Source: Sphingobacterium sp.
GTDB taxonomy: Bacteria > Bacteroidota > Bacteroidia > Sphingobacteriales > Sphingobacteriaceae
NCBI GenBank assembly: GCA_029239355.1
Contig: JAQZAZ010000008.1
Location: forward strand, 24,197-88,196
Direction: 5' to 3'
Length of the DNA stretch: 64,000 nt
Part shown: positions 1-64,000 of the stretch, piece after piece
How positions within the stretch are numbered: position 1 is the first letter of the stretch
Layout: every line of letters starts with the position of its first letter
Notes under the pieces: model-generated
What the model saw: the letters and a program-made list of their open reading frames with translations, nothing else
Told to the model about the DNA's origin: nothing
Database searches by the model: none
Translations under genes and position numbers: made by a program

Positions 1-1134
1 AAATTGGCAACAGCCTTATTGTTTTTATGCACCTTGAATTCTTATGGGCAAAATCCAACGTTAAAAGAATGGCAAAAAGGAGTAAAAAAAGACGAATTTA
101 TTTATGATACAGCATCTTTCCCTTCCTGTCATTCCGCAACAATGGCAGAGACGGACCAAGGTCTGGTATATGCATTTTTTGGTGGAACAAAAGAACGTCA
201 TCCCGATGTTGAAATCTATGTGAGTAGATACGAAAATGGACACTGGACGGCTCCTGCGTCAGCCGCAGATGGTGTACAACCGGATGGGAAGCGGTTGCCG
301 ACCTGGAATCCTGTTTTATACCAAGTACCCGGGGGAGATCTCTTGTTATTCTACAAAATTGGGCCCAAACCATCGGAATGGTGGGGGATGCTCAAACGGT
401 CCAACGATGGTGGAAAGACTTGGTCTGCTGCCGAAAGATTGCCCGATGGCTTTATTGGACCGGTGAAAAACAAACCTGTTCTTTTGCAAAATGGCACCTT
501 GCTGAGTCCTTCAAGCACCGAAGGAAATGGTTGGAACGTACATTTTGAGGCGAGTTCGGATTTTGGTAAGACATGGCGAAAAATAGGTCCAATCGCTCGT
601 GGCAGTGACAACCTAGATGCTATACAACCAAGCATACTTGACCATGGAAATGGTCAATTGCAAATATTGGCGCGCACACGTAACCGTGCAGTTGTGACAT
701 CTTGGTCTAAGGACTGGGGCGAACATTGGTCCCCGTTGGAAAAAACGACGCTACCAAATAATAATTCGGGTACAGATGCCGTAACGCTAAAAGACGGACG
801 GCATGTATTGGTGTATAACCATGTACTTCCAGAAGGTAATTTAGCCAAGGGGGCACGCACCCCATTAAATGTTGCTTTTTCGAAAGATGGCAGGCACTGG
901 CAGGCCGCGCTTATTCTCGAGGATTCGCCAATCAGTCAGTATTCTTATCCAGCAGTGATTCAAACCAAGGATGGATTATTGCATTTTGGCTATACATGGC
1001 GTAGAAAGAAGATGAAACACGTCGTCGTGGATCCGAAGAAAGTGAAGTTAATCCCGATTGAGAATGGCATCTGGCCAATCAAAAAGGGATATAAAAAACC
1101 AGATCCCAATGCATATGTTAAGGAAGAAGATTAA
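1..1134 (+). CDS. BNR/Asp-box sialidase-fold hydrolase (GH33-like, BNR_2); candidate Kdo-type glycosidase; 5' end just outside window
   Basis: Four Asp-box motifs (SNDGGKTW, SSDFGKTW, SKDWGEHW, SKDGRHW), PSCHSAT, GPVKNKP and YSYP. The frame is open from base 1 and begins with the tail of a signal peptide (KLATALLFLCTLNSYGQ). Confidence 0.8.
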   Translation, partial: KLATALLFLCTLNSYGQNPTLKEWQKGVKKDEFIYDTASFPSCHSATMAETDQGLVYAFFGGTKERHPDVEIYVSRYENGHWTAPASAADGVQPDGKRLPTWNPVLYQVPGGDLLLFYKIGPKPSEWWGMLKRSNDGGKTWSAAERLPDGFIGPVKNKPVLLQNGTLLSPSSTEGNGWNVHFEASSDFGKTWRKIGPIARGSDNLDAIQPSILDHGNGQLQILARTRNRAVVTSWSKDWGEHWSPLEKTTLPNNNSGTDAVTLKDGRHVLVYNHVLPEGNLAKGARTPLNVAFSKDGRHWQAALILEDSPISQYSYPAVIQTKDGLLHFGYTWRRKKMKHVVVDPKKVKLIPIENGIWPIKKGYKKPDPNAYVKEED

Positions 1135-2527
1135 GTTCGTTTGTGCAGTCTGCTTGTTTTTTGTTTCGCTTGTTGTCAAGGGACAGGACAGCTTACTCAA
1201 TTATGAGCATAAATTTAAGCAGCCCCTGGAAAAAGTGCTGGCAATGATGCAAGAACGGTATCAGGTCAAGATCAAATATGATCCACGCAATGTCAAAGAC
1301 ATTATGGTGGACTATGCACCCTGGAAGTTTAGGGCGAGTCTTGCGGGGACAGAAATCAATTTGCTGTATCCTTTGGGTTTTAAGTTGCAAGAGGAAGCAA
1401 AGCCTAATACGTATAAATTAAAATCATACGAATATAACCGCTGGAAACCACAGGAAGGCTGGGATTTTCTGACCTTCCTGTCCAAAAAATATACGGATCA
1501 GGCAAGCTGGGAAAAGAGAAAATATCAATTGCGAGCTGCGGTTAGGCAAGCGATGTACTGGGATAAACTGAAAAGTATACCGGATCAACCCATTCGCTTG
1601 GGCAAGGCACGTCGCTATGCCGACTACCAAGTTCAGAACTTTGCCTTAGAAATTATACCGGGGGTCTATATCAATGGTAGTATCTATTCCCCGCTCAAGC
1701 AAAAGAAAAATATACCTGTGATGTTATCTCCTGATGGCCATTGGCCACAGCAGCGTTACCGTTCGGATGCGCAAAAGAGATTTATCACCTTGGCTCGACT
1801 GGGTTGTATGGCTGTAAGCTATGACCTATTTGCCTGGGGAGAGTCTTTATTGCAGTTTGCTGGTTCAGATCATCGCAGTAGCGAAGCCATGTTGATGCAG
1901 ACTTGGGGCGCTGAACGTATTTTAGATTACGTAACCAGCTTGCCACAGGTAGATCAAAAGCGAATAGGAATCAGTGGAGGCTCGGGTGGGGGTAGCCACA
2001 GTATTTTAATGGCCGCTTTAGACGATCGCTTCACGTTGGTCGCTCCTGTCGTGGCGATGTCTTCCTACTTCTTTGGTGGTTGCCCCTGTGAAAGTGGACT
2101 ACCCGTGCATTTTGTCTGTGGTGGAACCAATAATGTTGAGCTGGCAGCAATTACGGCACCGAAACCACAATTGATCATTTCCGATGGACAGGATTGGACG
2201 AAGGAAACTGACGTGCATGATTTTCCTTATCTGAAACACATCTATGGTTATTATGGACAGCAAAATCAGGTACAACACGCACATTTTCCTGAAGAAGGCC
2301 ATGATTTTGGGTATAACAAAAGGCAGGCATTGTACAAATTTCTGATAGATCATTTTCATTTAGATCAGGCTAAAGCTGCCGATATCATTGCAGAGACTTC
2401 TGTTCAGATCGAACCGGAGGAATTATTATACAGCTTTGGAAAGAAAGGTGAAAACTTACCAAAGAACGCGATTCATGGGATGGGAAAATTGAAAGCATTA
2501 TTAAAATCATACCAAATTGTACTATGA
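1115..2527 (+). CDS. Secreted alpha/beta-hydrolase carbohydrate esterase, CE19-like (BT1017-type pectin methylesterase candidate)
   Basis: Nucleophile elbow GISGGSGGG, SPDGHW, GCPCES and EGHDFG. ATG 1115 gives a clean signal peptide (MLRKKIKFVCAVCLFFVSLVVKG-Q). The CE19 assignment is from recalled similarity. Confidence 0.7.
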   Translation: MLRKKIKFVCAVCLFFVSLVVKGQDSLLNYEHKFKQPLEKVLAMMQERYQVKIKYDPRNVKDIMVDYAPWKFRASLAGTEINLLYPLGFKLQEEAKPNTYKLKSYEYNRWKPQEGWDFLTFLSKKYTDQASWEKRKYQLRAAVRQAMYWDKLKSIPDQPIRLGKARRYADYQVQNFALEIIPGVYINGSIYSPLKQKKNIPVMLSPDGHWPQQRYRSDAQKRFITLARLGCMAVSYDLFAWGESLLQFAGSDHRSSEAMLMQTWGAERILDYVTSLPQVDQKRIGISGGSGGGSHSILMAALDDRFTLVAPVVAMSSYFFGGCPCESGLPVHFVCGGTNNVELAAITAPKPQLIISDGQDWTKETDVHDFPYLKHIYGYYGQQNQVQHAHFPEEGHDFGYNKRQALYKFLIDHFHLDQAKAADIIAETSVQIEPEELLYSFGKKGENLPKNAIHGMGKLKALLKSYQIVL

Positions 2528-3411
2528 TGAACCGAAAAAAATTTATACTGGATACCTTGGCGTTAGTTGGCGTTGCAGCCCTGCCTTCTGCTGTTTTTGC
2601 GGCTCCTGAGCGACGCTATCATGTCGCCGTAATTGATCTGATGATCTTAAAGCGCCAAAAGCTAAGTGCATTTGACCTAGCGAAAGAAATAGGAGCAGAT
2701 GGGTTAGAAGTTGATATGGGCGGATTGGGCAACCGGGTTACTTTTGACAGTAAGTTAGTTGATCCCACTGTACAGAAAACCTTTCTCGACAAGGCGAAGG
2801 AAACTGGATTAACGATCTGTTCGTTAGCTATGACTGGTTTCTATGCACAGTCTTTTGCCACGCGACCGACTTATCAGCAGATGGTAGGGGATTGTTTGGA
2901 CACTTGTCAGAAAATGGGCGTTAAAGTGGCTTTTTTGCCTTTGGGCGTAACGTGCGATTTGGTTAAGTATCCTGAGTTGCGACCTGCTATCGTAGAGCGT
3001 CTTCGTGTGGTAGGTGGGATGGCAAAAAAGGCCGGTGTGGTGATCGGAATTGAAACAGCATTGGACGCGAAAGGTGAAGTCGGTCTTTTAAAAGAAGTTG
3101 GCTCCAAACATATCCAAATCTATTTTAATTTTTCCAATCCGTTGAAAGAAGGACGTGATCTGATTCAAGAGCTTACTATTTTAGGAAAGAAGCGGATCTG
3201 TCAGATACATTGTACGGATGAGGACGGTGTCTGGCTCGAAAATAATAAACGACTGAATATGCCCTTGGTAAAACAAACCTTAGATCGCATGGGCTGGCAA
3301 GGTTGGCTCGTGATCGAGCGGTCGCGTGACGCAAATCTACCCCCACGGGCTGTTAAAGAAAATTTCGGTGCAAATACACGTTACGTAAAACAGGTGTTTC
3401 AATGCGCATAA
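2524..3411 (+). CDS. Sugar phosphate isomerase/epimerase family TIM-barrel protein (AP_endonuc_2) with export signal
   Basis: GLEVD, GIET, QIHCTD and LVIER metal-site pattern. N-terminus MMNRKKFILDTLALVGVAALPSAVFA is a Tat-like or Sec signal. ATGA overlap with the upstream gene. Confidence 0.8.
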   Translation: MMNRKKFILDTLALVGVAALPSAVFAAPERRYHVAVIDLMILKRQKLSAFDLAKEIGADGLEVDMGGLGNRVTFDSKLVDPTVQKTFLDKAKETGLTICSLAMTGFYAQSFATRPTYQQMVGDCLDTCQKMGVKVAFLPLGVTCDLVKYPELRPAIVERLRVVGGMAKKAGVVIGIETALDAKGEVGLLKEVGSKHIQIYFNFSNPLKEGRDLIQELTILGKKRICQIHCTDEDGVWLENNKRLNMPLVKQTLDRMGWQGWLVIERSRDANLPPRAVKENFGANTRYVKQVFQCA

Positions 3412-4865
3412 ACTGGATAATATCACTTGTGGCGGTCATACTGGGAATGCAGGGATGTCGAAGTATTCCGGTTGACAAGCAGTTGGATAAGGTGTTGCTG
3501 CGTGCGGATCAGGTAGGGGCCGAAGAGATGCCTAGAGAGCCCGAGAAGGTGCAATCTCCTTTTACGGCATGGAATGTCCAACGGCCAACATTTCCGATGC
3601 GAAAAGATACCGTATGGCCTGCTGAAAGTATTCAGGCTAAGCTCGATCAGCTTGCTGCACAGGGTGGTGGGACTTTGATATTGAAAGGGCATCATCATAC
3701 TGGACGGATTACGCTGAGATCCCATATTAATCTACAGCTGGATGCGGGTTCAGTATTAGAATTTGAAAGTGAAATTGAGGACTTTCTTCCCGTAGTGTTT
3801 ACACGAAATGAAGGGGTAGAATTATATAGTTTGGGTGCGTGTATTTATGCTAATGGAGCCGAAAATATTGCTGTCACAGGATCGGGTAAGGTTATTGGCC
3901 CTGGTGATGGAAGTGTTCGAAGCAAAACCATGACGCACGATGTCATTGAAAAGATTGTGGACAGTAATACGCCTGTCGATCAGCGAATCTATGATGGTAA
4001 AACAGCAGATTTTATCTTTCCACCCGCACTTATTGCTCCTATTAACTGCAAAAAAGTTTGGATCGAAGGTGTATCACTGGAGCGTACGGCTTTTTGGAAT
4101 ATCGTTCCCACGTACTGTGAGGATGTCGTGATCCGGGGGGTACGTATACAGTCAATTGGTATACCACGGGGTGATGGGATAGATATTGAATCGTGCAACC
4201 GCGTGCTTGTGGAGTACTGCACCCTGAACACTGGCGACGATTGTATCGCCGTAAAAGCGGGACGTGGATATGATGGACTACGGGTGAACAGACCTTCGGA
4301 AAATATTGTAGTCCGCTATTGCTTTTCGGAAAAAGGTCATGGTGGATTTACGATTGGTAGCGAGACTGCGGGCATGGCAAAGCAGGTGTATGTCCATGAT
4401 TGTGTGTTTGGAAAAACCAATGTTGGTATACGTTTTAAGACCAGAAGACCGCGAGGAGGAGGCGGATCTACCATGCGTTTTGAACGTATTCGCATGCGGG
4501 ATGTCGAGTCGGCATTGCGTTGGGATATGCTGGGACAGGCCCAGCACGTTGGAAACCAAGCCAACCGTGATTTCGAAGTGCAAAAGAATGTTTTGACCCC
4601 GCATTTTTCCGATATCCAAATAGAGGACGTGTATATTGATGCTGCTAAAGATTGTATTAAGATCGAAGGTATTCCAGAATCGGTCTTGGAAGATGTTAGA
4701 ATTGATCGCGTCTTTGGCCGTGGGGACCGTTATCTGTCAGTTAAAGACGCTAAAAATATCAAGATTAAAAATAGTGTGTTTGTGTGTAAAGATACCAGCG
4801 TCTCAATAACCAATGTTTCGGGGCTGACACAGGATCGCGTGCGTGTGATGACTGAGTCTCCTTAA
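3402..4865 (+). CDS. GH28 polygalacturonase/alpha-galacturonidase, lipoprotein
   Basis: GDGID, GDDCIAVKAG, GHGG..IGSE and RFKT motifs; lipobox LGMQG-C. Confidence 0.92.
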   Translation: MRINWIISLVAVILGMQGCRSIPVDKQLDKVLLRADQVGAEEMPREPEKVQSPFTAWNVQRPTFPMRKDTVWPAESIQAKLDQLAAQGGGTLILKGHHHTGRITLRSHINLQLDAGSVLEFESEIEDFLPVVFTRNEGVELYSLGACIYANGAENIAVTGSGKVIGPGDGSVRSKTMTHDVIEKIVDSNTPVDQRIYDGKTADFIFPPALIAPINCKKVWIEGVSLERTAFWNIVPTYCEDVVIRGVRIQSIGIPRGDGIDIESCNRVLVEYCTLNTGDDCIAVKAGRGYDGLRVNRPSENIVVRYCFSEKGHGGFTIGSETAGMAKQVYVHDCVFGKTNVGIRFKTRRPRGGGGSTMRFERIRMRDVESALRWDMLGQAQHVGNQANRDFEVQKNVLTPHFSDIQIEDVYIDAAKDCIKIEGIPESVLEDVRIDRVFGRGDRYLSVKDAKNIKIKNSVFVCKDTSVSITNVSGLTQDRVRVMTESP

Positions 4866-4903
4866 TATTGAATATGGATACAGCTAGGGATAAAATAAAA
4901 AGA

Positions 4904-7642
4904 ATGAAGAATATTGGAAAGCAAGGATTCATTTTATGGAGCATTTTCCTGTTATTGCTGGCTATGCCCATGGTTGGTATGGCCAAATTATCGGTGACTC
5001 GTGTGTTAATAGAGGGGCGCGAAAACCCATTGGGCATAAATACATTAAAACCCTTATTTAGCTGGCAATTGCACAGCGATAAATTTGATGTGCAACAACA
5101 GGCTTATCGTATCCAGGTCAGTAAAAGTGTTCGTTTTGTGAAGCAGGATCTGCTTTGGGATTCCCAATGGGTACTGACGGAACAAGCCTTAAATTTGTTA
5201 TATAAGGGAAACCCTTTAACTTCTGGTACAAGCTATTACTTACGTGTGCAGGTACGTGACAATAAAAAGGAGACAGCTACAAGCGCGGTACAACGCTTTC
5301 ATACTGGATTGTTGAACGCAGAAGATTGGGGGAATGCACGATGGATTGCTAAAGATATATTGCCAGATTCGTTTATCAACCCTCTACCTCTAAGCTCCAG
5401 CAAGCTTCGTTTAGACAAGAGTTATGACCTTCCGGTTTTTCGGAAATCAGTTCAGGTGAAAAAGAAGATCAGTTCTTCAATCGCTTATGTTGCAGGCCTG
5501 GGACATTATGAATTGCTCTTGAACGGCAAGCGGGTAGATGATGCGGTGCTACAGCCGGGCTGGACGAAATACGACAAAGAGGCCTATTATGTGGTTTACG
5601 ATCTTACCCATGTCTGGCAGCAGGGAAAGAATACGATTGCTGCCCTATTAGGAAATGGGTTTTATTATATTCCACCAATTAAAGGCCGATTCCAAAAACA
5701 TAAAGTTGCTTTTGGCCTACCAAAGCTCAAACTTAAGATCGTCAATACCTACACAGATGGAACGCAAGAATTCATCGTGAGTGACGCCGACTGGAAAACA
5801 CATCGGTCGCCAATTACTTTTTCCAGCATGTATGGGGGCGAGGACTACGATGCGCGAATTTTGCCTGATCATTGGTCTGCTCCCACTTATGATGACACGA
5901 GCTGGCAGCAAGCCCTCATTACGGATGGACCGAAGCTTAGGGCACAGGATATCGATCCGGTAAAAATTATGCAGCGTTTCGCACCTGTTGGATTGCAGCA
6001 AACTGATGGGGGAAAACGGATCACCTATGATTTTGGACAGAATGCCTCGGGTATAGTCACCTTGCGAATGACCGGACAAGCTGGAGATACCGTGCGGGTT
6101 TATCCGGCCGAATTGATGACTGCTGATGGACGCCCTAGTCAAAAACATTCAGGAAGCCCTTATTACTACCAATATATTTTTGCAAAAGATGAGACTGTGT
6201 CCTGGCAGCCGCGTTTTACCTATTATGGGTTTCGTTATGCCGAAGTTCAGCAACATCCTGCGGGCAGCAAACCGATTCGAATCGATGCGATACAATTGGC
6301 CCATATCCGAAATAGTACAGCACAAGTTGGAAGCTTTGAAAGTTCCGATACACTCTTTAATCAGATCCATGAATTGATCAATTGGGCAATTAAGAGTAAT
6401 ATGGTCAGTGTCTTTACTGATTGTCCACATCGTGAAAAATTAGGATGGTTGGAGCAATTGCATTTGATGGGACCGTCGGTGCAATTTAACTTTGATGCTG
6501 AGCGTTTGTTTGCCAAGTCGCTGCGGGATATGCGGCACTCTCAAACAAAGGACGGGCTGGTCCCTGAAATAGCCCCCGAATACGTACAGTTTGACTGGGG
6601 CGGGGATATGTTCAGGGACTCACCTGAGTGGGGAAGCAGTTCAATTATCCTAGCCTGGTATGCTTATCGCTGGTATGGAAATGAAGCTTTCCTTGCCGAT
6701 AATTATACCATGATGACCCGATATATTGATTATTTAGGTACAAGGGCGAAGGATCATATTTTGACACAGGGTTTGGGTGACTGGTATGATTTGGGGCCTG
6801 AACGTCCGGGTGTATCCCAGCTGACTACTCCAGGAATTACGGCTACAGCAATATATTACTACGACTTGAAGCTCATGGTAGACATCGCTACGCTACTTGG
6901 AAAAAAAGAAGATGCCGAAAAATTTAAGACGTTACAGCAGGCTGTATTCAATGCGTTCAATCAGCAATTTTATCGATCTCAGGAACATAGCTATGGTTCT
7001 GGTAGTCAGACGGCGTTAGCCATGCCACTCTATGTTGGATTAGTACCTCAGGAGGCTGAACAGGCAGTTTTTGAAAGGCTAACGACAACGGTCTGCCAAA
7101 ACGATACGGCGTTGACGGCGGGAGATATCGGTCATCGTTATCTATTACAGATGTTGCAGGCCAACAACCGTGACGATCTCATCTATGCTATGCATCACCG
7201 TGACGACCGGCCCGGGTATGGTTATCAGCTGCGGAAGGGGGCCACGGCACTGACCGAGTCCTGGGCGGGGCTCCCGAACGTTTCCAATAATCATTTTATG
7301 CTTGGACACTTAATGGAGTGGTTCCATACCGGACTTGGTGGGATACAGCAAGATATAGGATCGACCGCATTTAAACATTTTCGGATCGAGCCCAAAATGC
7401 TGGACCTCCTGAAAGACTGCGAAATAAGTTTTAAAAGCCCTTATGGAAAGATCTATTTTAACCGGAAACAGACTAACGGAAATTATCAACTGGAAATTCC
7501 TGTCAATAGCCAATGTACGTTGATTTTGCCTAAAGGAAGCTATTTGGTCAATGGAAAGCAGCTGGATCGCGATGCTGTGGTTTCTACCAAGGAGCAGGTG
7601 GAACTGAAATTGGGCTCGGGAAAATATACCATTACGAAGTAA
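4904..7642 (+). CDS. GH78 alpha-L-rhamnosidase
   Basis: TDCPHREKLGWLE, DFGQN, GLGDW, ALTESW and SNNHFMLG. ATG 4904 gives the best signal peptide; the ORF track starts at 4868. Confidence 0.92.
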   Translation: MKNIGKQGFILWSIFLLLLAMPMVGMAKLSVTRVLIEGRENPLGINTLKPLFSWQLHSDKFDVQQQAYRIQVSKSVRFVKQDLLWDSQWVLTEQALNLLYKGNPLTSGTSYYLRVQVRDNKKETATSAVQRFHTGLLNAEDWGNARWIAKDILPDSFINPLPLSSSKLRLDKSYDLPVFRKSVQVKKKISSSIAYVAGLGHYELLLNGKRVDDAVLQPGWTKYDKEAYYVVYDLTHVWQQGKNTIAALLGNGFYYIPPIKGRFQKHKVAFGLPKLKLKIVNTYTDGTQEFIVSDADWKTHRSPITFSSMYGGEDYDARILPDHWSAPTYDDTSWQQALITDGPKLRAQDIDPVKIMQRFAPVGLQQTDGGKRITYDFGQNASGIVTLRMTGQAGDTVRVYPAELMTADGRPSQKHSGSPYYYQYIFAKDETVSWQPRFTYYGFRYAEVQQHPAGSKPIRIDAIQLAHIRNSTAQVGSFESSDTLFNQIHELINWAIKSNMVSVFTDCPHREKLGWLEQLHLMGPSVQFNFDAERLFAKSLRDMRHSQTKDGLVPEIAPEYVQFDWGGDMFRDSPEWGSSSIILAWYAYRWYGNEAFLADNYTMMTRYIDYLGTRAKDHILTQGLGDWYDLGPERPGVSQLTTPGITATAIYYYDLKLMVDIATLLGKKEDAEKFKTLQQAVFNAFNQQFYRSQEHSYGSGSQTALAMPLYVGLVPQEAEQAVFERLTTTVCQNDTALTAGDIGHRYLLQMLQANNRDDLIYAMHHRDDRPGYGYQLRKGATALTESWAGLPNVSNNHFMLGHLMEWFHTGLGGIQQDIGSTAFKHFRIEPKMLDLLKDCEISFKSPYGKIYFNRKQTNGNYQLEIPVNSQCTLILPKGSYLVNGKQLDRDAVVSTKEQVELKLGSGKYTITK

Positions 7643-7739
7643 AAGCAAGCAAGCTCCCTGTCGTTAAAAGTAGCATGGACAATGGTCTTGCTGTCACATG
7701 AGGGACTTGAAAGCAACGATGAAAGAATAACGATTACAG

Positions 7740-8840
7740 ATGAGACGACTGAAAAGAATACTACTATTGCTGTTTTTTGCATTGCCAGGCTGGACATCTT
7801 GGGCACATGCTCAACGAATTTCCAGTGCGGAGATGACAAAAATTTATGAAGAAGTAAAGACACCTTACAAGTACGGGCTCGTGTTGGTTCCGCAGCATAA
7901 AGGTGAACTGATGGACTGTCCAACCCTATACAAAGCCGGAAAATATTGGTATATGACCTATATTGTGTTTGATGGAAGTGGTTATGAGACCTGGCTGGCG
8001 CAGAGCACGGATCTCCTGCATTGGGAGACACTGGGGAAACAGCTTGCTGTGGCACCCGATGGTAACTGGGATGCCAAGCAGCGAGCAGGATACAATGCTT
8101 TGGTTGATACAAAATGGGGTGGAACATATAAACTCAATACTTACGCTGGAAAATATTGGATGTCTTATTTTGGAGGTTCTACTGCAGGCTATGAGCCTGA
8201 ACCCTTGTCGATTGGGATGGCTTACACCAGTAAAAAGCCCACCAAACCCGTCCAGTGGCAGCAGCTGCCCAATCCGGTTCTAAACAGTACGGATCCAGAT
8301 GTTTCCTGGTGGGAAAATCGTCATAAACTATTTAAAAGCTATGTCATTGAGGATCCTGATAGAAATACAGCGCATCGTTTTGTGATGTATTACAATGCTG
8401 TAGGCGATTCATTAGCAAACAACAAGGCGACCCGTTGGTATGAACGTATCGGTATGGCCGTATCAGACGATATGAAAACTTGGAAGCGCTTTCAGAAAGA
8501 TCCAGTGGTTCATCACCCCATGGGCATCACTGGTGATCCCATGATCCAACGTATTCATGGTAACTGGGTGATGTTCTATTTTGGTGCATTCTGGAAAGAT
8601 CGTAAAGGTGCATTCAACCGCTTTGCTGCCTCGAAGGATCTGATCCATTGGACAGATTGGCAAGGTGACAACCTTATCGAATCAAGTGAAAGCTTTGATC
8701 AGCAGTATGCCCACAAGTCTTTTGTGCTGAAAACGGAGGGGGTTGTCTATCATTTTTATTGTGCAGTGGATAGCAAAGGTAACCGTGGTATCGCCGTGGC
8801 GACCTCCAAAGATCTAGGTCGGAGCAATGTGCATTTTTAA
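7740..8840 (+). CDS. GH137 beta-L-arabinofuranosidase (stand-alone beta-propeller)
   Basis: IYEEVKTPYKYGLV, DCPT..YMTY..GYETWLA.S.DLLHW and terminal RGIAVATSK match my recollection of the BT0996 N-terminal GH137 domain; signal peptide present. Confidence 0.78.
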   Translation: MRRLKRILLLLFFALPGWTSWAHAQRISSAEMTKIYEEVKTPYKYGLVLVPQHKGELMDCPTLYKAGKYWYMTYIVFDGSGYETWLAQSTDLLHWETLGKQLAVAPDGNWDAKQRAGYNALVDTKWGGTYKLNTYAGKYWMSYFGGSTAGYEPEPLSIGMAYTSKKPTKPVQWQQLPNPVLNSTDPDVSWWENRHKLFKSYVIEDPDRNTAHRFVMYYNAVGDSLANNKATRWYERIGMAVSDDMKTWKRFQKDPVVHHPMGITGDPMIQRIHGNWVMFYFGAFWKDRKGAFNRFAASKDLIHWTDWQGDNLIESSESFDQQYAHKSFVLKTEGVVYHFYCAVDSKGNRGIAVATSKDLGRSNVHF

Positions 8841-9009
8841 GATCTTAAACCAAAAGCACGGATAGTCCTTAGGAAATCATCATCCAGGAAGGACCATTCT
8901 ATCCAAGCTTTGAATCGGGCAGCATAAATGCCCTAAATTGATTAATGAATAAAGAAACAAGCACAACAACATCATTGATGGCAATGGGGTTTATAAATCA
9001 TCATTTAAT

Positions 9010-11406
9010 ATGAAGTTACATTATTTTATTTCTGTTCTCTTTCTGTTGCAGCTACAACTTGTATCTGGGCAGGGACGCGCCAAAATCCACTTTAATGAAA
9101 ACTGGCATTTCACGTTGCAGGATCAGCTGGGTTACCGCCTGCATGATATCGATCCCCAGGCTTGGGAACCGGTCGAACTCCCTCATGACTGGAGTATTAA
9201 AGCTGATTTTGGCGCTGCCTATCCTGCTGGAAACGCTGGTGGAGCATTGCCTGGCGGAATTGGCTGGTACAGTAAGGAATTTAAATTGCCTGCAGCAGAT
9301 CAGGGTAAATCTATACAGCTCTACTTTGGCGGAATTTACCGTTATGCGGAGATATGGATCAATGGCGTCTATTTGGGTAAAAAGCCTAATGGTTACCTCT
9401 CTTTTACATTAGATCTCACACCATATCTGAAATTTGGAAATCAGTATAACCGAATTGCCGTCCGGGTGGATAATAGTAAACAGCCAAACTCCAGATGGTA
9501 TTCGGGCTCGGGAATCTACCGTGATGTTTACCTGATCAAGACCGGTGCAGTACAACTCGATGAACAGGAGACTTTTATCACCACGCCCGAGACACATGGT
9601 GAATTGGGGCAGTTGAGAGTACTTTCTAAATTGAATAAGTTGGCGCGACCTAAAGGCGTTGCAGGAAATAAATATCAAATTACAGTTTGGGATCCCAAAG
9701 GAAATATACTGTTGAAAAAAACAGGGGTTGAGAAAGATGGATATATTGATGCATCCCTTCAAGTGGAAAAACCACAACGTTGGAGTCCCCTTTCTCCGAA
9801 TTTATACCGGGTGCAACTGGCTCTTTTAACTGAAAATAATACAGTTGAAGATCAAATCGAAAAGAGAATTGGATTCCGGACAATTCGATTTGATGCAAAA
9901 ACAGGTTTTTACTTAAACGGCGAGGCTTTGAAGATTTATGGAGTCTGCATGCATCATGATTTGGGCATTTTAGGGGCGGCTTTCAATAAGTCCGCTGCAA
10001 AAAGGCAGCTTGTGATGATGAAAGAAATGGGCGCAAATGCCATTCGCACTGCGCATAATCCACCCGCAGAAGAGTTACTCGATCTCTGCGACGAAATGGG
10101 AATTTTGGTTTACAATGAAGCCTTTGACATGTGGAAAAAGCGAAAAAATAAGTTCGACTACCACATGGACTTTCCTACGGAACACCTCAAGGATATTGAG
10201 GCATGGGTGCGTCGAGATCGCAATCATGCTTCGGTTATCCTATGGAGCATCGGAAATGAAATCCGAGAACAATTTGACTCTACGGGTATTGCCTTAACGC
10301 AAGAAATGGCCAAATTGGTTAAATCTCTGGATCCAACACGTCCCGTTACTGCTGCTTTGACAGAAAATAATTATGTAAAAAACTTTATCGCACAAGCAGA
10401 GACTTTAGATGTGCTGGGCTTCAATTACAAACATGAAGATTATGATAAATTACCTGTAGAATTTAAAAATATACCGCTGTTGGCATCAGAAACTGTTTCT
10501 GCCTTACAGACCAGAGGGGTATATGACAAGTTGCAAGATACGATTCAGCTGTGGCCTGCTTCATCGAAGGACAAATATGTCGTGAATGGCAATCCAGATT
10601 TTACAGTCTCGGCCTATGATAATGTTGCTGCCTATTGGGGCACAAGCCATGAGAAAGCCTGGCTAGCGGTCAAGAATCGTCCTTTCCTGGCCGGAACCTT
10701 TGTCTGGACCGGCTTCGATTATCTAGGCGAGCCCGTGCCTTACCCTTATCCTGCAAGGAGCTCATACTATGGTATTGTCGATCTTGCCGGTATTCCCAAA
10801 GACGTGTACTATATGTATCAGTCTGAATGGACAGACAAAGATGTCCTGCATCTTTTACCGCATTGGAATTGGAAAACCGGTGATAGTGTGGACGTGTGGG
10901 CTTATTATAACAAGGCTGATGCGGTCGAACTGTTTCTCAATGGTAAGAGTCTGGGAACTTCAGCCAAGACCGCAGATCGTTTGCACGCCAGCTGGAAGGT
11001 GCCTTTTGAAAAAGGTGAACTGAAGGTGGTTAAAAAGCGTAACGGTATAATTGTTCAGGAGGCGAGTGTCCGTACAGCAACAGAAGCACATGCAGTAAAA
11101 GTTTCCATGGAACATGAAAAATATGCCGCTGGGGAGTCCCGCGACCTTTACTTTGTTACAGCAGAACTGGTGGACCAAGCAGGACATCCCGTGTTGCACA
11201 ATGATCAGGAAATTGAGTTCATTGTAAAGGGGGATGCGGAAGTTCTGGGAACCGACAATGGATTTCAGGCTGATCTAAGGGGATTGCATCGTCCCAACAG
11301 AAAAACATTTAAAGGGAAAGCATTAGGAATTATTCAAAAAATAGCCGATACGCCTTGCACCGTAATTATCCGTTCGGCTTTGGGGGACCAACAAATTACA
11401 ATCTAA
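9010..11406 (+). CDS. GH2 beta-glycosidase (beta-galactosidase/beta-glucuronidase type)
   Basis: LPHDWSI, RWYSGSGIYR, NAIRTAHNP, WSIGNE (acid/base) and FVWTGFDYLGEP; signal peptide. Confidence 0.93.
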   Translation: MKLHYFISVLFLLQLQLVSGQGRAKIHFNENWHFTLQDQLGYRLHDIDPQAWEPVELPHDWSIKADFGAAYPAGNAGGALPGGIGWYSKEFKLPAADQGKSIQLYFGGIYRYAEIWINGVYLGKKPNGYLSFTLDLTPYLKFGNQYNRIAVRVDNSKQPNSRWYSGSGIYRDVYLIKTGAVQLDEQETFITTPETHGELGQLRVLSKLNKLARPKGVAGNKYQITVWDPKGNILLKKTGVEKDGYIDASLQVEKPQRWSPLSPNLYRVQLALLTENNTVEDQIEKRIGFRTIRFDAKTGFYLNGEALKIYGVCMHHDLGILGAAFNKSAAKRQLVMMKEMGANAIRTAHNPPAEELLDLCDEMGILVYNEAFDMWKKRKNKFDYHMDFPTEHLKDIEAWVRRDRNHASVILWSIGNEIREQFDSTGIALTQEMAKLVKSLDPTRPVTAALTENNYVKNFIAQAETLDVLGFNYKHEDYDKLPVEFKNIPLLASETVSALQTRGVYDKLQDTIQLWPASSKDKYVVNGNPDFTVSAYDNVAAYWGTSHEKAWLAVKNRPFLAGTFVWTGFDYLGEPVPYPYPARSSYYGIVDLAGIPKDVYYMYQSEWTDKDVLHLLPHWNWKTGDSVDVWAYYNKADAVELFLNGKSLGTSAKTADRLHASWKVPFEKGELKVVKKRNGIIVQEASVRTATEAHAVKVSMEHEKYAAGESRDLYFVTAELVDQAGHPVLHNDQEIEFIVKGDAEVLGTDNGFQADLRGLHRPNRKTFKGKALGIIQKIADTPCTVIIRSALGDQQITI

Positions 11407-11494
11407 GTACAGCTAGATATTCTTCACGAACGAACAGCTAAATAAATAGTAAAATAATAACCACACTGAACAAATTAAATCTAATAACTCAATT

Positions 11495-14400
11495 ATGAAC
11501 AAAAACAAGATTAATCTCGGAAAAATGACATTGGGGGCCGCTGCTTCCGGTTCAAAATATCCGATGTTAATGCTCTTTTGCAGTAGTTTTATACTCGGAA
11601 ATCCATTGATTTCCAATGCTGCGTTAAATGTCACTACGTTTCATAAAATCACTGTAAATCAACTAAAAGAAATAAAAGGTAAAGTTACAGACGAGCAGGG
11701 CAATCCTATTGTTGGCGCTACTGTAACAGTTGTCAATTCTACGCAATCAACCTCCTCCAACGCAACTGGAGAATTTACACTTAAAATAACAGGGGAGAGC
11801 GGCACAATCAAAATCACTTCAGTTGGCTACACGGAAAATGTGTTGGCAGTAAAAGCAGGCGACAGCGTTAATGTTGCGCTTAAGAAAAATGATCAGGCTT
11901 TAGACGAGGTCGTGGTAATCGGTTATGGTACGGCCAAACGTCGGGATCTAACGGGGGCCGTGGCTTCCGTTAAATCTGAAGAGATTATGATGACGCCAAC
12001 GGCCAATGTCATGGACGCCCTTCAGGGAAAAGTCTCCGGTCTGGATATCACCAAATCATCCGGACGTGCAGGTGCCAATGTCGGTGCGAGCCTAAGGGGC
12101 AACAGGTCTTTCAGTGGTGATAATAATCCGCTCTATATTATTGATGGTATTCCAGGTGATTTTACGAGTTTAAATCCCAGTGATATCGAATCCATAGACA
12201 TTCTGAAGGATGCCTCATCGACGGCAATCTATGGTTCTGCAGGTTCAAATGGTGTAATTATCATTACGACAAAACAGGGTAAGGCGGGTAAAGCGATCGT
12301 GAATTTTGATTCCTATTTTGGCTATAATGGATTCCCAAAATATCCCCATGGATTGCTGGGAGACGATTATATGAAACTGAAAAGGGAAGCTTACCGTGGT
12401 GAGCATGGCAATTACCCAGAATTTGCCAATAATATCTTTAAGAATCCTGCACAGTTGGAGGCCTTTGAAAACGGTAAATGGGTGGACTGGATGGACCTGG
12501 TCTTAAAAGACGGAATCCAGCAGAACTATAGCTTTTCAGTGAATGGCGGTAATGAAAAAACAAAAGCTTTTTTGTCGCTCAACTATAACGATGAAGAAGG
12601 TCTTATAAAAAATGATAATAATAAAAAGTACGCTGTAAGGGCAAATATAGATCATAAACTTTCTGACCTGTTTAAAGTAGGTACGAATCTACAGTACACG
12701 TATAAGGACAATAACCAGGCCGCACAAAATGTATTCGGCAACAGCCTGACCTTTTTGCCTCTCGGAAATGCGTTTGATGCTGATGGTAATATCAATCATA
12801 TCCCAGTGGACGGTGTTACCAATCCCTTGTCTGATCAGATCAAGGATCAATATAAAAATAACATTCTGAGCAACTATTTTGCTGGGAATGCCTATCTTGA
12901 TTTTACCCCGGTCAAAGGGCTCTCGTTTCGTTCGATCTTCGGCGCAACCATAGGATCCCAACGTACGGGCCGATATTTTGGGACGCAATCCATAGCCAAT
13001 CCCGAAGCGGGTTTTAAATTACCGGCCGCAGTCATCATCAATGACAGGAATTACAATTATCGCTGGGAAAATATCTTAAATTATGAATTTGACCTGCATG
13101 AGGACCACCATTTTGCATTGACGGGAGTAACCTCGTGGTCGAAAAACCAAGCGGAACAAGCTTACGCAGGTGGATCCGGATTCGACCTGGATTCTTATTC
13201 TTTCCACAATCTGAGTGCGGCCACCACTTCTGTAATTCGCTCTTCTTATATTGGTTCACAGTCGATGTCTTATGTGGGGCGTATCAACTATAACTATCAG
13301 GGGCGATATTTGCTATCCGTTTCCAGCCGTTGGGATGGTGTTTCTCGATTATCCGAGGGCAATAAATGGGACGTATTTCCAGCAGGAGCATTTGCTTGGC
13401 GCCTAAGTGATGAGCAGTTCTTTGCGCCATTGAAAGGCAAAATATCGGAGTTAAAGCTACGCGCAGGTTATGGTATCACCGGTAATTCGGGGGGCGTGGG
13501 CGCCTATGGTACACAAGCAGGTGGATATAATGCGCCTAAACCGGTAGGTTTTGGTGAAAGTACACTCGGTCCAGCTTTTATTCTGAATCAACAACTTGCT
13601 AATAGGGACCTGGGCTGGGAGAAGTCGTATACAACAAATATTGGTCTAGATGCGCAATTCTTGAACCAGAAAGCTAACCTAACTATTGATTGGTACAATA
13701 CAGAAACAAAAGATCTGCTCTTTCTACGGGATATGCCAGCTTCGTTAGGCGGTTCCTGGGGAGCGCCTTTCAAGATGTGGCAGAATATTGGTGCTACAAA
13801 CAATAGAGGATTTGAACTCGCATTAAATACAAAAAATATTCAGGGAGATAGTTTTACCTGGAATTCAACATTGACTTTTGCCGCGAATAAAGAACGTGTG
13901 ACCTCATTACCGGGGGGGAAAGACCTGATTTCAAATAACCTATTTATCAATCAGCCAATCAAAACGTTTTTTGATTATCAGTACCTCGGTATCTGGCAGG
14001 AAAGTGAAGCGGAGCAGGCAGCCTTATTCAATTCCAAACCGGGTGATATTAAGTTAGCCACTGATGGTACGGTCAATGAAGATGGTACGCATGCATATGG
14101 AGCCAAAGATAAACGTATTCTTGGATCAGCGGTTCCGAAATGGACGGGTGGATTTCAGAATAATTTCAAATACCATAACTGGGACCTTTCGGTATTTTTA
14201 ACCGCAAGATGGGGACAGATGTTGTCCAGCAACTTGATCACGCGTTATGATCCGACAACAGGTGTAGGAAATAGTCCCGACGATATAGATTATTGGACAC
14301 CGGAAAATCCCGGCGCTTATTTGCCAAGACCAGGATTACATTCCTCGACCAGTGGCTATATCGGGTTTGATGCGTTGAAATACGTGGATGGATCCTATTT

Positions 14401-14611
14401 TAAGATTCGGAATATTACCTTGGGCTATAGTTTGCCAAAGTCATTCATTAAGCGTCTTTCCATGGAACGTTTCCGTTTTTATGCAACCGCTAACAATCCG
14501 TTCATCTTTACAAAAAGTAAGCTGTTAAAGTACCAGGATCCCGAATCCAACGGTTCGGATAATTTCCCGTTGACCAAGCAGTTTGTGCTCGGATTAAATG
14601 TTACTTTTTAA
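11495..14611 (+). CDS. susC: SusC/RagA family TonB-dependent outer-membrane transporter
   Basis: LDEVVVIGYG, plug motif PLYIIDG, DIESIDILKDASSTAIYGSAGSNGVIIITTK and C-terminal GLNVTF. Confidence 0.97.
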   Translation: MNKNKINLGKMTLGAAASGSKYPMLMLFCSSFILGNPLISNAALNVTTFHKITVNQLKEIKGKVTDEQGNPIVGATVTVVNSTQSTSSNATGEFTLKITGESGTIKITSVGYTENVLAVKAGDSVNVALKKNDQALDEVVVIGYGTAKRRDLTGAVASVKSEEIMMTPTANVMDALQGKVSGLDITKSSGRAGANVGASLRGNRSFSGDNNPLYIIDGIPGDFTSLNPSDIESIDILKDASSTAIYGSAGSNGVIIITTKQGKAGKAIVNFDSYFGYNGFPKYPHGLLGDDYMKLKREAYRGEHGNYPEFANNIFKNPAQLEAFENGKWVDWMDLVLKDGIQQNYSFSVNGGNEKTKAFLSLNYNDEEGLIKNDNNKKYAVRANIDHKLSDLFKVGTNLQYTYKDNNQAAQNVFGNSLTFLPLGNAFDADGNINHIPVDGVTNPLSDQIKDQYKNNILSNYFAGNAYLDFTPVKGLSFRSIFGATIGSQRTGRYFGTQSIANPEAGFKLPAAVIINDRNYNYRWENILNYEFDLHEDHHFALTGVTSWSKNQAEQAYAGGSGFDLDSYSFHNLSAATTSVIRSSYIGSQSMSYVGRINYNYQGRYLLSVSSRWDGVSRLSEGNKWDVFPAGAFAWRLSDEQFFAPLKGKISELKLRAGYGITGNSGGVGAYGTQAGGYNAPKPVGFGESTLGPAFILNQQLANRDLGWEKSYTTNIGLDAQFLNQKANLTIDWYNTETKDLLFLRDMPASLGGSWGAPFKMWQNIGATNNRGFELALNTKNIQGDSFTWNSTLTFAANKERVTSLPGGKDLISNNLFINQPIKTFFDYQYLGIWQESEAEQAALFNSKPGDIKLATDGTVNEDGTHAYGAKDKRILGSAVPKWTGGFQNNFKYHNWDLSVFLTARWGQMLSSNLITRYDPTTGVGNSPDDIDYWTPENPGAYLPRPGLHSSTSGYIGFDALKYVDGSYFKIRNITLGYSLPKSFIKRLSMERFRFYATANNPFIFTKSKLLKYQDPESNGSDNFPLTKQFVLGLNVTF

Positions 14612-14623
14612 TGCCAATATGTT

Positions 14624-16402
14624 ATGAAAATCAACTACTTCAATATACTCTTATGTGCAGGACTTTTTTTGAATTCCTGTTCTCTCGATGAATATAACCC
14701 TTCTGGGGTCACGGTGGATAAGGTCGCGGAAAATAAAGCCGGTTTCGATAAACTGATCAACAGCTGTTACTTTGATCTACCACGTTACTTCTATGGAAGA
14801 AACTTCTTACTCGTTACCGAGGGGGGGACTGATTTATGGACTGCGGATCTGAATTCAAATAATAACCAAAACTATTTAAAATATGCTTCTGGCGGTTCTA
14901 TGTCCATAGACATGGCCAAGGACTACTGGAATGGTGCTTATGATGCCATCAATTATTGTAATATCGTCATCGGCAGGGTGGATCAGGTCAAAGATTTTTC
15001 CAGCGAGCAAGAAAAACTGGAAAAAGTTGCCCAAGCTTATTTTTTAAGAGGATTGTATTATTTCCATCTAGTCGAACAGTTTGGTCCTTGTCCGCTTAAC
15101 CTCACGGAGACCACAACAGCCAATACTGCCGCCATACGTACACCTGTGCTGGAAATTTATGAAAAATGTATCCTGCCTGATCTGCGGTATGCTGCAGAAC
15201 ACTTGCCTGTAGGACCTACAGAAGTCGGACGGCCAAGTCAGAAGGCTGCATTGGGCCTATTGGCAAAAGCTTGTTTGCAGACAAAAGAATATAATACCAA
15301 TCAGTACCTGGAGGAAGCACTGCAGACGGCAAAAAAATTGATTGATAATCAGGTGGGCTACAACGTACACCTGTATGCCTCCTTTATAGATAATTTTAAC
15401 GCGGCAAATAACAAGAAAAACGCCGAAGCACTTTACCAGATTCCTTATTCGCAGGAGTATGGATCCACCAATGTATACGATCATAATAATGATTTTAAAC
15501 GGTTCTATTGTACGCCGACAACTTTTGGTGCCATACAGCTTGCCGGATTTCAGACCGAAGTAGGACGTTGGTCTGGCGGAACATTTATGCCGACCAAATA
15601 CCTGCTTGATGTATTCAAAAATAGCGATAACACCTTAGATCCTCGTTATGGTGTTTCATTCCAGACACAGTGGACCTCCAATGCGAATTATAACTGGAGC
15701 AGAGATGCTGTCGTGCAGTTTGACCGTGATGAAAATGCTGTCGCTGTCGGGGCTAACCTTCCTAAAGGAAGTGTAGCGATTAAAATAGCCCGTAGCGGCG
15801 AAGCTGGCTATGACGAAGAGAAAAAAGTCCAATTTCAGCAAAATTATATCTGGCTTGACCTAGAAGATGTCTATGGATCGGATAATAAGGTCAAAATGAA
15901 ATATACCCGGACAAATCAGCAGCCGGGACAGGTGGATAATCCATTTATCGGTTTTTATCCATCTCTGGTGAAATTCAATTCGGGCTCGTTAATTAGTCCG
16001 AAAGCAAACAATTTTACCAGCGACGCCTATGCTACTGTTATGCGTTTGGGAGAGGTATACCTCATTGCTGCCGAAGCTTCCTTTCACTTGAATGGTGCCA
16101 ACGGAACAGCCGCCAACTATATCAATGTATTACGCGACCGGGTAGGGGCCAAGCAGATTACTGCTGGAGATATCACAGCCCAGTTTATACTGGATGAGCG
16201 CGCTCGTGAGCTGTGTGGCGAGTACACACGTTGGTATGACTTGAAACGCATGGGCAAATTGAGCCGGTCGTATTTGATGGCGGTCAATCCCGATGTCGGA
16301 CAATATTTTAAGGATGGCGTACATGGCCTTCGTCCAATTCCGCAAGGACAGATGGACGCCATTAGTAACCCAGGTGAATTTCTTCAGAACAATGGGTATT
16401 GA
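14624..16402 (+). CDS. susD: SusD/RagB family glycan-binding lipoprotein
   Basis: Lipobox FLNS-C, AYFLRGLYYFHLV, RLGEVYLIAAEA and ILDERARELCGEYTRWYDLKR; directly follows susC. Confidence 0.97.
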   Translation: MKINYFNILLCAGLFLNSCSLDEYNPSGVTVDKVAENKAGFDKLINSCYFDLPRYFYGRNFLLVTEGGTDLWTADLNSNNNQNYLKYASGGSMSIDMAKDYWNGAYDAINYCNIVIGRVDQVKDFSSEQEKLEKVAQAYFLRGLYYFHLVEQFGPCPLNLTETTTANTAAIRTPVLEIYEKCILPDLRYAAEHLPVGPTEVGRPSQKAALGLLAKACLQTKEYNTNQYLEEALQTAKKLIDNQVGYNVHLYASFIDNFNAANNKKNAEALYQIPYSQEYGSTNVYDHNNDFKRFYCTPTTFGAIQLAGFQTEVGRWSGGTFMPTKYLLDVFKNSDNTLDPRYGVSFQTQWTSNANYNWSRDAVVQFDRDENAVAVGANLPKGSVAIKIARSGEAGYDEEKKVQFQQNYIWLDLEDVYGSDNKVKMKYTRTNQQPGQVDNPFIGFYPSLVKFNSGSLISPKANNFTSDAYATVMRLGEVYLIAAEASFHLNGANGTAANYINVLRDRVGAKQITAGDITAQFILDERARELCGEYTRWYDLKRMGKLSRSYLMAVNPDVGQYFKDGVHGLRPIPQGQMDAISNPGEFLQNNGY

Positions 16403-16418
16403 TAGCCATTGTTCTGAA
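16383..16418 (+). promoter_or_regulatory. 13-bp perfect stem-loop over the susD stop codon (mRNA stabiliser or partial terminator)
   Basis: TTCAGAACAATGG (16383-16395) pairs with CCATTGTTCTGAA (16406-16418). The 10-nt loop contains the susD TGA, and there is no U-tract. Confidence 0.6.
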
Positions 16419-16468
16419 TCTATAAGCACGGCTGAAACCGAATAGTATAATATTTAAATTATTTACAG

Positions 16469-18979
16469 ATGAAGCAGACAATTCTCATATGGTTTTTTAT
16501 ATTTTTTTCGCTCGGTAGTCTGTCGGCGCAGACAGGTGAAATCCATGTTGGTAAACAAAGCAACAAGGAACAACGGGATGGCAGCCCGGGAGCTCCATTT
16601 TCATGTTTGGAGGATGCCCTGCGTGAGGCTAGGGAATGGCGACGATTAAACGATCCGCGCATGCGGCATGGCATCACAATCTGGATTCAGGACGGACAGT
16701 ATGTGCCCACCCAGACCATTTTTATCCGCCCTGAAGACAGCGGAACAGCCGAAAGTCCGACATGGATAAAAGCGGTAGGCAACGAAGCCGTATTTTCGGG
16801 TGGGATTTCTGTTATAGACTGGCGGCAAGTAAAAAGTGAAAAGAGATTGGATCCTGCTATTGCTAAGCATATCATGGTGGCAGATGCCCCTCAGGCCGGA
16901 GGAAAGTATTTCCCTTTCTGTCAATTGTGGGTTGGCTCACGTAAAGCAATCCGTGCGGAAAGTCACGATGATGCCCACTTGCCCCGGATCATCAATTGGG
17001 ATTTTCAAAAACAAGCGGCCGTCATTCCGAACGTGTTACCGAAAAGGTTTGCCTATAAGGCCGGTATGGAGTTTTTCATCCATCAGTGGTGGGCAATAGC
17101 ACAGCTCCGGGTTCGTGAGGCGGTAGTCACAAAAGATAGTACCACACTATTTTTTCATGAACCGGAAGGTAAATTACAGAATGAACACCCTTGGCCTAAG
17201 CCTTGGTTGTCTAAGGAATATGGCAATTCGGCATTTCGTCTGGTCAATGCCCTTGAATTTTTGGATCAGCCGGGAGAATGGTTTTTGGATGAAGAAAACC
17301 ATAAAGTATATTATTATAAAAGACCTGATGAAAACTTAGATAAGTTACATGTTGTAGCGCCTTATCTCGAAACGATCCTGAGGATGCAAGGGACTTTGGA
17401 ATCACCTGTTTGTCATGTATATATCGAAGGGCTTCAATTTCAGCACAGCTCCTGGTTAAGGCCGTACTACTACGGACACGTTGCCTTACAGGCGGGAATG
17501 TATTTTTTGGACGCCTATAAACTGGCTAAACCAGGCACTAAGGATAAAGCGGGATTGGAGAATCAGGCTTGGCTGGGACGGCCTCAAGCGGCAGTCATGC
17601 TTAGCCATACGGCCTTTACCAATATTTCAGCTTGCCGATTTTCCCATTTGGCAGCAACAGGCATTGACTATCGGCAGGGCAACCTGAAGGATAGTCTAAT
17701 TGGCAATCTATTTCAGGACATCGGCGGATCGGGTGTACTGCTCGGTCAGTTTTCAGATGAGGAGATTGAAGCACATTTACCTTTTCAGCCCAGCGATGAG
17801 CGTATCTTGACCGATGGTGTTGTGGTCAGCAATAATCTAATCCAAGATATTGGGAATGAGGATTGGGGAACAGTAGGGATTGGTGCCGGTTTTGTCCGCA
17901 ATGTAGCTATTACAAACAATGAATTGCTTGATCTTCCGTACACAGGCATTAGCTTGGGCTGGGGCTGGACACCTACAGTCAATGCTATGCGTAATAATCG
18001 TGTTTTCAAAAATAAGATCACACGTTATGGCAAATACATGTATGATGTAGCCGGTATTTACACCTTATCGGCTCAGCCCGGAACAAAAATTCAGGAAAAT
18101 TATATCGACAGTATCTATGTGTCGCCTTATGCGCATATTCCTGAACATTGGTTTTATCTCTATACCGATGAAGGCTCAGCCTATATGAATGTCAGCAACA
18201 ACTGGTTCCCATCCAATAAAATATTGCGAAATGCGAATGGGCCGAGTGTTGAGTGGATAAAGAATGGACCCGAGGCGGATGCCAGGGTCAAAGAAGAAGC
18301 TGGCATCGGTCCACGTTATGCCTATTTATTGTCTGAAAAACGATCAATACCTAAAAATGTAGCTTTCAATACATATATTCCTTTTACCAAACCTGTATTT
18401 TTTCAGATCCATGATGCAAAAAAGCAGCTTAAGCTGACTGAAATCAAAGATTTTTTTGCTAAACAAGGAGCCGATAGCAGCCAGGTATATCGTTGGAAGG
18501 ATTACATCTTGCTGATGACAGACGATGAAATCGGTAAGAAAATATCGAGTGCTTGGGTAGCTAATTATCCGGCAATTTCTTATAAGTTGTTCAATGATCT
18601 ATTTTATACGTTCGATCGGAGCAACTGTGGAACCGAGAAAGTGAAAGATATCGATTTTGTGTTACTTACCGCACAACTGGTGGACGATAAATCGAAACAG
18701 GAGGCTTATTTCGAAGCCCATAAAAATCAATCTAAAGAATGGCCCGAAGTTGCAGCAGGGTTCTGCAAAGCCGGCTTTGACGAGGTATTGGTCTACCGAA
18801 ATGGAAGGCAGCTTATGTTATATATTTCTTTTCCAAAAGGTCAGGATTTTAAAACAATCGATCAGCTGACGACCAGGGACAATCCACGGGTTATGGAATG
18901 GAACAAACTTATGGGGACCTATCAGGAAGGTATTCCCGGAACGGGAGTGAATGAAACATGGATTTTTTATAAACAATAA
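16469..18979 (+). CDS. GH141 (alpha-L-fucosidase, BT1002-type) beta-helix enzyme with C-terminal L-rhamnose/L-fucose mutarotase-like domain
   Basis: FFIHQWWAIAQLR, EFLDQPGEWFLD, LPYTGISLGWGW, DVAGIYTLSAQPG and YLYTDEGS. The C-terminal ~110 aa (Y..AH..WPEV..G..VY..NPRV.EW..LM..YQ) follows the RhaM/FucU-type mutarotase pattern. Signal peptide present. Confidence 0.82.
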   Translation: MKQTILIWFFIFFSLGSLSAQTGEIHVGKQSNKEQRDGSPGAPFSCLEDALREAREWRRLNDPRMRHGITIWIQDGQYVPTQTIFIRPEDSGTAESPTWIKAVGNEAVFSGGISVIDWRQVKSEKRLDPAIAKHIMVADAPQAGGKYFPFCQLWVGSRKAIRAESHDDAHLPRIINWDFQKQAAVIPNVLPKRFAYKAGMEFFIHQWWAIAQLRVREAVVTKDSTTLFFHEPEGKLQNEHPWPKPWLSKEYGNSAFRLVNALEFLDQPGEWFLDEENHKVYYYKRPDENLDKLHVVAPYLETILRMQGTLESPVCHVYIEGLQFQHSSWLRPYYYGHVALQAGMYFLDAYKLAKPGTKDKAGLENQAWLGRPQAAVMLSHTAFTNISACRFSHLAATGIDYRQGNLKDSLIGNLFQDIGGSGVLLGQFSDEEIEAHLPFQPSDERILTDGVVVSNNLIQDIGNEDWGTVGIGAGFVRNVAITNNELLDLPYTGISLGWGWTPTVNAMRNNRVFKNKITRYGKYMYDVAGIYTLSAQPGTKIQENYIDSIYVSPYAHIPEHWFYLYTDEGSAYMNVSNNWFPSNKILRNANGPSVEWIKNGPEADARVKEEAGIGPRYAYLLSEKRSIPKNVAFNTYIPFTKPVFFQIHDAKKQLKLTEIKDFFAKQGADSSQVYRWKDYILLMTDDEIGKKISSAWVANYPAISYKLFNDLFYTFDRSNCGTEKVKDIDFVLLTAQLVDDKSKQEAYFEAHKNQSKEWPEVAAGFCKAGFDEVLVYRNGRQLMLYISFPKGQDFKTIDQLTTRDNPRVMEWNKLMGTYQEGIPGTGVNETWIFYKQ

Positions 18980-18980
18980 A

Positions 18981-20075
18981 ATGGAACAGATACAACAGTT
19001 AAAATTAGGAATTTTAGGACTTGGTGAAGGACGTAGCACGATGTCTGCGGCATTACAAAGTCCATATATCGATTTGGTCAAGATCTGCGATCTGAACGAA
19101 GACCTAGGACGCAAACGTATGAAAGAATTTGATTTTCATGATTATACCAATGATTATCAAGCAATGCTTAATGATAAAAGCATTGAAGCTATTGCAATTT
19201 ATACCCCGGATCATCTTCACGCACAGCATATCCGATTGGCGCTGGCGCACGATAAACACGTGATCTGCACCAAGCCATTTATTGATAATCTGGCCGATGC
19301 CAATGGTTTATTGGAACTCGCAGCTCAGAAAAATAAGCGTGTATTTGTTGGGCAGAGCTCCCGTTTTTTTGAACCGGTGAAAAAGCAAAGAGAAGATTTT
19401 GAAGCTGGACTGATCGGTGAGTTGATTACCATCGAAGGTTATTACCATGCTGATCACCGCTGGTTTTTGGAGAAGCCTTGGTCTTTACAGTCTTCCTTCA
19501 AATGGCTTTACGGTGGGTTGAGTCATCCGGTTGATTTTATCCGCTGGTATCTGCCGAATATTGAAGAGGTGATGGGATATGGCATGCTGAGCGCCAACGG
19601 AAAAAAAGGAGGGCTGCAAAATCCAGACACCATGCATTTTATTTTCAAGACCGAAGATGGCCGTGTAGCCCGAGTAAGTGGTGCGTATACCGGACCTGTA
19701 CAGCCTGTCACACGGGATAGTGAGATGAGTTGTATTTTACGGGGGACCGAAGGTGCTAGTCAGGCAGATTATATGGACCTCCGGTATGCAATTACGGATA
19801 AAACGGGCGAAGAACGCATGCTGACATGGGAGCATAAACTAAAGCATTACTTCCGTTTCGAAGGAAAAAGCCATCATGCCGGTGAATATCAAAATTACCT
19901 GGAGCACTTCGCAAAAGCTATCCGTACCGGAGAGGATGCCTCCCCAGATATGAAAGAGGGTATAGGTACTATAGCCTTATTGCAAGCTATGGATGAATCA
20001 TTGACAACAGGAAAGCCTGTCCGTCCAAAGGAACTGCTGGAAAGATATGGTGTCGACTTGAACCTAGGAAGATGA
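18981..20075 (+). CDS. Gfo/Idh/MocA family NAD(P)-dependent oxidoreductase (cytoplasmic)
   Basis: Rossmann LGILGLG, IYTPDHLH and HVICTKP (TKP in place of EKP); no signal peptide. ATG 18981 lies 1 nt after the GH141 stop. Confidence 0.9.
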   Translation: MEQIQQLKLGILGLGEGRSTMSAALQSPYIDLVKICDLNEDLGRKRMKEFDFHDYTNDYQAMLNDKSIEAIAIYTPDHLHAQHIRLALAHDKHVICTKPFIDNLADANGLLELAAQKNKRVFVGQSSRFFEPVKKQREDFEAGLIGELITIEGYYHADHRWFLEKPWSLQSSFKWLYGGLSHPVDFIRWYLPNIEEVMGYGMLSANGKKGGLQNPDTMHFIFKTEDGRVARVSGAYTGPVQPVTRDSEMSCILRGTEGASQADYMDLRYAITDKTGEERMLTWEHKLKHYFRFEGKSHHAGEYQNYLEHFAKAIRTGEDASPDMKEGIGTIALLQAMDESLTTGKPVRPKELLERYGVDLNLGR

Positions 20076-21652
20076 ATAGTATCTTAGACAAGTTAACCAT
20101 TTACGACTATTGTATCGTCGTAGTCTATTTGTTAGCATTACTGACGATCGGCCTCTTGTCATCCCGTAAAAAGGTTGAAGGGGCAGAACACTTCCTGGCC
20201 AGCAAATCCTTAAGCTGGTACAGTATTGGATTCAATATGTGGGCGACTAACGTCGGACCATCCATGTTGCTGGCTTTTGCTACAGTAGGCTATACAACGG
20301 GCATCGTTGCGGTCAATTTTGACTGGTATGCTTTTATCTATCTTTTCCTATTGGCGGTGGTGTTTGCGCCACGCTATATTTCTACCGGAGTACGCACCCT
20401 GCCTGAGTTTATGGGTAAGCGGTTCGGTCCAAATACGCAAACTATTCTGGCTTGGTATTCATTGGTAAAAATGCTTATTTCATGGTTGTCGTTGGGGCTG
20501 TTTGCTGGCGGATTTTTAGTGCGGCAGATTTTGGGAATTCCAATGTGGCAATCGGTTACTGTTTTAGTCTCCCTAGCTGGTCTGTTTGCGTATACGGGTG
20601 GATTAAAGACAGTTGCTAAAATCAATATCTTTCAGATGATCTTGCTGATCGCCGTGTCGGCCTTTCTGACTTTCCTGGGACTTTCCAAAATCGGTGGCAT
20701 AAGTTCTTTAATGCAACAGACTCCCGCCAATTATTGGTCGTTGATCAGACCGGCAAGTGATCCAGATTATCCCTGGTATGCCATCGCTTTAGGTTATCCA
20801 GTGGCAGCGATCGCTTTTTTCTGTACGGATCAAGCCATGGTACAATCAGTTTTGGGTGCAAAGAATCTCGAACAGGGGCAACTGGGAATTAATTTTATCG
20901 CTTGGCTCAAGATACTTTCCTTGCCGCTGTTTATCCTCACCGGTATCATCTGTTCGGTTTTATTTCCGGGACTTAAAGACCCATCACTTGCTTATATGAC
21001 CATGGTGACCAACCTGTTTCCTACAGGCCTGAATGGATTGGTAATCGTGGTGTTAATTGCTGTATTGGTGGGCACCATTGGTTCGTCGCTTAATTCTTTG
21101 AGTACCGTTTTCACCATGGACATATATCTGAAGCATATCCGGCCAGATGCAAACAATAAGCAAATCACCCAGGTAGGACGTTATACTGTCATCATCGGCT
21201 GTCTAGCTTCAGTTTTCGTTGCCCTGGCGATTGATCAAATTAAAGGGCTCAATCTTTTCGATGTATTTCAGTCTATTCTCGGATTTATTGCGCCACCTTT
21301 AGCTGTTGCTTTTCTGATGGCCGTGTTGTGGAAAAGAACCAATCGAGCAGCAATCAATACGATTTTGACTTTTGGTGCGGTACTTAGCCTGGGGACAGGT
21401 GTATGTTATCTCTGGATTTTCCCAAAAGATGTTTATTCCTTTTGGCCGCATTATCTAATGCTTTCCTTTAGTCTATTTATGCTGCTACTTATTATTGGAA
21501 TAGGCCTAGCATACTGGGTACCCAAGTCGGTTTATGAAATGGAACATGGGGATATGTACGATATCACTGTGGAGAAACCAAGTGGACGCGTCAAGATTGC
21601 CTGGGCAATGTTATTTGTGGTTATGCTCTTGTTGTATATTTATTTTAAATAG
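20072..21652 (+). CDS. Sodium:solute symporter (SSS/SGLT family) sugar transporter
   Basis: About 14 hydrophobic segments, WYSIGFNMWATNVG, LPEFMGKRFG, GGLKTV and DQAMVQSVLGAK; ATGA overlap with the oxidoreductase. Confidence 0.92.
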   Translation: MNSILDKLTIYDYCIVVVYLLALLTIGLLSSRKKVEGAEHFLASKSLSWYSIGFNMWATNVGPSMLLAFATVGYTTGIVAVNFDWYAFIYLFLLAVVFAPRYISTGVRTLPEFMGKRFGPNTQTILAWYSLVKMLISWLSLGLFAGGFLVRQILGIPMWQSVTVLVSLAGLFAYTGGLKTVAKINIFQMILLIAVSAFLTFLGLSKIGGISSLMQQTPANYWSLIRPASDPDYPWYAIALGYPVAAIAFFCTDQAMVQSVLGAKNLEQGQLGINFIAWLKILSLPLFILTGIICSVLFPGLKDPSLAYMTMVTNLFPTGLNGLVIVVLIAVLVGTIGSSLNSLSTVFTMDIYLKHIRPDANNKQITQVGRYTVIIGCLASVFVALAIDQIKGLNLFDVFQSILGFIAPPLAVAFLMAVLWKRTNRAAINTILTFGAVLSLGTGVCYLWIFPKDVYSFWPHYLMLSFSLFMLLLIIGIGLAYWVPKSVYEMEHGDMYDITVEKPSGRVKIAWAMLFVVMLLLYIYFK

Positions 21653-21658
21653 CCTTTG

Positions 21659-22435
21659 TCAAGTTAATCCTAGATTGGATTCAATTTGTGATCTGCATTT
21701 TTTTAAACTTTCAACAATAGTTTCGGTCGGCATATTCTGCCCAATTTGACGTCGGACGAGCTTTGAAACCGTGAGGCAGGCGATGATGCCTGTTTCGCTG
21801 GTTCCGATGGGAACAGAAATATCGATGATGCCTTCCGCGTATGCGCTGGGCATCTCATAAAAGCCTTTGCGTTTGATTTCGGCTAGGTCGCTATCAAATT
21901 GCTGACGTTCTGCTTTCTTCAAGCTGCGGTAATAGGGATCGGTTTCTAAAATGGATTTTCTTTTTTTAGCCTCTGAAAAACTTAAAAGGAGCTTTCCAGA
22001 CGCGGTCTGGGACGTGTTGTAGAGGTTGCCTTCCTCAATCATGATGCTGATGGGCGACGAACCTCTGGCATAAGCGATGACCATGACCTGATTGTCGTAA
22101 ATAACACAGAGGTGACAAGGGTCTTTGATTTCGTTGGACGTATCCTGCATCGGTAGTAATGACGTTGCCCGTAGTTTCTCTACAAAGGAATGCCGGTGTG
22201 AAAGATAGTATAGCTTCAGTGAAAGCGAATATTTAGATGAAATTGGATCACGATGAATGTAACCGTTGGACTCCAGTGATGCAAGCATGCGATAGATTTC
22301 ATTGGGACTTCGATGCAAGCCCAAGGCGATCTCGGATTGGGATTGTGCTGTTGGTTGTAAGGCCAGAAATTCAAGAATCTGCAATCCTTTTTCGAGCGCT
22401 GGTGCTTTATATTTATCGGAGCTATTTACTATCAT
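21659..22435 (-). CDS. IclR family transcriptional regulator
   Basis: N-terminal wHTH (YKAPALEKGLQILEFLA...EIA..L......IYRML..L...GYI..D) and C-terminal effector domain (EIKRKGFY..ISVPI). It is the only minus-strand gene, divergent from the CoA-transferase operon. Confidence 0.93.
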   Translation of the reverse strand: MIVNSSDKYKAPALEKGLQILEFLALQPTAQSQSEIALGLHRSPNEIYRMLASLESNGYIHRDPISSKYSLSLKLYYLSHRHSFVEKLRATSLLPMQDTSNEIKDPCHLCVIYDNQVMVIAYARGSSPISIMIEEGNLYNTSQTASGKLLLSFSEAKKRKSILETDPYYRSLKKAERQQFDSDLAEIKRKGFYEMPSAYAEGIIDISVPIGTSETGIIACLTVSKLVRRQIGQNMPTETIVESLKKCRSQIESNLGLT

Positions 22436-22522
22436 AATATGTTTTGCTTACAAATGATCGGGCTAAAGATAGAAAAAGTATTTATGAGTTTTTAGCTTCT
22501 CAAAAAAGCATGTTAAATTTTT

Positions 22523-22553
22523 ATATTCAAATATTGTATTTATATTTGAATAT
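22523..22553. promoter_or_regulatory. Candidate IclR operator (12-7-12 palindrome) overlapping a Bacteroidota -7 promoter element
   Basis: ATATTCAAATAT-n7-ATATTTGAATAT perfect inverted repeat. TATATTTG at 22541-22548 matches the TAnnTTTG consensus on the + strand. Confidence 0.6.
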
Positions 22554-22819
22554 TATAAACCGCTTTTCCTTTGGGAAAAAGCATGACAAGGGAAAAGATT
22601 ATAAACAATAATATCAATAATTAAATTACAGGACTGTTCCGCTTAGGCTATATTATCAGACCAAAATAGCGAAACGAAAAAGGATAAAATCGCCGTGGCT
22701 CCAATGTTATATTTTGCTGTTTTTAAGGAGGAATAGGTAAATAGACCTTGATATTAAGATGATAGATACAGTTGCTCTGTTTTTCGACAAGACAACATAA
22801 AATAATAAATGAATACACA

Positions 22820-23983
22820 ATGACAGAGAAAATCCAGTTAAAAGGGATTACCTGGGGGCATACCAGAGGCTTTGTACCAATGGTTGCGACTGCGCAGCGT
22901 TATGAAGAATTATGTCCAGCAGTTGAAATTGTTTGGACAAAACGGACTTTACAGGAATTTGCTGATAAGTCAGTGACAGATTTGGCAATGGAATACGATC
23001 TATTGGTCATTGACCATCCATGGACGGGACATGCTGCTGCGAAGGGGATGCTCGCTGCATTTGATGATTACCTATCCGCAGATTTTTTGGCAGATCAGCG
23101 TACTAATAGTGTTGGGAAATCTCATGAAAGCTATAACTTTCTTGGAAAGCAATGGGCATTGGCTACGGATGCTGCAACACCGGTGGCTGCAAGTCGTCCG
23201 GATCTTTTACAAGCCTTGCAAGTGGCACTTCCACGTACATTTGAAGATGTTTTAGTGCTAGCAAAAACCGGAAAAGTCGGATTTTCGCTGTTACCGATTG
23301 ATTCCTTGATGCACTTTTACGGTCTTTGTTGTTCTTTGGGTGAAGAACCTTGCCAAGATAACGAAAAAGTAATCAGCGACACAGTTGGAATAAAGGTCTT
23401 AAAATTATTCAAATCACTTGCCGATGAATTGGATCCCGGATTTTATGAGAAAAATCCATTTAAGGTTTTCGAAGAAATGACTCAGCGTGATGAAATTGCT
23501 TACTGTCCATTTGCTTATGGCTATTCGAATTACGCTCGGGCAGGTTATGCACGTAAGGTGTTGCATTTTCATGATTTAGTGTCATTAAATGGTACGCCTA
23601 TGATCAGCACACTTGGCGGGGCGGGGCTGGCAGTATCTTCACAGGGCAAGCATATTGATGTGGCCATGGATTATGCACGATTTGTCGCGACACCGGAAGT
23701 TCAGAAAACGCTATATGTCGAAAATGGCGGCCAGCCTGGACATTTAGGTGCCTGGAAAAATGAGCAGGTAAATGCCGTTACGGCCAATTATTTTAGCAAT
23801 ACACTACCCGCATTAGATCGGGCTTATTTGCGCCCGCGTTATGATGGTCATCTTTATTTTCAGGATCATGCTGGTGATATCGTGGTTGATTATCTAAGGG
23901 ATGGCGGCGACGAAAAGGCGGTTTTGGACAAAATGAATGCGATGTATCGGGAATCATTAGTCGATAAAGAAGATCATGGATAA
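22820..23983 (+). CDS. Solute-binding-protein fold (SBP_bac_1-like) protein without signal peptide
   Basis: YDLLVIDHP, WALATDAA and TLGGAGLAVS...FV..PEVQ are typical of sugar SBPs. N-terminus MTEKIQLKGITWGH has no hydrophobic or lipobox signal, and the alternative TTG at 22772 adds none. Confidence 0.8.
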   Translation: MTEKIQLKGITWGHTRGFVPMVATAQRYEELCPAVEIVWTKRTLQEFADKSVTDLAMEYDLLVIDHPWTGHAAAKGMLAAFDDYLSADFLADQRTNSVGKSHESYNFLGKQWALATDAATPVAASRPDLLQALQVALPRTFEDVLVLAKTGKVGFSLLPIDSLMHFYGLCCSLGEEPCQDNEKVISDTVGIKVLKLFKSLADELDPGFYEKNPFKVFEEMTQRDEIAYCPFAYGYSNYARAGYARKVLHFHDLVSLNGTPMISTLGGAGLAVSSQGKHIDVAMDYARFVATPEVQKTLYVENGGQPGHLGAWKNEQVNAVTANYFSNTLPALDRAYLRPRYDGHLYFQDHAGDIVVDYLRDGGDEKAVLDKMNAMYRESLVDKEDHG

Positions 23984-25127
23984 TAAACCACTGGAAGGAC
24001 TTTTGGTCCTCGAGTTTTCACAATTTATGGCTGGGCCAACTGCTGGCCTGCGTTTGGCGGATCTCGGTGCCCGAGTCATCAAAATTGAACGCCCGGGGGC
24101 TGGCGAAGGGGGACGGCAGATTGCGATTAAAAATATTTTTGTAGATGAGAGTAGCCTGGTCTTTCATACCATCAACAGAAATAAAGAATCGTATGCAGCC
24201 AATTTGAAAGATGAAAATGATCTGGAAAATATTAAAAAATTAATCCGTCAGGCAGATGTGATGACACATAACTTCCGCCCCGGTGTCATGGAAAAGATCG
24301 GTTTGGATTACGAGAGTGTGCGGAAAATTAACCCCAAAATGATCTATGCCACGGTAACTGGCTACGGCAATGAAGGGCCATGGGCTAAAAAGCCAGGGCA
24401 GGATTTACTCGTGCAATCTCTGTCGGGACTTTCCTGGTTATCGGGCTGTGCGCAGGATGGGCCGGTTCCTTTTGGATTGGCCGTGGTGGATATGTACTGT
24501 GCCACACATCTGACACAAGGTATATTGGCAGCATTGTTGAAACGTACCCGTACCCAACAGGGAGCTCTTGTTGAAGTCAGTTTGCTTGAATCTGTGTTGG
24601 ATATGCAGTTTGAAATGCTGACCACACATGTCAACGATGGCCGCAAGCTGCCTCAGCGGTCGACGGTTAGAGGAGCTGGCCATGCTTATTTAAGTGCGCC
24701 TTATGGACTCTACAAAACCCTTGATGGCTATCTAGCCTTGGCCATGGGCAATGTAAGGCATATAGCAGAAACCATAGGCTTGCCTGGAAAGTCCTATCAA
24801 GATGCTTCAACTTGGTTTTCACGACGTGACGAAATACTTCAAGAATTTGCTGCAGTATTGTGTCAAAAGACAACGTGCGAGTGGATATCCCGTTTGGAAT
24901 CCGAAGGGATTTGGTGTGGCGTAGTAAACGATTATCATCGTTTCTTCGAGGAACAAGGTTTTAAGGAGGCAGGGATGTTGCAGGAAGTCACTTTACAAGA
25001 TGGCACCGCATTGACCACCACCCGTAGCGTGTACCAGATCGATGGAAAGCGTTTATATGCGGATAAACCTGCGCCAAAAGTGGGCCAGCATACGGCATCA
25101 ATTGTTCACGATTATTTAGAAAATTAA
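23976..25127 (+). CDS. Class III (CaiB/BaiF) CoA-transferase, subunit 1
   Basis: [16 protein letters not shown]...[36 protein letters not shown] and catalytic-Asp region VVDMYCA. Confidence 0.93.
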
Positions 25128-25128
25128 T

Positions 25129-26271
25129 ATGTTACCACTAGCAGGTTATACCGTAGTCGACTTTAGTCAATTTTTATCCGGCCCATTAGCAAGTTTACGG
25201 CTAGCTGACTTAGGTGCGCGGGTTATAAAAATAGAAAAACCAGAGACGGGTGATATTTGCAGGCAATTATATACCTCTGATACGATATTGAATGGTACTT
25301 CAACAGTGTTTCATGCCATTAATCGGAATAAAGAAAGTATGGTGTTGGATTTGAAAAGCGAATCCGACAAACAGATTATACATGATTTAATCGCACGGGC
25401 AGATGTGGTGTTGCACAATTTTCGTCCGGGTGTCATGGAACGTTTGGGCTTTGACTATGCAGGTGTCCGAGAGATCAATCCGACCGTGATTTATGGAGAG
25501 ATCTCGGGATATGGAAAAGAAGGCCCCTGGGTTAAGCGGCCTGGCCAGGATTTATTATTGCAATCGCTTACCGGGATGACTTGGTTAAGTGGCGATGCAA
25601 ATAATGGTCCAGTAGCCATGGGACTTTCCGTTGTGGACATGTTTGCCGGATCCAATCTATGTAGTGCCGTATTGGCCTGCCTGTACCGTCGAGCGATGCA
25701 GGGGATAGGAGCGCATGTTCATGTTAGCATGTTGGATTCTGCTGTGGATATACAGTTTGAGGCCGTCACAACCTATTTTCGTGATGGCAAATTGTTGCCA
25801 CAACGTAGCGAGGTGAGCAATGCACATGCATATTTGGCAGCACCTTATGGGGTGTATCGTACGCAGGATGGTTTTCTGGCCCTTGCGATGGGTTCCATTC
25901 CTTTTCTTGGTAAATTATTGAATTGTAGCGCATTAGAAGGTTTTGCTGACGGAGAGCAAGCTTTTCGGGAGAGAGATACCATTAAAGCTATTTTAGCCGA
26001 GCACCTGACGACAGCACCTACTTGGCATTGGCTGGAGATACTGGAAGCAGCGGATATCTGGTGCGCCGATGTCTTGGATTGGCGTCATCTGACCGAACAT
26101 AATGCTTTTAAAATATTAAACATGCTACAGCAAGTAACGATGGGCGATGGCTTCCGTTATGAGACCACCCGTTGCCCCATTCGCATCGATGGCGAGCGGT
26201 TGACCGCGACAAAAGGTTCGCCCAAACTTGGTGAGCACACAACTAAAATATTGGAGGAACTGTATGGATAA
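25129..26271 (+). CDS. Class III (CaiB/BaiF) CoA-transferase, subunit 2
   Basis: [16 protein letters not shown]...[38 protein letters not shown] and PKLGEHT; an evident paralogue of the preceding gene. Confidence 0.93.
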
Positions 26272-27487
26272 GTTACGTTTTGCTGTCCGGAAATTTGAAC
26301 CCTTTGAGCGTGCCATGGAGAAATGTTGGGCAGCCTATCAGGAGGTATATCCATCGGATGTGGAGATGGAGTTTGTTCCGCTGGATTTAGAGGAATTGAC
26401 AGCAGCTTTCTTTGAAAAGAAAGGCCTCAAGAATGGCGATTGGGATATCATTCACATCAATACCGATTGGATTGCACGGGCCTATGAAACCAAGGGTTTG
26501 TCGGCACTGGATAGTATGATCGTACAGAATCCACCGGAAGACCTGAAAGGGGCTTGGCCAGAAAGCTTACAAGCTTTACAGCGTTTTGACCAGCAAATAT
26601 TTGGCTTGCCTTTTCATGATGGTCCTGAATGCCTGGTTATTCGAAAAGATTTATTTGAAGATTTGCAAGAACAGATGCGTTTTCAGGTACGCTACGGAAA
26701 ACCTTTGGAAATTCCAAAAACCTGGGCTGATTTTTTGACTGTTGCAGCATTTTTTACGCGGCCGGAAGATAACTTGTACGGGACAGTGTTTGCTGGCTAC
26801 CCGGATGGGCATAATGCGGTATTTGATTTTTGTATTCAACTTTGGTCCCGCGGTGGAGATTTGCAGCAAGGCGACGTACCTGTTAAGCTGGATCAGCCAT
26901 TAGCTATAGATGCATTGGATTTTTATCGTAGCTTATTTATGAAGGATAGCGGATTGCATCCCGAATCGGCTAATTTTGAATCAGTGCAGGCTGGTGCCGC
27001 CTTTGCGCGGGGTGAAGTAGCTATGATGGTCAATTGGTTTGGTTTTGCATCCTGGGCACAGATTGATGCCGCCTCGGCCGTAAAAGGTAAGGTGGATGTA
27101 GCAGCTATTCCTTCAGCAGAAAGCGGGATGTCCCCCTCATTAAATGTGTATTGGTTGTATGCAATTCCAGAAGGTAGTCGTCATAAGCAGTTGGCTTATG
27201 ACTTTATACGTTTTGCAGTCGGACGCCAACAAGATAAGCTGCTCACTGTCGAAGGAGGAGTAGGCTGTCGTTACTCCACCTGGTATGATTCCGAAATCAA
27301 TCGGATGATACCCTTTTATAATAAATTGGCTGAATTGCACGATACTGCACGCACATTACCGCGCTTAGCCAACTGGCCGCAGATTGCACATATCATCGAT
27401 GATACTGTAATTGCTGCGATAAAGACCGATGAAAGTAGTCTTTCATTATTAACAAAAGCACAGGAAAAAATAAATGCATGGTTATGA
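26264..27487 (+). CDS. Second solute-binding-protein fold (SBP_bac_1-like) protein without signal peptide
   Basis: [42 protein letters not shown] and AYDFIRF. It starts [10 protein letters not shown] at ATG 26264 (8-nt overlap) with no signal peptide. Confidence 0.82.
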
Positions 27488-28557
27488 TAGATATCCCTTA
27501 TAAAACGATTTTACCCCAGACTGCTTTGCCGATTATCATTATTGGTGCAGGGGGTATAGTGAAAGATGCGCATCTCCCGGCTTATCGTAAGGCAGGCTTT
27601 CATGTGCATGGTATTGTCAATCGTACAAAGGCGAAAGCGGAAGCATTGGCGGTAGAATTTGGTATTCCACATGTTTACGATACGGTGGAAGATGCCGTCG
27701 CACAGGCTCCCGAAAATGCGGTTTATGATGTAACCATTATGCCCAATAAATTTATAGAAACCTTGGAGGCATTACCTCAGGGCGCGGCTGTATTAATTCA
27801 GAAGCCAATGGGTGATTATTATGCAGATAGTCAGGCGATATTAGAAGTCTGTCAACGTAAAGAATTGGTCGCAGCGATCAACTGTCAGCTTCGGCAGGCA
27901 CCTTTTGTGAATGCGGCACGCTGGCTGATTGACCAAGGTTATATCGGTGAACTGTATGATATGGAAGTGCGGGTGTCGGTGCATACACCTTGGCAACTTT
28001 TTCCCCATGTCATGGTACACCCACGCTTGGAGATTCTGTATCACAGTGTTCATTATATTGATTTGATCCGCTCATTTTTAGGCAATCCACAGTCGGTGTA
28101 TGCAAAAACATTGAAGCACCCGGCCAAAGCCTTATCATCCAGCAGGACGACCTTGCTATTTGATTACGGAGACACACTACACGCTGTTGTAAATACCAAT
28201 CATGACCATGAATTTGGGCCGAAGCATGAGGAAAGCTATATCAAATGGGAAGGTACCAAGGGGGCTATCAAAGCGACGATGGGTTTGCTGATGGATTATC
28301 CGCATGGGGTATCCGACGTGTTTGAATATTGTATCAAGCCAATAGATGGCAGTCAACCGGAATGGGTGGCCTACCCGATCGAGGGAACTTGGTTTCCCGA
28401 TGCTTTCATCGGAAGCATGGGTAGCTTGATGCGTTTTAAACTGGGTGAAATAGCGGTATTACCGGCCGCGGTTGAAGATGTAATCCATACCATGGCCGTC
28501 GTAGAGGCTGCTTATCAAAGCAGTGCCCAAGGGGGGCAACCGATAACAAAAGGATAA
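27484..28557 (+). CDS. Gfo/Idh/MocA family oxidoreductase (candidate aldose dehydrogenase)
   Basis: IIGAGGIV...H, LIQKPMG, YHSVHYIDLIR and WEGTKG. ATG 27484 gives an ATGA overlap; ATG 27478 is the alternative start. Confidence 0.9.
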   Translation: MIDIPYKTILPQTALPIIIIGAGGIVKDAHLPAYRKAGFHVHGIVNRTKAKAEALAVEFGIPHVYDTVEDAVAQAPENAVYDVTIMPNKFIETLEALPQGAAVLIQKPMGDYYADSQAILEVCQRKELVAAINCQLRQAPFVNAARWLIDQGYIGELYDMEVRVSVHTPWQLFPHVMVHPRLEILYHSVHYIDLIRSFLGNPQSVYAKTLKHPAKALSSSRTTLLFDYGDTLHAVVNTNHDHEFGPKHEESYIKWEGTKGAIKATMGLLMDYPHGVSDVFEYCIKPIDGSQPEWVAYPIEGTWFPDAFIGSMGSLMRFKLGEIAVLPAAVEDVIHTMAVVEAAYQSSAQGGQPITKG

Positions 28558-28593
28558 AGAAACAAAGCCTTAAAACCAACAATAAATTAAATT

Positions 28594-29046
28594 ATGCATT
28601 TCGAATCTATTTTTTTTGAAGATTATATATTAAACGATAAACGGACAACATTGGGCCGCACGATTACCGAAACAGATTTTGTTGTTCATGCCGGACATAC
28701 AGGAGATTTCTTCCCCCATCACCTCGATGCGGAATGGTGCAAGACCCAACCCTTTGGACAACGTATTGCGCATGGAACAATGATCTTTGCGATTGGTATC
28801 GGACTGACGGCCTCAGTTATTAATCCGGAAGCATTTTCCAAAGGCTACGATCGCCTTCGTTTTGTCAAGCCCGTATTTATTGGTGATACCATCCACGCAG
28901 AGGTGACTATTTCTGAAAAATCCGATGCAAAAAAGCCTGAATTTGGTACCGTAGTTGAGCATGTTGAAATTATCAATCAACATGGTGTGGTGGTGTTGGT
29001 CGCAGACCATATCCTATTGGCAAAACGCAAGGAAGCTTCAATTTAA
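28594..29046 (+). CDS. MaoC-like hot-dog fold acyl-CoA dehydratase/hydratase
   Basis: [16 protein letters not shown] (hydratase D-x4-H dyad), RIAHG and [13 protein letters not shown]. Confidence 0.92.
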
Positions 29047-29057
29047 CCTATTATCAC

Positions 29058-30353
29058 ATGGAAATTGGTACAAAAACACCGATCAAGTTAACCGGGGCAG
29101 CTTCTACTAAGGGGTACCTGCTTCCGTTTATTCTGATTGTCAGTCTGTTTTTTTTATGGGGGATGGCCCATAATTTAAATGGCGTTCTGATCCCGCATTT
29201 GAAAAAAGCCTGTCAGTTGAATAATAGCCAGTCGGCGCTGGTTGATACTTCAGTTTTCTTCGCTTATTTCATTATGGCACTGCCGGCGGGTTATGTTTTG
29301 CGCAAATGGGGGTATAAATTGTCCATTATTATAGGACTGGTTACTTTCTCCGTCGGTGCATTTCTTTTTATCCCTGCGGCAGATCACCGTATGTATGAGC
29401 TCTTTTTGCTGGCATTATTTATTATTGGTTGTGGACTAGCCTTATTGGAAACAGCGGCTAATCCTTATGCTGCAGTTTTGGGTAAGCCTGAAGCAGCAAC
29501 ACATCGGCTTAATTTGGCGGCCTCCTTTAATGGATTGGCGGCAATGGTCGCTCCAGTTATAGGTACCACCTTTATTTTGTCGGGTACGAGCTATTCAGAA
29601 ACGGAACTGGCGGCTATGACGGAGAGCAATCGGTTAGCGTATCTGCTTCATGAAGCGTCTTCCGTGAAAATGCCTTATTTGATATTAGGTTTAATCTTGT
29701 TAGTCGTAGCGCTAGTCTTTTTGTTTGTTAAACTGCCTGAAATTCAAGGTGAAAAGACGGAGGGGGGGAAGAAGCAAAAGTCTGGCTTATTTGCAGTACT
29801 TCGACATAAGCATTTGAGTTTTTCTGTAGTCGCGCAGTTTTTCTATGTTGGAGCGCAGGTTTGTGTGACTAGTTTTTTTATTCGTATGGCACAGCAGGGA
29901 GCCGGTGTCGATGAGAAGACTGCGGGGTATTTCCTAGGTGTATATGGTTTGCTCTTTATGGGCGGACGTTTTGTCGGTACCCTATTGTTGCGTTATACGA
30001 CAGCCCAGCGTTTATTGGCTATTTATGCCATTTGTTGCGCTATATTGGCAACTGTAGCCATTTCGGGGACAGGTATGGTCATCTTGTATGCGCTAGGTGG
30101 ACTTGGTTTCTTTATGTCAATTATGTTTCCTACGATTTTTTCTTTGGGTATTGCTGGACTCGGAAACGAGACGAAACAAGCCTCTTCTTGGTTGATTATG
30201 TCAATTGTCGGTGGAGCCGTATTCCCCTTTGTGACCGGAAATATTATTGATGCGCTGCATGATAATACGCAGATTGGTTATAGTGTACCTTTGGTCTGTT
30301 ATCTTGTTATTTTATGGTTTGCACTGAAAGGATATAAACCGGCAAAAGCCTAA
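29058..30353 (+). CDS. fucP: L-fucose:H+ symporter family MFS permease
   Basis: SLFFLWGMAHNLNGVLIPHLK, LETAANPY, NLAASFNGL, QFFYVGAQV, SIMFPTIFSLG and MSIVGGA. The true substrate is not established. Confidence 0.88.
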   Translation: MEIGTKTPIKLTGAASTKGYLLPFILIVSLFFLWGMAHNLNGVLIPHLKKACQLNNSQSALVDTSVFFAYFIMALPAGYVLRKWGYKLSIIIGLVTFSVGAFLFIPAADHRMYELFLLALFIIGCGLALLETAANPYAAVLGKPEAATHRLNLAASFNGLAAMVAPVIGTTFILSGTSYSETELAAMTESNRLAYLLHEASSVKMPYLILGLILLVVALVFLFVKLPEIQGEKTEGGKKQKSGLFAVLRHKHLSFSVVAQFFYVGAQVCVTSFFIRMAQQGAGVDEKTAGYFLGVYGLLFMGGRFVGTLLLRYTTAQRLLAIYAICCAILATVAISGTGMVILYALGGLGFFMSIMFPTIFSLGIAGLGNETKQASSWLIMSIVGGAVFPFVTGNIIDALHDNTQIGYSVPLVCYLVILWFALKGYKPAKA

Positions 30354-30401
30354 GTTGTGTCTCACCGTGTATTTTAATGAGGAATTGAAAAAAATATAGC
30401 G

Positions 30402-30425
30402 CGTGTTTTACTAGTGAAAAACACG
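30402..30425 (+). terminator. Possible stem-loop ending the CoA-transferase operon
   Basis: CGTGTTTT pairs with AAAACACG around an 8-nt loop. There is no clear U-tract, so termination is uncertain. Confidence 0.3.
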
Positions 30426-30484
30426 TATACCGCCGAAGTTAACGTTGGTTTGGTGTTAGTGAATGGATTAACAATGATTCGAAT

Positions 30485-35942
<5,458 letters not shown>

Positions 35943-36052
35943 ATAAATGAAGATTAGTAGGAAGATATCCAGTAAGTAAAGTTAAATCCTGTAAGAGTCG
36001 ACTCGTTGAAATGACGCGATAAGGGAGGTACATTCAAAATTGAAAGAAATAG

Positions 36053-36075
36053 GCTGTCCAAACTTTTTGGATAGC
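36053..36075. repeat. Short palindrome of a GCTGTCCA family (copy 1)
   Basis: GCTGTCCAAA-ctt-TTTGGATAGC with one G-U pair; related to 45426-45453. Confidence 0.45.
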
Positions 36076-36095
36076 TTTAAAGAACAAGATAAGGT

Positions 36096-39000
36096 ATGAC
36101 GAAGATCAAGCTGTTATTAGGAACAAGCCTTCTTTTGGGCTGTTTGAACGGCAATGCACAGATTAAAGGTATTCCAAAGGCATTAGTTCCTTTGGATCAA
36201 CATTCGTTTGAACAGGCAAAACCTTGGGTATTTTGGTACTTTATGCACGCCAGTTATTCTAAGGAAGGTATTACTGCGGATCTGAAAGCGATGGCAGAAA
36301 ATAAGATCGCAGGAGCTTACCTAGCACCGATCAAGGGCAAAACCAATCCACCTCTTTTCGATCCGCCGACAGAGACGTTGACACCAGCATGGTGGGATAT
36401 GTTCAAATATATCGTCCATGAAGCAAAAAAATACGGAGTAAAAATAGCTTTATTGCCCAATGATGGATTTGCAACCGCGGGGGGACCATGGATCAGTCCC
36501 GAGAAGTCGATGCAGAAAGTCGTGCATGCCGATACCGTAATCGATAGCAAAGGCGAGCGGCTGCGCAATATTCAATTGCCACAACCACAAGCCCAACAAG
36601 GCTATTACGAGGATATTGCCTTATTTGCGCTGCCACTGACACATTCGCCGCGAAAGAGCTTTACGGAGAAGGTCCACGTATCCAATAGCTATGGCGAAGA
36701 TCTAAAACGACTGGCTGAAAGAGGGAATAAACAAAATTTTGCAACAGCTGCGTCAGGTTGGATACAGTATGCATTTGATCAGCCCTTCCCTTGCAATTCA
36801 TTGAAAATTGAATGGACAGCATCCAACTACCAAGCGAACCGTTTGCAAGTTTGGGCTAGCGATGATGGCCTAAATTTTCGGAAGATTACACAATTAGAAT
36901 CTCCAAGAATGGGCTGGTTGGACTGGGACAATGGCGTCACACACCTGATTCCCTATACCAGAGCAAAATATTTCCGTTTTATCTACGATCCCGTGGGCAG
37001 TGAGCCTGGAGCCGAAGACCTCGACTCCGGTAAATGGAAACCTTCGCTAAAATTAAACGGCATCAGTCTGTTTGAAGAAGCGCAGGTCAATCAGATCGAA
37101 GGAAAGACGGGGGAAATCTGGCGTGTAGGAAAAAACTCTGAACCAAGCGCCGTGGACAAAGACGCTATTGTGGGACAGCAACAGCTCATCCGTTTGCCCA
37201 GTCCCGACCAAGCAGGTCGTGTCGACCTGACATTGCCGGCAGGAAAGTGGAAGATATTGCGTGTTGGACATACCTCCACAGGACATAAAAACGAAACTGC
37301 TGGTGCAGGCAAAGGTCTGGAATGTGATAAATTGGACGCGGCTACTGTCGCTTTTCAATTTGACCAGTGGTTCGGGGCAGCTAAAAAGCATGTGGATCCG
37401 CAGTTATCTAAAGAAGTCCTCACGGTATTTCATATTGATTCTTGGGAATGTGGCAGTCAAAACTGGACCCGAAGTTTTCCGAACGAGTTTTTGAAACGTC
37501 GGGGTTATGACTTGACCGACTATCTCCCTGTTTTGGCGGGTTGTTTTGTCAATAGTGTAGAAGATTCCGAAGCCTTTTTGCAAGATTACAGACAGACCAT
37601 CAGTGAGCTGTTGCAGGAGAATGGCTATGCTACATTACGTCAGAAAGCGGATGAATACGGAGTCGAATTTACGGCCGAAGCCACGGCTCCTGTGATGGTC
37701 GGTGACGGGCTGGCCCATTTTGCTTCAATCGATCGTCCGATGGGCGAGTTCTGGCTCAGAAGCCCTTCGCACGATAAACCTGCTGATATCCTGGATGCCA
37801 TTTCTGGAAGCCATATTTATGGCAAACAGGTGACTATGTCCGAAGCCTTTACCCAGATTCGGGCCCAATGGGACGAACATCCACGACTCCTGAAAAGTCT
37901 TCAGGATAGAAATTATGCCTTGGGAATCAACAATCTAGTTTACCATGTATATGTCCACAATCCTTGGGTTGACCGCAAACCTGGTATGACCATGGATGGT
38001 ATCGGAACCTATTTTCAGCGCGATCAAACCTGGTGGAAACCCGGTAAAGAATGGGTGAATTATGCAATTCGGACACAGCAACTCTTACAACACGGGGTAC
38101 CCGTACGTGATGTAGCTGTGTTTATTGGCGAAGAGATCCCTCGAAGATCCTTGCTCCCAAGTGCTTTGGTCGATGTGTTACCTGGTATTATCGGTGATGC
38201 ACGTGTACATCGGACAGATTCTCTGTTGGCCAATGTCGGCTTACCGATGCAGAAAGTTGCGGGGGTGACCACAGGAGCCAATATGTATAGGCCCGAAGAT
38301 TGGGTTGATCCGTTACGCGGCTATGCCTACGATTCCTTCAATCCCGATGCACTTTGGAACCAGACGAGGGTAGAGGATGGTAAGGTGATTTTTGCGAATC
38401 ATATTGCTTACTCTTTACTTGTGATGCCTGGAGAAACAGCATTAAATCCGAATGGTAGCCAATATTCCCTTCCTACCTTAGATCGCATCAGGGGTCTTGT
38501 CAATCAAGGAGCTACGGTACTTTTTCAAGATATACCACAGACCTGGCGGGGCAAATTGACGGATGAAAAAGTACAACAGTATCGCAGTTTGCTTAAAGAA
38601 TTATTCAGCAACCTCGAGTCATTCACAAATACAAAATTACAAGTTAAACAGCTCGGAAAGGGGCGAGTGCTTGTTGGACACTATGAAGCCAAGGATTTTA
38701 GTCCATTAAATATTGTTCCGGATGTGCTGATCAATGAAGGAGACAATCCGCATATTTCCTGGAACCATCGCCGTTTCGATGGCGGCCATTTGTTTTTTGT
38801 GGCTAATCAAGACAGCCTAAGGCAAAGAGCGACTCTGTCTTTACGGACAAAAGACCGATATGCATACCGTTACGATCCGGTAAGCGACAAACTAGCGGTG
38901 CTACCGTTTAAAGTGATCAAGGATAGGACAGTTGTTGACTTGTCATTTGAAGCCTATCAATCCAGTTTTGTGTTGACCACTGATAAAAAGATTGATGTAC

Positions 39001-39497
39001 CAACCTATCGGTTATCCGGGAAAGCAGCCTTGACAGAACCGTGGTCATTCACGACTGATGGGCTGCACAATAAACAAACGCTTAAACAGCAGGAACCTCA
39101 GTTTTGGACAACCAGTACAGACAATGAAACTAAGTACCATGCTGGCTCTGGAAGCTATGAGACAACGTTGCGTGTTCATGAAATTGGTAAAAAACAGCGT
39201 GCTTATTTGGAATTTTCAGAGATCGAATCCATGGCTGAAATTTTTGTCAATGAACAATCTGCTGGTGTTGTATGGACCAAGCCTTATCAGATCGATGTGA
39301 CTGATTTTATCCGGCAAGGAGATAACAAGATCAGGGTGAAAGTGTACAACACCTGGGGCAATCGCTTGCTGTACGAAAAAGAAAACCCCGCAGCAGAAAA
39401 GAAAATAAAAACGACTGCATCGGACAAGTTTCTGAAAGGCTTGCTGCCTTCGGGCTTGCAGGGGAAAGTTGAATTACTATGGCTAGATGTAAAATAA
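36096..39497 (+). CDS. GH106 alpha-L-rhamnosidase (BT0986-like)
   Basis: KPWVFWY, ATAGGPWI, GLECDKL, HIDSWECG, PMGEFW, EAFT and GINNLVYHVYVHNP; signal peptide. Confidence 0.92.
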   Translation: MTKIKLLLGTSLLLGCLNGNAQIKGIPKALVPLDQHSFEQAKPWVFWYFMHASYSKEGITADLKAMAENKIAGAYLAPIKGKTNPPLFDPPTETLTPAWWDMFKYIVHEAKKYGVKIALLPNDGFATAGGPWISPEKSMQKVVHADTVIDSKGERLRNIQLPQPQAQQGYYEDIALFALPLTHSPRKSFTEKVHVSNSYGEDLKRLAERGNKQNFATAASGWIQYAFDQPFPCNSLKIEWTASNYQANRLQVWASDDGLNFRKITQLESPRMGWLDWDNGVTHLIPYTRAKYFRFIYDPVGSEPGAEDLDSGKWKPSLKLNGISLFEEAQVNQIEGKTGEIWRVGKNSEPSAVDKDAIVGQQQLIRLPSPDQAGRVDLTLPAGKWKILRVGHTSTGHKNETAGAGKGLECDKLDAATVAFQFDQWFGAAKKHVDPQLSKEVLTVFHIDSWECGSQNWTRSFPNEFLKRRGYDLTDYLPVLAGCFVNSVEDSEAFLQDYRQTISELLQENGYATLRQKADEYGVEFTAEATAPVMVGDGLAHFASIDRPMGEFWLRSPSHDKPADILDAISGSHIYGKQVTMSEAFTQIRAQWDEHPRLLKSLQDRNYALGINNLVYHVYVHNPWVDRKPGMTMDGIGTYFQRDQTWWKPGKEWVNYAIRTQQLLQHGVPVRDVAVFIGEEIPRRSLLPSALVDVLPGIIGDARVHRTDSLLANVGLPMQKVAGVTTGANMYRPEDWVDPLRGYAYDSFNPDALWNQTRVEDGKVIFANHIAYSLLVMPGETALNPNGSQYSLPTLDRIRGLVNQGATVLFQDIPQTWRGKLTDEKVQQYRSLLKELFSNLESFTNTKLQVKQLGKGRVLVGHYEAKDFSPLNIVPDVLINEGDNPHISWNHRRFDGGHLFFVANQDSLRQRATLSLRTKDRYAYRYDPVSDKLAVLPFKVIKDRTVVDLSFEAYQSSFVLTTDKKIDVPTYRLSGKAALTEPWSFTTDGLHNKQTLKQQEPQFWTTSTDNETKYHAGSGSYETTLRVHEIGKKQRAYLEFSEIESMAEIFVNEQSAGVVWTKPYQIDVTDFIRQGDNKIRVKVYNTWGNRLLYEKENPAAEKKIKTTASDKFLKGLLPSGLQGKVELLWLDVK

Positions 39498-39504
39498 AGA
39501 AATC

Positions 39505-41523
39505 ATGAATACGAAGCGCAAACTAATGATCCTGGGTCTTTTCTTCGCGACGGCCTGGCAGGTCCAGGCCCAGGAAAAGTCTATTACAAATACCGGTGCA
39601 AGCCCTTATGCCGTTCAACAAGCGGTCGATATGGGGGATGTACAATGGACCAAAGGTTTTTGGGCCGATCGTACAAAGTCATGCTATGAGCAGATGGTGC
39701 CACAACTCTGGCACGTTTATACAGATGCTTCCATAAGTCACGCCTATCGGAATTTCGAAATTGCGGCAGGCTTGGAGAAAGGAGAACATACAGGACCATC
39801 CTTTCATGACGGCGATTTTTACAAAACATTGGAAGCTGTCTGCGCAATCTATGCACAGACAAAAGATAAAAAGCTGCTTCACATGCTGGATGAAGTTATT
39901 CCCGTTATCCGCAAGGCGCAACGTGCCGATGGGTATATTTATACCAAAGCGACAATAGACCAGCAGCGATCGGGACAAAATATTGAGTTTCAAGATCGGC
40001 TGAGCTTTGAATCCTATAATATCGGGCATTTGATGACTGCAGGATGTATACATTATCGGGCGACCGGACAACGTGAATTGTTGGATATCGCAATCAAAGC
40101 AGCTGACTACCTGTATGGATTTTATAAAAAATCCAATCCGACATTGGCCCGAAACGCAATCTGTCCCTCTCATTATATGGGTACTGTAGAACTTTATCGG
40201 ACGACCAAAGACCAAAAATACCTAGAACTTGCCAAGCACTTGATCGATATTAAGGGTGAGATTGAGGATGGTACTGACGACAATCAGGATCGTATCCCAT
40301 TCCGCAAGCAGCATAAGGCCACAGGACATGCCGTACGGGCAAGCTACCTCTATGCAGGAGTCGCTGACTTATGTGCCGAGGTTGCAGATACCACATTGAG
40401 CAACCGCCTTTTTGAAATTTGGGGTGACGTCACTAAGCATAAGATGTACATTACTGGTGGTCTGGGATCGCTGTATGATGGTACCTCACCCGACGGAACT
40501 TCCTATAATCCCAGTGAGGTACAGAAAATCCATCAGGCATTTGGGCGGGATTATCAATTGCCCAACTTAACTGCGCATAATGAGAGCTGTGCAAATATTG
40601 GCAATATGTTGTGGAATTGGCGCATGGCTAATTTCACGGGCGATGCAAAATACATCGATGTATTGGAACTGGCGCTCTATAATAGTGTACTGTCAGGGAT
40701 TAGTTTAGATGGTGATAAATTTTTGTATACCAATCCATTGAGTTATTCATCCGATCTTCCATTCCAGCAGCGCTGGTCTAAAAAGCGGGTACCTTATATC
40801 TCATTATCTAATTGCTGTCCACCCAATATCGTTCGTACTATTGCAGAAGTAGCCAACTATGCTTATGGGCTATCCACAGATGCTGTTGCAGTCAACTTGT
40901 ATGGCGGAAATGAATTGAATACAACCTACCAAGGCAAACATTTTAATATTGTACAAGAATCCAGCTACCCATGGGAAGGAACCGCCATCTTTACCTTAAA
41001 GGAGTTTCCTTCCGATCATACTTTGAAACTGCGGGTACCGGGTTGGGCTGGAAAGGCAGAAATATGGAAAAATAAGGTAAAAGTAGAAGTACCGATCGAG
41101 AAAGGCTATGCCCTCTTAGCAGGATCACTTAAAAAAGGTGATCGCATCGAAATTAGATTACCGATGGCGGTTTCTTTGATGGAGTCAAATCCACTAGTCG
41201 AGGAAACCCGCAATCAGGTTGCGGTCATGCGGGGCCCTGTGGTTTACTGTCTGGAAAAGCAGGATGTAGCTGCGGATGTCAATATCTTTGATCTGAAAAT
41301 GAAACAAGGCGAACAGTTCGCGCTGAGAAATGAAAATATCTTGGGACAGGATATTGTCTTGTTGGAAGGAAAAGCCTATCGTACAAATAGCACGAAATGG
41401 AATTCACTATACCGTAAAACTTCCGATGGAAAGCCTGAGACTATCCCTGTGCGTTTAGTACCCTATTTTGCTTGGGGAAACCGTACATTTGGTGATATGA
41501 GCGTTTGGATGCCAGTTTTTTAA
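39505..41523 (+). CDS. GH127 hydrolase with aceric-acidase signature (BT1003-type)
   Basis: Zn/nucleophile motifs NESCA (E360, C362) and NCCPPN (C437, C438). The residue 16 before E360, where HypBA1 has its acid/base Glu, is Gln344 (IHQAF). Confidence 0.88.
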   Translation: MNTKRKLMILGLFFATAWQVQAQEKSITNTGASPYAVQQAVDMGDVQWTKGFWADRTKSCYEQMVPQLWHVYTDASISHAYRNFEIAAGLEKGEHTGPSFHDGDFYKTLEAVCAIYAQTKDKKLLHMLDEVIPVIRKAQRADGYIYTKATIDQQRSGQNIEFQDRLSFESYNIGHLMTAGCIHYRATGQRELLDIAIKAADYLYGFYKKSNPTLARNAICPSHYMGTVELYRTTKDQKYLELAKHLIDIKGEIEDGTDDNQDRIPFRKQHKATGHAVRASYLYAGVADLCAEVADTTLSNRLFEIWGDVTKHKMYITGGLGSLYDGTSPDGTSYNPSEVQKIHQAFGRDYQLPNLTAHNESCANIGNMLWNWRMANFTGDAKYIDVLELALYNSVLSGISLDGDKFLYTNPLSYSSDLPFQQRWSKKRVPYISLSNCCPPNIVRTIAEVANYAYGLSTDAVAVNLYGGNELNTTYQGKHFNIVQESSYPWEGTAIFTLKEFPSDHTLKLRVPGWAGKAEIWKNKVKVEVPIEKGYALLAGSLKKGDRIEIRLPMAVSLMESNPLVEETRNQVAVMRGPVVYCLEKQDVAADVNIFDLKMKQGEQFALRNENILGQDIVLLEGKAYRTNSTKWNSLYRKTSDGKPETIPVRLVPYFAWGNRTFGDMSVWMPVF

Positions 41524-41535
41524 AGCGATAAATTT

Positions 41536-42963
41536 ATGACGATGAAAACTTGTTTTTTTGCGATCGTGTTACTGTTGGCCCAATTGAGTAGCCAGGCGAA
41601 AGTACGTTTATCGGCTCTCTTTACCGAAGGGATGGTGCTGCAGCAACAAAGTAAAGTCCCTGTTTGGGGCTGGGCAGACCCGCAGACAACAGTAACCTTA
41701 CAGACTTCCTGGAATGGGCAAAGATATCAAGCGAAAGTGGACAAGCTTGGCCAATGGAAAATTGTAGTGCAGACACCGGCAGCAGGTGGAGCTTATCAGA
41801 TCAAGGTCTCAGAAAAAAATGTGATTGAACTTAACGATATTCTAATTGGTGAAGTTTGGTTATGTTCGGGCCAGTCGAATATGGAAATGCCTTTGAAAGG
41901 CTATCCTGGGCAACCCATCCTCGGCAGTACAGAAGCAATGATGAATTCCAAAGACGATCAATTGCGTATCTATACCGTTCCTCGCAATCCTTTGTTGCAG
42001 CCTGCATCCGATAGCAAACCAAGTATTTGGAAAAAAGCCGAGCCACAGTCTGTTGTCGGTTTTAGTGCAACGGCCTACTATTTCGGTCGACAATTGCGCA
42101 AAACCTTGGGTGTGCCAGTCGGTTTGATTCATAGCAGCTATGGCGGTTCAAACGTTGAAGCCTGGATGGAGGCATCTTGGCTGGCGGATCAGAAAGATAT
42201 ACAGATCCCAAAACAAGAGGAAGGCTTGAAAGATAAAAACCGCGTGCCGACCATGTTATACAATGGTATGATTCATCCCATTGCCGGTTATGGCATTCGT
42301 GGTATCATTTGGTACCAAGGTGAGTCCAATTACGAACGTCCAGATCAGTATGAAGTGTTGTTTTCCCGGATGGTCGAAAAGTACCGTGAGTTATGGGGAG
42401 ATCATGAACTTCCTTTTTATTTTACGCAAATTGCACCATTTGATTACGCTTCATTACCGCCTTATCATGTAGGCGGTAAATACAATTCGGCTTATCTGCG
42501 CGATGCACAGCGTAAATCATTGAATAAAATCCCGCATTCCGCTATGGCGGTCACCATGGATTTGGGCGAACAAAATTGCATCCATCCATCACATAAACAA
42601 CAAAGCGGCGAGCGACTGGCCTACCTTGCACTGCACGGTAGCTACGGTTTTGCTTCATTAAATCTCAAAAGTCCTGTTTATGAAAAATTGGAAATTAAAG
42701 GCAATACTGCAGTCCTCTCTTTTGAGGATGCACCGCTAGGGCTGACATCATATGGTAAAAAAATAAAGACTTTCGAAATTGCGGGTAAAGATCAGGTTTT
42801 TTATCCTGCGGATGCTGTTTTGAAAGGAAAGACCATTGTTGTAGCGTCGCTCAAAGTTGAGGAACCGGTGGCTGTTCGCTATGCATTTAAAGATTTCGTT
42901 GTCGGAGATGTGTTCGGTGCCAATGGCCTGCCCTTAAGTTCTTTCCGTACGGACGATTGGTAA
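41536..42963 (+). CDS. Sialate O-acetylesterase (SASA) family carbohydrate acetylesterase
   Basis: GEVWLCSGQSNM, GIIWYQGESN and CIHP; signal peptide. Confidence 0.9.
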   Translation: MTMKTCFFAIVLLLAQLSSQAKVRLSALFTEGMVLQQQSKVPVWGWADPQTTVTLQTSWNGQRYQAKVDKLGQWKIVVQTPAAGGAYQIKVSEKNVIELNDILIGEVWLCSGQSNMEMPLKGYPGQPILGSTEAMMNSKDDQLRIYTVPRNPLLQPASDSKPSIWKKAEPQSVVGFSATAYYFGRQLRKTLGVPVGLIHSSYGGSNVEAWMEASWLADQKDIQIPKQEEGLKDKNRVPTMLYNGMIHPIAGYGIRGIIWYQGESNYERPDQYEVLFSRMVEKYRELWGDHELPFYFTQIAPFDYASLPPYHVGGKYNSAYLRDAQRKSLNKIPHSAMAVTMDLGEQNCIHPSHKQQSGERLAYLALHGSYGFASLNLKSPVYEKLEIKGNTAVLSFEDAPLGLTSYGKKIKTFEIAGKDQVFYPADAVLKGKTIVVASLKVEEPVAVRYAFKDFVVGDVFGANGLPLSSFRTDDW

Positions 42964-42972
42964 ACAGAAATT

Positions 42973-45294
42973 ATGATTGAAAAACGTATTATAGGTATTC
43001 TAGTTTTAATAATTGTTTTGTTAAACCCAATTGGGGCTCAAGAGTTCAATTGGAAAGACTACAATGTATCTTGGACCACACAGAGCAAAAATTCATCTGA
43101 ATCCATGCCTGTCGGTGGTGGAGATATCGGATTGAACGTTTGGGTGGAGAATGGCGAATTACTTTTGTACTTGGGAAAGACAGGTGCATTTGACGAGAAC
43201 AATACTTTGTTGAAGCTCGGCCGCATTCGCCTCCATCTATATCCCAACCCCTTTGCAGATGGAAAATTCCAGCAGGAATTGCAGTTGGATAAAGGCCATA
43301 TTGTCTTGAAGGGCCAAAGCAAAGGCGTTAAGGCCGAAGTACTGGTTTGGGTAGATGTGTTTAATCCCAATGTACATCTCGAAGTAAGTGCCAATCAGAA
43401 GATCAAGGTGGAAGCAGCTTACGAGAGCTGGCGTTTTCAGGATCTGTTTCCTAAGAAGAAGGAAAATAATGCGAATTCTTGGAAGTGGGCACCGCAAAAA
43501 CCAGTGGTGACACATAAAGATCAGATTGTGGCAGAAGCAAACAATATTGTTTTCTACCATCAAAATCAAGCGACTACCGCGTTTGACCTTGTCGTCGATC
43601 AACAAGGGCTGACAACCATTAAAGATTCGTTATATAATCCCTTGAAAAACAGGATTTCAGGCGGTCTTTTAAAAGGTGAAGATTTTGAATACGTTGGCCA
43701 GCGTGCAGGGACCTATATGAATACGCCGTACCAGTCTTGGATACTCAAAAGTAAAGCGGCAAAGACCAATCATGTGCTTCAAGTGACGTTGCATGTAGGG
43801 CAACAAGCAGACTTGCAACACTGGAAAACAGCACTGGAGGATCTGGCTACACCCAAACCTACCTTTGTATCGCTCAAACGAGCGACAGAATCCTGGTGGA
43901 AATCCTTTTGGGATAGAAGTCATATCGTCATCCAGCCTGGCTTAACAGATCCCAATAATGAAGCTTGGCAAGCTGGTCGAAACTATCAGTTGTTTCGATT
44001 TATGCTGGCTTGTAACGCTTATGGGGATTATCCGACAAAATTTAACGGGGGTTTATTCACCTATGATCCTGTCACAATTGATAGTACGTTTACGTTCACA
44101 CCGGATTTTCGTAATTGGGGTGGAGGTACCCACACGGCACAAAATCAGCGCTTGGTCTATTGGCCATTATTGAAGAGCGGTGATTTTGATCTAATGCCGG
44201 CACAATTTAAGTTTTACCAACGCCTTTTGGGGAACGCCGAATGGCGATCCAAATTTTATTGGGGGCATTCTGGCGCAAGCTTTACGGAGCAGATTGAAAA
44301 TTTTGGTTTACCCAATCCAGCAGAATACAATTGGAAACGGCCAAAAGATTTCGATAAGGGCCTAGAATATAATGCTTGGCTGGAATATGAGTGGGATACC
44401 GTACTGGAGTTCTGCATGATGATGCTGGAGACCGAACGTTACAATAAATCCGATATTCAGGCTTATATACCATTAATCGAGAGCTGCCTACGCTTTTTTG
44501 ACGAGCATTATCAATACCGGGCACGACAACGGGGCAGCAAGGTATTGGACGATGCAGGTCATCTTGTCTTGTATCCAGGTTCCTCCGCGGAAACCTATAA
44601 AATGGCGTATAATTCGGCAACGACGATTGCGGCTTTGCAGCAAGTAACCAAAGGATTGCTGGCATTACCCGAGACTTATGTCAATTCAGAATCACGGCGT
44701 TATTTTCAGGGTTTTTTGACCAGAATCCCACCTTTGCCGCAACGTGAACTTGGAGGCAAAAAGATGTTGGCGCCAGCACAGCTATGGGCCCGGGTCAACA
44801 ATACCGAATCCCCGCAGCTCTATCCTGTATATCCTTGGGGAATTTACGGTATTGGTAAACACGACATGGATATTGCTCTCAATACCTACAAGTATGATCC
44901 CGATGTGCTTAAATTCAAAAGTCATATCGGCTGGAAGCAGCATAATATCTTTGCCGCACGGTTGGGATTGACGGACGAAGCGAAGCAATTGACTGTCTCG
45001 AAACTCAAAAATGCAGAACGGCGATTTCCAACATTTTGGGGGCCGGGCTTTGACTGGGTTCCGGATCATAACTGGGGCGGTTCGGGCATGATCGGCTTAC
45101 AGGAAATGCTTTTGCAGGTAGTGGATGATAAAATTTACCTTTTTCCGGCATGGCCCAAAGATTGGGATGTGGATTTTAAGCTGCATGCTCCCGGGCAGAC
45201 CACCGTCGAAGGGAGGTTAAAGGATGGTAAATTATTGGATCTAAAAGTTTTTCCAAAAGAACGGGAAGCAGCTATTATCAACCTCTTAAAATAG
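42973..45294 (+). CDS. GH95-like (alpha/alpha)6 glycosidase (BT1010-type alpha-L-galactosidase candidate)
   Basis: SESMPVGGGDIGLNVW, YQLFRFMLA, HTAQNQRLVYW, ESPQLYPVYP, PDHNWGG and LFPAWPKDWDV.FKLHAP. The specificity is from recalled similarity only. Confidence 0.72.
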   Translation: MIEKRIIGILVLIIVLLNPIGAQEFNWKDYNVSWTTQSKNSSESMPVGGGDIGLNVWVENGELLLYLGKTGAFDENNTLLKLGRIRLHLYPNPFADGKFQQELQLDKGHIVLKGQSKGVKAEVLVWVDVFNPNVHLEVSANQKIKVEAAYESWRFQDLFPKKKENNANSWKWAPQKPVVTHKDQIVAEANNIVFYHQNQATTAFDLVVDQQGLTTIKDSLYNPLKNRISGGLLKGEDFEYVGQRAGTYMNTPYQSWILKSKAAKTNHVLQVTLHVGQQADLQHWKTALEDLATPKPTFVSLKRATESWWKSFWDRSHIVIQPGLTDPNNEAWQAGRNYQLFRFMLACNAYGDYPTKFNGGLFTYDPVTIDSTFTFTPDFRNWGGGTHTAQNQRLVYWPLLKSGDFDLMPAQFKFYQRLLGNAEWRSKFYWGHSGASFTEQIENFGLPNPAEYNWKRPKDFDKGLEYNAWLEYEWDTVLEFCMMMLETERYNKSDIQAYIPLIESCLRFFDEHYQYRARQRGSKVLDDAGHLVLYPGSSAETYKMAYNSATTIAALQQVTKGLLALPETYVNSESRRYFQGFLTRIPPLPQRELGGKKMLAPAQLWARVNNTESPQLYPVYPWGIYGIGKHDMDIALNTYKYDPDVLKFKSHIGWKQHNIFAARLGLTDEAKQLTVSKLKNAERRFPTFWGPGFDWVPDHNWGGSGMIGLQEMLLQVVDDKIYLFPAWPKDWDVDFKLHAPGQTTVEGRLKDGKLLDLKVFPKEREAAIINLLK

Positions 45295-45425
45295 GCTATT
45301 TGTGGATTGCTGATGGTATAATATCGCTTATGAATTGATTTAAGCATTGCGAGCCGGAGCAAAAGTATACACTTTTGAATGCTTGAATCTTACATTGCTA
45401 AAATACAAGGCTAAATAAATAAAAC

Positions 45426-45465
45426 TGGGCTGTCCATTATTTTGGGTAGCCCAATTTGTGTTTTT
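45426..45465 (+). terminator. Intrinsic terminator (GCTGTCCA family copy 2) closing the PUL block
   Basis: TGGGCTGTCCA-n6-TGGGTAGCCCA (two G-U pairs), followed by ATTTGTGTTTTT and preceded by an A-rich tract. Confidence 0.6.
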
Positions 45466-45486
45466 GACCCTTTATGGAAAGATGGT

Positions 45487-45505
45487 CATAACAGTGCATA
45501 ACAGT
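45487..45505. promoter_or_regulatory. Tandem direct repeat upstream of rhaT, candidate regulator site
   Basis: CATAACAGT at 45487 and 45497 (10-bp period), 52 nt before the rhaT ATG. Confidence 0.35.
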
Positions 45506-45557
45506 TCTAAAAAACCAATGAATTAACTTAGTTGCTAAGAACCTAAATAACGTTTAT

Positions 45558-46634
45558 ATGAATGCAGTTTTTGGAGTTATATTTCATTTCATAGGCGGAT
45601 TCGCCTCGGGAAGTTTTTATGTGCCGTACAAAAAAGTAAAAGGATGGTCCTGGGAATCCATGTGGATTTTAGGGGGGCTTTTTTCGTGGATTATTGTGCC
45701 GCCTATAGCGGCGATGTTAACCATACCCAATTTTGCTGAAATTATTAAAAGTACAGATAACACCATATTAGGTTATACTTTTTTGTTTGGTTTGCTTTGG
45801 GGAATTGGTGGATTAACCTATGGTCTTGGTGTGCGCTATCTCGGTGTTTCGTTAGGTAGCAGCATTATTTTGGGGCTTAGCATGGTCTTTGGCTCTTTGA
45901 TGCCCAGCATCTATTATTTTTTCAATAAGGCCGAGGGCAAACATGGCATAGATTATTTTTTTACTACCCAATCTGGTATTTGTATCCTTCTTGGACTTTT
46001 GGTCTGTGTGCTTGGTGTTTATCTATGTGGTAAAGCTGGTGTTTCAAAAGAAAAACACTTATCCACATTATCCACAGAAAGCAAGTCCGATTATAATTTT
46101 GGTTTAGGGATCGTTGTGGCTATTGTTTCAGGAATATTGAGTGCTTGTTTCAATTTCGGTATTGAAGCAGGAAAACCCATGGCTGACGTGGCAAATATAT
46201 TGTGGAAGTCTACGAATCCAAATCAAGGCGAATTTCTTTACCAGAATAATGTCACTTACATTGTGATTTTATGGGGTGGTTTTACGACTAATTTCCTATG
46301 GTGTCTTTACCTTTTGATCAAGAACAAAACGTTTTCGGATTATACGAAATCTGATGCACCTAAAGGCAAAAATTTCCTTTTATGTGCTTTAGCAGGAACG
46401 ACCTGGTATTTACAGTTTTTCTTTTACGGTATGGGCGAAAGCCGCTTAGGTAATGGAGCTAGTTCTTGGATATTGCATATGGCGTTTATCATTTTGATAT
46501 CAAATGCTTGGGGTGTGGTACTCAAAGAATGGAAAGGTGTAGATCGGCCTACCTATCGTTCCATAATAGCTGGTATCGTGACAATTATCATCTCCATTTG
46601 TATCGTGGGATTTGCTAAAACATTAGAAAATTAA
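45558..46634 (+). CDS. rhaT: L-rhamnose:H+ symporter
   Basis: GSFYVPYKKVKGWSWE, LWGIGGLTYGLGVRYLGVSLG, WYLQFFFYGMG and SNAWGVVLKEWK. Confidence 0.95.
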   Translation: MNAVFGVIFHFIGGFASGSFYVPYKKVKGWSWESMWILGGLFSWIIVPPIAAMLTIPNFAEIIKSTDNTILGYTFLFGLLWGIGGLTYGLGVRYLGVSLGSSIILGLSMVFGSLMPSIYYFFNKAEGKHGIDYFFTTQSGICILLGLLVCVLGVYLCGKAGVSKEKHLSTLSTESKSDYNFGLGIVVAIVSGILSACFNFGIEAGKPMADVANILWKSTNPNQGEFLYQNNVTYIVILWGGFTTNFLWCLYLLIKNKTFSDYTKSDAPKGKNFLLCALAGTTWYLQFFFYGMGESRLGNGASSWILHMAFIILISNAWGVVLKEWKGVDRPTYRSIIAGIVTIIISICIVGFAKTLEN

Positions 46635-46657
46635 TATTAAAACAAAATATAGAAGAA

Positions 46658-48766
46658 GTGAAAACGTACAAACATGTCAATTATTTATGGGACGATCAGA
46701 AAGCTCAAGCACTTAGTGGTGATGAGGTAGCTTTGTTGTTATATCGTTCAAATATTCTAGGTGCAGATTTAAGAATCACAAATTATGGCGGTGGTAATAC
46801 GTCTTGTAAAGTTGTGGAAAAAGATCCGTTGACGGGCGAAGAAGTTGATGTGATGTGGATTAAAGGATCTGGTGGAGACATCGGAACGTTAAAAAAGTCC
46901 GGTCTTGCGGCTCTTTATTTGCAACGTCTCCGCAATTTGGAGAATGTCTATCGTGGTCTTGAACATGAAGATGAAATGGTTGAGTTATTTAACCATTGTA
47001 TCTATGATTTAGCGTCAAAAGCACCTTCTATAGATACGCCTTTACATGGATTCTTACCATTTAAACATATTGATCATTTACATCCCGATGCTGCGATTGC
47101 GATTGCTGCGGCCAAAGATGGTAAAAAAATTACGCAGGAATTGTTCGGCGGAACCATTGGCTGGGTAGATTGGCAACGTCCAGGATTCGATCTGGGGCTG
47201 CAATTGCGTGCCTGCCTGGAAGAAAATCCAGGTATCCGTGGTATTATGTTGGGTTCACATGGTTTATTTACTTGGGGCGATACAGCATACGAATGTTATA
47301 TCAATTCCTTGGATGTAATCGAAGTTTGCGCAGAATATCTTGAACAAAACTATGGCAAAAAAGCACCTGTATTTGGTGGGCAGAACGTAACTAGCTTGAA
47401 CAAGGAGGAAAGAACGTCACAGGCAGCCAAACTCGCTCCTGTTTTACGCGGTTTCTGTTCAAGTGAACGTCACATGATCGGACACTTCACGGATGATGAG
47501 CGTGTATTGGAATTTATCAATTCACATGATTTAGAACGTTTGGCTCCGCTTGGTACCAGCTGCCCTGACCACTTCTTAAGAACTAAAATTCAACCGTTGG
47601 TATTGAATCTGGATAAATCAGAAGATTTGGACAACGTGGAGGGGCTAAAAGCGAAATTGACGCCATTGTTTGAAGCGTACCGTGAAATGTATGCACAGTA
47701 TTACGAAAACTGTAAACATGAAAACAGCCCAGCTGTACGTGATAAAAACCCGGTCATTGTTTTGTATCCAGGTGTTGGTATGTTTGCTTTTGCCAAAGAC
47801 AAACAAACGGCACGAGTAGCGGCAGAATTCTATACCAATGCGATCAACGTAATGAAAGGGGCCGAAGCCGTAAGTGAATACACTGCTTTGCCTCGTCAGG
47901 AAGCGTTTGATATTGAATATTGGTTACTGGAAGAAGCGAAACTTCAACGTATGCCAAAACCAAAAGCTTTGTCTGGAAAAATTGCCTTGGTCACTGGAAG
48001 CGGTGGCGGTATCGGAAAAGCAATTGCCAAAAAGATGGCTCAAGAAGGTGCTGTTATTGTCTTAAATGATATCAATACAGAACGTTTAGAGTCAAGTAAA
48101 GCAGAATTTGTAACCGAGTTTGGAAAAGATGCAGTCATCGCTACGATCCTTGATGTAACCAATGCGGAATCCATTAAGGACGCCTTAAAAGATGCTGCTT
48201 TAGCATTTGGTGGTATCGATATTGTCGTAAATAATGCGGGATTATCGATTTCCAAGACAATCGAAGATCATACAGAGAAAGATTGGGATTTATTGTATAA
48301 CGTATTGGTAAAAGGCCAATTCTTAGTTACTCAAGGAGCGACCTCACTCTTAAAAGGCCAAGCAATTGGTGGTGATATCATCAACATCGTCAGTAAAAAT
48401 GCCTTGGTTAGTGGTCCCAATAATACAGGATACGGGAGTGCAAAAGCTGCACAATTGCATTTAAGTCGTTTATGTGCAGCAGAATTAGGGCCTGCAGGAG
48501 TACGTGTGAACGTTGTGAATCCAGATGCGGTTATTTCAGACAGCAATATATGGGCAGGTGGATGGGCTGAAGGTCGCGCTAAGGCTTATGGCATCACGGT
48601 CGCTGAATTACCAGCTTACTATGCAAAACGCACGCTTTTGAATCAGATCATCCTTCCAGAAGACATTGCAAACGCATGTTTTGCTTTTGTCGGTGGATTA
48701 TTGAATAAATCTACTGGAAATGTTCTAAACGTTGACGGAGGTGTTGCTATGGCGTTTGTACGCTAA
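46658..48766 (+). CDS. rhaEW: Bifunctional rhamnulose-1-phosphate aldolase / short-chain dehydrogenase
   Basis: Class II aldolase region (NYGGGNTS, KAPSIDTPLH, HIDHLHPD, SCPDHFLRTK) fused to an SDR domain (VTGSGGGIG, NNAG, YGSAK, NPDAV); GTG start. Confidence 0.95.
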   Translation: MKTYKHVNYLWDDQKAQALSGDEVALLLYRSNILGADLRITNYGGGNTSCKVVEKDPLTGEEVDVMWIKGSGGDIGTLKKSGLAALYLQRLRNLENVYRGLEHEDEMVELFNHCIYDLASKAPSIDTPLHGFLPFKHIDHLHPDAAIAIAAAKDGKKITQELFGGTIGWVDWQRPGFDLGLQLRACLEENPGIRGIMLGSHGLFTWGDTAYECYINSLDVIEVCAEYLEQNYGKKAPVFGGQNVTSLNKEERTSQAAKLAPVLRGFCSSERHMIGHFTDDERVLEFINSHDLERLAPLGTSCPDHFLRTKIQPLVLNLDKSEDLDNVEGLKAKLTPLFEAYREMYAQYYENCKHENSPAVRDKNPVIVLYPGVGMFAFAKDKQTARVAAEFYTNAINVMKGAEAVSEYTALPRQEAFDIEYWLLEEAKLQRMPKPKALSGKIALVTGSGGGIGKAIAKKMAQEGAVIVLNDINTERLESSKAEFVTEFGKDAVIATILDVTNAESIKDALKDAALAFGGIDIVVNNAGLSISKTIEDHTEKDWDLLYNVLVKGQFLVTQGATSLLKGQAIGGDIINIVSKNALVSGPNNTGYGSAKAAQLHLSRLCAAELGPAGVRVNVVNPDAVISDSNIWAGGWAEGRAKAYGITVAELPAYYAKRTLLNQIILPEDIANACFAFVGGLLNKSTGNVLNVDGGVAMAFVR

Positions 48767-48777
48767 TTTTTATATCT

Positions 48778-48820
48778 TAGGTGTCGCGTTCAGAAAGGGA
48801 AAAGATGTACGCGACACCTA
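48778..48820 (+). promoter_or_regulatory. 12-bp perfect intra-operon stem-loop between rhaEW and rhaI
   Basis: TAGGTGTCGCGT (48778-48789) pairs with ACGCGACACCTA (48809-48820) around a 19-nt purine-rich loop, followed by GTATTTTT. Confidence 0.55.
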
Positions 48821-48847
48821 GTATTTTTACACGATAACCATTAAATC

Positions 48848-50122
48848 ATGATTTTAGATAAGAAAATTATAGATCAGCACAATAACCAATTAAAAGATAA
48901 GCATAAAAGAGCATTTGACTATGTGTCGGGAGATATTGCACAGGTAGATGAAATTCTGGAGAAACTTCAAAAGTTTCAAATTGCCATACCAAGCTGGGCA
49001 TTAGGTACAGGTGGAACTCGTTTTGGCCGTTTTTCCGGTGCTGGTGAACCGGCTACTTTAGAGCAAAAGCTTGAGGATGTTGGGTTGTTGCATGCACTTA
49101 ACAAATCGAGTGGAGCAATTTCGCTGCACATCCCCTGGGATATTCCTTCAGATGCAGCGAAAATTAAAACATTAGCATCTTCCTTGGACATTGGATTTGA
49201 TGCAGTAAACTCTAATACTTTTCAAGATCAGGCAGGCCAGGAGCATAGCTATAAGTTTGGCTCACTACACCATGTCGATCCAAAAGTTCGTCAGCAAGCT
49301 GTAGATCATAATATTGAAGTAATCAACTATGGCAAAGCAGTTGGTTCTAAAGCGTTGACCGTTTGGTTGGCCGATGGATCATCTTTCCCCGGACAGTTGA
49401 ATTTCAGAGAAGCTTTCCAAAATACCTTATCAAGCTTACAGGAAATCTACAAACACTTGCCAGAAGATTGGAAACTTTTTGTAGAGTACAAAGCATTTGA
49501 ACCGTATTTTTATTCCATGACAATTGGTGATTGGGGACAATCCCTATTGTTGGCAAACAAATTAGGACCGAAAGCATATACATTAGTTGATTTGGGACAC
49601 CATCTGCCAAATGCAAATATTGAACAAATTGTTTCTTTATTGTTGATGGAAGGCAAATTGGGCGGATTCCACTTCAATGATAGCAAATATGCGGACGATG
49701 ACCTGACTGCGGGTAGTATCAAACCTTATCAGCTATTTTTGATCTTTAATGAATTGATCGACGGTATGGATGTGAAAGGTATTAATCATGCGAGTGGACT
49801 GGGTTGGATGATTGATGCCTCTCATAATTTAAAAGATCCATTGGTAGACCTTTTACAGTCAGTTGAAGCGATTAAGATTGCATATGCTCAGGCTTTGCTG
49901 GTCGATCGTAAAGCGTTGAAACAGGCACAGCAAGCAAATGACATCGTGAAGGCACAGGAAATCTTGCAGGATGCATTCCGTACTGATGTCAGACCGCTTG
50001 TTGCAGAAGCAAGGCTAAGAAGTGGCGCAGCCCTAAATCCAGTTCAATTATTCAACAAAGAAAATTTGCGGAATAAACTTATCGAGGAACGCGGGGTAAA
50101 TTCTATAGCTACAGGTTTGTAA
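48848..50122 (+). CDS. rhaI: L-rhamnose isomerase (RhaI/xylose-isomerase-like TIM barrel)
   Basis: PSWALGTGGTRFGRF, SLHIPWD, NSNTFQD, EYKAFEP, DLGHH, HFNDS..ADDD and MIDASHN. Confidence 0.9.
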   Translation: MILDKKIIDQHNNQLKDKHKRAFDYVSGDIAQVDEILEKLQKFQIAIPSWALGTGGTRFGRFSGAGEPATLEQKLEDVGLLHALNKSSGAISLHIPWDIPSDAAKIKTLASSLDIGFDAVNSNTFQDQAGQEHSYKFGSLHHVDPKVRQQAVDHNIEVINYGKAVGSKALTVWLADGSSFPGQLNFREAFQNTLSSLQEIYKHLPEDWKLFVEYKAFEPYFYSMTIGDWGQSLLLANKLGPKAYTLVDLGHHLPNANIEQIVSLLLMEGKLGGFHFNDSKYADDDLTAGSIKPYQLFLIFNELIDGMDVKGINHASGLGWMIDASHNLKDPLVDLLQSVEAIKIAYAQALLVDRKALKQAQQANDIVKAQEILQDAFRTDVRPLVAEARLRSGAALNPVQLFNKENLRNKLIEERGVNSIATGL

Positions 50123-50136
50123 TAGGGGAAAAAAGA

Positions 50137-51504
50137 ATGAAGGGGAAACCAATACCAGTAGTCGCAATATTCGACGTTGGGAAGACGAACAAGAAATTAT
50201 TTCTCTTTAACGAGCAGTATCAAATTGTATTTGAACGGTCTGCTCGTTTTTTGGAGACTGTAGATGAGGATGGCGATCATTGTGAGAATTTGGAGAGTTT
50301 GCGTCTGTCAGTATTTGATTCTTTACATGAAGTATTCCGAAAAGGGGAATTTGAAATTAAAGCAATTAATTTTACATCCTACGGGGCAAGCTTTGTGTAC
50401 ATTGATAAGGATGGACGCCCATTGACACCCCTGTATAATTATCTAAAAGAATATCCGAAAAAGTTATTGGAATCCTTTTATGCGCAATTTGGTGGTAAGG
50501 ATAAATTTTCAATTGAAACATCATCACCTAGTTTAGGTAGTCTAAATTCGGGACTACAGGTCTACCGTCTTTCAAAACTTAAACCAGCAGTATTTAAAGA
50601 AGTAAAGTGGGCGCTACACCTTCCACAATACTTGAGTTATCTGATCTCGGGGCAAGCTTATTCGGATATGACAAGTATTGGATGTCATACAGCGCTATGG
50701 GATTTTAGTAAAAATAATTATCATAAGTGGGTAGAAGATACAGGAATTATTGATAAAATGGCTCCGATCGTTCAGGGAGATCGTCTTTATAGAGCGACAT
50801 TTCCGGGAAGTGGTTATCTCGTAGGTAGCGGTTTGCACGACAGTTCGTCTGCATTGATCCCCTATTTATTGAATTTTCACGAACCTTTTATATTGATTTC
50901 GACAGGAACCTGGTGTATTTCTTTCAATCCGTTCAACATTGACCCGCTCACCAAAGAAGAACTACTCAGTGACTGTCTTTTGTATATGACCTATACAGGG
51001 AAACCTGTGAAAGCATCACGACTATTTGCAGGATATGAACATGAGGAACAAATAAAACGTATTGCTAAAGCATTCCAGATTTCTACAGGTAAATTTAAGC
51101 AGATCGATTTAGACTGGACCATAATAGAGAAATATCAAGCCTTGGATATTTCGGATGAATTGTCTGCCTTTTCCACGATTGATCTGAGTCATTTTAGCGA
51201 TTATATCGAAGCTTATCATGTGCTAATGATGCATTTGGTCAAGGCTCAAGTGAAGGCGACTACTCTTGTCATGAATCAAACCGGAGTGCAGCGAATATTT
51301 GTGGATGGAGGTTTTAGCCGTAATCACATATATATGGGACTACTGGCCCAAGCCTTTCCAAATAGTGAAGTGTTTGGAGCCTCCATGGCCCAAGCAACAG
51401 CACTTGGTGCTGCTTTAGTGATTCATGATCATTGGAATAGCCGAGCGATTCCAAATGATATTATAGAGCTAAGGTATTTTAGAACCAAGCAGCAAACACA
51501 TTAG
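50137..51504 (+). CDS. rhaK: FGGY carbohydrate kinase, rhamnulokinase by context
   Basis: IFDVGKTNKK, TSIGCHTALWDF, GLHDSS, ISTGTW and FVDGGF; last gene of the rha operon. Confidence 0.82.
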   Translation: MKGKPIPVVAIFDVGKTNKKLFLFNEQYQIVFERSARFLETVDEDGDHCENLESLRLSVFDSLHEVFRKGEFEIKAINFTSYGASFVYIDKDGRPLTPLYNYLKEYPKKLLESFYAQFGGKDKFSIETSSPSLGSLNSGLQVYRLSKLKPAVFKEVKWALHLPQYLSYLISGQAYSDMTSIGCHTALWDFSKNNYHKWVEDTGIIDKMAPIVQGDRLYRATFPGSGYLVGSGLHDSSSALIPYLLNFHEPFILISTGTWCISFNPFNIDPLTKEELLSDCLLYMTYTGKPVKASRLFAGYEHEEQIKRIAKAFQISTGKFKQIDLDWTIIEKYQALDISDELSAFSTIDLSHFSDYIEAYHVLMMHLVKAQVKATTLVMNQTGVQRIFVDGGFSRNHIYMGLLAQAFPNSEVFGASMAQATALGAALVIHDHWNSRAIPNDIIELRYFRTKQQTH

Positions 51505-51554
51505 TGCGATGTTATAGTTGAATAGGATTTAGTTTTTTTATTAGTTATCGTTTG

Positions 51555-51587
51555 AGGTCAGACAAATCGTTGTCTGGCCTTATTTTT
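51555..51587 (+). terminator. Rho-independent terminator of the rha operon
   Basis: AGGTCAGACAA-atcg-TTGTCTGGCCT followed by TATTTTT. Confidence 0.75.
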
Positions 51588-51753
51588 AAAATATATAATT
51601 ACACAGTCATTCGCTTTCTCTAAAAAATACTCAATAGTCATTGAAAGAAAGTGAATAAGCAAGATCAATGTATTTTAGGAAATGATAAACATTTCTAAAA
51701 AGTTAAAACGAATCACAGGTTTGCTGATGGTAAAATGTTAAATTTCAGAATCT

Positions 51754-52821
51754 ATGATAAGATCAACAATAGGTTATAGTGCTATTTTAATGCTGGCAAG
51801 CAGTTTGTTTATGAAAACTTTCTCGCAAACACAAAAAACGTTATTTGTCAAATCGGCCTATCCGACACCAGTAATTACAGAAGATCATCCTGATGTTTTG
51901 AAAAGCCAGAATAAAGCTGGTTTTGAAACAGGGCAGATTGTAAAGATTGAAGGAACCTATCACATGTTTATTAACGAGATGTTCGATCGACCTCATAAGG
52001 ACATGCGTATTGCTTATTGGACGAGTTTGGATGCAATACATTGGCAAAGACAGTCAACAATTGTGGAAAGCATTCTTGGAAGATCACCATATAATCCTCG
52101 CTCTGAGGTATGGGTAACAGCGGTTGAATTCAATAAACAGGAGAATGCATGGAATATTTTTTATGTTTCTTATCGTGCTGGTGATAAAGAAAAAGGCGAA
52201 GTCCTCGATTTTGACTATGCCGGTCGTATTTGGCGGGCGAAATCAGTAATTCCAGGTAAGAAGGGTATTGCGGGTCCTTATGCTGATATGGGTATTGTGT
52301 TACAGCCGGACGAGAATAGTCAACCTTGGGAAGGTCAACAGGCAGTTGCAGCATTTAATCCCTACAAAGTCGGTAATACTTGGTATGCGTTTTATGATGG
52401 GCATACCCATATTCCAAAGGGTGATTGGCCGCTTGGAATGGCGACGGCTACGACACTCAATGGACCTTGGAGACGTATGCCTCTTGGTCATAATCCAATT
52501 CCAATATCTCCGATATTTAATGAAAACTTGCAGGTTACGGAACTAAAAAAGGGACATTATTTAGCAGTTTTCGATTCGATGGGGGATCAGGAAATTGGCT
52601 ATAGCCTTTCTAGTGACGGTATACATTGGACTTCAGAAAAGCGACTGAAAATCCAGACCAGTGATCATCTTTGGGCAGAAGATGGTGATCATGCTACCCG
52701 TACACCATTGGGTGCGATAGAGGAAGAAGACGGTACATTAACGGTATTATACACCGCAATGTATAAAATGAATGGACGTACATTCTATGGATTGGGCAAA
52801 TGTACCTTAGATTGGAAATAA
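51754..52821 (+). CDS. Secreted five-bladed beta-propeller protein, putative unclassified glycoside hydrolase
   Basis: Signal peptide and propeller blade repeats (YHMF..WTSLDAIHW; WNIFY; WYAFY..GPWRR; IGYSLSSDGIHW; LTVLY). The GFETG, WEGQQ and RTPLG segments match no family I can name. Confidence 0.6.
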   Translation: MIRSTIGYSAILMLASSLFMKTFSQTQKTLFVKSAYPTPVITEDHPDVLKSQNKAGFETGQIVKIEGTYHMFINEMFDRPHKDMRIAYWTSLDAIHWQRQSTIVESILGRSPYNPRSEVWVTAVEFNKQENAWNIFYVSYRAGDKEKGEVLDFDYAGRIWRAKSVIPGKKGIAGPYADMGIVLQPDENSQPWEGQQAVAAFNPYKVGNTWYAFYDGHTHIPKGDWPLGMATATTLNGPWRRMPLGHNPIPISPIFNENLQVTELKKGHYLAVFDSMGDQEIGYSLSSDGIHWTSEKRLKIQTSDHLWAEDGDHATRTPLGAIEEEDGTLTVLYTAMYKMNGRTFYGLGKCTLDWK

Positions 52822-52860
52822 TATATTGAGCGCAAACAGGTGTTGAACTATTTGAACGTA

Positions 52861-52920
52861 AAAATAAAAGGCTCCCAAACGGGAGTAAGGAAACCTTTTA
52901 TTAAAACCTAAAATTATGAA
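52861..52920 (+). repeat. Hairpin-plus-leader element, copy A
   Basis: AATAAAAGG/CCTTTTATT outer stem with inner CTCCC-AAAC-GGGAG hairpin, then CCTAAAATTATGA; similar to 62461-62530. Confidence 0.45.
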
Positions 52921-53050
52921 TAATTATATCAATTATTATATGATGGTTAAAGGTGCTAATAATTGTTCAATTAGCTGTCCTGAACTGTCGACAGATGCGT
53001 GACATGATGGGTACAGGTAAGCACAGGGTAGTGGAGTGGAAATGGGAAAC

Positions 53051-53058
53051 TATATTTG
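53051..53058 (+). promoter_or_regulatory. Possible Bacteroidota -7 promoter element for the CE12 gene
   Basis: TATATTTG (TAnnTTTG) 26 nt before ATG 53085; no clear -33 TTTG. Confidence 0.3.
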
Positions 53059-53084
53059 AGCGTCCTTAATTTGTAAACCTAAAG

Positions 53085-54392
53085 ATGAAGAGATTAATCT
53101 TAGTGATCGGATTTTTTTTCCAGTTGTGGAGTCCTATTTTGTTTGCCGAACAGATAGTAAGGGAATTTAGCTTTGGGAAAGCCAAAGGCGGTACTGCAAT
53201 ATCGTTGGAGAAAGCGCAGCCTTATCTGGAGGCTCAGGGATATGGATTCGAGTTTTCGACAGAAAACAATGTCGTTATCGATTACAAAAATAAAATGCTG
53301 TCAAGCAAAAAACCATTTTATTTCTCCGTGAAAGTTCCGGAAGGGAATTATAAGATTACGATTAGATATCAAGGTTTACAGAACAAATCTTATACGAGTA
53401 CGGTACGGTCTGAATCCCGGAGGTTACAAATTGAAAATCAGGAAGTTTTATCCGGGCAGTTGTTGGAGAAAAGCTTTGTTGTGCATATTAAAGATCCAAA
53501 GATCGGTTCTGGTGGTATTGTTGGATTGAAGAAGCCGCGTGAGCAGCAGAAATTGGACTGGGATGAAAAGCTGACTTTAGAGTTTCAACAAACAAATTGT
53601 ATATCAAGTCTTCGTATAGAATCGGTTAATGCAATTCCTACAGTATTCTTGGCAGGTAATTCTACCGTGGTGAATCAAGAGGATGAACCTTGGGCTTCGT
53701 GGGGACAAATGATTCCACGTTTTTTTGATGCGGAAATTGCGATAGCCAATCATGCTGAATCGGGATTGGCCTTAAGTTCATTTCTTTCCTCAAAAAGATT
53801 GGACAAAATTCTTTCTATTGCTAAGCCCGGCGATTATTTATTTATCGAATTTGGGCACAATGACCAAAAGGAAAAAGGAGAAAATGCAGGCGCTTATAAA
53901 GGATACAGCGACCGATTACGCTACTTTGTTCGTGAATTTCGGGCAAAAGGTGGTATTCCTGTTATCTTGACTTCAACAGCAAGACGCTCATTTGATGAAC
54001 AGGGACATTTGGTACACACTTTAGGAGACTTTCCAGATGCGGCACGAAAGGTCGCGGCCGAGCTCCAGGTACCTGTGATAGACCTCAATAAGAAAACGAG
54101 TATGTTTTATGAAGCGTTGGGTGTTGAGGGATCAAAAAGGGCATTTGTCCATTATCCGGCTCATACCTTCCCAAATCAACAGCATGATTTAGCTGATAAT
54201 ACCCATTTTAATCCCTACGGGGCTTATGAAATTGCAAAAATGGTGTTAACAGGAATTAAAGAGAATCAGTTGCCGATTATGGAACATATCGTCGATTTTC
54301 AGGGCTTTAATCCGCAGCAACCAGATGATTTTAACACTTGGTATTGGCCACCAAGTTTGATTAATAGCGTTGTAAAACCAGATGGCAATTAG
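53085..54392 (+). CDS. Rhamnogalacturonan acetylesterase (CE12, SGNH) with N-terminal beta-sandwich
   Basis: FLAGNSTV, SWGQM, NHAESG, IEFGHND and DNTHFN; signal peptide. Confidence 0.9.
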   Translation: MKRLILVIGFFFQLWSPILFAEQIVREFSFGKAKGGTAISLEKAQPYLEAQGYGFEFSTENNVVIDYKNKMLSSKKPFYFSVKVPEGNYKITIRYQGLQNKSYTSTVRSESRRLQIENQEVLSGQLLEKSFVVHIKDPKIGSGGIVGLKKPREQQKLDWDEKLTLEFQQTNCISSLRIESVNAIPTVFLAGNSTVVNQEDEPWASWGQMIPRFFDAEIAIANHAESGLALSSFLSSKRLDKILSIAKPGDYLFIEFGHNDQKEKGENAGAYKGYSDRLRYFVREFRAKGGIPVILTSTARRSFDEQGHLVHTLGDFPDAARKVAAELQVPVIDLNKKTSMFYEALGVEGSKRAFVHYPAHTFPNQQHDLADNTHFNPYGAYEIAKMVLTGIKENQLPIMEHIVDFQGFNPQQPDDFNTWYWPPSLINSVVKPDGN

Positions 54393-54412
54393 TTTTGTAT
54401 TGATATAATGGC

Positions 54413-54443
54413 AAGGTCGGACAATATTTGTTCGGTCTTTTTT
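54413..54443 (+). terminator. Rho-independent terminator after the CE12 gene
   Basis: AAGGTCGGACAA-tat-TTGTTCGGTCTT plus TTTT (three G-U pairs); same GGTC.GACAA family as 51555. Confidence 0.65.
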
Positions 54444-54849
54444 ATGCGCTATTTGCTTCTTCTTGTATAGCATTCTTGCTAGAATCAATTTACATTGAGT
54501 TGGAAAGTTCATTTTTCCAACACGAGCGGGATTTTTTCCTAAAAAACTCATCTCACATAGAAAATTAGGGGCATCCCGTATTCCAAAAAAATAGAGCAGA
54601 AAATTATTGAACATGATACCACAGGATAGTCAACGCCATAATATTTAATATAATTGTACCATATATACCGCTTGTTAGAGGCAATCAACAACAACCGACC
54701 CATGCCAAACTCAATAAAAAGCCTAGTGGTAGATGATTAAAAAAATGCAATCGTAATATGTCAGTGACGATTATTTCTTTTAATTGTGAGGTTTGTATTT
54801 TATAAATGTAATTTCTACATTTATAGATATTTCTGATTAATTATAACCA

Positions 54850-57378
54850 ATGAAAACTGATAACTTCAAATTAAGAGCCTATAATTCGTTTCTTACAAAA
54901 TCGCTCTGCTTCTTTTGTTTATTCTGGATTTCCAATGTCAATGCTAATGTGCATAGGATGAAGGCGTCTGAACCGGATTCAGCCTATTTTTTTGCTTATG
55001 CAAAAGAAGAGAATGCTGGCAGAGACGGGCTATTATATGCCTGGAGTTTGGATGGTAAAAAATGGAATTCAATCGGGACAGATTTGGCTTTTGTGAAATC
55101 TGATTATGGTCGTTGGGGATCAGAAAAACGAATGATAAATCCGGTATTATTACCACGAAATGGAGGAGGCTGGACCTGTGTCTGGCAATTAACCCCCGAA
55201 AGTAATGGCCCGTATGCACATACTTATACAAATGATTTTTTCAATTGGGGTAGGCAAGACTATTATGTTGAACTAAAAGACTTGGATAAATCAACTATGT
55301 CTATTGTAAAAAACAGGTTGTCTGTTCGTGAAGAGATTTTGCTTCATGGTGAGACGATGCAGGGAAGCAAGTTCAAAGTTGCGTGGTCTGTTATTAAAGA
55401 ACTGATTAAACATTATGATCTCGCTTTGCTTAAGCAAAAGCAATGGTCCGAAAGAAGTATTGATGATGCCGCCCGTTTCCCCGGTCTAAAGCCATTGGAT
55501 ATTAAGTTGACACCGAAAATAGAACAAACCAAGCCGATTAGTGATATGTTGGTGGGTGTGTTTTTCGAGGATATTAATTACGCGGCAGACGGAGGTCTTT
55601 ATGCAGAATTGATTCAAAATAGGGATTTTGAATATAAATTGAGCGATAAGGAAGGGCATGACAAAAATTGGAATGAAAAAACAGCTTGGTCAATTGATGG
55701 GGCAGGACAATTTAATATTGATAGTCTAAACCCCATTCATCCCAATAATAAACATTATGCTAGGCTGAGGGGGGCAGGTACATTAAGAAATATAGGGTAC
55801 GATGGAATTGCCCTGAATAAAAACGAACGCTATGATCTTTCATTTTTTGCTAGAGGTACGTCCGGTAAAGGGCGCCAACTAAAAATTCGGATAAGTACGA
55901 AAGATGGAAATATCCTGGATGAGAAATCTTTAACTGTTGTCAGCAAAAACTGGAAGAAATATCAATTGATATTGACCCCTAATTCAACCTGTAAGGATGC
56001 TGTGTTGGAACTTGTATTTACAGATCTACAACAATTGGATCTGGACCTAATTTCTTTATTTCCTCAGCATACATTTAAAGGACGTAAAAATGGATTACGA
56101 AAGGATCTAGCGGAAGCAATTGCAGCGTTAAATCCTCGTTTTGTCCGTTTCCCGGGAGGCTGTTTGGCACATGGAGATGGGATCGAAAATATCTACCGTT
56201 GGTCCAGTACAGTAGGGCCTTTAGAAAGCCGTGTGCCACAACGAAATATGTGGGGATATCACCAAACTGTCGGTTTAGGCTATTATGAGTACTTTCAATT
56301 TTGTGAAGATATAGGTGCCTATGCCGTTCCAGTGGTAGCGGCTGGAGTACCCTGTCAAAATTCGGGCGCTCATGGTCACCCATTGGGCGGACAACAATGT
56401 GGTATTCCAATGGAAGATATGGATGACTATATCCAGGAAGTACTGAACCTCATTGAATGGGCTAATGGGGATAAAAATAGTACCTGGGGAAAGGTACGTG
56501 CAGCAGCGGGGCACCCCGAACCATTTCATCTAAAATATATTGGTGTAGGTAACGAAGATTTAATATCGAATGTTTTCGAAGAACGTTTTACCATGATTTA
56601 CAATGCTATCCGTGCAAAATATCCCGAAATACAAGTTATTGGAACCGCAGGGCCATTTTTTGAAGGAACCGACTATGTAGAGGGCTGGAAAATCGCTAAT
56701 AAATTGAACGTACCTATTATGGACGAACACTACTATCAGACACCGGGCTGGTTTATTCATAATCAAGACTTCTATGATAAATATGATCGCAGCAAATCAC
56801 AGGTGTATTTGGGCGAATACGCTGCCCATATTCAAGGGCGAGCGAGTACCTTGGAAGTGGCATTGGCTGAAGCGGCATATCTCACAGCATTGGAACGAAA
56901 TGGTGATGTTGTTAAGATGGCCTCTTATGCGCCACTGCTAGCCAAAGATGGCTATACACAATGGCGTCCCGATCTTATTTATTTCTCGAATACTGATGTA
57001 AATTTAACACCATCCTATTATGTACAGCAATTATTTGGGCGTAATAATGGAACCAAATATATTCCAGTAGAAGCAGTTTATTCTAATGCTGCCGATGAGG
57101 TAAAAAAGCGTGTGGCATTTTCTATTGTCAAAGATCCGAAAGATCAATCGCTCATTGTAAAACTGGTTAATATCTTACCTGTTGCCATCAACATCGAATT
57201 GGAATTAGATCAGCTTAATCTGAAAGCTGATACGGCCCTTGTTTCTCAGTTGACAGGAAAACTGGAAAGTAAAACGGCAAAACCTGAAGAAAAGACCATG
57301 GCCGTTGAAAAACTTAAAAAACAACAATTGCCGCCTTATTCGTTAACCATTATCCGAATTCAATCGGGTGCAAAATAG
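54850..57378 (+). CDS. GH51 alpha-L-arabinofuranosidase with extra N-terminal module
   Basis: FFEDINYAADGGLYAELIQNRDFE, RFPGGC, IGVGNE (acid/base), YLGEYA (nucleophile) and ASYAPL. Confidence 0.93.
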   Translation: MKTDNFKLRAYNSFLTKSLCFFCLFWISNVNANVHRMKASEPDSAYFFAYAKEENAGRDGLLYAWSLDGKKWNSIGTDLAFVKSDYGRWGSEKRMINPVLLPRNGGGWTCVWQLTPESNGPYAHTYTNDFFNWGRQDYYVELKDLDKSTMSIVKNRLSVREEILLHGETMQGSKFKVAWSVIKELIKHYDLALLKQKQWSERSIDDAARFPGLKPLDIKLTPKIEQTKPISDMLVGVFFEDINYAADGGLYAELIQNRDFEYKLSDKEGHDKNWNEKTAWSIDGAGQFNIDSLNPIHPNNKHYARLRGAGTLRNIGYDGIALNKNERYDLSFFARGTSGKGRQLKIRISTKDGNILDEKSLTVVSKNWKKYQLILTPNSTCKDAVLELVFTDLQQLDLDLISLFPQHTFKGRKNGLRKDLAEAIAALNPRFVRFPGGCLAHGDGIENIYRWSSTVGPLESRVPQRNMWGYHQTVGLGYYEYFQFCEDIGAYAVPVVAAGVPCQNSGAHGHPLGGQQCGIPMEDMDDYIQEVLNLIEWANGDKNSTWGKVRAAAGHPEPFHLKYIGVGNEDLISNVFEERFTMIYNAIRAKYPEIQVIGTAGPFFEGTDYVEGWKIANKLNVPIMDEHYYQTPGWFIHNQDFYDKYDRSKSQVYLGEYAAHIQGRASTLEVALAEAAYLTALERNGDVVKMASYAPLLAKDGYTQWRPDLIYFSNTDVNLTPSYYVQQLFGRNNGTKYIPVEAVYSNAADEVKKRVAFSIVKDPKDQSLIVKLVNILPVAINIELELDQLNLKADTALVSQLTGKLESKTAKPEEKTMAVEKLKKQQLPPYSLTIIRIQSGAK

Positions 57379-57393
57379 CCTAATTCAACTCAT

Positions 57394-59808
57394 ATGATAC
57401 ACCCAGCTTTGAAGAAAAAGTCTATTTTAGTTTTTATTAATCTCTGTTTGGCAATTGCGCCGTTGTTTGCCAATTCAGGATTCAATCTGATCAAAAATAA
57501 TCGGGCTGCGAATATCTATTATGGAGGCGGTAGCCCTGTGGTTGAAACCGCATTGGAACTGTTGGCTGCAGACGCGCAGCAGGTTGGCCAATCTGCTTTT
57601 AAACGAATAGGCAGTGCAGATGCCGGAGCAATTATAATTGGGGAGTTAAATGATCCAATTATCGAAAAATTGATAAAGGATTATCACATTTCTCTCTCAG
57701 ATATCAAAGATAAATGGGAGGCTTTTTATCTGAAAGTGATTCAAATGGAAAAAGTACCAACACTGTTGATTATCGGGTCTGATGCTAGAGGTACGGCATA
57801 CGGTGTGATGGAAATTTCCAGAAAATTAGGTGTTTCTCCATGGAGTTGGTGGGCAGATGTGGTTCCCCGTAAAAAATCAACGATTTCTCTGCCTGTCGAT
57901 TATGAAGACAAGCAATTTCCTAAAGTGCAATTCCGGGGGATTTTTATAAATGACGAGGACTGGGGATTGACGCCTTGGAGCAGTAAAACCTATGAGCCCG
58001 AAGCAAAGTTGGCTGCAGGAATTGATCCGGCTAAAACAAAAAAAATGTCTACGATCGGGCCTAAGACGTATGCCCGTATTTTTGAATTATTATTACGGCT
58101 GCGGGCTAATTCAATCTGGCCAGCAATGCATGAAGTAACTGTTCCTTTCTATTTTGTCCAAGGAAATCGGGAAATGGCCGAAAAATATGGAATATATATC
58201 GGCTCATCGCATTGTGAACCCCTCGCTCGAAATAGTGCGACGGAATGGGATATCGTAGGTCATGGCCCCTATAACTATTTGACAAATAAAAATGAAATTG
58301 TTGATTATTGGTCCAATCGACTTAAAACACTCGGTCAATCCCATAATATATTTACCCTTGGTATGCGCGGGAAACATGACGGAGCAATGGAGGGGGTCAA
58401 AACAATAGCCGCATATAAAGATGTATTCAATGAGGTCCTCAAGGATCAGACAGATCTGTTGAAAAAATATGTAAATGCAGACCCTGCGAAGATTCCTCAG
58501 GTTGTTATACCCTATAAAGAGGTATTGGACGTGTATAAGGCCGGTATAGCTATTCCTGACTATGCTACATTGATGTGGTGTGACGATAATTATGGCTATA
58601 TTACTCATTTTCCAGATCAGAAAGAAAGAAAAAGAACAGGCGGTAACGGACTTTATTATCATGTTTCCTACTGGGGTAGGCCGCATGACTATCTTTGGTT
58701 GTCGACGATGAGTCCGGCGTTGATCTATCAGCAGCTTCATACAGCTTATCAACATGATGTTAAAAAAATGTGGATTGTCAATGTTGGGGATATTAAGCCT
58801 GCTGAATACCAAATTGAACTCCTGATGGATATGGCATGGAATATGGATCAGGTACAAAAAATAGGCGTTTACCAGCATATGAACCAATTTTTGCAACGGG
58901 AGTTTGGAAATCGTTTGGCGAAGAAGATCGTACCGATTATACAGGAACACTATCGGTTGGCTCATATTCGAAAACCTGAGTTTATGGGAAATACGCGGAC
59001 GGAGGAGAAGGATCCAGCCTATAAAATTGTTAAAGACTTGCCTTGGTCCGAACAGCAGATTCAAATGCGATTATTACAGTATAAACATATTCAAGATGCA
59101 GTCACCGCAATTGAGGCATCAGTTCCGTTAGATCGAAAGGATGCTTATTTTGAATTAGTCCTGTATCCGGTAGTTGCAGCGGCAAAGATGAATGAAAAAC
59201 ACCTTTATGCACAGTTAGCACGTCATGGCAAAGCTGCATGGCAAAAAAGCCACGATGCCTATGATAAAATCGTTTCCTTAACTGCGCAATACAATGCCTT
59301 GAATAAAGGTAAGTGGAAGGGGATGATGGATTATAAACCAAGAAATCTTGCTGTTTTCGATAAGATTGTAGAAGAACACGCTATTGTTCCTATGGTCAAT
59401 GATGATCAGCCCGCCAAGAGGATTCCTGGTAAAGATTTAAAAGGCTCAATCGGATATGAAGGGTTGGGCTATCAAGGGCAGGCCGCAGCGATCCCATTGG
59501 GCGTAGAAGCTAGTTATAGACTCAAGGGATTAGAGGGCGATTCTGTTACCATTGTCGTCCACTTGCTGCCTACACACCCGGTCTCTTCAGATGATTTACG
59601 TTTTGAAGTTTCCTTGGGGCAACAGCATTCGCCTGCCATTTCCTATAAAACAATCGGACGAAGTGAAGAATGGAAAGAGAATGTCTTGCGCAACCAGGCT
59701 ATTCGAACGATTAAATTTAAGGTAGCTTCATCGCAACAGGACATATTGCGTATCAAAGCGCTTGATGAGGGCGTAGTGATTGATGAAGTAACACTATATT
59801 TGGATTAA
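57394..59808 (+). CDS. GH115 alpha-glucuronidase
   Basis: RGIFINDEDWG, WPAMH, SHCEP, WCDDNYGY, YYHVSYWG and WIVNVGDIKPAE. Confidence 0.93.
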   Translation: MIHPALKKKSILVFINLCLAIAPLFANSGFNLIKNNRAANIYYGGGSPVVETALELLAADAQQVGQSAFKRIGSADAGAIIIGELNDPIIEKLIKDYHISLSDIKDKWEAFYLKVIQMEKVPTLLIIGSDARGTAYGVMEISRKLGVSPWSWWADVVPRKKSTISLPVDYEDKQFPKVQFRGIFINDEDWGLTPWSSKTYEPEAKLAAGIDPAKTKKMSTIGPKTYARIFELLLRLRANSIWPAMHEVTVPFYFVQGNREMAEKYGIYIGSSHCEPLARNSATEWDIVGHGPYNYLTNKNEIVDYWSNRLKTLGQSHNIFTLGMRGKHDGAMEGVKTIAAYKDVFNEVLKDQTDLLKKYVNADPAKIPQVVIPYKEVLDVYKAGIAIPDYATLMWCDDNYGYITHFPDQKERKRTGGNGLYYHVSYWGRPHDYLWLSTMSPALIYQQLHTAYQHDVKKMWIVNVGDIKPAEYQIELLMDMAWNMDQVQKIGVYQHMNQFLQREFGNRLAKKIVPIIQEHYRLAHIRKPEFMGNTRTEEKDPAYKIVKDLPWSEQQIQMRLLQYKHIQDAVTAIEASVPLDRKDAYFELVLYPVVAAAKMNEKHLYAQLARHGKAAWQKSHDAYDKIVSLTAQYNALNKGKWKGMMDYKPRNLAVFDKIVEEHAIVPMVNDDQPAKRIPGKDLKGSIGYEGLGYQGQAAAIPLGVEASYRLKGLEGDSVTIVVHLLPTHPVSSDDLRFEVSLGQQHSPAISYKTIGRSEEWKENVLRNQAIRTIKFKVASSQQDILRIKALDEGVVIDEVTLYLD

Positions 59809-59868
59809 AGTATTCGTTTCCACTGCGTAATGGAAACTCGTTATAGACTTATTCATAAGATTATATAA

Positions 59869-60807
59869 ATGAAAAAACAATTTCTAGTCACGCTCTTGGT
59901 TATTTTGACCTGTCTCGTTAAGGCACAATCTCCGGTATACCTTTTCTCCTATTTTGTGGGCAATGGCGCCGACGGATTACATCTTGCTTATAGTTTAGAC
60001 GGTTTGAAATGGGAACCATTGAATCAGGGAAAAGCTTTCTTAGTACCAACGGTAGGAAAAGATAAACTGATGCGTGATCCTAGTATTTGCCAGGGCCCTG
60101 ATGGTACCTTTCACCTCGTGTGGACAACAGGCTGGTGGGATAACATTATCGGATATTCCTCTTCCAAAGATTTGATGCATTGGACCGATCAAAAAGCAAT
60201 ACCAGTCATGGTAGATGAGCCTGATGCTAAAAATGCATGGGCTCCGGAGCTTTTTTACGACAAAGACACAAAAGAATATTATATCATTTGGGCCACGACA
60301 ATTCCTGGTCGACATAAAGAGGTGCAGACAAGCGATAGTGAAAAAGGCTTAAACCACCGGATGTATAGTGTGACGACAAAGGATTTTAAACGTTTTTCAA
60401 AAACCAAGTTATTTTTTGACCCGGAATTTAGTGTCATCGATGCGGCCATTATACAACAGGCCAATAAGGAATATATGATGGTGCTGAAAAATGAAAATTC
60501 TAATCCGCCGGAGAAAAACATTCGAATCACGACAACAAAGAGTTTAGCCGAAGGATTTCCGACTACTGTCTCTAAGCCAATCACAGGCGATTATTGGGCG
60601 GAAGGTCCTGCTCCCCTACAAGTTGGGAAGTATATATATGTATATTTCGATAAATACCGCGATCATAAGTATGGAGCTGTACGAAGCAAAGATGGTATCA
60701 ACTGGGAAGATGTTTCCGATCTGGTGAGTTTTCCGAAAGACGTTCGTCATGGAACAGCTTTTAGGGGCAATCGAACGGTTCTGTCACATCTATTGAAAGC
60801 AAATTGA
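59869..60807 (+). CDS. GH43 family arabinofuranosidase-like beta-propeller
   Basis: YLFSYF..GLHLAYS.DGLKW, MRDPSI (base), WAPE, VIDA and AEGP (acid); subfamily not assigned. Confidence 0.88.
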   Translation: MKKQFLVTLLVILTCLVKAQSPVYLFSYFVGNGADGLHLAYSLDGLKWEPLNQGKAFLVPTVGKDKLMRDPSICQGPDGTFHLVWTTGWWDNIIGYSSSKDLMHWTDQKAIPVMVDEPDAKNAWAPELFYDKDTKEYYIIWATTIPGRHKEVQTSDSEKGLNHRMYSVTTKDFKRFSKTKLFFDPEFSVIDAAIIQQANKEYMMVLKNENSNPPEKNIRITTTKSLAEGFPTTVSKPITGDYWAEGPAPLQVGKYIYVYFDKYRDHKYGAVRSKDGINWEDVSDLVSFPKDVRHGTAFRGNRTVLSHLLKAN

Positions 60808-60945
60808 TGGCGTTGCTGAGATTTATTTCGTTCTATTGTGGAGGTGAACAGTGAAGTACAGGTTGCATATCGATGAATAGATGCTTAATTTCAGCTATTC
60901 AGACCGTAATTTATACTGGGCTACATACTTACACAAACAAACATC

Positions 60946-62370
60946 ATGAATAAAACTCTCTTTTCCATGCTTTTGGTACTTTTGGTGCTGGTCACGCAGG
61001 CTAAAGTTAAACTACCGCATATTTTCGGCTCGAATATGGTACTCCAACAAGGTAAGCCGGTGGTCATATGGGGTACTGCGGATCCACAGGAGAAGATTGA
61101 AGTCAAATTGAAGGGTTTGACAATAAAAACAGTGGCAGATAAAAAAGGAGCATGGAAAGTTAATTTTAAAGCACAAACTGGAAGTTATGATGCATTTACT
61201 GTTGAAGTAAAAGGTAATAATGTACTGTTATTGGAAAACGTAGTTTTTGGTGAAGTTTGGTTATGCTCTGGACAGTCCAATATGGAGTATACAATGCAAT
61301 TACGCAAGGGGTATAAGAAGCCTGCTGTAGGCGTTGATCGGGCGGAGGAAGAATTGCGACAACCTGAAAATCCAAAAATTCGCTTATTCCTTGTTGCCAA
61401 AAAGAAAGGGCAGCAGGACGATGTGGAAACGAAGGGATGGGAAGTAGCCGATCCGAATTCACTCGCGCAATTTTCGGCTCCGGGTTATTTCTTCGGAAAG
61501 ACCCTGCAGCAACAGCTGAATGTTCCCGTGGGATTGATCAGTTCATCCTGGGGTGGCAGTAGGATAGAGCCATGGACACCTTTGGAAGCCTATCAGAACT
61601 CCAGCACTTTTAAACAGGAAACCCGAAATGGTGAAACGAAAATTGAAAATGCTGTCGCGGGAGAAATGTATGAAGCGATGATCCATCCATTGGCGCCTTT
61701 TGCGATGAAAGGTTTTATTTGGTATCAAGGCGAAAGCAATCTCATGTTTGAGGATGCACGTTATTATGCAAAACAGAAATTACTGATCGATACTTGGCGT
61801 AAGAACTGGAAAGATAAAAAGATGCCGTTTTACTATGTTCAGATTGCCCCTTATTATTATAGTAAAAGAAAGGATAAAACACAGCATAATGTAGAAGCGT
61901 TACCTTGGTTTTGGGAGATTCAGACCAAATGTATGGACATTAAAAATTCGGGGATGGCTGTGGTTACTGATTTGGTCGACGACCTTTCTGATATACACCC
62001 ATCCTATAAATGGGAAGTGGGACGTCGTTTGGCATTATGGCCTCTGGCATTTGACTATGGTCAAAAGAATATTGTTTTTTCAGGACCGCAATATAAAAGC
62101 AAAAAGATAGTTGGAAATAGCGTTGTACTGAACTTTAATTATGTTGGCAGCGGATTGCAATGCAAAGGCGACCAATTGAGCTGGTTTGAAATTGCCGGCT
62201 CAGACGGAAAATTTGTGCCTGCGGAAGCAAAAATCGAAGGTGATCATATTATTGTATCTGCAGCATCGGTAAGATCACCAAAACAGGTTCGCTTTGGTTG
62301 GCATGAAACAGCGCGTCCCAATTTTTTTAATAAAGAAGGACTACCTGCATTACCTTTTAGAACAGAGTAG
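60946..62370 (+). CDS. Second SASA-family acetylesterase
   Basis: GEVWLCSGQSNM, GFIWYQGESN, DIHP and GLPALPFRT; paralogue of 41536-42963. Confidence 0.9.
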   Translation: MNKTLFSMLLVLLVLVTQAKVKLPHIFGSNMVLQQGKPVVIWGTADPQEKIEVKLKGLTIKTVADKKGAWKVNFKAQTGSYDAFTVEVKGNNVLLLENVVFGEVWLCSGQSNMEYTMQLRKGYKKPAVGVDRAEEELRQPENPKIRLFLVAKKKGQQDDVETKGWEVADPNSLAQFSAPGYFFGKTLQQQLNVPVGLISSSWGGSRIEPWTPLEAYQNSSTFKQETRNGETKIENAVAGEMYEAMIHPLAPFAMKGFIWYQGESNLMFEDARYYAKQKLLIDTWRKNWKDKKMPFYYVQIAPYYYSKRKDKTQHNVEALPWFWEIQTKCMDIKNSGMAVVTDLVDDLSDIHPSYKWEVGRRLALWPLAFDYGQKNIVFSGPQYKSKKIVGNSVVLNFNYVGSGLQCKGDQLSWFEIAGSDGKFVPAEAKIEGDHIIVSAASVRSPKQVRFGWHETARPNFFNKEGLPALPFRTE

Positions 62371-62422
62371 TATGTTTTTGTGGTCTTTCTTTTGAAGTAT
62401 TTTACGCCTTTATAATTATCAA

Positions 62423-62441
62423 ATGGTAACAACGTTACCAT
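62423..62441. promoter_or_regulatory. 8-bp palindrome, candidate operator
   Basis: ATGGTAAC-aac-GTTACCAT. Confidence 0.3.
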
Positions 62442-62460
62442 CTTAATCCTAGCGATTGTT

Positions 62461-62530
62461 ATAAAAAAAGGTTTTCAAACGGGGAGAATGAAAACCTTTA
62501 AAATAACCAATTAATCCTAAATTTATGATA
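62461..62530 (+). repeat. Hairpin-plus-leader element, copy B
   Basis: AAAGGTTTTCA/TGAAAACCTTT 11-bp stem around AACGGGGAGAA, then AACCAATTAATCCTAAATTTATGA. Confidence 0.45.
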
Positions 62531-62805
62531 AAAAATATGATACTATATCGTTGGCTTTCGTTTAATCACTTAAATACTCGCCATTTAAATTGGGAAATCA
62601 CCAATTTAATACAACAAGTTTAGCTATCCTGAATGAATTTGTCATCCTGTGCTGTTCTGCCTGTTTGATTTAATCAAAAGCTCTAAATGAATATAATATG
62701 TTCGTTTGAAAGCTATTGGCGCCTATATTAAGTTGAAAATTTGTAAATTTGACGACTGGTTAGGTGTTTAAACAGCATGCAACCTGCCCTTTTGAAAAGT
62801 TCACA

Positions 62806-63390
62806 ATGGATGCTACCGCAGAAAATAAGCTAATGATTTCGCTTTCCCAAGGAGACGAACACTCTTTTTTTGCTTTATATGAGCATTACAGTCATGCCCT
62901 ATTTTCCAATGTTTTTCGAATGGTCAAAGATAGGCAAGTCAGTGAAGAGATCGTACAAGATGTATTTCTAAAAGTCTGGCAAAAGAGATCCACCATTGAT
63001 CCGAATCGAAACTTTAAGTCTTGGATTTTTACAATAGCTAAAAATGATGTGATTTCGTGGTATAGGAAATTAGCAAAAGAAATCACGCTTCAAGAAAACT
63101 TATACCAACATTTCGAGCACCTCTATGTCATGGAAAAAGAGGGCGATATTCAAGAAAAGCAGGCGGCGTTATTAGAACGAGCACTCAATACCTTAAGCGA
63201 GCGCAGAAAAGAAATCTTTATTTTATGTAAAATAGAGCAGAAAAGTTATGAGGAAGTTGCTCAGAAATTAAATATATCCGTATCTACGGTGAGCAATTCC
63301 ATGGTCAAATCCAATCAACATATTCGCCAATTTGTACAGGATCACTATGATGAGATTTTGGTAATTCTTGTTACATTCTATTTTTTTTAA
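62806..63390 (+). CDS. ECF sigma-70 factor (Bacteroidota FecI-like)
   Basis: GDEHSFFALYEHY, EEIVQDVFLKVW, FKSWIFTIAKN and region 4 (LSERRKEIFIL..SYEEVAQKLNISVSTV). ATG 62806 is preferred over GTG 62764. Confidence 0.93.
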   Translation: MDATAENKLMISLSQGDEHSFFALYEHYSHALFSNVFRMVKDRQVSEEIVQDVFLKVWQKRSTIDPNRNFKSWIFTIAKNDVISWYRKLAKEITLQENLYQHFEHLYVMEKEGDIQEKQAALLERALNTLSERRKEIFILCKIEQKSYEEVAQKLNISVSTVSNSMVKSNQHIRQFVQDHYDEILVILVTFYFF

Positions 63391-63446
63391 AAAAAATAAG
63401 ATAACGATAGTGTTTTTGCTAATAAGTTGCGTATTAACTTATAGAT

Positions 63447-64000
63447 ATGGCAAAGAAAATAGAAAATATTTACAAGAGCTATTTAGATGGAAGTATCAAT
63501 CGTGTTGATCTCGATAAGTTGCTACACTATTTTGAGAAAGCCACCGATGGTGAGTTGGAAGGTCTTACTTCCTTCGCTTCAAACGACATTGAAGAAGATC
63601 AAATCGAGCGACCATTTGCTTCGCATATCGCGATCATTAGAGAACGACTGGAAAAGAGGTTGAATGAATCTAAGAAGAAACCTATTCGTTTAAGACAGCA
63701 ACAGAAATGGTGGGTTGCCGCTTCCATTCTATTGGTAGCGGGATTAGCGACTTGGTTTTATCTAGGACAAGGCGCAAAGAGTTCCGATGTTGCTGGGCCA
63801 TCAGAATCTATTTTATATGTCAAGGATAGGTCTGGAAAACAAATAGCCATTTTACCAAAGACTGATTCTGTATGGGAAATAGGTGATATCGCGTTTTCTC
63901 GTATTGACAGTCAAACAGTGAAAGTAATCGCTAGAGGCAAGAATCCAAGTTTGCAAACGATATACACTCCCAATTCGGACTTTAGGCTTGTTTTGGAAGA
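63447..64000 (+). CDS. FecR-family anti-sigma factor, 3'-truncated by window end (not in ORF track)
   Basis: My translation gives MAKKIENIYKSYLDG...KWWVAASILLVAGLATWFYL (single TM helix), open to the window edge and directly downstream of the ECF sigma. Confidence 0.82.
   Translation, partial: MAKKIENIYKSYLDGSINRVDLDKLLHYFEKATDGELEGLTSFASNDIEEDQIERPFASHIAIIRERLEKRLNESKKKPIRLRQQQKWWVAASILLVAGLATWFYLGQGAKSSDVAGPSESILYVKDRSGKQIAILPKTDSVWEIGDIAFSRIDSQTVKVIARGKNPSLQTIYTPNSDFRLVLE

Follow-up and report, generated by a model that had tools for sequence, protein, structure and literature searches.

A four-part accessory cassette of an RG-II locus is described here in a soil Sphingobacterium sp., within a window of 64,000 nucleotides (the whole stretch of DNA analysed; GCA_029239355.1, JAQZAZ010000008.1:24197-88196). 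It is formed by a GH141 enzyme, a mutarotase-like module, an SGLT-type symporter and Gfo1, an oxidoreductase of the Gfo/Idh/MocA type. The linkage of GH141, Gfo1 and the symporter across genomes is far beyond chance. No plant polysaccharide known is more complex than RG-II, and its model degrader B. thetaiotaomicron excretes the disaccharide 2-O-Me-Xyl-Fuc as an end product (PMC10154630; 2026 preprint); an earlier note on this DNA had named the linkage of this fragment as the only one of 21 in RG-II that the species leaves uncut. On genomic evidence, the cassette is the best candidate for the use of the excreted fragment. Tentatively, and at somewhat short of an even chance, it is proposed to salvage the GH141 product: the module would interconvert the anomers, the symporter would import the sugar, and NAD+-dependent oxidation at the fucose C1 would feed a neighbouring CoA module.

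Table 1. Features of the GH141 region, in window coordinates.
Feature	Position	Strand	Remarks
SusC/SusD pair	11495..16402	+	TIGR04056 SusC 9.7e-249; SusD_RagB 6.9e-34; immediately 5' of GH141
GH141 catalytic part, residues 1-621	16469..18331	+	Sec signal peptide; predicted BT1002-type endo-acting alpha-L-fucosidase; N-terminus MKQTILIWFFIFFSLGSLSAQ
Tandem ferredoxin-like module, about 215 residues, GH141-fused C-terminus	18332..18979	+	Second half RhaM/FucM-type mutarotase-like
Gfo1, cytoplasmic NAD+-type Gfo/Idh/MocA oxidoreductase	18981..20075	+	'TKP / GLSHPVD' subfamily; Pfam
SGLT-type Na+/solute symporter	20072..21652	+	SSF 3.6e-47; ATGA-coupled to Gfo1
IclR-family regulator	21659..22435	-	HTH_IclR/IclR_C (Pfam); convergent with the trio, divergent from the CoA operon
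CoA module	22772..30353	+	SBP-like, two class III CoA-transferases, SBP-like, Gfo2, MaoC, FucP-like MFS (Pfam)

The RG-II locus and its GH141 enzyme

The end of susD (16402) and the start of the GH141 gene (16469-18979, plus strand) are 66 nt apart, and the SusC/SusD pair and GH141 are probably one transcription unit. A single base (18980) lies between the GH141 stop codon (TAA, 18977-18979) and the Gfo1 ATG at 18981, the Gfo1 stop and the symporter start overlap as ATGA at 20072-20075, and the symporter gene, which ends at 21652, is followed after 6 nt by the IclR gene on the opposite strand and, from 22772, by the CoA operon. Open reading frames, sequence and coordinates thus confirm what the earlier note had described, namely that the three genes are coupled and that the trio is placed between susD and the IclR/CoA region. 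Pfam and NCBIfam models identify the three products (GH141_M, 2.3e-52; GFO_IDH_MocA, 3.1e-20; SSF for the symporter). The surroundings are those of an RG-II-type PUL, with GH78, GH106, GH127, GH137-like, GH2, GH28 and DUF5703 genes, and the window also encodes RhaT and RhaI/B/D-type proteins.

The assignment to GH141 follows from the insertion domain (PF21231, 2.3e-52), the beta-helix and the full-length similarity to BT1002 (5MQP; E 1.8e-168 over residues 22-618, with 44% identity over about 600 residues). The catalytic Asp pair of BT1002 is D523/D564 (PMC10154630). Both residues are kept in the window enzyme, in YDVAG at 525 (D526) and YTDEG at 565 (D567), and align with the BT1002 motifs at an equal spacing of 41 residues. 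The two systems share the beta-helix with its insertion domain, both Asp and the RG-II PUL neighbours GH78, GH127 and GH106; unlike BT1002, the window enzyme carries an extra mutarotase-like module of 215 residues, and genes for a cytoplasmic oxidoreductase and a symporter come after it. Other members of the family are xylanases and endo-fucanases; homology and the RG-II PUL context suggest that the window enzyme would release 2-O-Me-D-Xyl-alpha1,3-L-Fuc from side chain A.

Linkage across genomes

In 80 loci of the closest Gfo1 relatives, a GH141 gene on the same strand precedes Gfo1 in 79; the mutarotase-like module, whether fused to GH141 or encoded as a separate secreted protein, is directly 5' of Gfo1 in 78 and lacking in the other two; and the symporter is found at most 700 nt downstream of Gfo1 in 74, three Flectobacillus loci being without an adjacent one. 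The earlier note had proposed to measure the co-occurrence of GH141 with the symporter/Gfo pair, and the count speaks for it: among about 700 Bacteroidota genomes sampled, Gfo1 is present in 11 of the 15 that carry GH141 and in no others, and the symporter, too, is never seen there in the absence of GH141. In the phylum sample, Gfo1 orthologues were counted in 9/9, all with GH141, and in the class sample Gfo1 occurs in 9 of 13 GH141-positive genomes and in 0 of 388 GH141-negative ones (Fisher p about 1e-15 for the co-occurrence, from counts that ignore kinship: three families, at least seven genera). The hosts are soil Sphingobacteriales, Cytophagales and Chitinophagales. Loss affects Gfo1 and the symporter jointly, as one cassette; in two loci of the same gene order (L085 and L086), GH141 is short, and mutarotase module, Gfo1 and symporter are all missing. 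The absence of these parts from short GH141 loci of the B. thetaiotaomicron type is in keeping with salvage of the excreted disaccharide.

The CoA module is the probable downstream partner of the cassette. Of the genomes with the cassette, 10 of 11 carry its CoA-transferase pair, vs 0 of 8 of those that lack the cassette, the exception being a draft genome (G619) with the cassette and without CoA-transferases. In seven Sphingobacterium species (L011-L015, L018, L021) the trio and the CoA module form a single gene string: IclR is absent, and SBP1 lies 15-48 nt past the symporter in the same direction. Genome-wide co-occurrence and these gene strings uphold the tie to the CoA module that the earlier note had proposed.

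Module, symporter and oxidoreductase

Pfam rhaM (PF05336) matches GH141 residues 741-831 (8.5e-9; 36 bits vs a cut-off of 23.4); searches of the PDB with the module by phmmer and with a profile of 39 homologues gave no match. Its AF2 model (pLDDT 93) is a tandem of two beta-alpha-beta halves with a fold of the ferredoxin-like dimeric alpha+beta barrel type, resembling solved mutarotases in Foldseek. The closest single-domain fold match is the Acidovorax L-fucose mutarotase 7BYU (TMt 0.77, rmsd 2.8 A over 110 columns, Foldseek E 1.2e-3). A Tyr-x3-His motif (Y126-x3-H130) is invariant in the 39 homologues and is, as judged by eye, a candidate counterpart of the RhaM catalytic dyad, Tyr18/His22 in E. 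coli. By its modelled fold, which resembles that of L-fucose mutarotase, the module appears to be a RhaM/FucM-like mutarotase. Many genera have it as part of the GH141 protein, others as a separate secreted protein, and the fused form links it to what GH141 releases.

In Hymenobacter, a GH78-like gene sits between GH141 and the mutarotase gene, and the name RhaM denotes a rhamnose mutarotase; both facts would suit a very improbable alternative, in which Gfo1 and the symporter are a passenger pair for another sugar (L-rhamnose, with the GH78-like neighbour, L-galactose, 2-O-Me-fucose or an inositol-type substrate). The best NCBIfam match of Gfo1 is likewise iolG (3.7e-29), well under its cut-off (TIGR04380, 101.7 bits vs 355), and the top fold matches are inositol dehydrogenases. 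Against such a passenger, most loci with module and GH141 side by side have them fused and none has the module fused to GH78, the window already holds the RhaT and RhaI/B/D-type genes and has no iol genes, and Gfo1 without GH141 was never found in the approximately 700 genomes. As for L-galactose, the known dehydrogenase BVU_0219 clusters with plant GALDH, an aldo-keto reductase and so of a family other than that of Gfo1.

The symporter belongs to the SSS/SGLT family (TC 2.A.21; TIGR00813, 211 bits vs a cut-off of 184), with similarity to SGLT/vSGLT in the range E 1e-49 to 1e-58 (hSGLT1, 7.4e-58; vSGLT, 2.8e-49). In our own mapping on the alignment, the core sugar-coordinating Asn/Lys/Gln (hSGLT1 N78, K321 and Q457) are kept and E102 is replaced by Asp; unlike in SGLT/vSGLT, the aromatic lid is altered (Y290/W291 to Phe/Phe, His83 to Met), and the substrate may be a disaccharide. 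The SGLT-family carriers characterised to date transport, to our knowledge, monosaccharides, inositol or aryl glucosides, which counts against a disaccharide. Import of the sugar still as a disaccharide is suggested because the symporter is linked exclusively to GH141.

The monosaccharide-binding residues retained in that mapping also favour an unlikely, though serious, alternative, in which a further periplasmic activity removes the methyl-xylose, or GH141 frees L-fucose, and the cassette provides an L-fucose mutarotase, a carrier and a 1-dehydrogenase as a non-orthologous FucM/FucA replacement feeding a CoA-dependent fucose pathway. Handling of free fucose would require no new chemistry and agrees with the L-fucose mutarotase fold of the module; moreover, full-length FucI is found neither in the genome of the window nor in the other cassette genomes, and two cassette-free congeners have one. 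On the other hand, a general importer and dehydrogenase would be expected without GH141 too, and none is present in about 690 GH141-lacking genomes; the window has no GH31 or other alpha-xylosidase candidate; and the FucP-like MFS carrier and Gfo2 of the CoA module would make the symporter and Gfo1 redundant.

Gfo1 is a Gfo/Idh/MocA member by its domains (PF01408, PF02894, PF22725), with a Rossmann N-terminus, an alpha/beta C-terminus and a Lys-Pro motif after beta4. The N-terminal sequence gives no signal peptide, and leaves no space for one, because GxGxxG begins at residue 10. The atypical TKP motif in place of EKP, pointed out previously, is real (VICTKPF, residues 94-100, invariant in 30 orthologues), and Lys98 and Asp37 are invariant as well. 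Orthologues share 68-99% identity, against a mere 36% for the next relatives; identity to any characterised enzyme is below 25%, and the sequence therefore does not tell which position (C1, C3 or C4) is oxidised. By fold, Gfo1 is nearest to inositol, glucose-fructose, L-glucose and levoglucosan dehydrogenases (Foldseek E 1e-24 to 1e-20). It falls far below the NCBIfam equivalog cut-offs of the glycoside/disaccharide 3-dehydrogenase families (BT_2158, 52.9 bits vs 750; BT_2159, 37 bits vs 650). A sister subfamily, with 36% identity to Gfo1, has the TKP and GLSHPVD motifs in common with it; one member adjoins a FucU/RbsD gene, and a sister Gfo on a Chloroflexota contig has, some 1.4 kb away and in the opposite orientation, an SBP1-like (46% identity) plus class III CoA-transferase pair. 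TKP is thus a subfamily trait, common to relatives in unrelated loci, and no sign of glycosidase chemistry.

The earlier note had left two options for Gfo1, cleavage of the disaccharide, by analogy with the NAD+-dependent GH109 alpha-N-acetylgalactosaminidases, or oxidation of its reducing end. GH109 enzymes share the Gfo/Idh/MocA fold and are exported, whereas Gfo1 lacks a signal peptide; no specific similarity was detected, since neither the 50 PDB sequence matches listed at E<=1e-5 nor the top 50 found by Foldseek include a GH109 entry, and GH109 membership was rejected. The cleavage option gains no specific support, and reducing-end oxidation gains indirect support from the mutarotase module before Gfo1 and from the sister enzymes beside FucU/RbsD and SBP/CoA-transferase genes. 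A redox-neutral cleavage of the GH4/GH109/NanOx kind, with bound NAD+, transient oxidation of the xylose and elimination of fucose towards Gfo2 and the CoA module, is improbable. Such chemistry is known in this fold for GH109 and for RgNanOx/YjhC; YjhC, levoglucosan dehydrogenase and DgpA are neighbours of Gfo1 in sequence and fold, and Gfo2 would make sense as a fucose dehydrogenase. Apart from the missing GH109 matches, the low BT_2158 and BT_2159 scores (53 and 37 bits) and the shared TKP, it is opposed by the fact that the sole xylose-isomerase-like TIM barrel of the locus is secreted, leaving no cytoplasmic lyase/hydratase partner, and a mutarotase for the reducing end would be irrelevant to it.

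A possible salvage route and its significance

In the preferred reading, GH141 would cut the disaccharide from side chain A, the periplasmic mutarotase module would equilibrate the anomers of the new reducing L-fucose, and the symporter would import the sugar, most likely as the intact disaccharide. Gfo1 would then oxidise C1 of the reducing fucose to a lactone or aldonic acid, and the carboxylate would pass to the co-inherited CoA-transferase/MaoC module. Speculatively, the xylosyl substituent could leave by thioester-assisted beta-elimination at C3, with no glycosidase involved; the full sequence of intact import, aldonic acid formation by Gfo1, thioester formation by a class III CoA-transferase and CoA-dependent, eliminative cleavage of the hydrolase-resistant glycosidic bond by MaoC is regarded as distinctly unlikely.

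Two known systems offer parallels. In 2,7-anhydro-Neu5Ac salvage (IT-sialidase / RgNanOx / YjhC), an extracellular enzyme likewise frees an unusual form of a sugar, which a carrier of its own, of SSS or other type, takes up and a Gfo-family enzyme of the cytoplasm, RgNanOx/YjhC, makes usable for metabolism (PMC7535918, PMC8461474). Homology to that system is confined to the fold (YjhC, E 1.3e-9, covering a part of the protein). The substrate is a different one, as is the chemistry, and NanOx works in a redox-neutral way, unlike the oxidation proposed for Gfo1. [quoted passage not shown] The cassette resembles it in having a RhaM-fold mutarotase ahead of an NAD(P)+ dehydrogenase, with an aldonic acid as the expected product. 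It differs in that Gfo1 is a Gfo/Idh/MocA protein, the known FucA enzymes being short-chain dehydrogenases; in that the mutarotase is a secreted tandem module on a glycosidase; and in that the substrate may be a 3-O-glycosylated fucose. The locus has a CoA-transferase/MaoC set instead of a lactonase or enolase-type dehydratase, and the lack of a lactonase gene in the cassette counts against the salvage reading. So does the separation of a periplasmic module from a cytoplasmic Gfo1, which makes the FucM-then-dehydrogenase logic indirect. The CoA module also has its own transporter and dehydrogenase, which blurs the division of labour with the cassette and weighs in the same direction.

The compact cassette, with its clear pattern of presence and absence, is a testable candidate for the missing RG-II step. 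It places an orphan but highly conserved subfamily of Gfo/Idh/MocA proteins with the TKP motif in a functional setting, and shows a secreted glycosidase fused to a mutarotase-like module. If oxidation and elimination prove true, a non-hydrolytic cleavage of glycosidic bonds would be added, with a bearing on the cross-feeding of pectin fragments in soil and gut, and with eliminative cleavage the depolymerisation of RG-II would lose its last gap.

Gene layout of the RG-II-type locus

A plus-strand RG-II-type carbohydrate locus fills nearly the whole window, and its nearest public counterpart is that of S. prati, in which the oxidoreductase is 99% identical to the window's. The earlier note had described GH141, a cytoplasmic Gfo/Idh/MocA oxidoreductase (Gfo1) and an SSS-type Na+ symporter as a coupled trio following susD. 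The window coordinates bear this out: 66 nt separate the end of susD from GH141, the trio is joined by a 1-nt gap and an ATGA overlap, and a convergent IclR gene lies 6 nt beyond the symporter. These three genes, together with a mutarotase-like module at the C terminus of GH141, are referred to here as the cassette.

Genes of the RG-II-type locus, in window positions
Feature	Position	Strand	Remark
BNR/GH33-like protein, CE15-like esterase			
Xylose-isomerase-like TIM barrel	2524-3411		secreted
GH28, GH78			
GH137-like protein	7740-8840		N-terminal part of BT0996 model
GH2	9010-11406		
SusC/SusD	11495-16402		
GH141	16469-18979	+	stop codon TAA
Gfo1	18981-20075	+	starts 1 base past GH141 stop
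Symporter	20072-21652	+	start overlaps Gfo1 stop (20072-20075)
IclR regulator			
CoA module	22772-30353	+	seven genes: SBP-like proteins (first, SBP1), two class III CoA-transferases, Gfo2, MaoC, FucP-like MFS
GH78-like protein, GH2, GH106, GH127, SASA esterases, DUF5703 protein			
RhaT, aldolase/SDR fusion, isomerase, kinase			phosphorylating L-rhamnose set
GH51, GH115, GH43			

The GH137-like gene aligns with the N-terminal portion of the model for BT0996-type beta-glucuronidase/beta-L-arabinofuranosidase, and GH2 comes after it as a gene of its own; the single fused protein of the B. thetaiotaomicron-type model seems to be encoded by two genes in the window. The SusCD slot ahead of the cassette is variable: the pair between GH2 and GH141 is missing in S. 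puteale and S. zeae (L002, L009), and other species have in its place a pair only ~42% and 37% identical to that of the window. The xylose-isomerase-like TIM barrel has a clear signal peptide, which places it in the periplasm, and its gene lies directly 5' of GH141 in Mucilaginibacter, Arcicella, Siphonobacter and others. We weighed it as a lyase partner but rejected it on account of its signal peptide and its absence from the Hymenobacter cassette loci.

The mutarotase-like module and the cassette as a unit

GH141 carries a Sec signal peptide and matches BT1002, the B. thetaiotaomicron GH141 (PDB 5MQP), over residues 22-618 (E 1.8e-168, 44% identity), with both motifs that hold the BT1002 catalytic aspartates (D523, D564) kept. 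Its C-terminal ~215 residues (622-836) have no counterpart in BT1002. Residues 741-831 within them match the L-rhamnose-mutarotase domain of Pfam, and a model predicted from an alignment of 39 homologues has two ferredoxin-like halves (pLDDT 93). Fold matches to the whole module are tandem ABM-type proteins, and the best single-domain match is the Acidovorax avenae L-fucose mutarotase 7BYU (TM 0.77 on the target, rmsd 2.8 Å). PDB sequence searches with the module gave no match, and its link to RhaM/FucM is by Pfam profile and fold comparison only. A Tyr-x3-His pair is invariant in the 39-homologue alignment and, judged by eye, may be equivalent to the catalytic dyad in RhaM of E. coli.

The module is fused to GH141 in Sphingobacterium, Parapedobacter, Arcicella, Flectobacillus, Siphonobacter, Larkinella, Sediminibacterium and a Chitinophagaceae MAG, and this recurrent fusion links it to the GH141 product. 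In Mucilaginibacter, Hymenobacter and Olivibacter it stands alone as a protein of 235-275 residues that carries either a signal peptide or a lipoprotein box. Even in Hymenobacter, where a GH78-like gene lies between GH141 and the module gene, the latter still abuts Gfo1; since the module is directly 5' of Gfo1 in 78 of the 80 loci with the closest Gfo1 relatives, the conserved core consists of the module, Gfo1 and the symporter.

These 80 closest loci (72-99% identity) belong to Sphingobacteriales, Cytophagales, Chitinophagales and one Flavobacteriales. GH141 lies 5' of Gfo1 on the same strand in 79 of them, the exception being a 4-kb contig, and the symporter follows within 700 nt in 74; the other six comprise three contig ends and three Flectobacillus loci. 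In the latter (L066, L072, L074) the GH141-mutarotase fusion and Gfo1 are kept and a GH78 gene occupies the symporter slot; either a different carrier is used there or the symporter is encoded elsewhere. Two loci labelled as a 'Candidatus Dadabacteria' MAG (L053) and a 'Janthinobacterium lividum' MAG (L058) are Hymenobacter/Bacteroidota-like, with Gfo1 76% identical; they are probably mis-binned contigs, and no evidence for the cassette outside Bacteroidota.

Co-occurrence of GH141 with the symporter/oxidoreductase pair, proposed earlier as a check, was found in wider samples too. Gfo1 orthologues (68-71% identity) occur in nine of 301 evenly sampled Bacteroidota genomes, exactly those that have GH141, and the two genes adjoin every time; the next-best Gfo1 relatives there are only 36% identical. 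Across 401 genomes of the class, the GH141 insertion domain was found in 13 and Gfo1 in nine, all within the 13. Three of the four GH141-only genomes encode short BT1002-like enzymes of 600-693 residues, and in the fourth (G575) a frame of 821 residues matches weakly (E 7.5e-15). The Fisher p of ~1e-15 overstates independence, the positives coming from three families and at least seven genera. Two GH141-only loci (L085, L086) have the gene order of cassette loci, with the mutarotase gene, Gfo1 and the symporter jointly absent; given this joint presence and loss, the cassette acts as one presence/absence unit inside RG-II loci.

Gfo1, its sister group and the CoA module

A signal peptide would not fit in Gfo1, since the dinucleotide-binding glycines of this protein begin at residue 10. 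Asp37, typical of NAD+ users, is invariant, and VICTKPF stands at the site of the usual family EKP. Assignment from characterised relatives failed, PDB and NCBIfam matches all being of family-level similarity only, and membership of IolG was tested and rejected. The AF2 prediction is of moderate quality (pLDDT 74) and poor over the sheet on the substrate side (residues 240-300); its fold neighbours include enzymes that oxidise C1 (glucose-fructose oxidoreductase, L-glucose dehydrogenase), C2 (inositol dehydrogenases) and C3 (levoglucosan dehydrogenase, DgpA). Membership of GH109 and of the BT_2158/BT_2159 type was rejected, GH109 being absent among the sequence and fold neighbours listed and the scores for the latter falling far under the model cut-offs. 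That Gfo1 performs NAD+-assisted cleavage in a NanOx-like, redox-neutral role is conceivable in principle but improbable. The TKP motif is shared, together with GLSHPVD, by a sister group 36% identical to Gfo1; it is therefore a subfamily trait that gives no hint of glycosidase chemistry, and the GH109 analogy drawn in the earlier note found no specific support.

In one Bacteroidota genome the sister gene comes after a FucU/RbsD mutarotase/pyranase gene. On a Chloroflexota MAG contig (PSKX01000013.1; L088:1496-6408) it lies ~1.4 kb from an oppositely oriented SBP1-like/class III CoA-transferase pair, with SDR, DUF4432 and ABC transporter genes coming next. The SBP1-like protein is 46% identical to the window's cytoplasmic SBP1, so that the association of Gfo, SBP-like protein and CoA-transferase recurs across phyla. 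The presence of this pair and of two mutarotase families beside the subfamily lends indirect support to the view that Gfo1 may oxidise an anomeric carbon to the acid. Sister loci of other phyla (L081:4034-11583, L087, L090) hold three or four URO-D-like (MtaA-type) methyltransferases, a B12-binding protein and a PhyH dioxygenase, as well as GH31, GH38, a GH2-malectin protein, SSS carriers and a sugar kinase. These clusters look like a hitherto undescribed route for the breakdown of O-methylated glycans or sugars by corrinoid-dependent and/or oxidative demethylation.

Paired class III CoA-transferases of the CoA module occur in 10 of 11 cassette genomes, on the same contig and 10-70 kb off when not adjacent, and in none of eight cassette-free comparison genomes, four of which have GH141. 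In seven other Sphingobacterium species the IclR gene is lacking and the first gene of the module starts 15-48 nt past the symporter on the same strand, forming a single gene string. CoA-transferases require a carboxylate, which speaks for a sugar acid, either as the Gfo1 product itself or as what that product turns into.

Fate of the GH141 product

The reading we prefer, with somewhat less than even confidence, is that the cassette is a four-part salvage system for the presumed GH141 product of RG-II, 2-O-Me-D-Xyl-alpha1,3-L-Fuc. The mutarotase-like module would equilibrate its anomers in the periplasm, the symporter would import it with Na+, Gfo1 would oxidise C1, and the product would be handed over to the CoA module. 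It is rather doubtful that a sequence of oxidation, activation by CoA and MaoC-type beta-elimination then breaks the hydrolase-resistant xylosyl-fucose bond.

In sequence the symporter resembles SGLT carriers (human SGLT1, E 7e-58), and the equivalents of sugar-binding Asn78, Lys321 and Gln457 are kept in our mapping onto the alignment. Known substrates of the SGLT family are small, which would suit a scheme in which cassette and CoA module together are simply a pathway for free fucose, as would the distribution of FucI. Full-length matches (~600 aa, E 1e-49 to 1e-53) were confined to two cassette-free Sphingobacterium genomes; the window's genome (91% complete) gave none, and sampled cassette genomes gave either shorter matches of ~475-490 aa or none (the comparison covered G000, G227, G570 and others). 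The cassette and CoA module may replace the FucI route. Against free fucose, and for the disaccharide as the likelier cargo, stand the exclusive dependence on GH141, the fact that the window offers no candidate alpha-xylosidase, and a FucP-like carrier and second dehydrogenase already present in the CoA module; we consider the free-fucose scheme fairly unlikely. That the cassette serves another sugar seems improbable. L-galactose was dropped as a substrate: the L-galactose dehydrogenase known from Bacteroides clusters with its plant counterpart GALDH, an aldo-keto reductase and of a different family from Gfo1.

The earlier reading of the trio is thus upheld in part, by the co-occurrence with GH141 and the link to the CoA module, and lacks specific support as regards GH109. 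No description of the cassette was found in the literature searched; a 2026 RG-II preprint reports that B. thetaiotaomicron secretes the disaccharide and mentions alternative pathways in soil Bacteroidota, the disaccharide step not being addressed. On the salvage reading, the cassette would represent oxidative fucose catabolism attached to a PUL.

Follow-up and report, generated by a model that had tools for sequence, protein, structure and literature searches.

A conserved seven-gene operon in an RG-II-type PUL of Sphingobacterium, most likely for the catabolism of a fucose-type sugar as a coenzyme A thioester

Organization of the Operon

The stretch of Sphingobacterium sp. DNA analyzed here (64,000 nucleotides; the window) contains a conserved, uncharacterized operon of seven genes, which, judging from sequence comparison, most likely serves the catabolism of a fucose-type sugar as a coenzyme A thioester. 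The operon is divergent from an IclR gene and is located between the GH141 and GH78 genes of an RG-II-type PUL (Table 1). The spacings between its genes are −8, +1, −8, −4, +36, and +11 nt if SBP-fold protein 1 starts at 22820; the ORF opens with a TTG at 22772, and the homologues begin at the ATG at 22820 (MTEKIQLKGITWGH...). The reading of ORFs and domains confirmed the genes, spacings, divergent regulator, and position that an earlier note on this DNA had described. The flanking PUL contains GH33, an esterase, GH28, two GH78, two GH2, SusC/D, GH141 fused to RhaM, GH106, GH127, SASA, GH139, and RhaT. Sequence-based prediction found a signal peptide in none of the six soluble operon proteins, whereas all the neighboring glycosidases have one. 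Fourteen other Sphingobacterium species share this gene order, as do 15 additional Bacteroidota genomes belonging to three families; thus, the arrangement is not due to chance. The operon and its counterparts in other genomes are called the module below.

Table 1. Features of the operon and of the PUL around it.
Feature	Position	Strand	Basis
Secreted GH141 with C-terminal RhaM-type mutarotase domain	16469-18979	+	GH141_M 177 bits + rhaM
IclR-family regulator	21659-22435	-	HTH_IclR + IclR_C domains
Inverted repeat ATATTCAAATAT-N7-ATATTTGAATAT	22523-22553	.	Perfect 12-bp arms, read directly; candidate IclR operator
SBP-fold protein 1	22820-23983	+	SBP_bac_1/8; cytoplasmic, translationally coupled to CoAT1
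CoAT1, class III (CaiB/BaiF) CoA-transferase	23976-25127	+	CoA_transf_3 PF02515, 326 bits, full length
CoAT2, class III CoA-transferase	25129-26271	+	CoA_transf_3 PF02515, 336 bits
SBP-fold protein 2	26264-27487	+	SBP_bac_1 90 bits; cytoplasmic
GfoB, Gfo/Idh/MocA NAD(P)-dependent dehydrogenase	27484 (or 27478)-28557	+	PF01408 + C-terminal domains
MaoC-type (R)-specific hot-dog dehydratase	28594-29046	+	PF01575
FucP-family H+ symporter (MFS)	29058-30353	+	TIGR00885 357 bits; cut-off 280
GH139 2-O-methyl-alpha-L-fucosidase	42973-45294	+	DUF5703_N 377 bits; 891 bits to PDB 9HYQ

The IclR regulator shares 32–37% identity with its counterparts in the L-fucose clusters of Alphaproteobacteria. The inverted repeat next to it occurs once in the window and is kept beside IclR in 13 of 14 Sphingobacterium loci; in three of these 13, a SusCD pair lies between IclR and the module. 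IclR would control the operon through this palindrome.

Proteins of the Operon

CoAT1 and its paralogue CoAT2 (50% identity) are the only two PF02515 genes that a profile search of the whole genome revealed. Both contain an aspartate equivalent to the catalytic D169 of E. coli Frc, which is invariant for CoAT1. Class III CoA-transferases act on free carboxylates. The closest named NCBIfam models of the two proteins are succinate-glutarate, oxalate, and mesaconate transferases, all far below their cut-offs, and no match reaches any equivalog cut-off.

SBP-fold protein 1 is predicted to have a MalE/CUT1 fold (AF2 pLDDT 97), and this model resembles MalE-type SBPs with a TM of ~0.8 at 15–20% identity. 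The family comprises ~500 clusters of 50% identity at E<1e-30; about 37 of the 40 members inspected, and one fragment, begin at the mature domain. The conserved polar residues are W12, H14, R16, R42, D60, D65, H66, Y105, D117, R126, Y235, Y238, Q295, Q305, W312, and R338. A CoA-transferase gene adjoins relatives of this protein in Planctomycetota, Actinomycetota, Pseudomonadota, and Bacteroidota, as well as on an unclassified metagenome contig, L048, whose gene content is Firmicute-like. One relative has UxuA and MR/MLE dehydratases as neighbors and no CoA-transferase there. SBP-fold protein 2 is 22% identical to SBP-fold protein 1. Its Croceibacterium orthologue (42% identity) likewise adjoins Gfo, and in one Bacteroidota family an Amidohydro_2 lactonase takes its position.

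No other gene of the operon is as well conserved as MaoC, which shows 58–84% identity across phyla. Direct reading of its product showed the hydratase-2 motif G37-D38-x-x-P41-x-H43, and the match to PDB 4FFU, presumably an S. meliloti protein, has E=3.5e-63. The level of identity is ~69% to the MaoC of S. meliloti and S. medicae (tblastn) and 63–72% to the MaoC of alphaproteobacterial oxidative L-fucose clusters. MaoC chemistry requires a 3-hydroxyacyl thioester, and these enzymes use the (3R) stereochemistry. L-fucose is (2S,3R,4R,5S); therefore, L-fuconyl-CoA is a (3R)-hydroxyacyl-CoA, of the stereochemistry that MaoC enzymes use.

GfoB is presumed to be an aldose 1-dehydrogenase; it shows 43–47% identity to the Gfo gene located directly before MaoC in alphaproteobacterial fucose clusters. 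The Sinorhizobium cluster has a single dehydrogenase besides Gfo, an SDR, which is taken to be the KDF dehydrogenase. The FucP of the operon is the second copy in the genome, the other being located on contig C235 with standard fucose genes. In some module loci, a RhaT-like permease substitutes for FucP; the cargo of permeases of both types is neutral deoxy-sugars.

Association with the Oxidative L-Fucose Pathway

The Gfo–MaoC pair was found within the oxidative L-fucose clusters of Sinorhizobium, Roseibium, strain XES5, Qingshengfaniella, Martelella, and Thalassospira; in every case, a pair of CaiB and a signal-less SBP is adjacent or nearby. Alphaproteobacterial clusters of this kind hold IclR, a cog3618-type amidohydrolase, RhaM, an ABC transporter, an SDR, FAH, and L-fuconate dehydratase; no annotated L-fuconate dehydratase was found in those of Thalassospira and Qingshengfaniella. 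The minimal conserved unit in Thalassospira consists of a mutarotase, Gfo, a lactonase, CaiB, an SBP-like protein, and MaoC, with the downstream enzymes absent.

Similar links are seen in Bacteroidota. In one genus, probably Flavobacterium, the module is immediately preceded by genes for a lactonase, an SDR dehydrogenase, FAH, and a KDF-dehydrogenase-like SDR, which in locus L045 form a single co-directional cluster with it. In another family, the module includes its own Amidohydro_2 lactonase. Overall, co-occurrence of the module with Amidohydro_2 lactonase, RhaM mutarotase, KDF dehydrogenase, and FAH hydrolase extends over several phyla. As the earlier note stated, the window contains neither a lactonase nor downstream keto-deoxy-acid enzymes; these are encoded elsewhere in the genome, in a standard fucose set on contigs C40 (GH29, L-fucose dehydrogenase (NF052481, 415 bits), lactonase, SDR, and FAH) and C235 (FucP, RhaM, and a UxaA-family dehydratase).

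Association with RG-II Glycosidases

The module was detected in 16 of the 401 sampled Bacteroidota genomes, spanning nine genera. GH139 is present in 14 of these 16, compared with 20 of all 401, and GH141 in 12 of the 16, compared with 13 of the 401, so that 12 of the 13 GH141-bearing genomes have the module; these are raw genome counts that ignore phylogeny. The co-occurrence suggested in the earlier note was thus found with GH139 and GH141 and with oxidative L-fucose genes alike. The GH139 protein of the window matches one of the two GH139 structures reported in PMC12282258 (Table 1). In the 12 genomes with the module and GH139 on one contig, the distance between them is 15–37 kb in nine and 70–92 kb in three; the distance to GH141, measured in nine genomes, is 6–21 kb. 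At least 10 loci have pectin glycosidases on the flanks of the module, and in Croceibacterium it lies alongside GH106, GH29, and beta-galactosidases. Two module genomes have neither GH139 nor GH141; one of them contains a crotonase/aldehyde-dehydrogenase variant in an agarase-type context.

Proposed Pathway and Its Substrate

We propose, at slightly less than even likelihood, that the operon adds a CoA-dependent branch to the oxidative, non-phosphorylative L-fucose pathway and is dedicated to O-blocked L-fucose from RG-II. All the steps are inferred, and the evidence for them is wholly comparative. FucP would import the sugar, and GfoB would oxidize C1 of the reducing fucose; the lactone would open spontaneously or by the action of an Amidohydro_2 lactonase encoded elsewhere in the genome. 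A class III CoA-transferase would then form aldonyl-CoA together with its cytoplasmic SBP-fold partner, which probably binds the aldonate. MaoC would take the now-acidic C2 proton and expel the O3 substituent, so 3-O-xylosyl-fuconate would yield 2-O-Me-xylose and 2-keto-3-deoxy-L-fuconyl-CoA, while 2-O-Me-fuconate would yield a 2-methoxy-enoyl-CoA, whose putative hydrolysis would give methanol and the same keto acid. The second CoA-transferase would hand the CoA to the next aldonate, and CoA would therefore cycle. The product would join the oxidative fucose pathway as 2-keto-3-deoxy-L-fuconate. A literature search revealed no paper on aldonyl-CoA chemistry.

As for the substrate, 2-O-methyl-L-fucose, the GH139 product, is a possible but rather doubtful candidate, and 2-O-Me-D-Xyl-alpha1,3-L-Fuc, the GH141 product, is an unlikely one; possibly, both are used. 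The presence of FucP and RhaT permeases points to a monosaccharide. The operon-linked SusCD of three Sphingobacterium species and the CUT1 oligosaccharide-binder fold hint at a disaccharide.

Among the alternatives, the best-surviving one, which we consider unlikely though worth weighing, is that the module is a non-orthologous replacement of L-fuconate dehydratase and dehydrates the CoA thioester of plain L-fuconate (or that of L-galactonate or D-arabinonate). It would be found in a PUL because RG-II contains L-fucose and L-galactose, and this chemistry is the simplest, with no extra step. FucI was found in none of 19 genomes, and to the two alphaproteobacterial clusters without an annotated L-fuconate dehydratase can be added six of the 16 module genomes (G179, G303, G022, G039, G047, and G239), which have only a UxaC-linked altronate dehydratase and no FucD. 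In at least four of the six (G022, G039, G047, and G239), genes for a fucose-type dehydrogenase, lactonase, KDF dehydrogenase, and FAH adjoin the module; they were not seen in the 20-kb loci of G179 and G303. In these six genomes, the module may dehydrate plain L-fuconate. However, housekeeping UxaA could cover the missing dehydratase if the UxaA family is promiscuous, as reported in the title of reference 4 of PMC11199699. It is also hard to rationalize a system of three to five proteins in place of one enzyme. Blocked fucose is preferred over plain fucose because the genome has the separate standard set on C40 and C235; because a fucose-linked UxaA paralogue or FucD is likewise encoded in 10 of the 16 module genomes, the paralogue coexisting with the module in this genome and nine others from Bacteroidota; because FucD and the module are side by side in the clusters of Sinorhizobium, Roseibium, XES5, and Martelella; and because the module brings an extra dehydrogenase and permease of its own. 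Moreover, in Bacteroidota the module is almost confined to GH139/GH141 genomes and is not general among fucose users.

It is improbable that the CoA enzymes act downstream, on 2-keto-3-deoxyfuconate, a 2,4-diketo intermediate, or lactate, in an alternative thiolytic/hydratase route with the SBP-fold proteins as sensors or chaperones. KDF dehydrogenase and FAH genes are always near the module, and the closest named transferase models concern dicarboxylates; however, the Thalassospira unit is without downstream enzymes, some Bacteroidota modules have their own lactonase, and a 3-hydroxyacyl thioester is available from an aldonate and not from keto-deoxy acids.

Catabolism of aceric acid or another acidic RG-II sugar (Dha, Kdo) already bearing a carboxylate is very improbable. 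Such an acid would suit a class III transferase and the RG-II context with GH127 and other chain-B enzymes, and the literature search gave no described route for aceric acid. Nevertheless, a C1 dehydrogenase and a lactonase accompany the module, and markers of branched or ulosonic acids are never beside non-PUL modules. Two observations disfavor aceric acid, one of the options of the earlier note: away from PULs, the module always belongs to an L-fucose cluster that has a mutarotase of the fucose type, a lactonase, and an ABC transporter, and the permeases are of the FucP/RhaT types. Action on a non-sugar acid (oxalate, itaconate/mesaconate, carnitine, or an aromatic acid), placed in the PUL by accident, is hardly credible: the transferase matches that would suggest it stay below every equivalog cut-off, and the context largely refutes it, since synteny with genes for a sugar dehydrogenase, a lactonase, a mutarotase, sugar permeases, and glycosidases is conserved in four phyla or more.

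The two blocked-fucose options of the earlier note thus remain the favored ones. Its more general idea, that an RG-II aldose is oxidized to the aldonate, activated with CoA, and beta-eliminated at C3, draws strong comparative support from the fucose-pathway genes around the module, from the GH139/GH141 co-occurrence, and from the absence from Bacteroides thetaiotaomicron described below; this support is partial, since plain L-fuconate may instead be the substrate, with six of the 16 module genomes lacking a dedicated fuconate dehydratase, and the basis is comparative.

Comparison with Known Systems

The CoA cycling proposed here can be likened to the CaiB/CaiD system. To our knowledge, no catabolic pathway is known for 2-O-Me-L-fucose and 2-O-Me-Xyl-α1,3-L-Fuc. 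B. thetaiotaomicron excretes both compounds; it has GH139 and GH141 and no class III CoA-transferase. The operon may account for the use, by some bacteria, of the methyl- or xylose-blocked fucose excreted by B. thetaiotaomicron.

Organization of the Operon and Its Surroundings

By their gene content, the flanks of the operon are assigned to an RG-II-type PUL, with SusC/D and glycosidases such as GH139, GH141, GH106 and GH127. Upstream, the genes of GH33, an esterase, the secreted xylose-isomerase-like TIM protein, GH28, GH78, GH2 and SusC/D are followed by a block consisting of GH141, a second Gfo/Idh/MocA protein (GfoA), an SSF symporter and IclR; the operon is inserted between this block and GH78. 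Downstream are located GH78, GH2, GH106, GH127, SASA, a DUF5703 protein, RhaT and the rhamnose genes. The DUF5703 protein matches PDB 9HYQ with 891 bits, and 9HYQ is one of the two structures of GH139 (2-O-methyl-fucosidase) reported in PMC12282258.

The genes and domains that the earlier note had described for the operon were borne out by the ORF listing and the Pfam and NCBIfam scans, and the spacings of -8, +1, -8, -4, +36 and +11 nt were reproduced with the starts chosen here. The ORF of the first SBP-fold protein (SBP1) opens with TTG at 22772, and the start found in all homologues is the ATG at 22820. A signal peptide is absent from all soluble operon products and present in every flanking glycosidase.

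Coordinates of the features of the operon and its upstream neighbors in the window
Feature	Position	Strand	Evidence or remark
Xylose-isomerase-like TIM protein, signal peptide	2524-3411
Secreted GH141 with C-terminal RhaM-type mutarotase domain, GfoA, SSF Na+ symporter	16469-21652
IclR	21659-22435	-	ORF listing, Pfam/NCBIfam
Perfect 12-bp inverted repeat ATATTCAAATAT-N7-ATATTTGAATAT	22523-22553		IclR/SBP1 intergenic region, single copy in the window
SBP-fold protein 1 (SBP1)	22820-23983	+	ORF listing, Pfam/NCBIfam
Class III CoA-transferase (CoAT1)	23976-25127	+	Pfam/NCBIfam
Class III CoA-transferase (CoAT2)	25129-26271	+	Pfam/NCBIfam
SBP-fold protein 2 (SBP2)	26264-27487	+	ORF listing, Pfam/NCBIfam
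Gfo/Idh/MocA dehydrogenase (GfoB)	27484-28557	+	ORF listing, Pfam/NCBIfam
MaoC hot-dog protein	28594-29046	+	ORF listing, Pfam/NCBIfam
FucP-family permease	29058-30353	+	TIGR00885, 357 bits against a cut-off of 280

The inverted repeat is kept beside IclR in 13/14 Sphingobacterium loci, including those with a SusCD insert, and this candidate element is likely the IclR operator. The inserts are found in S. gobiense, S. corticibacterium and S. arenae, where SusC and SusD lie between IclR and SBP1, co-directional with the operon; their identity to the SusC of the window is only 28-29%.

The cytoplasmic GfoA gives weak matches to the models of glycoside 3-dehydrogenase, levoglucosan dehydrogenase and inositol dehydrogenase, and the GH141-GfoA-SSF trio is conserved within Sphingobacterium only. 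Together with the secreted TIM protein, this trio could make up an oxidative pathway of its own, acting on a glycoside.

Proteins of the Operon

CoAT1 and CoAT2 match PF02515 over its full length (positions 1-366 of 366) with 326 and 336 bits, are paralogues with 50% identity, and are the only PF02515 proteins encoded by the whole genome. When both paralogues were aligned to Frc and YfdE of E. coli, the column of Asp169 of formyl-CoA transferase proved to be invariant. Enzymes of class III transfer CoA between a carboxylate and an acyl-CoA and form an interlocked dimer; on the full-length match and the catalytic Asp, both proteins are predicted to be class III (CaiB/BaiF) CoA-transferases. No equivalog cut-off was reached in the NCBIfam scan of the two proteins, and the best named models, those of succinate-glutarate, oxalate and mesaconate transferases, all scored far under their cut-offs.

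The MaoC protein matches PF01575 with 76 bits. The Asp/His motif of hydratase-2 can be read in its translation as G37-D38-F-F-P41-H-H43, with Phe in place of the motif Asn. It is about 69% identical to the MaoC of S. meliloti/S. medicae (tblastn) and matches the chain of PDB 4FFU with E=3.5e-63. The search labels the 4FFU molecule only as 'oxidase' and gives no organism; we take it to be a MaoC-like protein from Sinorhizobium meliloti 1021 that was solved by structural genomics and has no assigned function. The MaoC of the window and 4FFU are probable orthologues.

The AF2 model of SBP1 (pLDDT 97) has the two-lobe MalE/CUT1 fold, and the Pfam matches are SBP_bac_1/8. Solved SBPs superimpose on it with TM of about 0.8 and a Foldseek probability of 1.0 at just 15-20% identity. 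All matches of the structure search were transporter SBPs; no enzyme homologue and no hint of a catalytic role were detected. SBP1 and SBP2 share 22% identity, and both begin at the mature domain, with no export signal (signal peptide or lipobox). The direct neighbors of SBP1 are the CoA-transferases, and a Pfam scan of 28 ORFs, which covered the window up to 48.8 kb, detected no ABC permease or ATPase gene.

The SBP1 family comprises about 500 clusters at 50% identity (E<1e-30). Among the N-termini inspected, about 37/40 (plus one fragment) begin at the mature domain, and three have N-terminal extensions. The N-terminal motif L-x-G-x-T-W-x-H-x-R-G and the conserved polar residues (H14, R16, R42, D60, D65, H66, Y105, D117, R126, Y235, Y238, Q295, Q305, W312 and R338) give the SBP1 family the appearance of having a single conserved function, unlike a set of diverse transport receptors. 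In two metagenome contigs, the gene of an SBP1-family protein (34% identity) overlaps a UxuA-like gene and an MR/MLE gene by 4 nt each, beside RraA-like, SDR, further UxuA paralogue and URO-D-like genes. A CoA-transferase is absent there, so the SBP-fold partner is not confined to CoA enzymes, and a role in substrate delivery or in lactone/aldonate handling fits better than a CoA-specific one.

The PDB and NCBIfam matches of GfoB are weak and insufficient for substrate assignment. The permease passes the model of the FucP L-fucose:H+ symporter, and this function is predicted for it.

Distribution of the Module in Bacteroidota

The gene order of the operon is identical in 14 other Sphingobacterium species. 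SBP1 matches were found in 16/401 sampled Bacteroidota genomes, belonging to 9 genera of three families. Their 20-kb contexts share the core SBP1-CoAT1-CoAT2-(SBP2)-Gfo-MaoC-FucP, flanked mostly by GH141, GH28, GH127, GH106, GH2, GH78 or SASA genes.

GH139 (PF18961) is encoded by 20/401 genomes overall and by 14/16 genomes carrying the module; GH141 (PF21231) occurs in 13/401 genomes, 12 of which have the module (12/16 module genomes). Fisher's test gives p of about 1e-19 for each association, with kinship among the genomes ignored. By this co-occurrence, the module is tied to RG-II within Bacteroidota. Where both share a contig, nine genomes have GH139 at 15-37 kb from the module and three at 70-92 kb; for GH141, the distance is 6-21 kb in the nine genomes measured. 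B. thetaiotaomicron, which served as the control, was positive for GH139 and GH141 and negative for PF02515, and consequently does not have the module.

In B. thetaiotaomicron, the breakdown of RG-II stops at 2-O-methyl-L-fucose and 2-O-Me-Xyl-α1,3-L-Fuc, both of which are excreted (10.64898/2026.03.13.711244). The same work explicitly states that the natural fate of both derivatives is unknown and that routes in other microbes 'have not been confirmed' (10.64898/2026.03.13.711244).

Association with L-Fucose Clusters

The SBP1 homology search of genome contigs returned only Sphingobacterium and one Phycisphaeraceae genome, with the gene order MaoC-IclR / SBP1-CoAT in the latter; wider contexts were taken from plasmid records and a further genome search. 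In pSymB of Sinorhizobium medicae/meliloti, the MaoC orthologue directly follows a Gfo/Idh/MocA gene whose product is 44% identical to GfoB. This context was read from S. medicae CP140910, pSymB of S. meliloti 1021 being unannotated in PLSDB. The two genes belong to an oxidative L-fucose cluster composed of an amidohydrolase, IclR, an ABC transporter, MR/MLE, RhaM, Gfo, MaoC, SDR, FAH and L-fuconate dehydratase. This Sinorhizobium cluster differs from the window in having FucD and an extra MR/MLE protein inside, with a CaiB and a signal-less SBP as a pair 12 kb upstream.

The CaiB-SBP pair adjoins the same type of oxidative L-fucose cluster in Roseibium, strain XES5 and Qingshengfaniella, and in Martelella a Gfo-CaiB-SBP-MaoC operon adjoins an L-fucose cluster. 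In Thalassospira, the unit occurs bare, as CaiB-SBP / amidohydrolase-IclR / SBP-RhaM-Gfo-MaoC, and Croceibacterium has the full set of two transferases and two SBPs with GH106, GH29, β-galactosidases and a TonB receptor. A Firmicute-like contig carries SBP1-CoAT-CoAT-MaoC-ZnADH-Amidohydro_2-Gfo. In a Bacteroidota genus, probably Flavobacterium, a lactonase, an SDR dehydrogenase, FAH and an SDR resembling 2-keto-3-deoxy-L-fuconate (KDF) dehydrogenase are encoded directly upstream of the module; the SDR dehydrogenase is 52% identical to the L-fucose dehydrogenase of the Sphingobacterium genome. Locus L045 is a co-directional cluster KDFDH-FAH-FucP-RhaM-lactonase-FucDH-MaoC-SBP1-CoAT1-CoAT2-lactonase-RhaT-Gfo, and in its family an Amidohydro_2 lactonase occupies the SBP2 position. 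In Flavobacterium johnsoniae UW101, GH141 is located at Fjoh_4116, with GH28 as its neighbor (10.64898/2026.03.13.711244); this layout was also found among the loci examined here, so the module is probably nearby in that strain. Fucose dehydrogenase, cog3618 lactonase, KDF dehydrogenase and FAH hydrolase genes adjoin the module in other genera and phyla.

Some further features of the alphaproteobacterial clusters can be mentioned. In four of them (L053, L060, L062 and L066), the genes of the ABC ATPase and RhaM are separated by that of an additional MR/MLE protein of about 370 aa, which coexists with an annotated L-fuconate dehydratase in three, and in the fourth, Qingshengfaniella (L066), annotated FucD is absent. 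Several of these fucose clusters also encode a second, longer MaoC paralogue.

Fucose Genes of the Sphingobacterium Genome

A conventional L-fuconate dehydratase, whether of the enolase superfamily (FucD) or of the UxaA family, is not encoded in the operon, and tblastn found no FucI, FucU or enolase-type FucD in the genome. The standard oxidative L-fucose set is split between two small contigs. Contig C40 (locus L055) encodes GH29, an SDR, an FAH hydrolase, Amidohydro_2 and L-fucose dehydrogenase; the last of these, also an SDR, exceeds the L-fucose dehydrogenase equivalog cut-off (415 against 300 bits), and the best model for Amidohydro_2 is L-fucono-1,5-lactonase (249 bits). On contig C235 (locus L056) are the genes of AraC, another FucP, a RhaM mutarotase and a dehydratase of the UxaA/GarD family, and contig C45 carries a second UxaA, which is linked to UxaC. 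The statement of the earlier note that lactonase and keto-deoxy-acid enzymes are missing holds for the window; such enzymes are encoded elsewhere in the genome. Given this standard set, plain L-fucose appears to be served separately from the operon, and the operon as the sole fucose route of the genome is rejected.

Proposed Reaction Sequence

The companion genes, namely mutarotase, aldose dehydrogenase, lactonase, CoA-transferase, an (R)-specific dehydratase and the nearby KDF dehydrogenase and hydrolase, suggest the chain sugar, lactone, aldonate, aldonyl-CoA, β-elimination at C3 and KDF. The general idea put forward earlier, in which an aldonate is activated with CoA and then undergoes elimination, finds comparative support in genes that are conserved around the module. 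A CoA role further downstream, instead of action on the aldonate, is improbable. Since L-fucose is (2S,3R,4R,5S), L-fuconyl-CoA would by the CIP rules be a (3R)-hydroxyacyl-CoA, and MaoC enzymes act on substrates of this kind. Conventional acid-sugar dehydratases need a free 2-OH and metal coordination. A thioester would give an acidic C2 proton with neither of them, an advantage that would be relevant when O2 is methylated or O3 is glycosylated.

Candidate Substrates

A blocked fucose, that is, 2-O-Me-L-fucose or 2-O-Me-Xyl-α1,3-L-Fuc, is quite possibly the substrate of the module. Of the two, 2-O-Me-L-fucose is the likelier, but it is possible rather than probable. It is favored by the monosaccharide-type permeases (FucP or RhaT), by the alphaproteobacterial clusters, in which one set of transporter, dehydrogenase and lactonase is common with FucD, and by the frequency of GH139 among the module genomes. 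The disaccharide is an unlikely substrate. It is favored by GH141 being the nearest glycosidase, with the module in nearly all GH141 genomes, by the fusion of the window GH141 to a mutarotase domain, by the SusCD pair between IclR and SBP1 in three Sphingobacterium species and by the SBP fold, which is that of oligosaccharide binders; in addition, elimination of a 3-O-glycosyl group would require no further step. The counts of GH139 and GH141 among the module genomes are too alike to discriminate between the two. Transferase/SBP pairs are duplicated in pectin degraders and single in rhizobia, which could reflect two substrates.

It is unlikely that the module dehydrates plain L-fuconate. Six module genomes would agree with this, as they have only a UxaC-linked altronate dehydratase and no FucD, and so would the result for FucI, found in 0/19 genomes; that search had no positive control, so the absence of the phosphorylative route is probable, not proven. 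Aceric acid, which the earlier note had offered as an option, and other acidic sugars such as Dha or Kdo are very improbable, because every non-PUL context of the module is an L-fucose cluster. A non-sugar acid is barely plausible and was rejected on the conserved synteny.

Related Gene Sets and a Broader Reading

Variants of the module with a crotonase in place of MaoC and with other dehydrogenases were found in Streptomyces, in a second Martelella cluster and in two Bacteroidota loci. The latter two, L041 (genome G223) and L042 (genome G355), retain SBP1 and a pair of CoA-transferases, but a crotonase and an aldehyde dehydrogenase replace MaoC and Gfo. L041 is surrounded by agarase-CBM/GH42-like, GH16 and FAD-oxidoreductase genes and may encode a comparable CoA-dependent pathway for a sugar from algae, e.g., anhydro- or methyl-galactose. 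The Streptomyces plasmid locus and the Martelella locus (at 22-25 kb) contain an epimerase-type cassette under LacI control, with aldose 1-epimerase, SDR, CoA-transferase, (signal-less SBP), crotonase and a long FAH-family protein; the Streptomyces cassette lies near genes of a 900-aa beta-helix protein, RhaM and an ABC transporter. These crotonase variants suggest a general 'aldonyl-CoA eliminase' theme.

A broader reading, which we consider doubtful, is that sugar acids are handled as aldonyl-CoA in an unrecognized way, with capture subunits derived from SBPs and paired sets for two products. The acidic C2 proton would let MaoC or crotonase β-eliminate any O3 substituent, so that ether or glycosidic blocks would leave fucose with no need for oxygen, metals or a glycosidase. 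2-O-Me-Xyl-alpha1,3-Fuc would be deglycosylated, and 2-O-Me-fucose would be demethylated through an enol ether. Cytoplasmic descendants of transporter binding proteins would act as substrate-capturing subunits of soluble CoA-transferases, and in RG-II degraders both blocked fucose products would be handled by the duplicated transferase/SBP pairs.

No paper was found in the literature search with aldonyl-, fuconyl- or rhamnonyl-CoA, or linking CoA-transferases to fuconate or RG-II. The pathway is not described in the literature found on aceric acid catabolism, 2-O-methylfucose, S. meliloti SMb21107-21110 or L-fucose with MaoC, and the GapMind paper contains nothing relevant to the module. The module is real and conserved, and as a catabolic unit it has apparently remained undescribed.

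RG-II is the most complex plant glycan known, and the operon is a concrete, testable candidate for the missing catabolism of both blocked fucoses. The module is carried by members of the Bacteroidota and Alphaproteobacteria that live in soil or in association with plants. If the proposal is true, a CoA-thioester step would join the oxidative sugar pathways, which were thought to need none, the mis-annotated 'extracellular solute-binding proteins' of the SBP1 family would gain a cytoplasmic function, and methyl or glycosyl blocks would be removed from sugars in a cofactor-light manner; in the broad aldonyl-CoA reading, a CoA-transferase with such a capture subunit would be the first enzyme to depend on a binding protein. 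The L-fucose clusters of rhizobia and marine bacteria would also receive a corrected genome annotation and metabolic reconstruction. The system is an attractive experimental target, since there are tractable carriers and the substrates can be prepared from culture supernatants of B. thetaiotaomicron.

Comparison with Known Systems

The RG-II degradation system of B. thetaiotaomicron was reportedly described by Ndeh et al. in 2017. Like this system, the window has GH139, GH141, GH106, GH127, GH78, GH28, GH2 and GH33; unlike it, the PUL of the window carries the operon, which is no part of the described system of B. thetaiotaomicron, a species with no class III CoA-transferase at all.

SBP1 shares the two-lobe fold of MalE/CUT1 SBPs (T. 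maritima MalE3 6DTQ, GacH 3JZJ and SmoF 7QHV). In contrast to them, it is cytoplasmic, with no signal peptide, lipobox or ABC genes, is translationally coupled to CoA-transferases, and has the family-specific N-terminal W-x-H-x-R-G motif.

E. coli CaiB/CaiD combine a class III CoA-transferase with a hydratase, and CoA cycles between substrate and product. This carnitine system can be regarded as the closest mechanistic analogue, since the module likewise pairs a class III CoA-transferase with a hydratase/dehydratase; a 3-hydroxy acid would be dehydrated as the CoA ester, and CoA would be handed on at no net ATP cost. However, the hydratase of the module is a MaoC hot-dog protein, (R)-specific, whereas CaiD is a crotonase (ECH_1); the module has no CaiC ligase and has two paralogous transferases with two cytoplasmic SBP-fold partners, and its predicted substrate is a polyhydroxy sugar acid rather than a betaine. 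The relation is one of analogy, not membership.

The oxidative non-phosphorylating L-fucose pathway comprises the FucM mutarotase, the FucA dehydrogenase, the FucB cog3618 lactonase, the FucC dehydratase, the FucF KDF 4-dehydrogenase and the FucG hydrolase, with no CoA-dependent step in its description (PMC11199699). The module would follow the same overall logic: a RhaM-type mutarotase, an aldose 1-dehydrogenase, an Amidohydro_2 lactonase, an SDR KDF dehydrogenase and FAH are encoded near it in many genomes, and the keto-deoxy acid product is probably identical. The difference is that its dehydrogenase is of the Gfo/Idh/MocA type, whereas that of the described pathway is an SDR, and that dehydration would proceed through a thioester, with CoA-transferase, MaoC and SBP-fold protein, rather than by a dehydratase of the enolase superfamily or the UxaA family.

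Follow-up and report, generated by a model that had tools for sequence, protein, structure and literature searches.

Leaderless CUT1-type solute-binding proteins within a conserved CoA-transferase, dehydrogenase and hydratase gene set

Why would two proteins with the fold of transporter-borne solute-binding proteins be encoded among soluble enzymes? This question is raised by an operon of Sphingobacterium sp. located in the window analysed here (the whole stretch of 64,000 nucleotides), in which two such genes, SBP1 and SBP2, accompany family III CoA-transferase genes. A previous sequence-only reading took both products, by inference, for intracellular oligosaccharide-recognition subunits that offer substrate to the CoA-transferase, or for enzymes in their own right. 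The relevant genes are as follows.

21659..22435, minus strand: IclR-family regulator (HTH_IclR and IclR_C domains), divergent from the operon
22820..23983, plus strand: SBP1, leaderless CUT1 solute-binding-fold protein, 387 aa from ATG
23976..25127, plus strand: CoATa, family III CoA-transferase, accessory paralogue (CoA_transf_3, 326 bits)
25129..26271, plus strand: CoATb, family III CoA-transferase (CoA_transf_3, 336 bits), orthologue of the single copy of other phyla
26264..27487, plus strand: SBP2, leaderless CUT1 solute-binding-fold protein, 407 aa from ATG
27478..28557, plus strand: Gfo/Idh/MocA NAD(P) oxidoreductase, "Gfo" (GFO_IDH_MocA N and C domains)
28594..29046, plus strand: MaoC-type (R)-specific hydratase/dehydratase of CoA thioesters (MaoC_dehydratas, 76 bits)
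29058..30353, plus strand: FucP-family MFS sugar:H+ symporter (TIGR00885 fucP, 357 bits for a cut-off of 280.4)
42973..45294, plus strand: DUF5703_N protein, a context gene (DUF5703_N, 377 bits)

The 8-nt overlap of each SBP gene with a CoA-transferase gene was verified in the sequence, the SBP1 stop with the CoATa start and the CoATb stop with the SBP2 start (ATGGATAA both times). Since the SBP2 stop and the Gfo start also overlap (by 10 nt) and a single nucleotide separates CoATa from CoATb, all five genes of the series SBP1-CoATa-CoATb-SBP2-Gfo are chained. CoATa and CoATb were 50% identical and, judging from alignment, both appear to keep the catalytic Asp of their homologues (Asp172 of CoATa, within GLAVVDMY, aligned with that of formyl-CoA transferase homologues; Asp170 in CoATb). 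CoATa-type copies were restricted to Bacteroidota and a few Solibacteraceae and Bryobacteraceae loci, and CoATb was 53-66% identical to the lone CoA-transferase that other phyla encode between SBP1 and SBP2. The MaoC protein retained the Asp and His of its motif GDFFPHH, with orthologues in module loci at 56-74% identity. Those of the oxidoreductase, which did not reach any NCBIfam equivalog cut-off, were 48-57% identical in other phyla and 73% identical in Bacteroidota locus L067.

SBP1 and SBP2 both exceeded the Pfam cut-offs (26 bits for SBP_bac_1 and 27 bits for SBP_bac_8), with 42.9 and 42.4 bits for SBP1 and 89.9 and 82 bits for SBP2. Their AlphaFold2 models (pLDDT 94.7 and 94.5, respectively; that of SBP2 in closed form) displayed the CUT1 sugar-binding-protein fold. 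In a Foldseek comparison with the PDB, the top ranks were all CUT1 sugar SBPs for both (MalE3, TMBP, GacH, SmoF and 5IAI; TM 0.80-0.87), the structures nearest to SBP2 being MalE3, TMBP, 5IAI and SmoF. Identity was only 15-24% to any solved SBP and 18-22% between SBP1 and SBP2, each of which belongs to its own leaderless family; they are two old families. Neither N-terminus displayed a signal peptide or lipobox, in the sequence or in the models: strand 1 began at residue 5 of SBP1 (MTEKIQLKGITWGH...) and at residue 3 of SBP2, and the extensions from upstream TTG starts (22772 for SBP1, its longest ORF; 26228 for SBP2) likewise contained no hydrophobic stretch. The absence of leaders noticed earlier on this DNA was thus confirmed for both proteins, and it extended to their homologues. 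Among the nearest 27 full-length representative clusters, leaderless proteins outnumbered leadered ones by 25 to 2, as against 8 leaderless proteins out of 30 at ranks 81-150, and signal peptides were confined to relatives below about 30% identity. These figures support the cytoplasmic, non-transport role that had been proposed. SBP1 and SBP2 are best read as cytoplasmic proteins that descend from the sugar-binding proteins of CUT1 ABC transporters and have lost export and transport partners.

At least five bacterial phyla share the gene set, which confirms the initial observation and widens it. Module loci (n=80) were recorded in Acidobacteriota, Chloroflexota, Verrucomicrobiota, Planctomycetota and Bacteroidota as well as in one Streptomyces, with the recurring order SBP1-CoA-transferase-(MaoC)-SBP2 together with a Gfo/Idh/MocA dehydrogenase, MaoC and an IclR regulator, the latter in many loci of other phyla. 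SBP1 immediately preceded a CoA-transferase gene in 39 of these loci and a CoA-transferase gene preceded SBP2 in 29, mostly with overlaps; MaoC was intercalated between CoA-transferase and SBP2 in 12-13 loci and Gfo preceded SBP1 in 13. An arrangement found again in dozens of loci from other phyla reflects more than chance, and these adjacencies support the proposed functional tie to family III CoA-transferases. Our best reading of the module, of which a literature search retrieved no description, is that of an old, horizontally widespread catabolic set with SBP1 and SBP2 as core parts.

SBP2 is coupled as tightly to the dehydrogenase as to the CoA-transferase, a relationship that the sequence-only reading had missed. 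The tie is seen in the 10-nt overlap, in an SBP2-Gfo fusion within a CoAT-SBP1-MaoC-[SBP2-Gfo] operon of Streptomyces sp. B6B3 (a single record with a low-complexity linker of about 60 aa, which could be a sequencing or frameshift artefact), in a VOC-SBP2 fusion of one lineage, with a Gfo gene downstream of it, and in loci that have SBP2 and Gfo without any CoA-transferase. Natural fusions of an SBP with CoA_transf_3, which had been suggested as a check, were absent from the fusion search; the fusions seen joined SBP2 to Gfo/Idh/MocA, VOC or an IclR ligand domain.

Fucose-type genes recurred around the 80 loci: RhaT-like permeases in 21, GH29 in 17, GH95 in 6 and FucDH-like SDRs in 7, the FucDH gene of locus L054 (369 bits, cut-off 300) ending 14 nt before SBP2. 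Neighbours in other phyla included GH29, GH95 and GH38-like genes. An SDR-type FucDH occurred in only 3 of 40 module-bearing genomes of other phyla, which fits the Gfo enzyme as their aldose dehydrogenase. Away from the module, the Sphingobacterium genome encodes a FucDH (415 bits, cut-off 300), a lactonase-like protein, an FAH-type hydrolase-like protein, a UxaA-type dehydratase and a second FucP (on contig C235, a paralogue sharing 51% identity with the operon FucP neighbours a UxaA-type dehydratase gene), and a genome search recovered no FucI. The preference expressed earlier for an oligosaccharide or disaccharide substrate is unsupported, given the FucP-type monosaccharide symporter, the RhaT-like permeases, the free carboxylate that a CoA-transferase requires on its substrate and the open-chain pentitol ribitol held by 5IAI, a structural neighbour of SBP2.

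The Sphingobacterium module lies inside an RG-II-type polysaccharide locus, 15 kb from the DUF5703/GH139-like gene; DUF5703_N is the family to which the GH139 2-O-methyl-L-fucosidase of B. thetaiotaomicron belongs. Among 301 Bacteroidota genomes, nine of the ten with SBP1 carried a DUF5703_N gene, mostly on the same contig and 18-92 kb apart. A strong GH139-like gene was present in only 3 of the 40 module-bearing genomes of other phyla, so that the suggested link to RG-II holds within Bacteroidota and fails elsewhere as a specific role. Together with this locus, the canonical oxidative L-fucose genes found elsewhere in the genome indicate that the module probably handles a relative of fucose or a parallel route, rather than bulk L-fucose.

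SBP1 orthologues from five phyla shared 45-62% identity, and 60 columns were invariant over 25 sequences (H14, R16, D65, H66, D117, R338 and R340 among them), a conservation equal to that of the module enzymes. SBP2 falls into a leaderless clade that spans phyla and in which 27 columns are invariant (H118, D181, H183 and D188 among them); several of the 27 lie at positions aligned with sugar contacts of MBP. D68/W69 aligned with the MBP ligand contacts D65/R66, and H118-G120 and N257 fell within three residues of E111 and W230. Cleft assignments stem from mapping onto the MBP sequence, not from coordinates. The MAFFT alignment was visibly wrong in places (the regions of MBP E153/Y155 and W340 were misaligned), and the other SBP2 placements were made manually. 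On this mapping, the SBP1 cleft, rich in invariant Arg and His, would suit an acid ligand, and that of SBP2, with Asp, His and Trp, a neutral sugar or lactone.

We tentatively propose, at a little short of an even chance, that SBP1 and SBP2 are cytoplasmic ligand-binding specificity subunits in a CoA-dependent catabolism of fucose-type aldonates, SBP1 partnering the CoA-transferase and SBP2 the dehydrogenase. A fucose-type 6-deoxy sugar would be imported by FucP or a RhaT permease and processed by a module composed of SBP1, family III CoA-transferase, SBP2, Gfo/Idh/MocA dehydrogenase, one or two MaoC hydratases and the IclR regulator. The dehydrogenase would oxidise C1 of the sugar, the CoA-transferase would turn the resulting aldonate into a CoA thioester, MaoC would take water from its C2/C3 and the CoA would be passed back to the next acid molecule; by analogy with CaiB/CaiD and FldA/FldBC, the net outcome would be a dehydration through a CoA cycle. 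Both Venus-flytrap proteins would grip the polyol part of the substrate. The fold, the lack of leader and transporter, the conserved gene order, the fucose neighbours and the tie of SBP2 to the dehydrogenase count in favour of this proposal, as do the retained Asp of both CoA-transferases, aligned with the catalytic one of homologues, the Asp and His of MaoC and the enzyme-level conservation of SBP1. Counting against it, a tight binder with a closed cleft is an awkward enzyme feeder unless something opens it, MaoC acting on a 2,3-dihydroxyacyl-CoA would yield an unusual and reactive 2-oxoacyl-CoA, the SBP-CoA-transferase fusion is missing and the SBP2-Gfo one is a single record, and the module contains neither a thioester-priming ligase nor a lyase.

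Strongly conserved His and Asp residues in the cleft would be equally compatible with catalysis. SBP1 and SBP2 could be enzymes themselves, like thiaminase I, performing through their invariant cleft His, Asp and Arg residues (those listed above) a step that the module otherwise lacks. They might open a lactone, epimerise the acid or its thioester, or hydrolyse an enol or enol ether. Sixty invariant columns over five phyla are typical of enzymes, a dehydrogenase is encoded near the module yet a lactonase gene lay within 8 kb in only one of the 80 loci, and methylmalonyl-CoA epimerase has the fold of VOC, the domain joined to SBP2 in one lineage. We nevertheless consider this rather unlikely: the top 50 structural neighbours of both models were all binding proteins, orthologous binders sharing one ligand would also keep their cleft residues, a lactonase surrogate is unneeded where fuconolactonase-like genes exist elsewhere (36 of 40 module-bearing genomes), and the nearly invariant Cys229 of SBP1 was replaced in 2 of the 25 sequences. 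The RG-II setting would also fit a demethylation route for 2-O-methyl-L-fucose, in which the SBP-fold proteins would recognise the methylated sugar, and this would be oxidised to the acid and then turned into the thioester; MaoC would dehydrate the latter to 2-methoxy-enoyl-CoA, whose hydration would release methanol and 2-keto-3-deoxy-L-fuconate for the canonical pathway. The GH139-like gene nearby, its counterparts in nine of the ten SBP1-bearing Bacteroidota genomes and a canonical gene set that leaves the module to serve another substrate all agree with such a route. Its chemistry is postulated, the Bacteroidota association concerns the whole RG-II locus and not a single enzyme, and the scarcity of GH139-like genes in other phyla, where GH29, GH95 and GH38-like genes are the neighbours, makes it improbable.

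Two further explanations carry the least weight. As cytoplasmic ligand sensors outside the catalytic route, SBP1 and SBP2 would tune IclR or the enzymes allosterically; an IclR gene travels with the module, and leaderless SBP_bac_1 domains were found as part of larger proteins, together with an IclR ligand domain (P0393) or within LacI-type repressors some 740 aa long. These fusions are, however, distant relatives (27-36% identity), IclR has a ligand domain of its own, and it would be unusual for two distinct sensors to be translationally coupled to enzymes in an order that stays fixed from phylum to phylum, so that we regard a sensor role as very unlikely. Public records name the proteins 'extracellular solute-binding protein' or 'ABC transporter substrate-binding protein', and ordinary transport SBPs with wrongly assigned starts or an unrecognised export route might work with an ABC or secondary transporter whose genes lie elsewhere. 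This is scarcely credible: upstream in-frame extensions yielded no signal peptide here, and orthologues of five phyla all begin at strand 1. The reported absence of ABC components was borne out by a Pfam scan of every ORF of at least 150 aa, which retrieved neither an ABC permease nor an ABC ATPase in the window, and a genome-wide BPD_transp_1 search gave no match on its contig. No orphan CUT1 permease was present in the genome either, the sole pair lying on a different contig with its own lipoprotein SBP. CUT1-type permeases occurred within 8 kb of only 3 of the 80 loci; in L037 they directly follow SBP2, but this copy is also leaderless, and the ABC systems near L075 and L094 own longer SBP genes (572 and 477 aa).

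SBP1 and SBP2 share Pfam families and the two-lobe fold with CUT1 SBPs such as MalE3 (6DTQ, T. maritima), TMBP (1EU8, T. litoralis), Agrobacterium Arad_9887 (5IAI, with ribitol), SmoF and GacH. Unlike these, they have no signal peptide, lipobox, permease or ATPase and are translationally coupled to soluble enzymes; their place in a CoA-transferase, dehydrogenase and hydratase gene set points to an undescribed cytoplasmic job for the CUT1 SBP fold. Periplasmic-binding-protein-type domains also occur in the cytoplasm for ligand sensing in LacI/GalR, LysR and LacI-PBP-SBP_bac_1 fusions, whereas SBP1 and SBP2 lack a DNA-binding domain and their genes form a chain with those of enzymes. The periplasmic-binding-protein fold is also that of some enzymes, among them thiaminase I, DszB, cyclohexadienyl dehydratase, THI5 and MqnD. 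They provide a precedent for catalysis in the inter-lobe cleft, but none matched SBP1 or SBP2 near the top in sequence or structure, and in these two proteins, where catalysis would be putative only, no strictly invariant nucleophile was identified.

The sugar context is common to the oxidative non-phosphorylative L-fucose pathway (FucDH, fuconolactonase, fuconate dehydratase, KDF dehydrogenase, FAH-type hydrolase), whose genes co-occur in this genome and in part near the module in other loci. Unlike the module, that pathway needs neither CoA nor a binding-protein-fold component. As adjacent paralogous family III genes, CoATa and CoATb resemble in arrangement the heteromeric family III CoA-transferases BbsEF (9FN0, which matched the module CoA-transferase) and SmtAB, whereas in most phyla the module has only one such gene. 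Free acids are dehydrated via a CoA cycle by CaiB/CaiD in the carnitine metabolism of E. coli and by the clostridial FldA/FldBC and HadA/HadBC, which likewise combine a family III CoA-transferase with a hydratase or dehydratase acting on the thioester. Compared with these, the module would act on a presumed sugar acid without a priming ligase, its hydratase is of the MaoC (hot-dog fold) type instead of a crotonase or radical enzyme, and it adds a Gfo/Idh/MocA dehydrogenase and two binding-protein-fold partners.

The window was found, by Pfam scan of its ORFs, to be a large RG-II-type locus for polysaccharide utilisation. Its glycan genes included SusC/SusD, GH28, GH78, GH2, GH141, GH106, GH127, DUF5703_N, GH43, GH115 and esterases, together with rhamnose catabolic genes; two ORFs of this locus (51754-52821 and 63447-63998) were without Pfam match at E <= 1e-4. 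The two ORFs with the fold of CUT1 solute-binding proteins (SBP1 and SBP2) belonged to a chained plus-strand operon, next to which an IclR gene is transcribed in the opposite direction:

21659-22435, minus strand: IclR gene, divergent from the operon
22820-23983, plus strand: SBP1
23976-25127, plus strand: CoATa, a family III CoA-transferase
25129-26271, plus strand: CoATb, a family III CoA-transferase
26264-27487, plus strand: SBP2
27478-28557, plus strand: Gfo/Idh/MocA oxidoreductase (Gfo)
28594-29046, plus strand: MaoC hydratase
29058-30353, plus strand: FucP-type MFS permease

By direct reading of the sequence, SBP1 shares 8 nt with CoATa, CoATb shares 8 nt with SBP2 and SBP2 shares 10 nt with Gfo; CoATa and CoATb lie 1 nt apart. 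The 8-nt overlap of each SBP gene with a CoA-transferase gene, reported in the sequence-only reading, was exact at both junctions. Scanning the operon for promoters and terminators was uninformative, as the counts equalled those of shuffled sequences. Immediately upstream of the IclR gene lay a closely packed gene group (16469-21652). Its first product is a GH141-like protein that carries a RhaM-type mutarotase domain at the C-terminus; genes for another Gfo/Idh/MocA oxidoreductase and for a sodium:solute symporter follow.

Both SBPs scored above the curated Pfam cut-offs of SBP_bac_1 and SBP_bac_8 (26 and 27 bits), with 42.9 and 42.4 bits, respectively, for SBP1 and 89.9 and 82 bits for SBP2. 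AlphaFold2 models built from orthologue alignments (pLDDT 94.5 and 94.7) predicted a two-lobe type II periplasmic-binding-protein fold for each, and the top Foldseek matches in the PDB were solely CUT1 sugar-binding proteins (MalE3, TMBP, 5IAI, SmoF and GacH; TM 0.80-0.87). The first strand started at residue 3 or 5 in these models, so that a signal peptide would not fit. No hydrophobic segment of an N-terminal signal peptide or lipobox was present in SBP1 or SBP2, their polar upstream TTG extensions included, and the orthologues of both were equally leaderless. Likewise, the Pfam scan revealed no ABC permease or ATPase among window ORFs of at least 150 aa. The earlier picture of leaderless SBP folds devoid of ABC genes in the 64 kb was thus borne out by Pfam, models, N-termini and ORF content. 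Judged by their sequences, SBP1 and SBP2 are cytoplasmic.

Genome-wide, BPD_transp_1 gave 14 matches in eight loci. The only CUT1-type permease pair was located on contig C17, the composition of which is not foreign, and was accompanied by its own lipoprotein SBP. The remaining loci corresponded to phosphate, methionine, betaine, amino-acid and peptide systems, each complete locus having its own SBP; the permease pair of contig C154 resembled the peptide type and one peptide-like pair lay on a 3.5-kb contig. An orphan transporter serving SBP1 and SBP2 was therefore rejected, as the complete permease loci own SBPs of other types and the C17 pair its lipoprotein. The sequence-only reading had named a cognate orphan permease elsewhere in the genome as evidence against itself; this search gave none, an absence that is not absolute because the assembly is 91% complete.

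SBP1 and SBP2 formed two old, distinct leaderless families, sharing 22% identity by BLASTP and matching each other in profile-profile comparison with 99.2% probability at 18% identity. When 1.84 billion representative proteins were searched exhaustively with SBP2, 79 matches fell below 1e-30. The N-terminal hydrophobic segment was missing in 25 of the 27 best full-length matches and present in 22 of 30 at ranks 81-150, which indicates that the leaderless state is a property of the clade and not an annotation slip. Homologues that normally carry signal peptides, named in the sequence-only reading as evidence against itself, are thus not what surrounds SBP2. Relatives of SBP1 in a collection of 5.8 billion proteins measured 362-410 aa, with their N-terminus at the motif GITWNH(T/S)RG; an SBP1 orthologue, P0390, is encoded by Mucilaginibacter yixingensis. 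Thousands of public records name such proteins 'extracellular solute-binding protein' or 'ABC transporter substrate-binding protein'. These labels are almost certainly wrong for this clade, and it is scarcely credible that SBP1 and SBP2 are exported after all. Among more distant proteins (27-33% identity to SBP2), P0202, P0204, P0210, P0212, P0223, P0253 and P0265 (~740 aa) combined LacI HTH, Peripla_BP_1 and SBP_bac_1 domains and are cytoplasmic repressors with an extra CUT1 SBP domain.

A motif scan for the SBP2 clade in one genome per prokaryotic species provided 333 confirmed stretches, the best 80 of which were distributed among Acidobacteriota, Chloroflexota, Planctomycetota, Verrucomicrobiota, Latescibacterota, Kiritimatiellia and Bacteroidota. 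In most of these 80 loci, tblastn with the window proteins recovered SBP1, one CoATb-like CoA-transferase, SBP2, Gfo, MaoC and IclR, often with a second MaoC. CoATb represents the universal copy, and CoATa an extra paralogue encountered in Bacteroidota and a few Solibacteraceae/Bryobacteraceae. Same-strand adjacency of SBP1 followed by a CoA-transferase was observed in 39 of the best 80 loci (gap of at most 10 nt in 34); other such pairs were CoA-transferase to SBP2 (29), MaoC to SBP2 (13), Gfo to SBP1 (13) and CoA-transferase to MaoC (12). CUT1-type ABC permeases occurred within 8 kb in three of the 80 loci. In locus L037, with ABC permeases nearby, the SBP2 copy was leaderless even there, and in L075 and L094 (Streptomyces) the nearby ABC system had its own, longer SBP gene.

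Two variations of this organization were recorded. Many loci (L015, L022, L034, L052, L076, L090 and other Acidobacteriota loci) displayed two Gfo types, ~55% and ~35% identical to that of the window, and two MaoC types (~62% and ~35%), indicating that a larger version of the module exists beside that of the window. In two Latescibacterota loci (L014, 3416-7350; L020, 1069-5117), the genes ahead of a leaderless SBP2 were those of an exporter-like, ABC-2-type ATPase and of two ABC2_membrane_6 proteins in place of the CoA module, a different partnership of SBP2.

SBP1 nearly always preceded the CoA-transferase, and SBP2 was tied to oxidoreductases in several ways. In this window it overlaps the Gfo gene; in Streptomyces sp. 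B6B3 (L094, 8001-10472) it is fused to Gfo within a CoAT-SBP1-MaoC-[SBP2-Gfo] operon, which is weak evidence alone because it is a single record with a ~60-aa low-complexity linker; in metagenomic contigs (e.g. L095, 527-2266) a VOC/glyoxalase-SBP2 fusion is followed by a Gfo gene; and several loci contained SBP2 with Gfo or FucDH but without CoA-transferase. Natural SBP-CoA_transf_3 fusions, which the sequence-only reading had suggested looking for, did not turn up in the 150 best representatives, the 80 loci or the 8000 best word-sharing candidates for an 823-aa fusion query; the partners seen in fusions were Gfo, VOC and IclR.

CoATa and CoATb matched CoA_transf_3 over the whole model (326 and 336 bits), and their Asp172 and Asp170, in GL(A/S)VVDM, aligned with the Asp of a formyl-CoA transferase homologue. 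Full-length CoA_transf_3 and, by alignment, the acyl-enzyme-anhydride Asp thus place both in family III; neither reached any NCBIfam equivalog cut-off. In MaoC, the Asp/His were intact. CoATa, CoATb and MaoC share one chained operon and are kept together across phyla.

When the unlabelled neighbouring genes were clustered and representatives scanned, the families encountered were RhaT-like permeases (21 loci), GH29 fucosidases (17), GH38-like proteins (15), SDRs (12), TonB-dependent receptors (10), GH95 (6) and enolase-superfamily dehydratases (5). In a Kiritimatiellia locus, the SDR stopping 14 nt before SBP2 is an L-fucose dehydrogenase (FucDH; NCBIfam 369 bits, cut-off 300). The permease of the operon itself scored above the fucP cut-off and, together with the fucose-type neighbours, points to a fucose-type monosaccharide as substrate; this argues against the oligosaccharide or disaccharide put forward in the sequence-only reading. 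The coupling of SBPs to CoA-transferase, dehydrogenase and hydratase is conserved and stands in a fucose context.

A search for fucose isomerase in the Sphingobacterium genome gave nothing. Contig C40 (736-4231) carried a FucDH (415.6 bits, cut-off 300) and an SDR, with a lactonase-like gene (249, cut-off 400) and an FAH-type hydrolase-like gene (359, cut-off 500) that were both under cut-off. A UxaA-type dehydratase lay on contig C235 (813-4082), alongside a mutarotase-like protein and another FucP. As this putative canonical oxidative L-fucose set lies away from the module, the latter looks like a parallel branch in this Sphingobacterium. In 40 module-bearing genomes from other phyla, a fuconolactonase-like gene was present in 36, none over cut-off, and SDR-type FucDH was rare (at least 3 of 40), a pattern that fits Gfo being the aldose dehydrogenase of those genomes. 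A link with apiose, through the reading of 5UHW (the best PDB match of Gfo) as an apionate oxidoisomerase, was dropped: PMC13753588 describes a KARI-like ApnO and does not cite 5UHW.

Conservation was also examined in the clefts. The SBP2 clade displayed 27 invariant columns, including R9, D68, W69, H118, D181, H183, D188, N257, W258, W297, R336 and W340, and SBP1 orthologues 60, including W12, H14, R16, R42, D65, H66, D117, R126, Y235, N237, Y238, Q305, W312, R338 and R340. In a MAFFT alignment with E. coli MBP, SBP2 D68/W69 coincided with the MBP contacts D65/R66, and H118-G120 and N257 fell close to E111 and W230; the E153/Y155 and W340 regions were misaligned, and other cleft placements come from manual mapping. 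Equivalent positions in the SBP1 versus SBP2 profile alignment were occupied by different residues, which argues for different ligands: an anion would suit the set of SBP1, rich in Arg and His, whereas the Asp, His and Trp of SBP2 would go with a lactone or an uncharged sugar. 5IAI, among the best structural neighbours of SBP2, contains ribitol, an open-chain polyol of aldonate shape.

Repurposed binding-protein folds are already known from thiaminase I and from regulator domains. That SBP1 and SBP2 are enzymes themselves is a serious, if doubtful, possibility. Many of their invariant His, Asp and Arg are yet to be accounted for, SBP1 Cys229 is nearly, but not fully, invariant, and no enzyme appeared in the top 50 structural neighbours of either protein. 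A more specific version, in which an SBP substitutes for the lactonase, was weakened by the fuconolactonase-like gene located elsewhere in most module-bearing genomes. A sensor role has a parallel in P0393, a leaderless SBP2-type domain fused to an IclR ligand-binding domain; set beside the conserved coupling to enzyme genes, we consider it very unlikely.

Another alternative concerns the substrate and overlaps the others, namely that the module demethylates 2-O-methyl-fucose. Among 301 sampled Bacteroidota genomes, SBP1 occurred in 10, a strong DUF5703/GH139-like gene in 12 and both in 9, where the two mostly shared a contig at a distance of 18-92 kb. In the 40 module-bearing genomes of other phyla, the DUF5703/GH139-like gene was present in three, so that the RG-II link is a Bacteroidota arrangement, and RG-II or 2-O-methyl-fucose as general substrate is weakened. 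Demethylation thus appears rather improbable.

We tentatively propose that the two SBPs may be parts of 'binding-protein-dependent enzymes', the first of their kind, in which cytoplasmic flytraps derived from SBPs of transporters may dock on the CoA-transferase and Gfo and supply sugar specificity, in a hitherto unrecognised CoA-thioester branch of L-fucose-type 6-deoxy-sugar catabolism in soil Acidobacteriota, Chloroflexota, Verrucomicrobiota, Actinomycetota and Bacteroidota. In the mechanism that seems most likely, the dehydrogenase would convert the sugar into lactone or aldonate and the CoA-transferase the aldonate into aldonyl-CoA, from which MaoC would eliminate the C3 hydroxyl, a step made easy by thioester activation; CoA would then be handed on, and the two flytraps would grip the polyol moiety and confer specificity on the enzymes.

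A full-text literature search yielded no paper on this gene set. If the SBPs act with soluble enzymes, one of the best-studied protein folds would gain a new role, and as substrate-presenting subunits of such enzymes they would be categorically new. The proposal would also introduce a CoA-dependent step into sugar-acid catabolism, which is usually regarded as independent of CoA. Ecologically, soil phyla degrading fucosylated glycans of plants and microbes commonly possess the module. Its Bacteroidota version forms part of RG-II loci, for which it is still poorly understood what becomes of the rare sugars once they have been released by hydrolysis. Its parts are small soluble proteins, expressible and testable in E. 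coli.

CoA-cycling hydro-lyases are among the known systems that resemble the module. In the CaiB/CaiD and FldA/FldBC cycles, CoA is passed on, and the module may hand on its CoA in the same style. Like the module, systems of CaiB/CaiD type combine a CoA-transferase and a thioester hydratase in one operon, yet their hydratase has the crotonase fold, in contrast to the MaoC fold of the hydratase encountered here.
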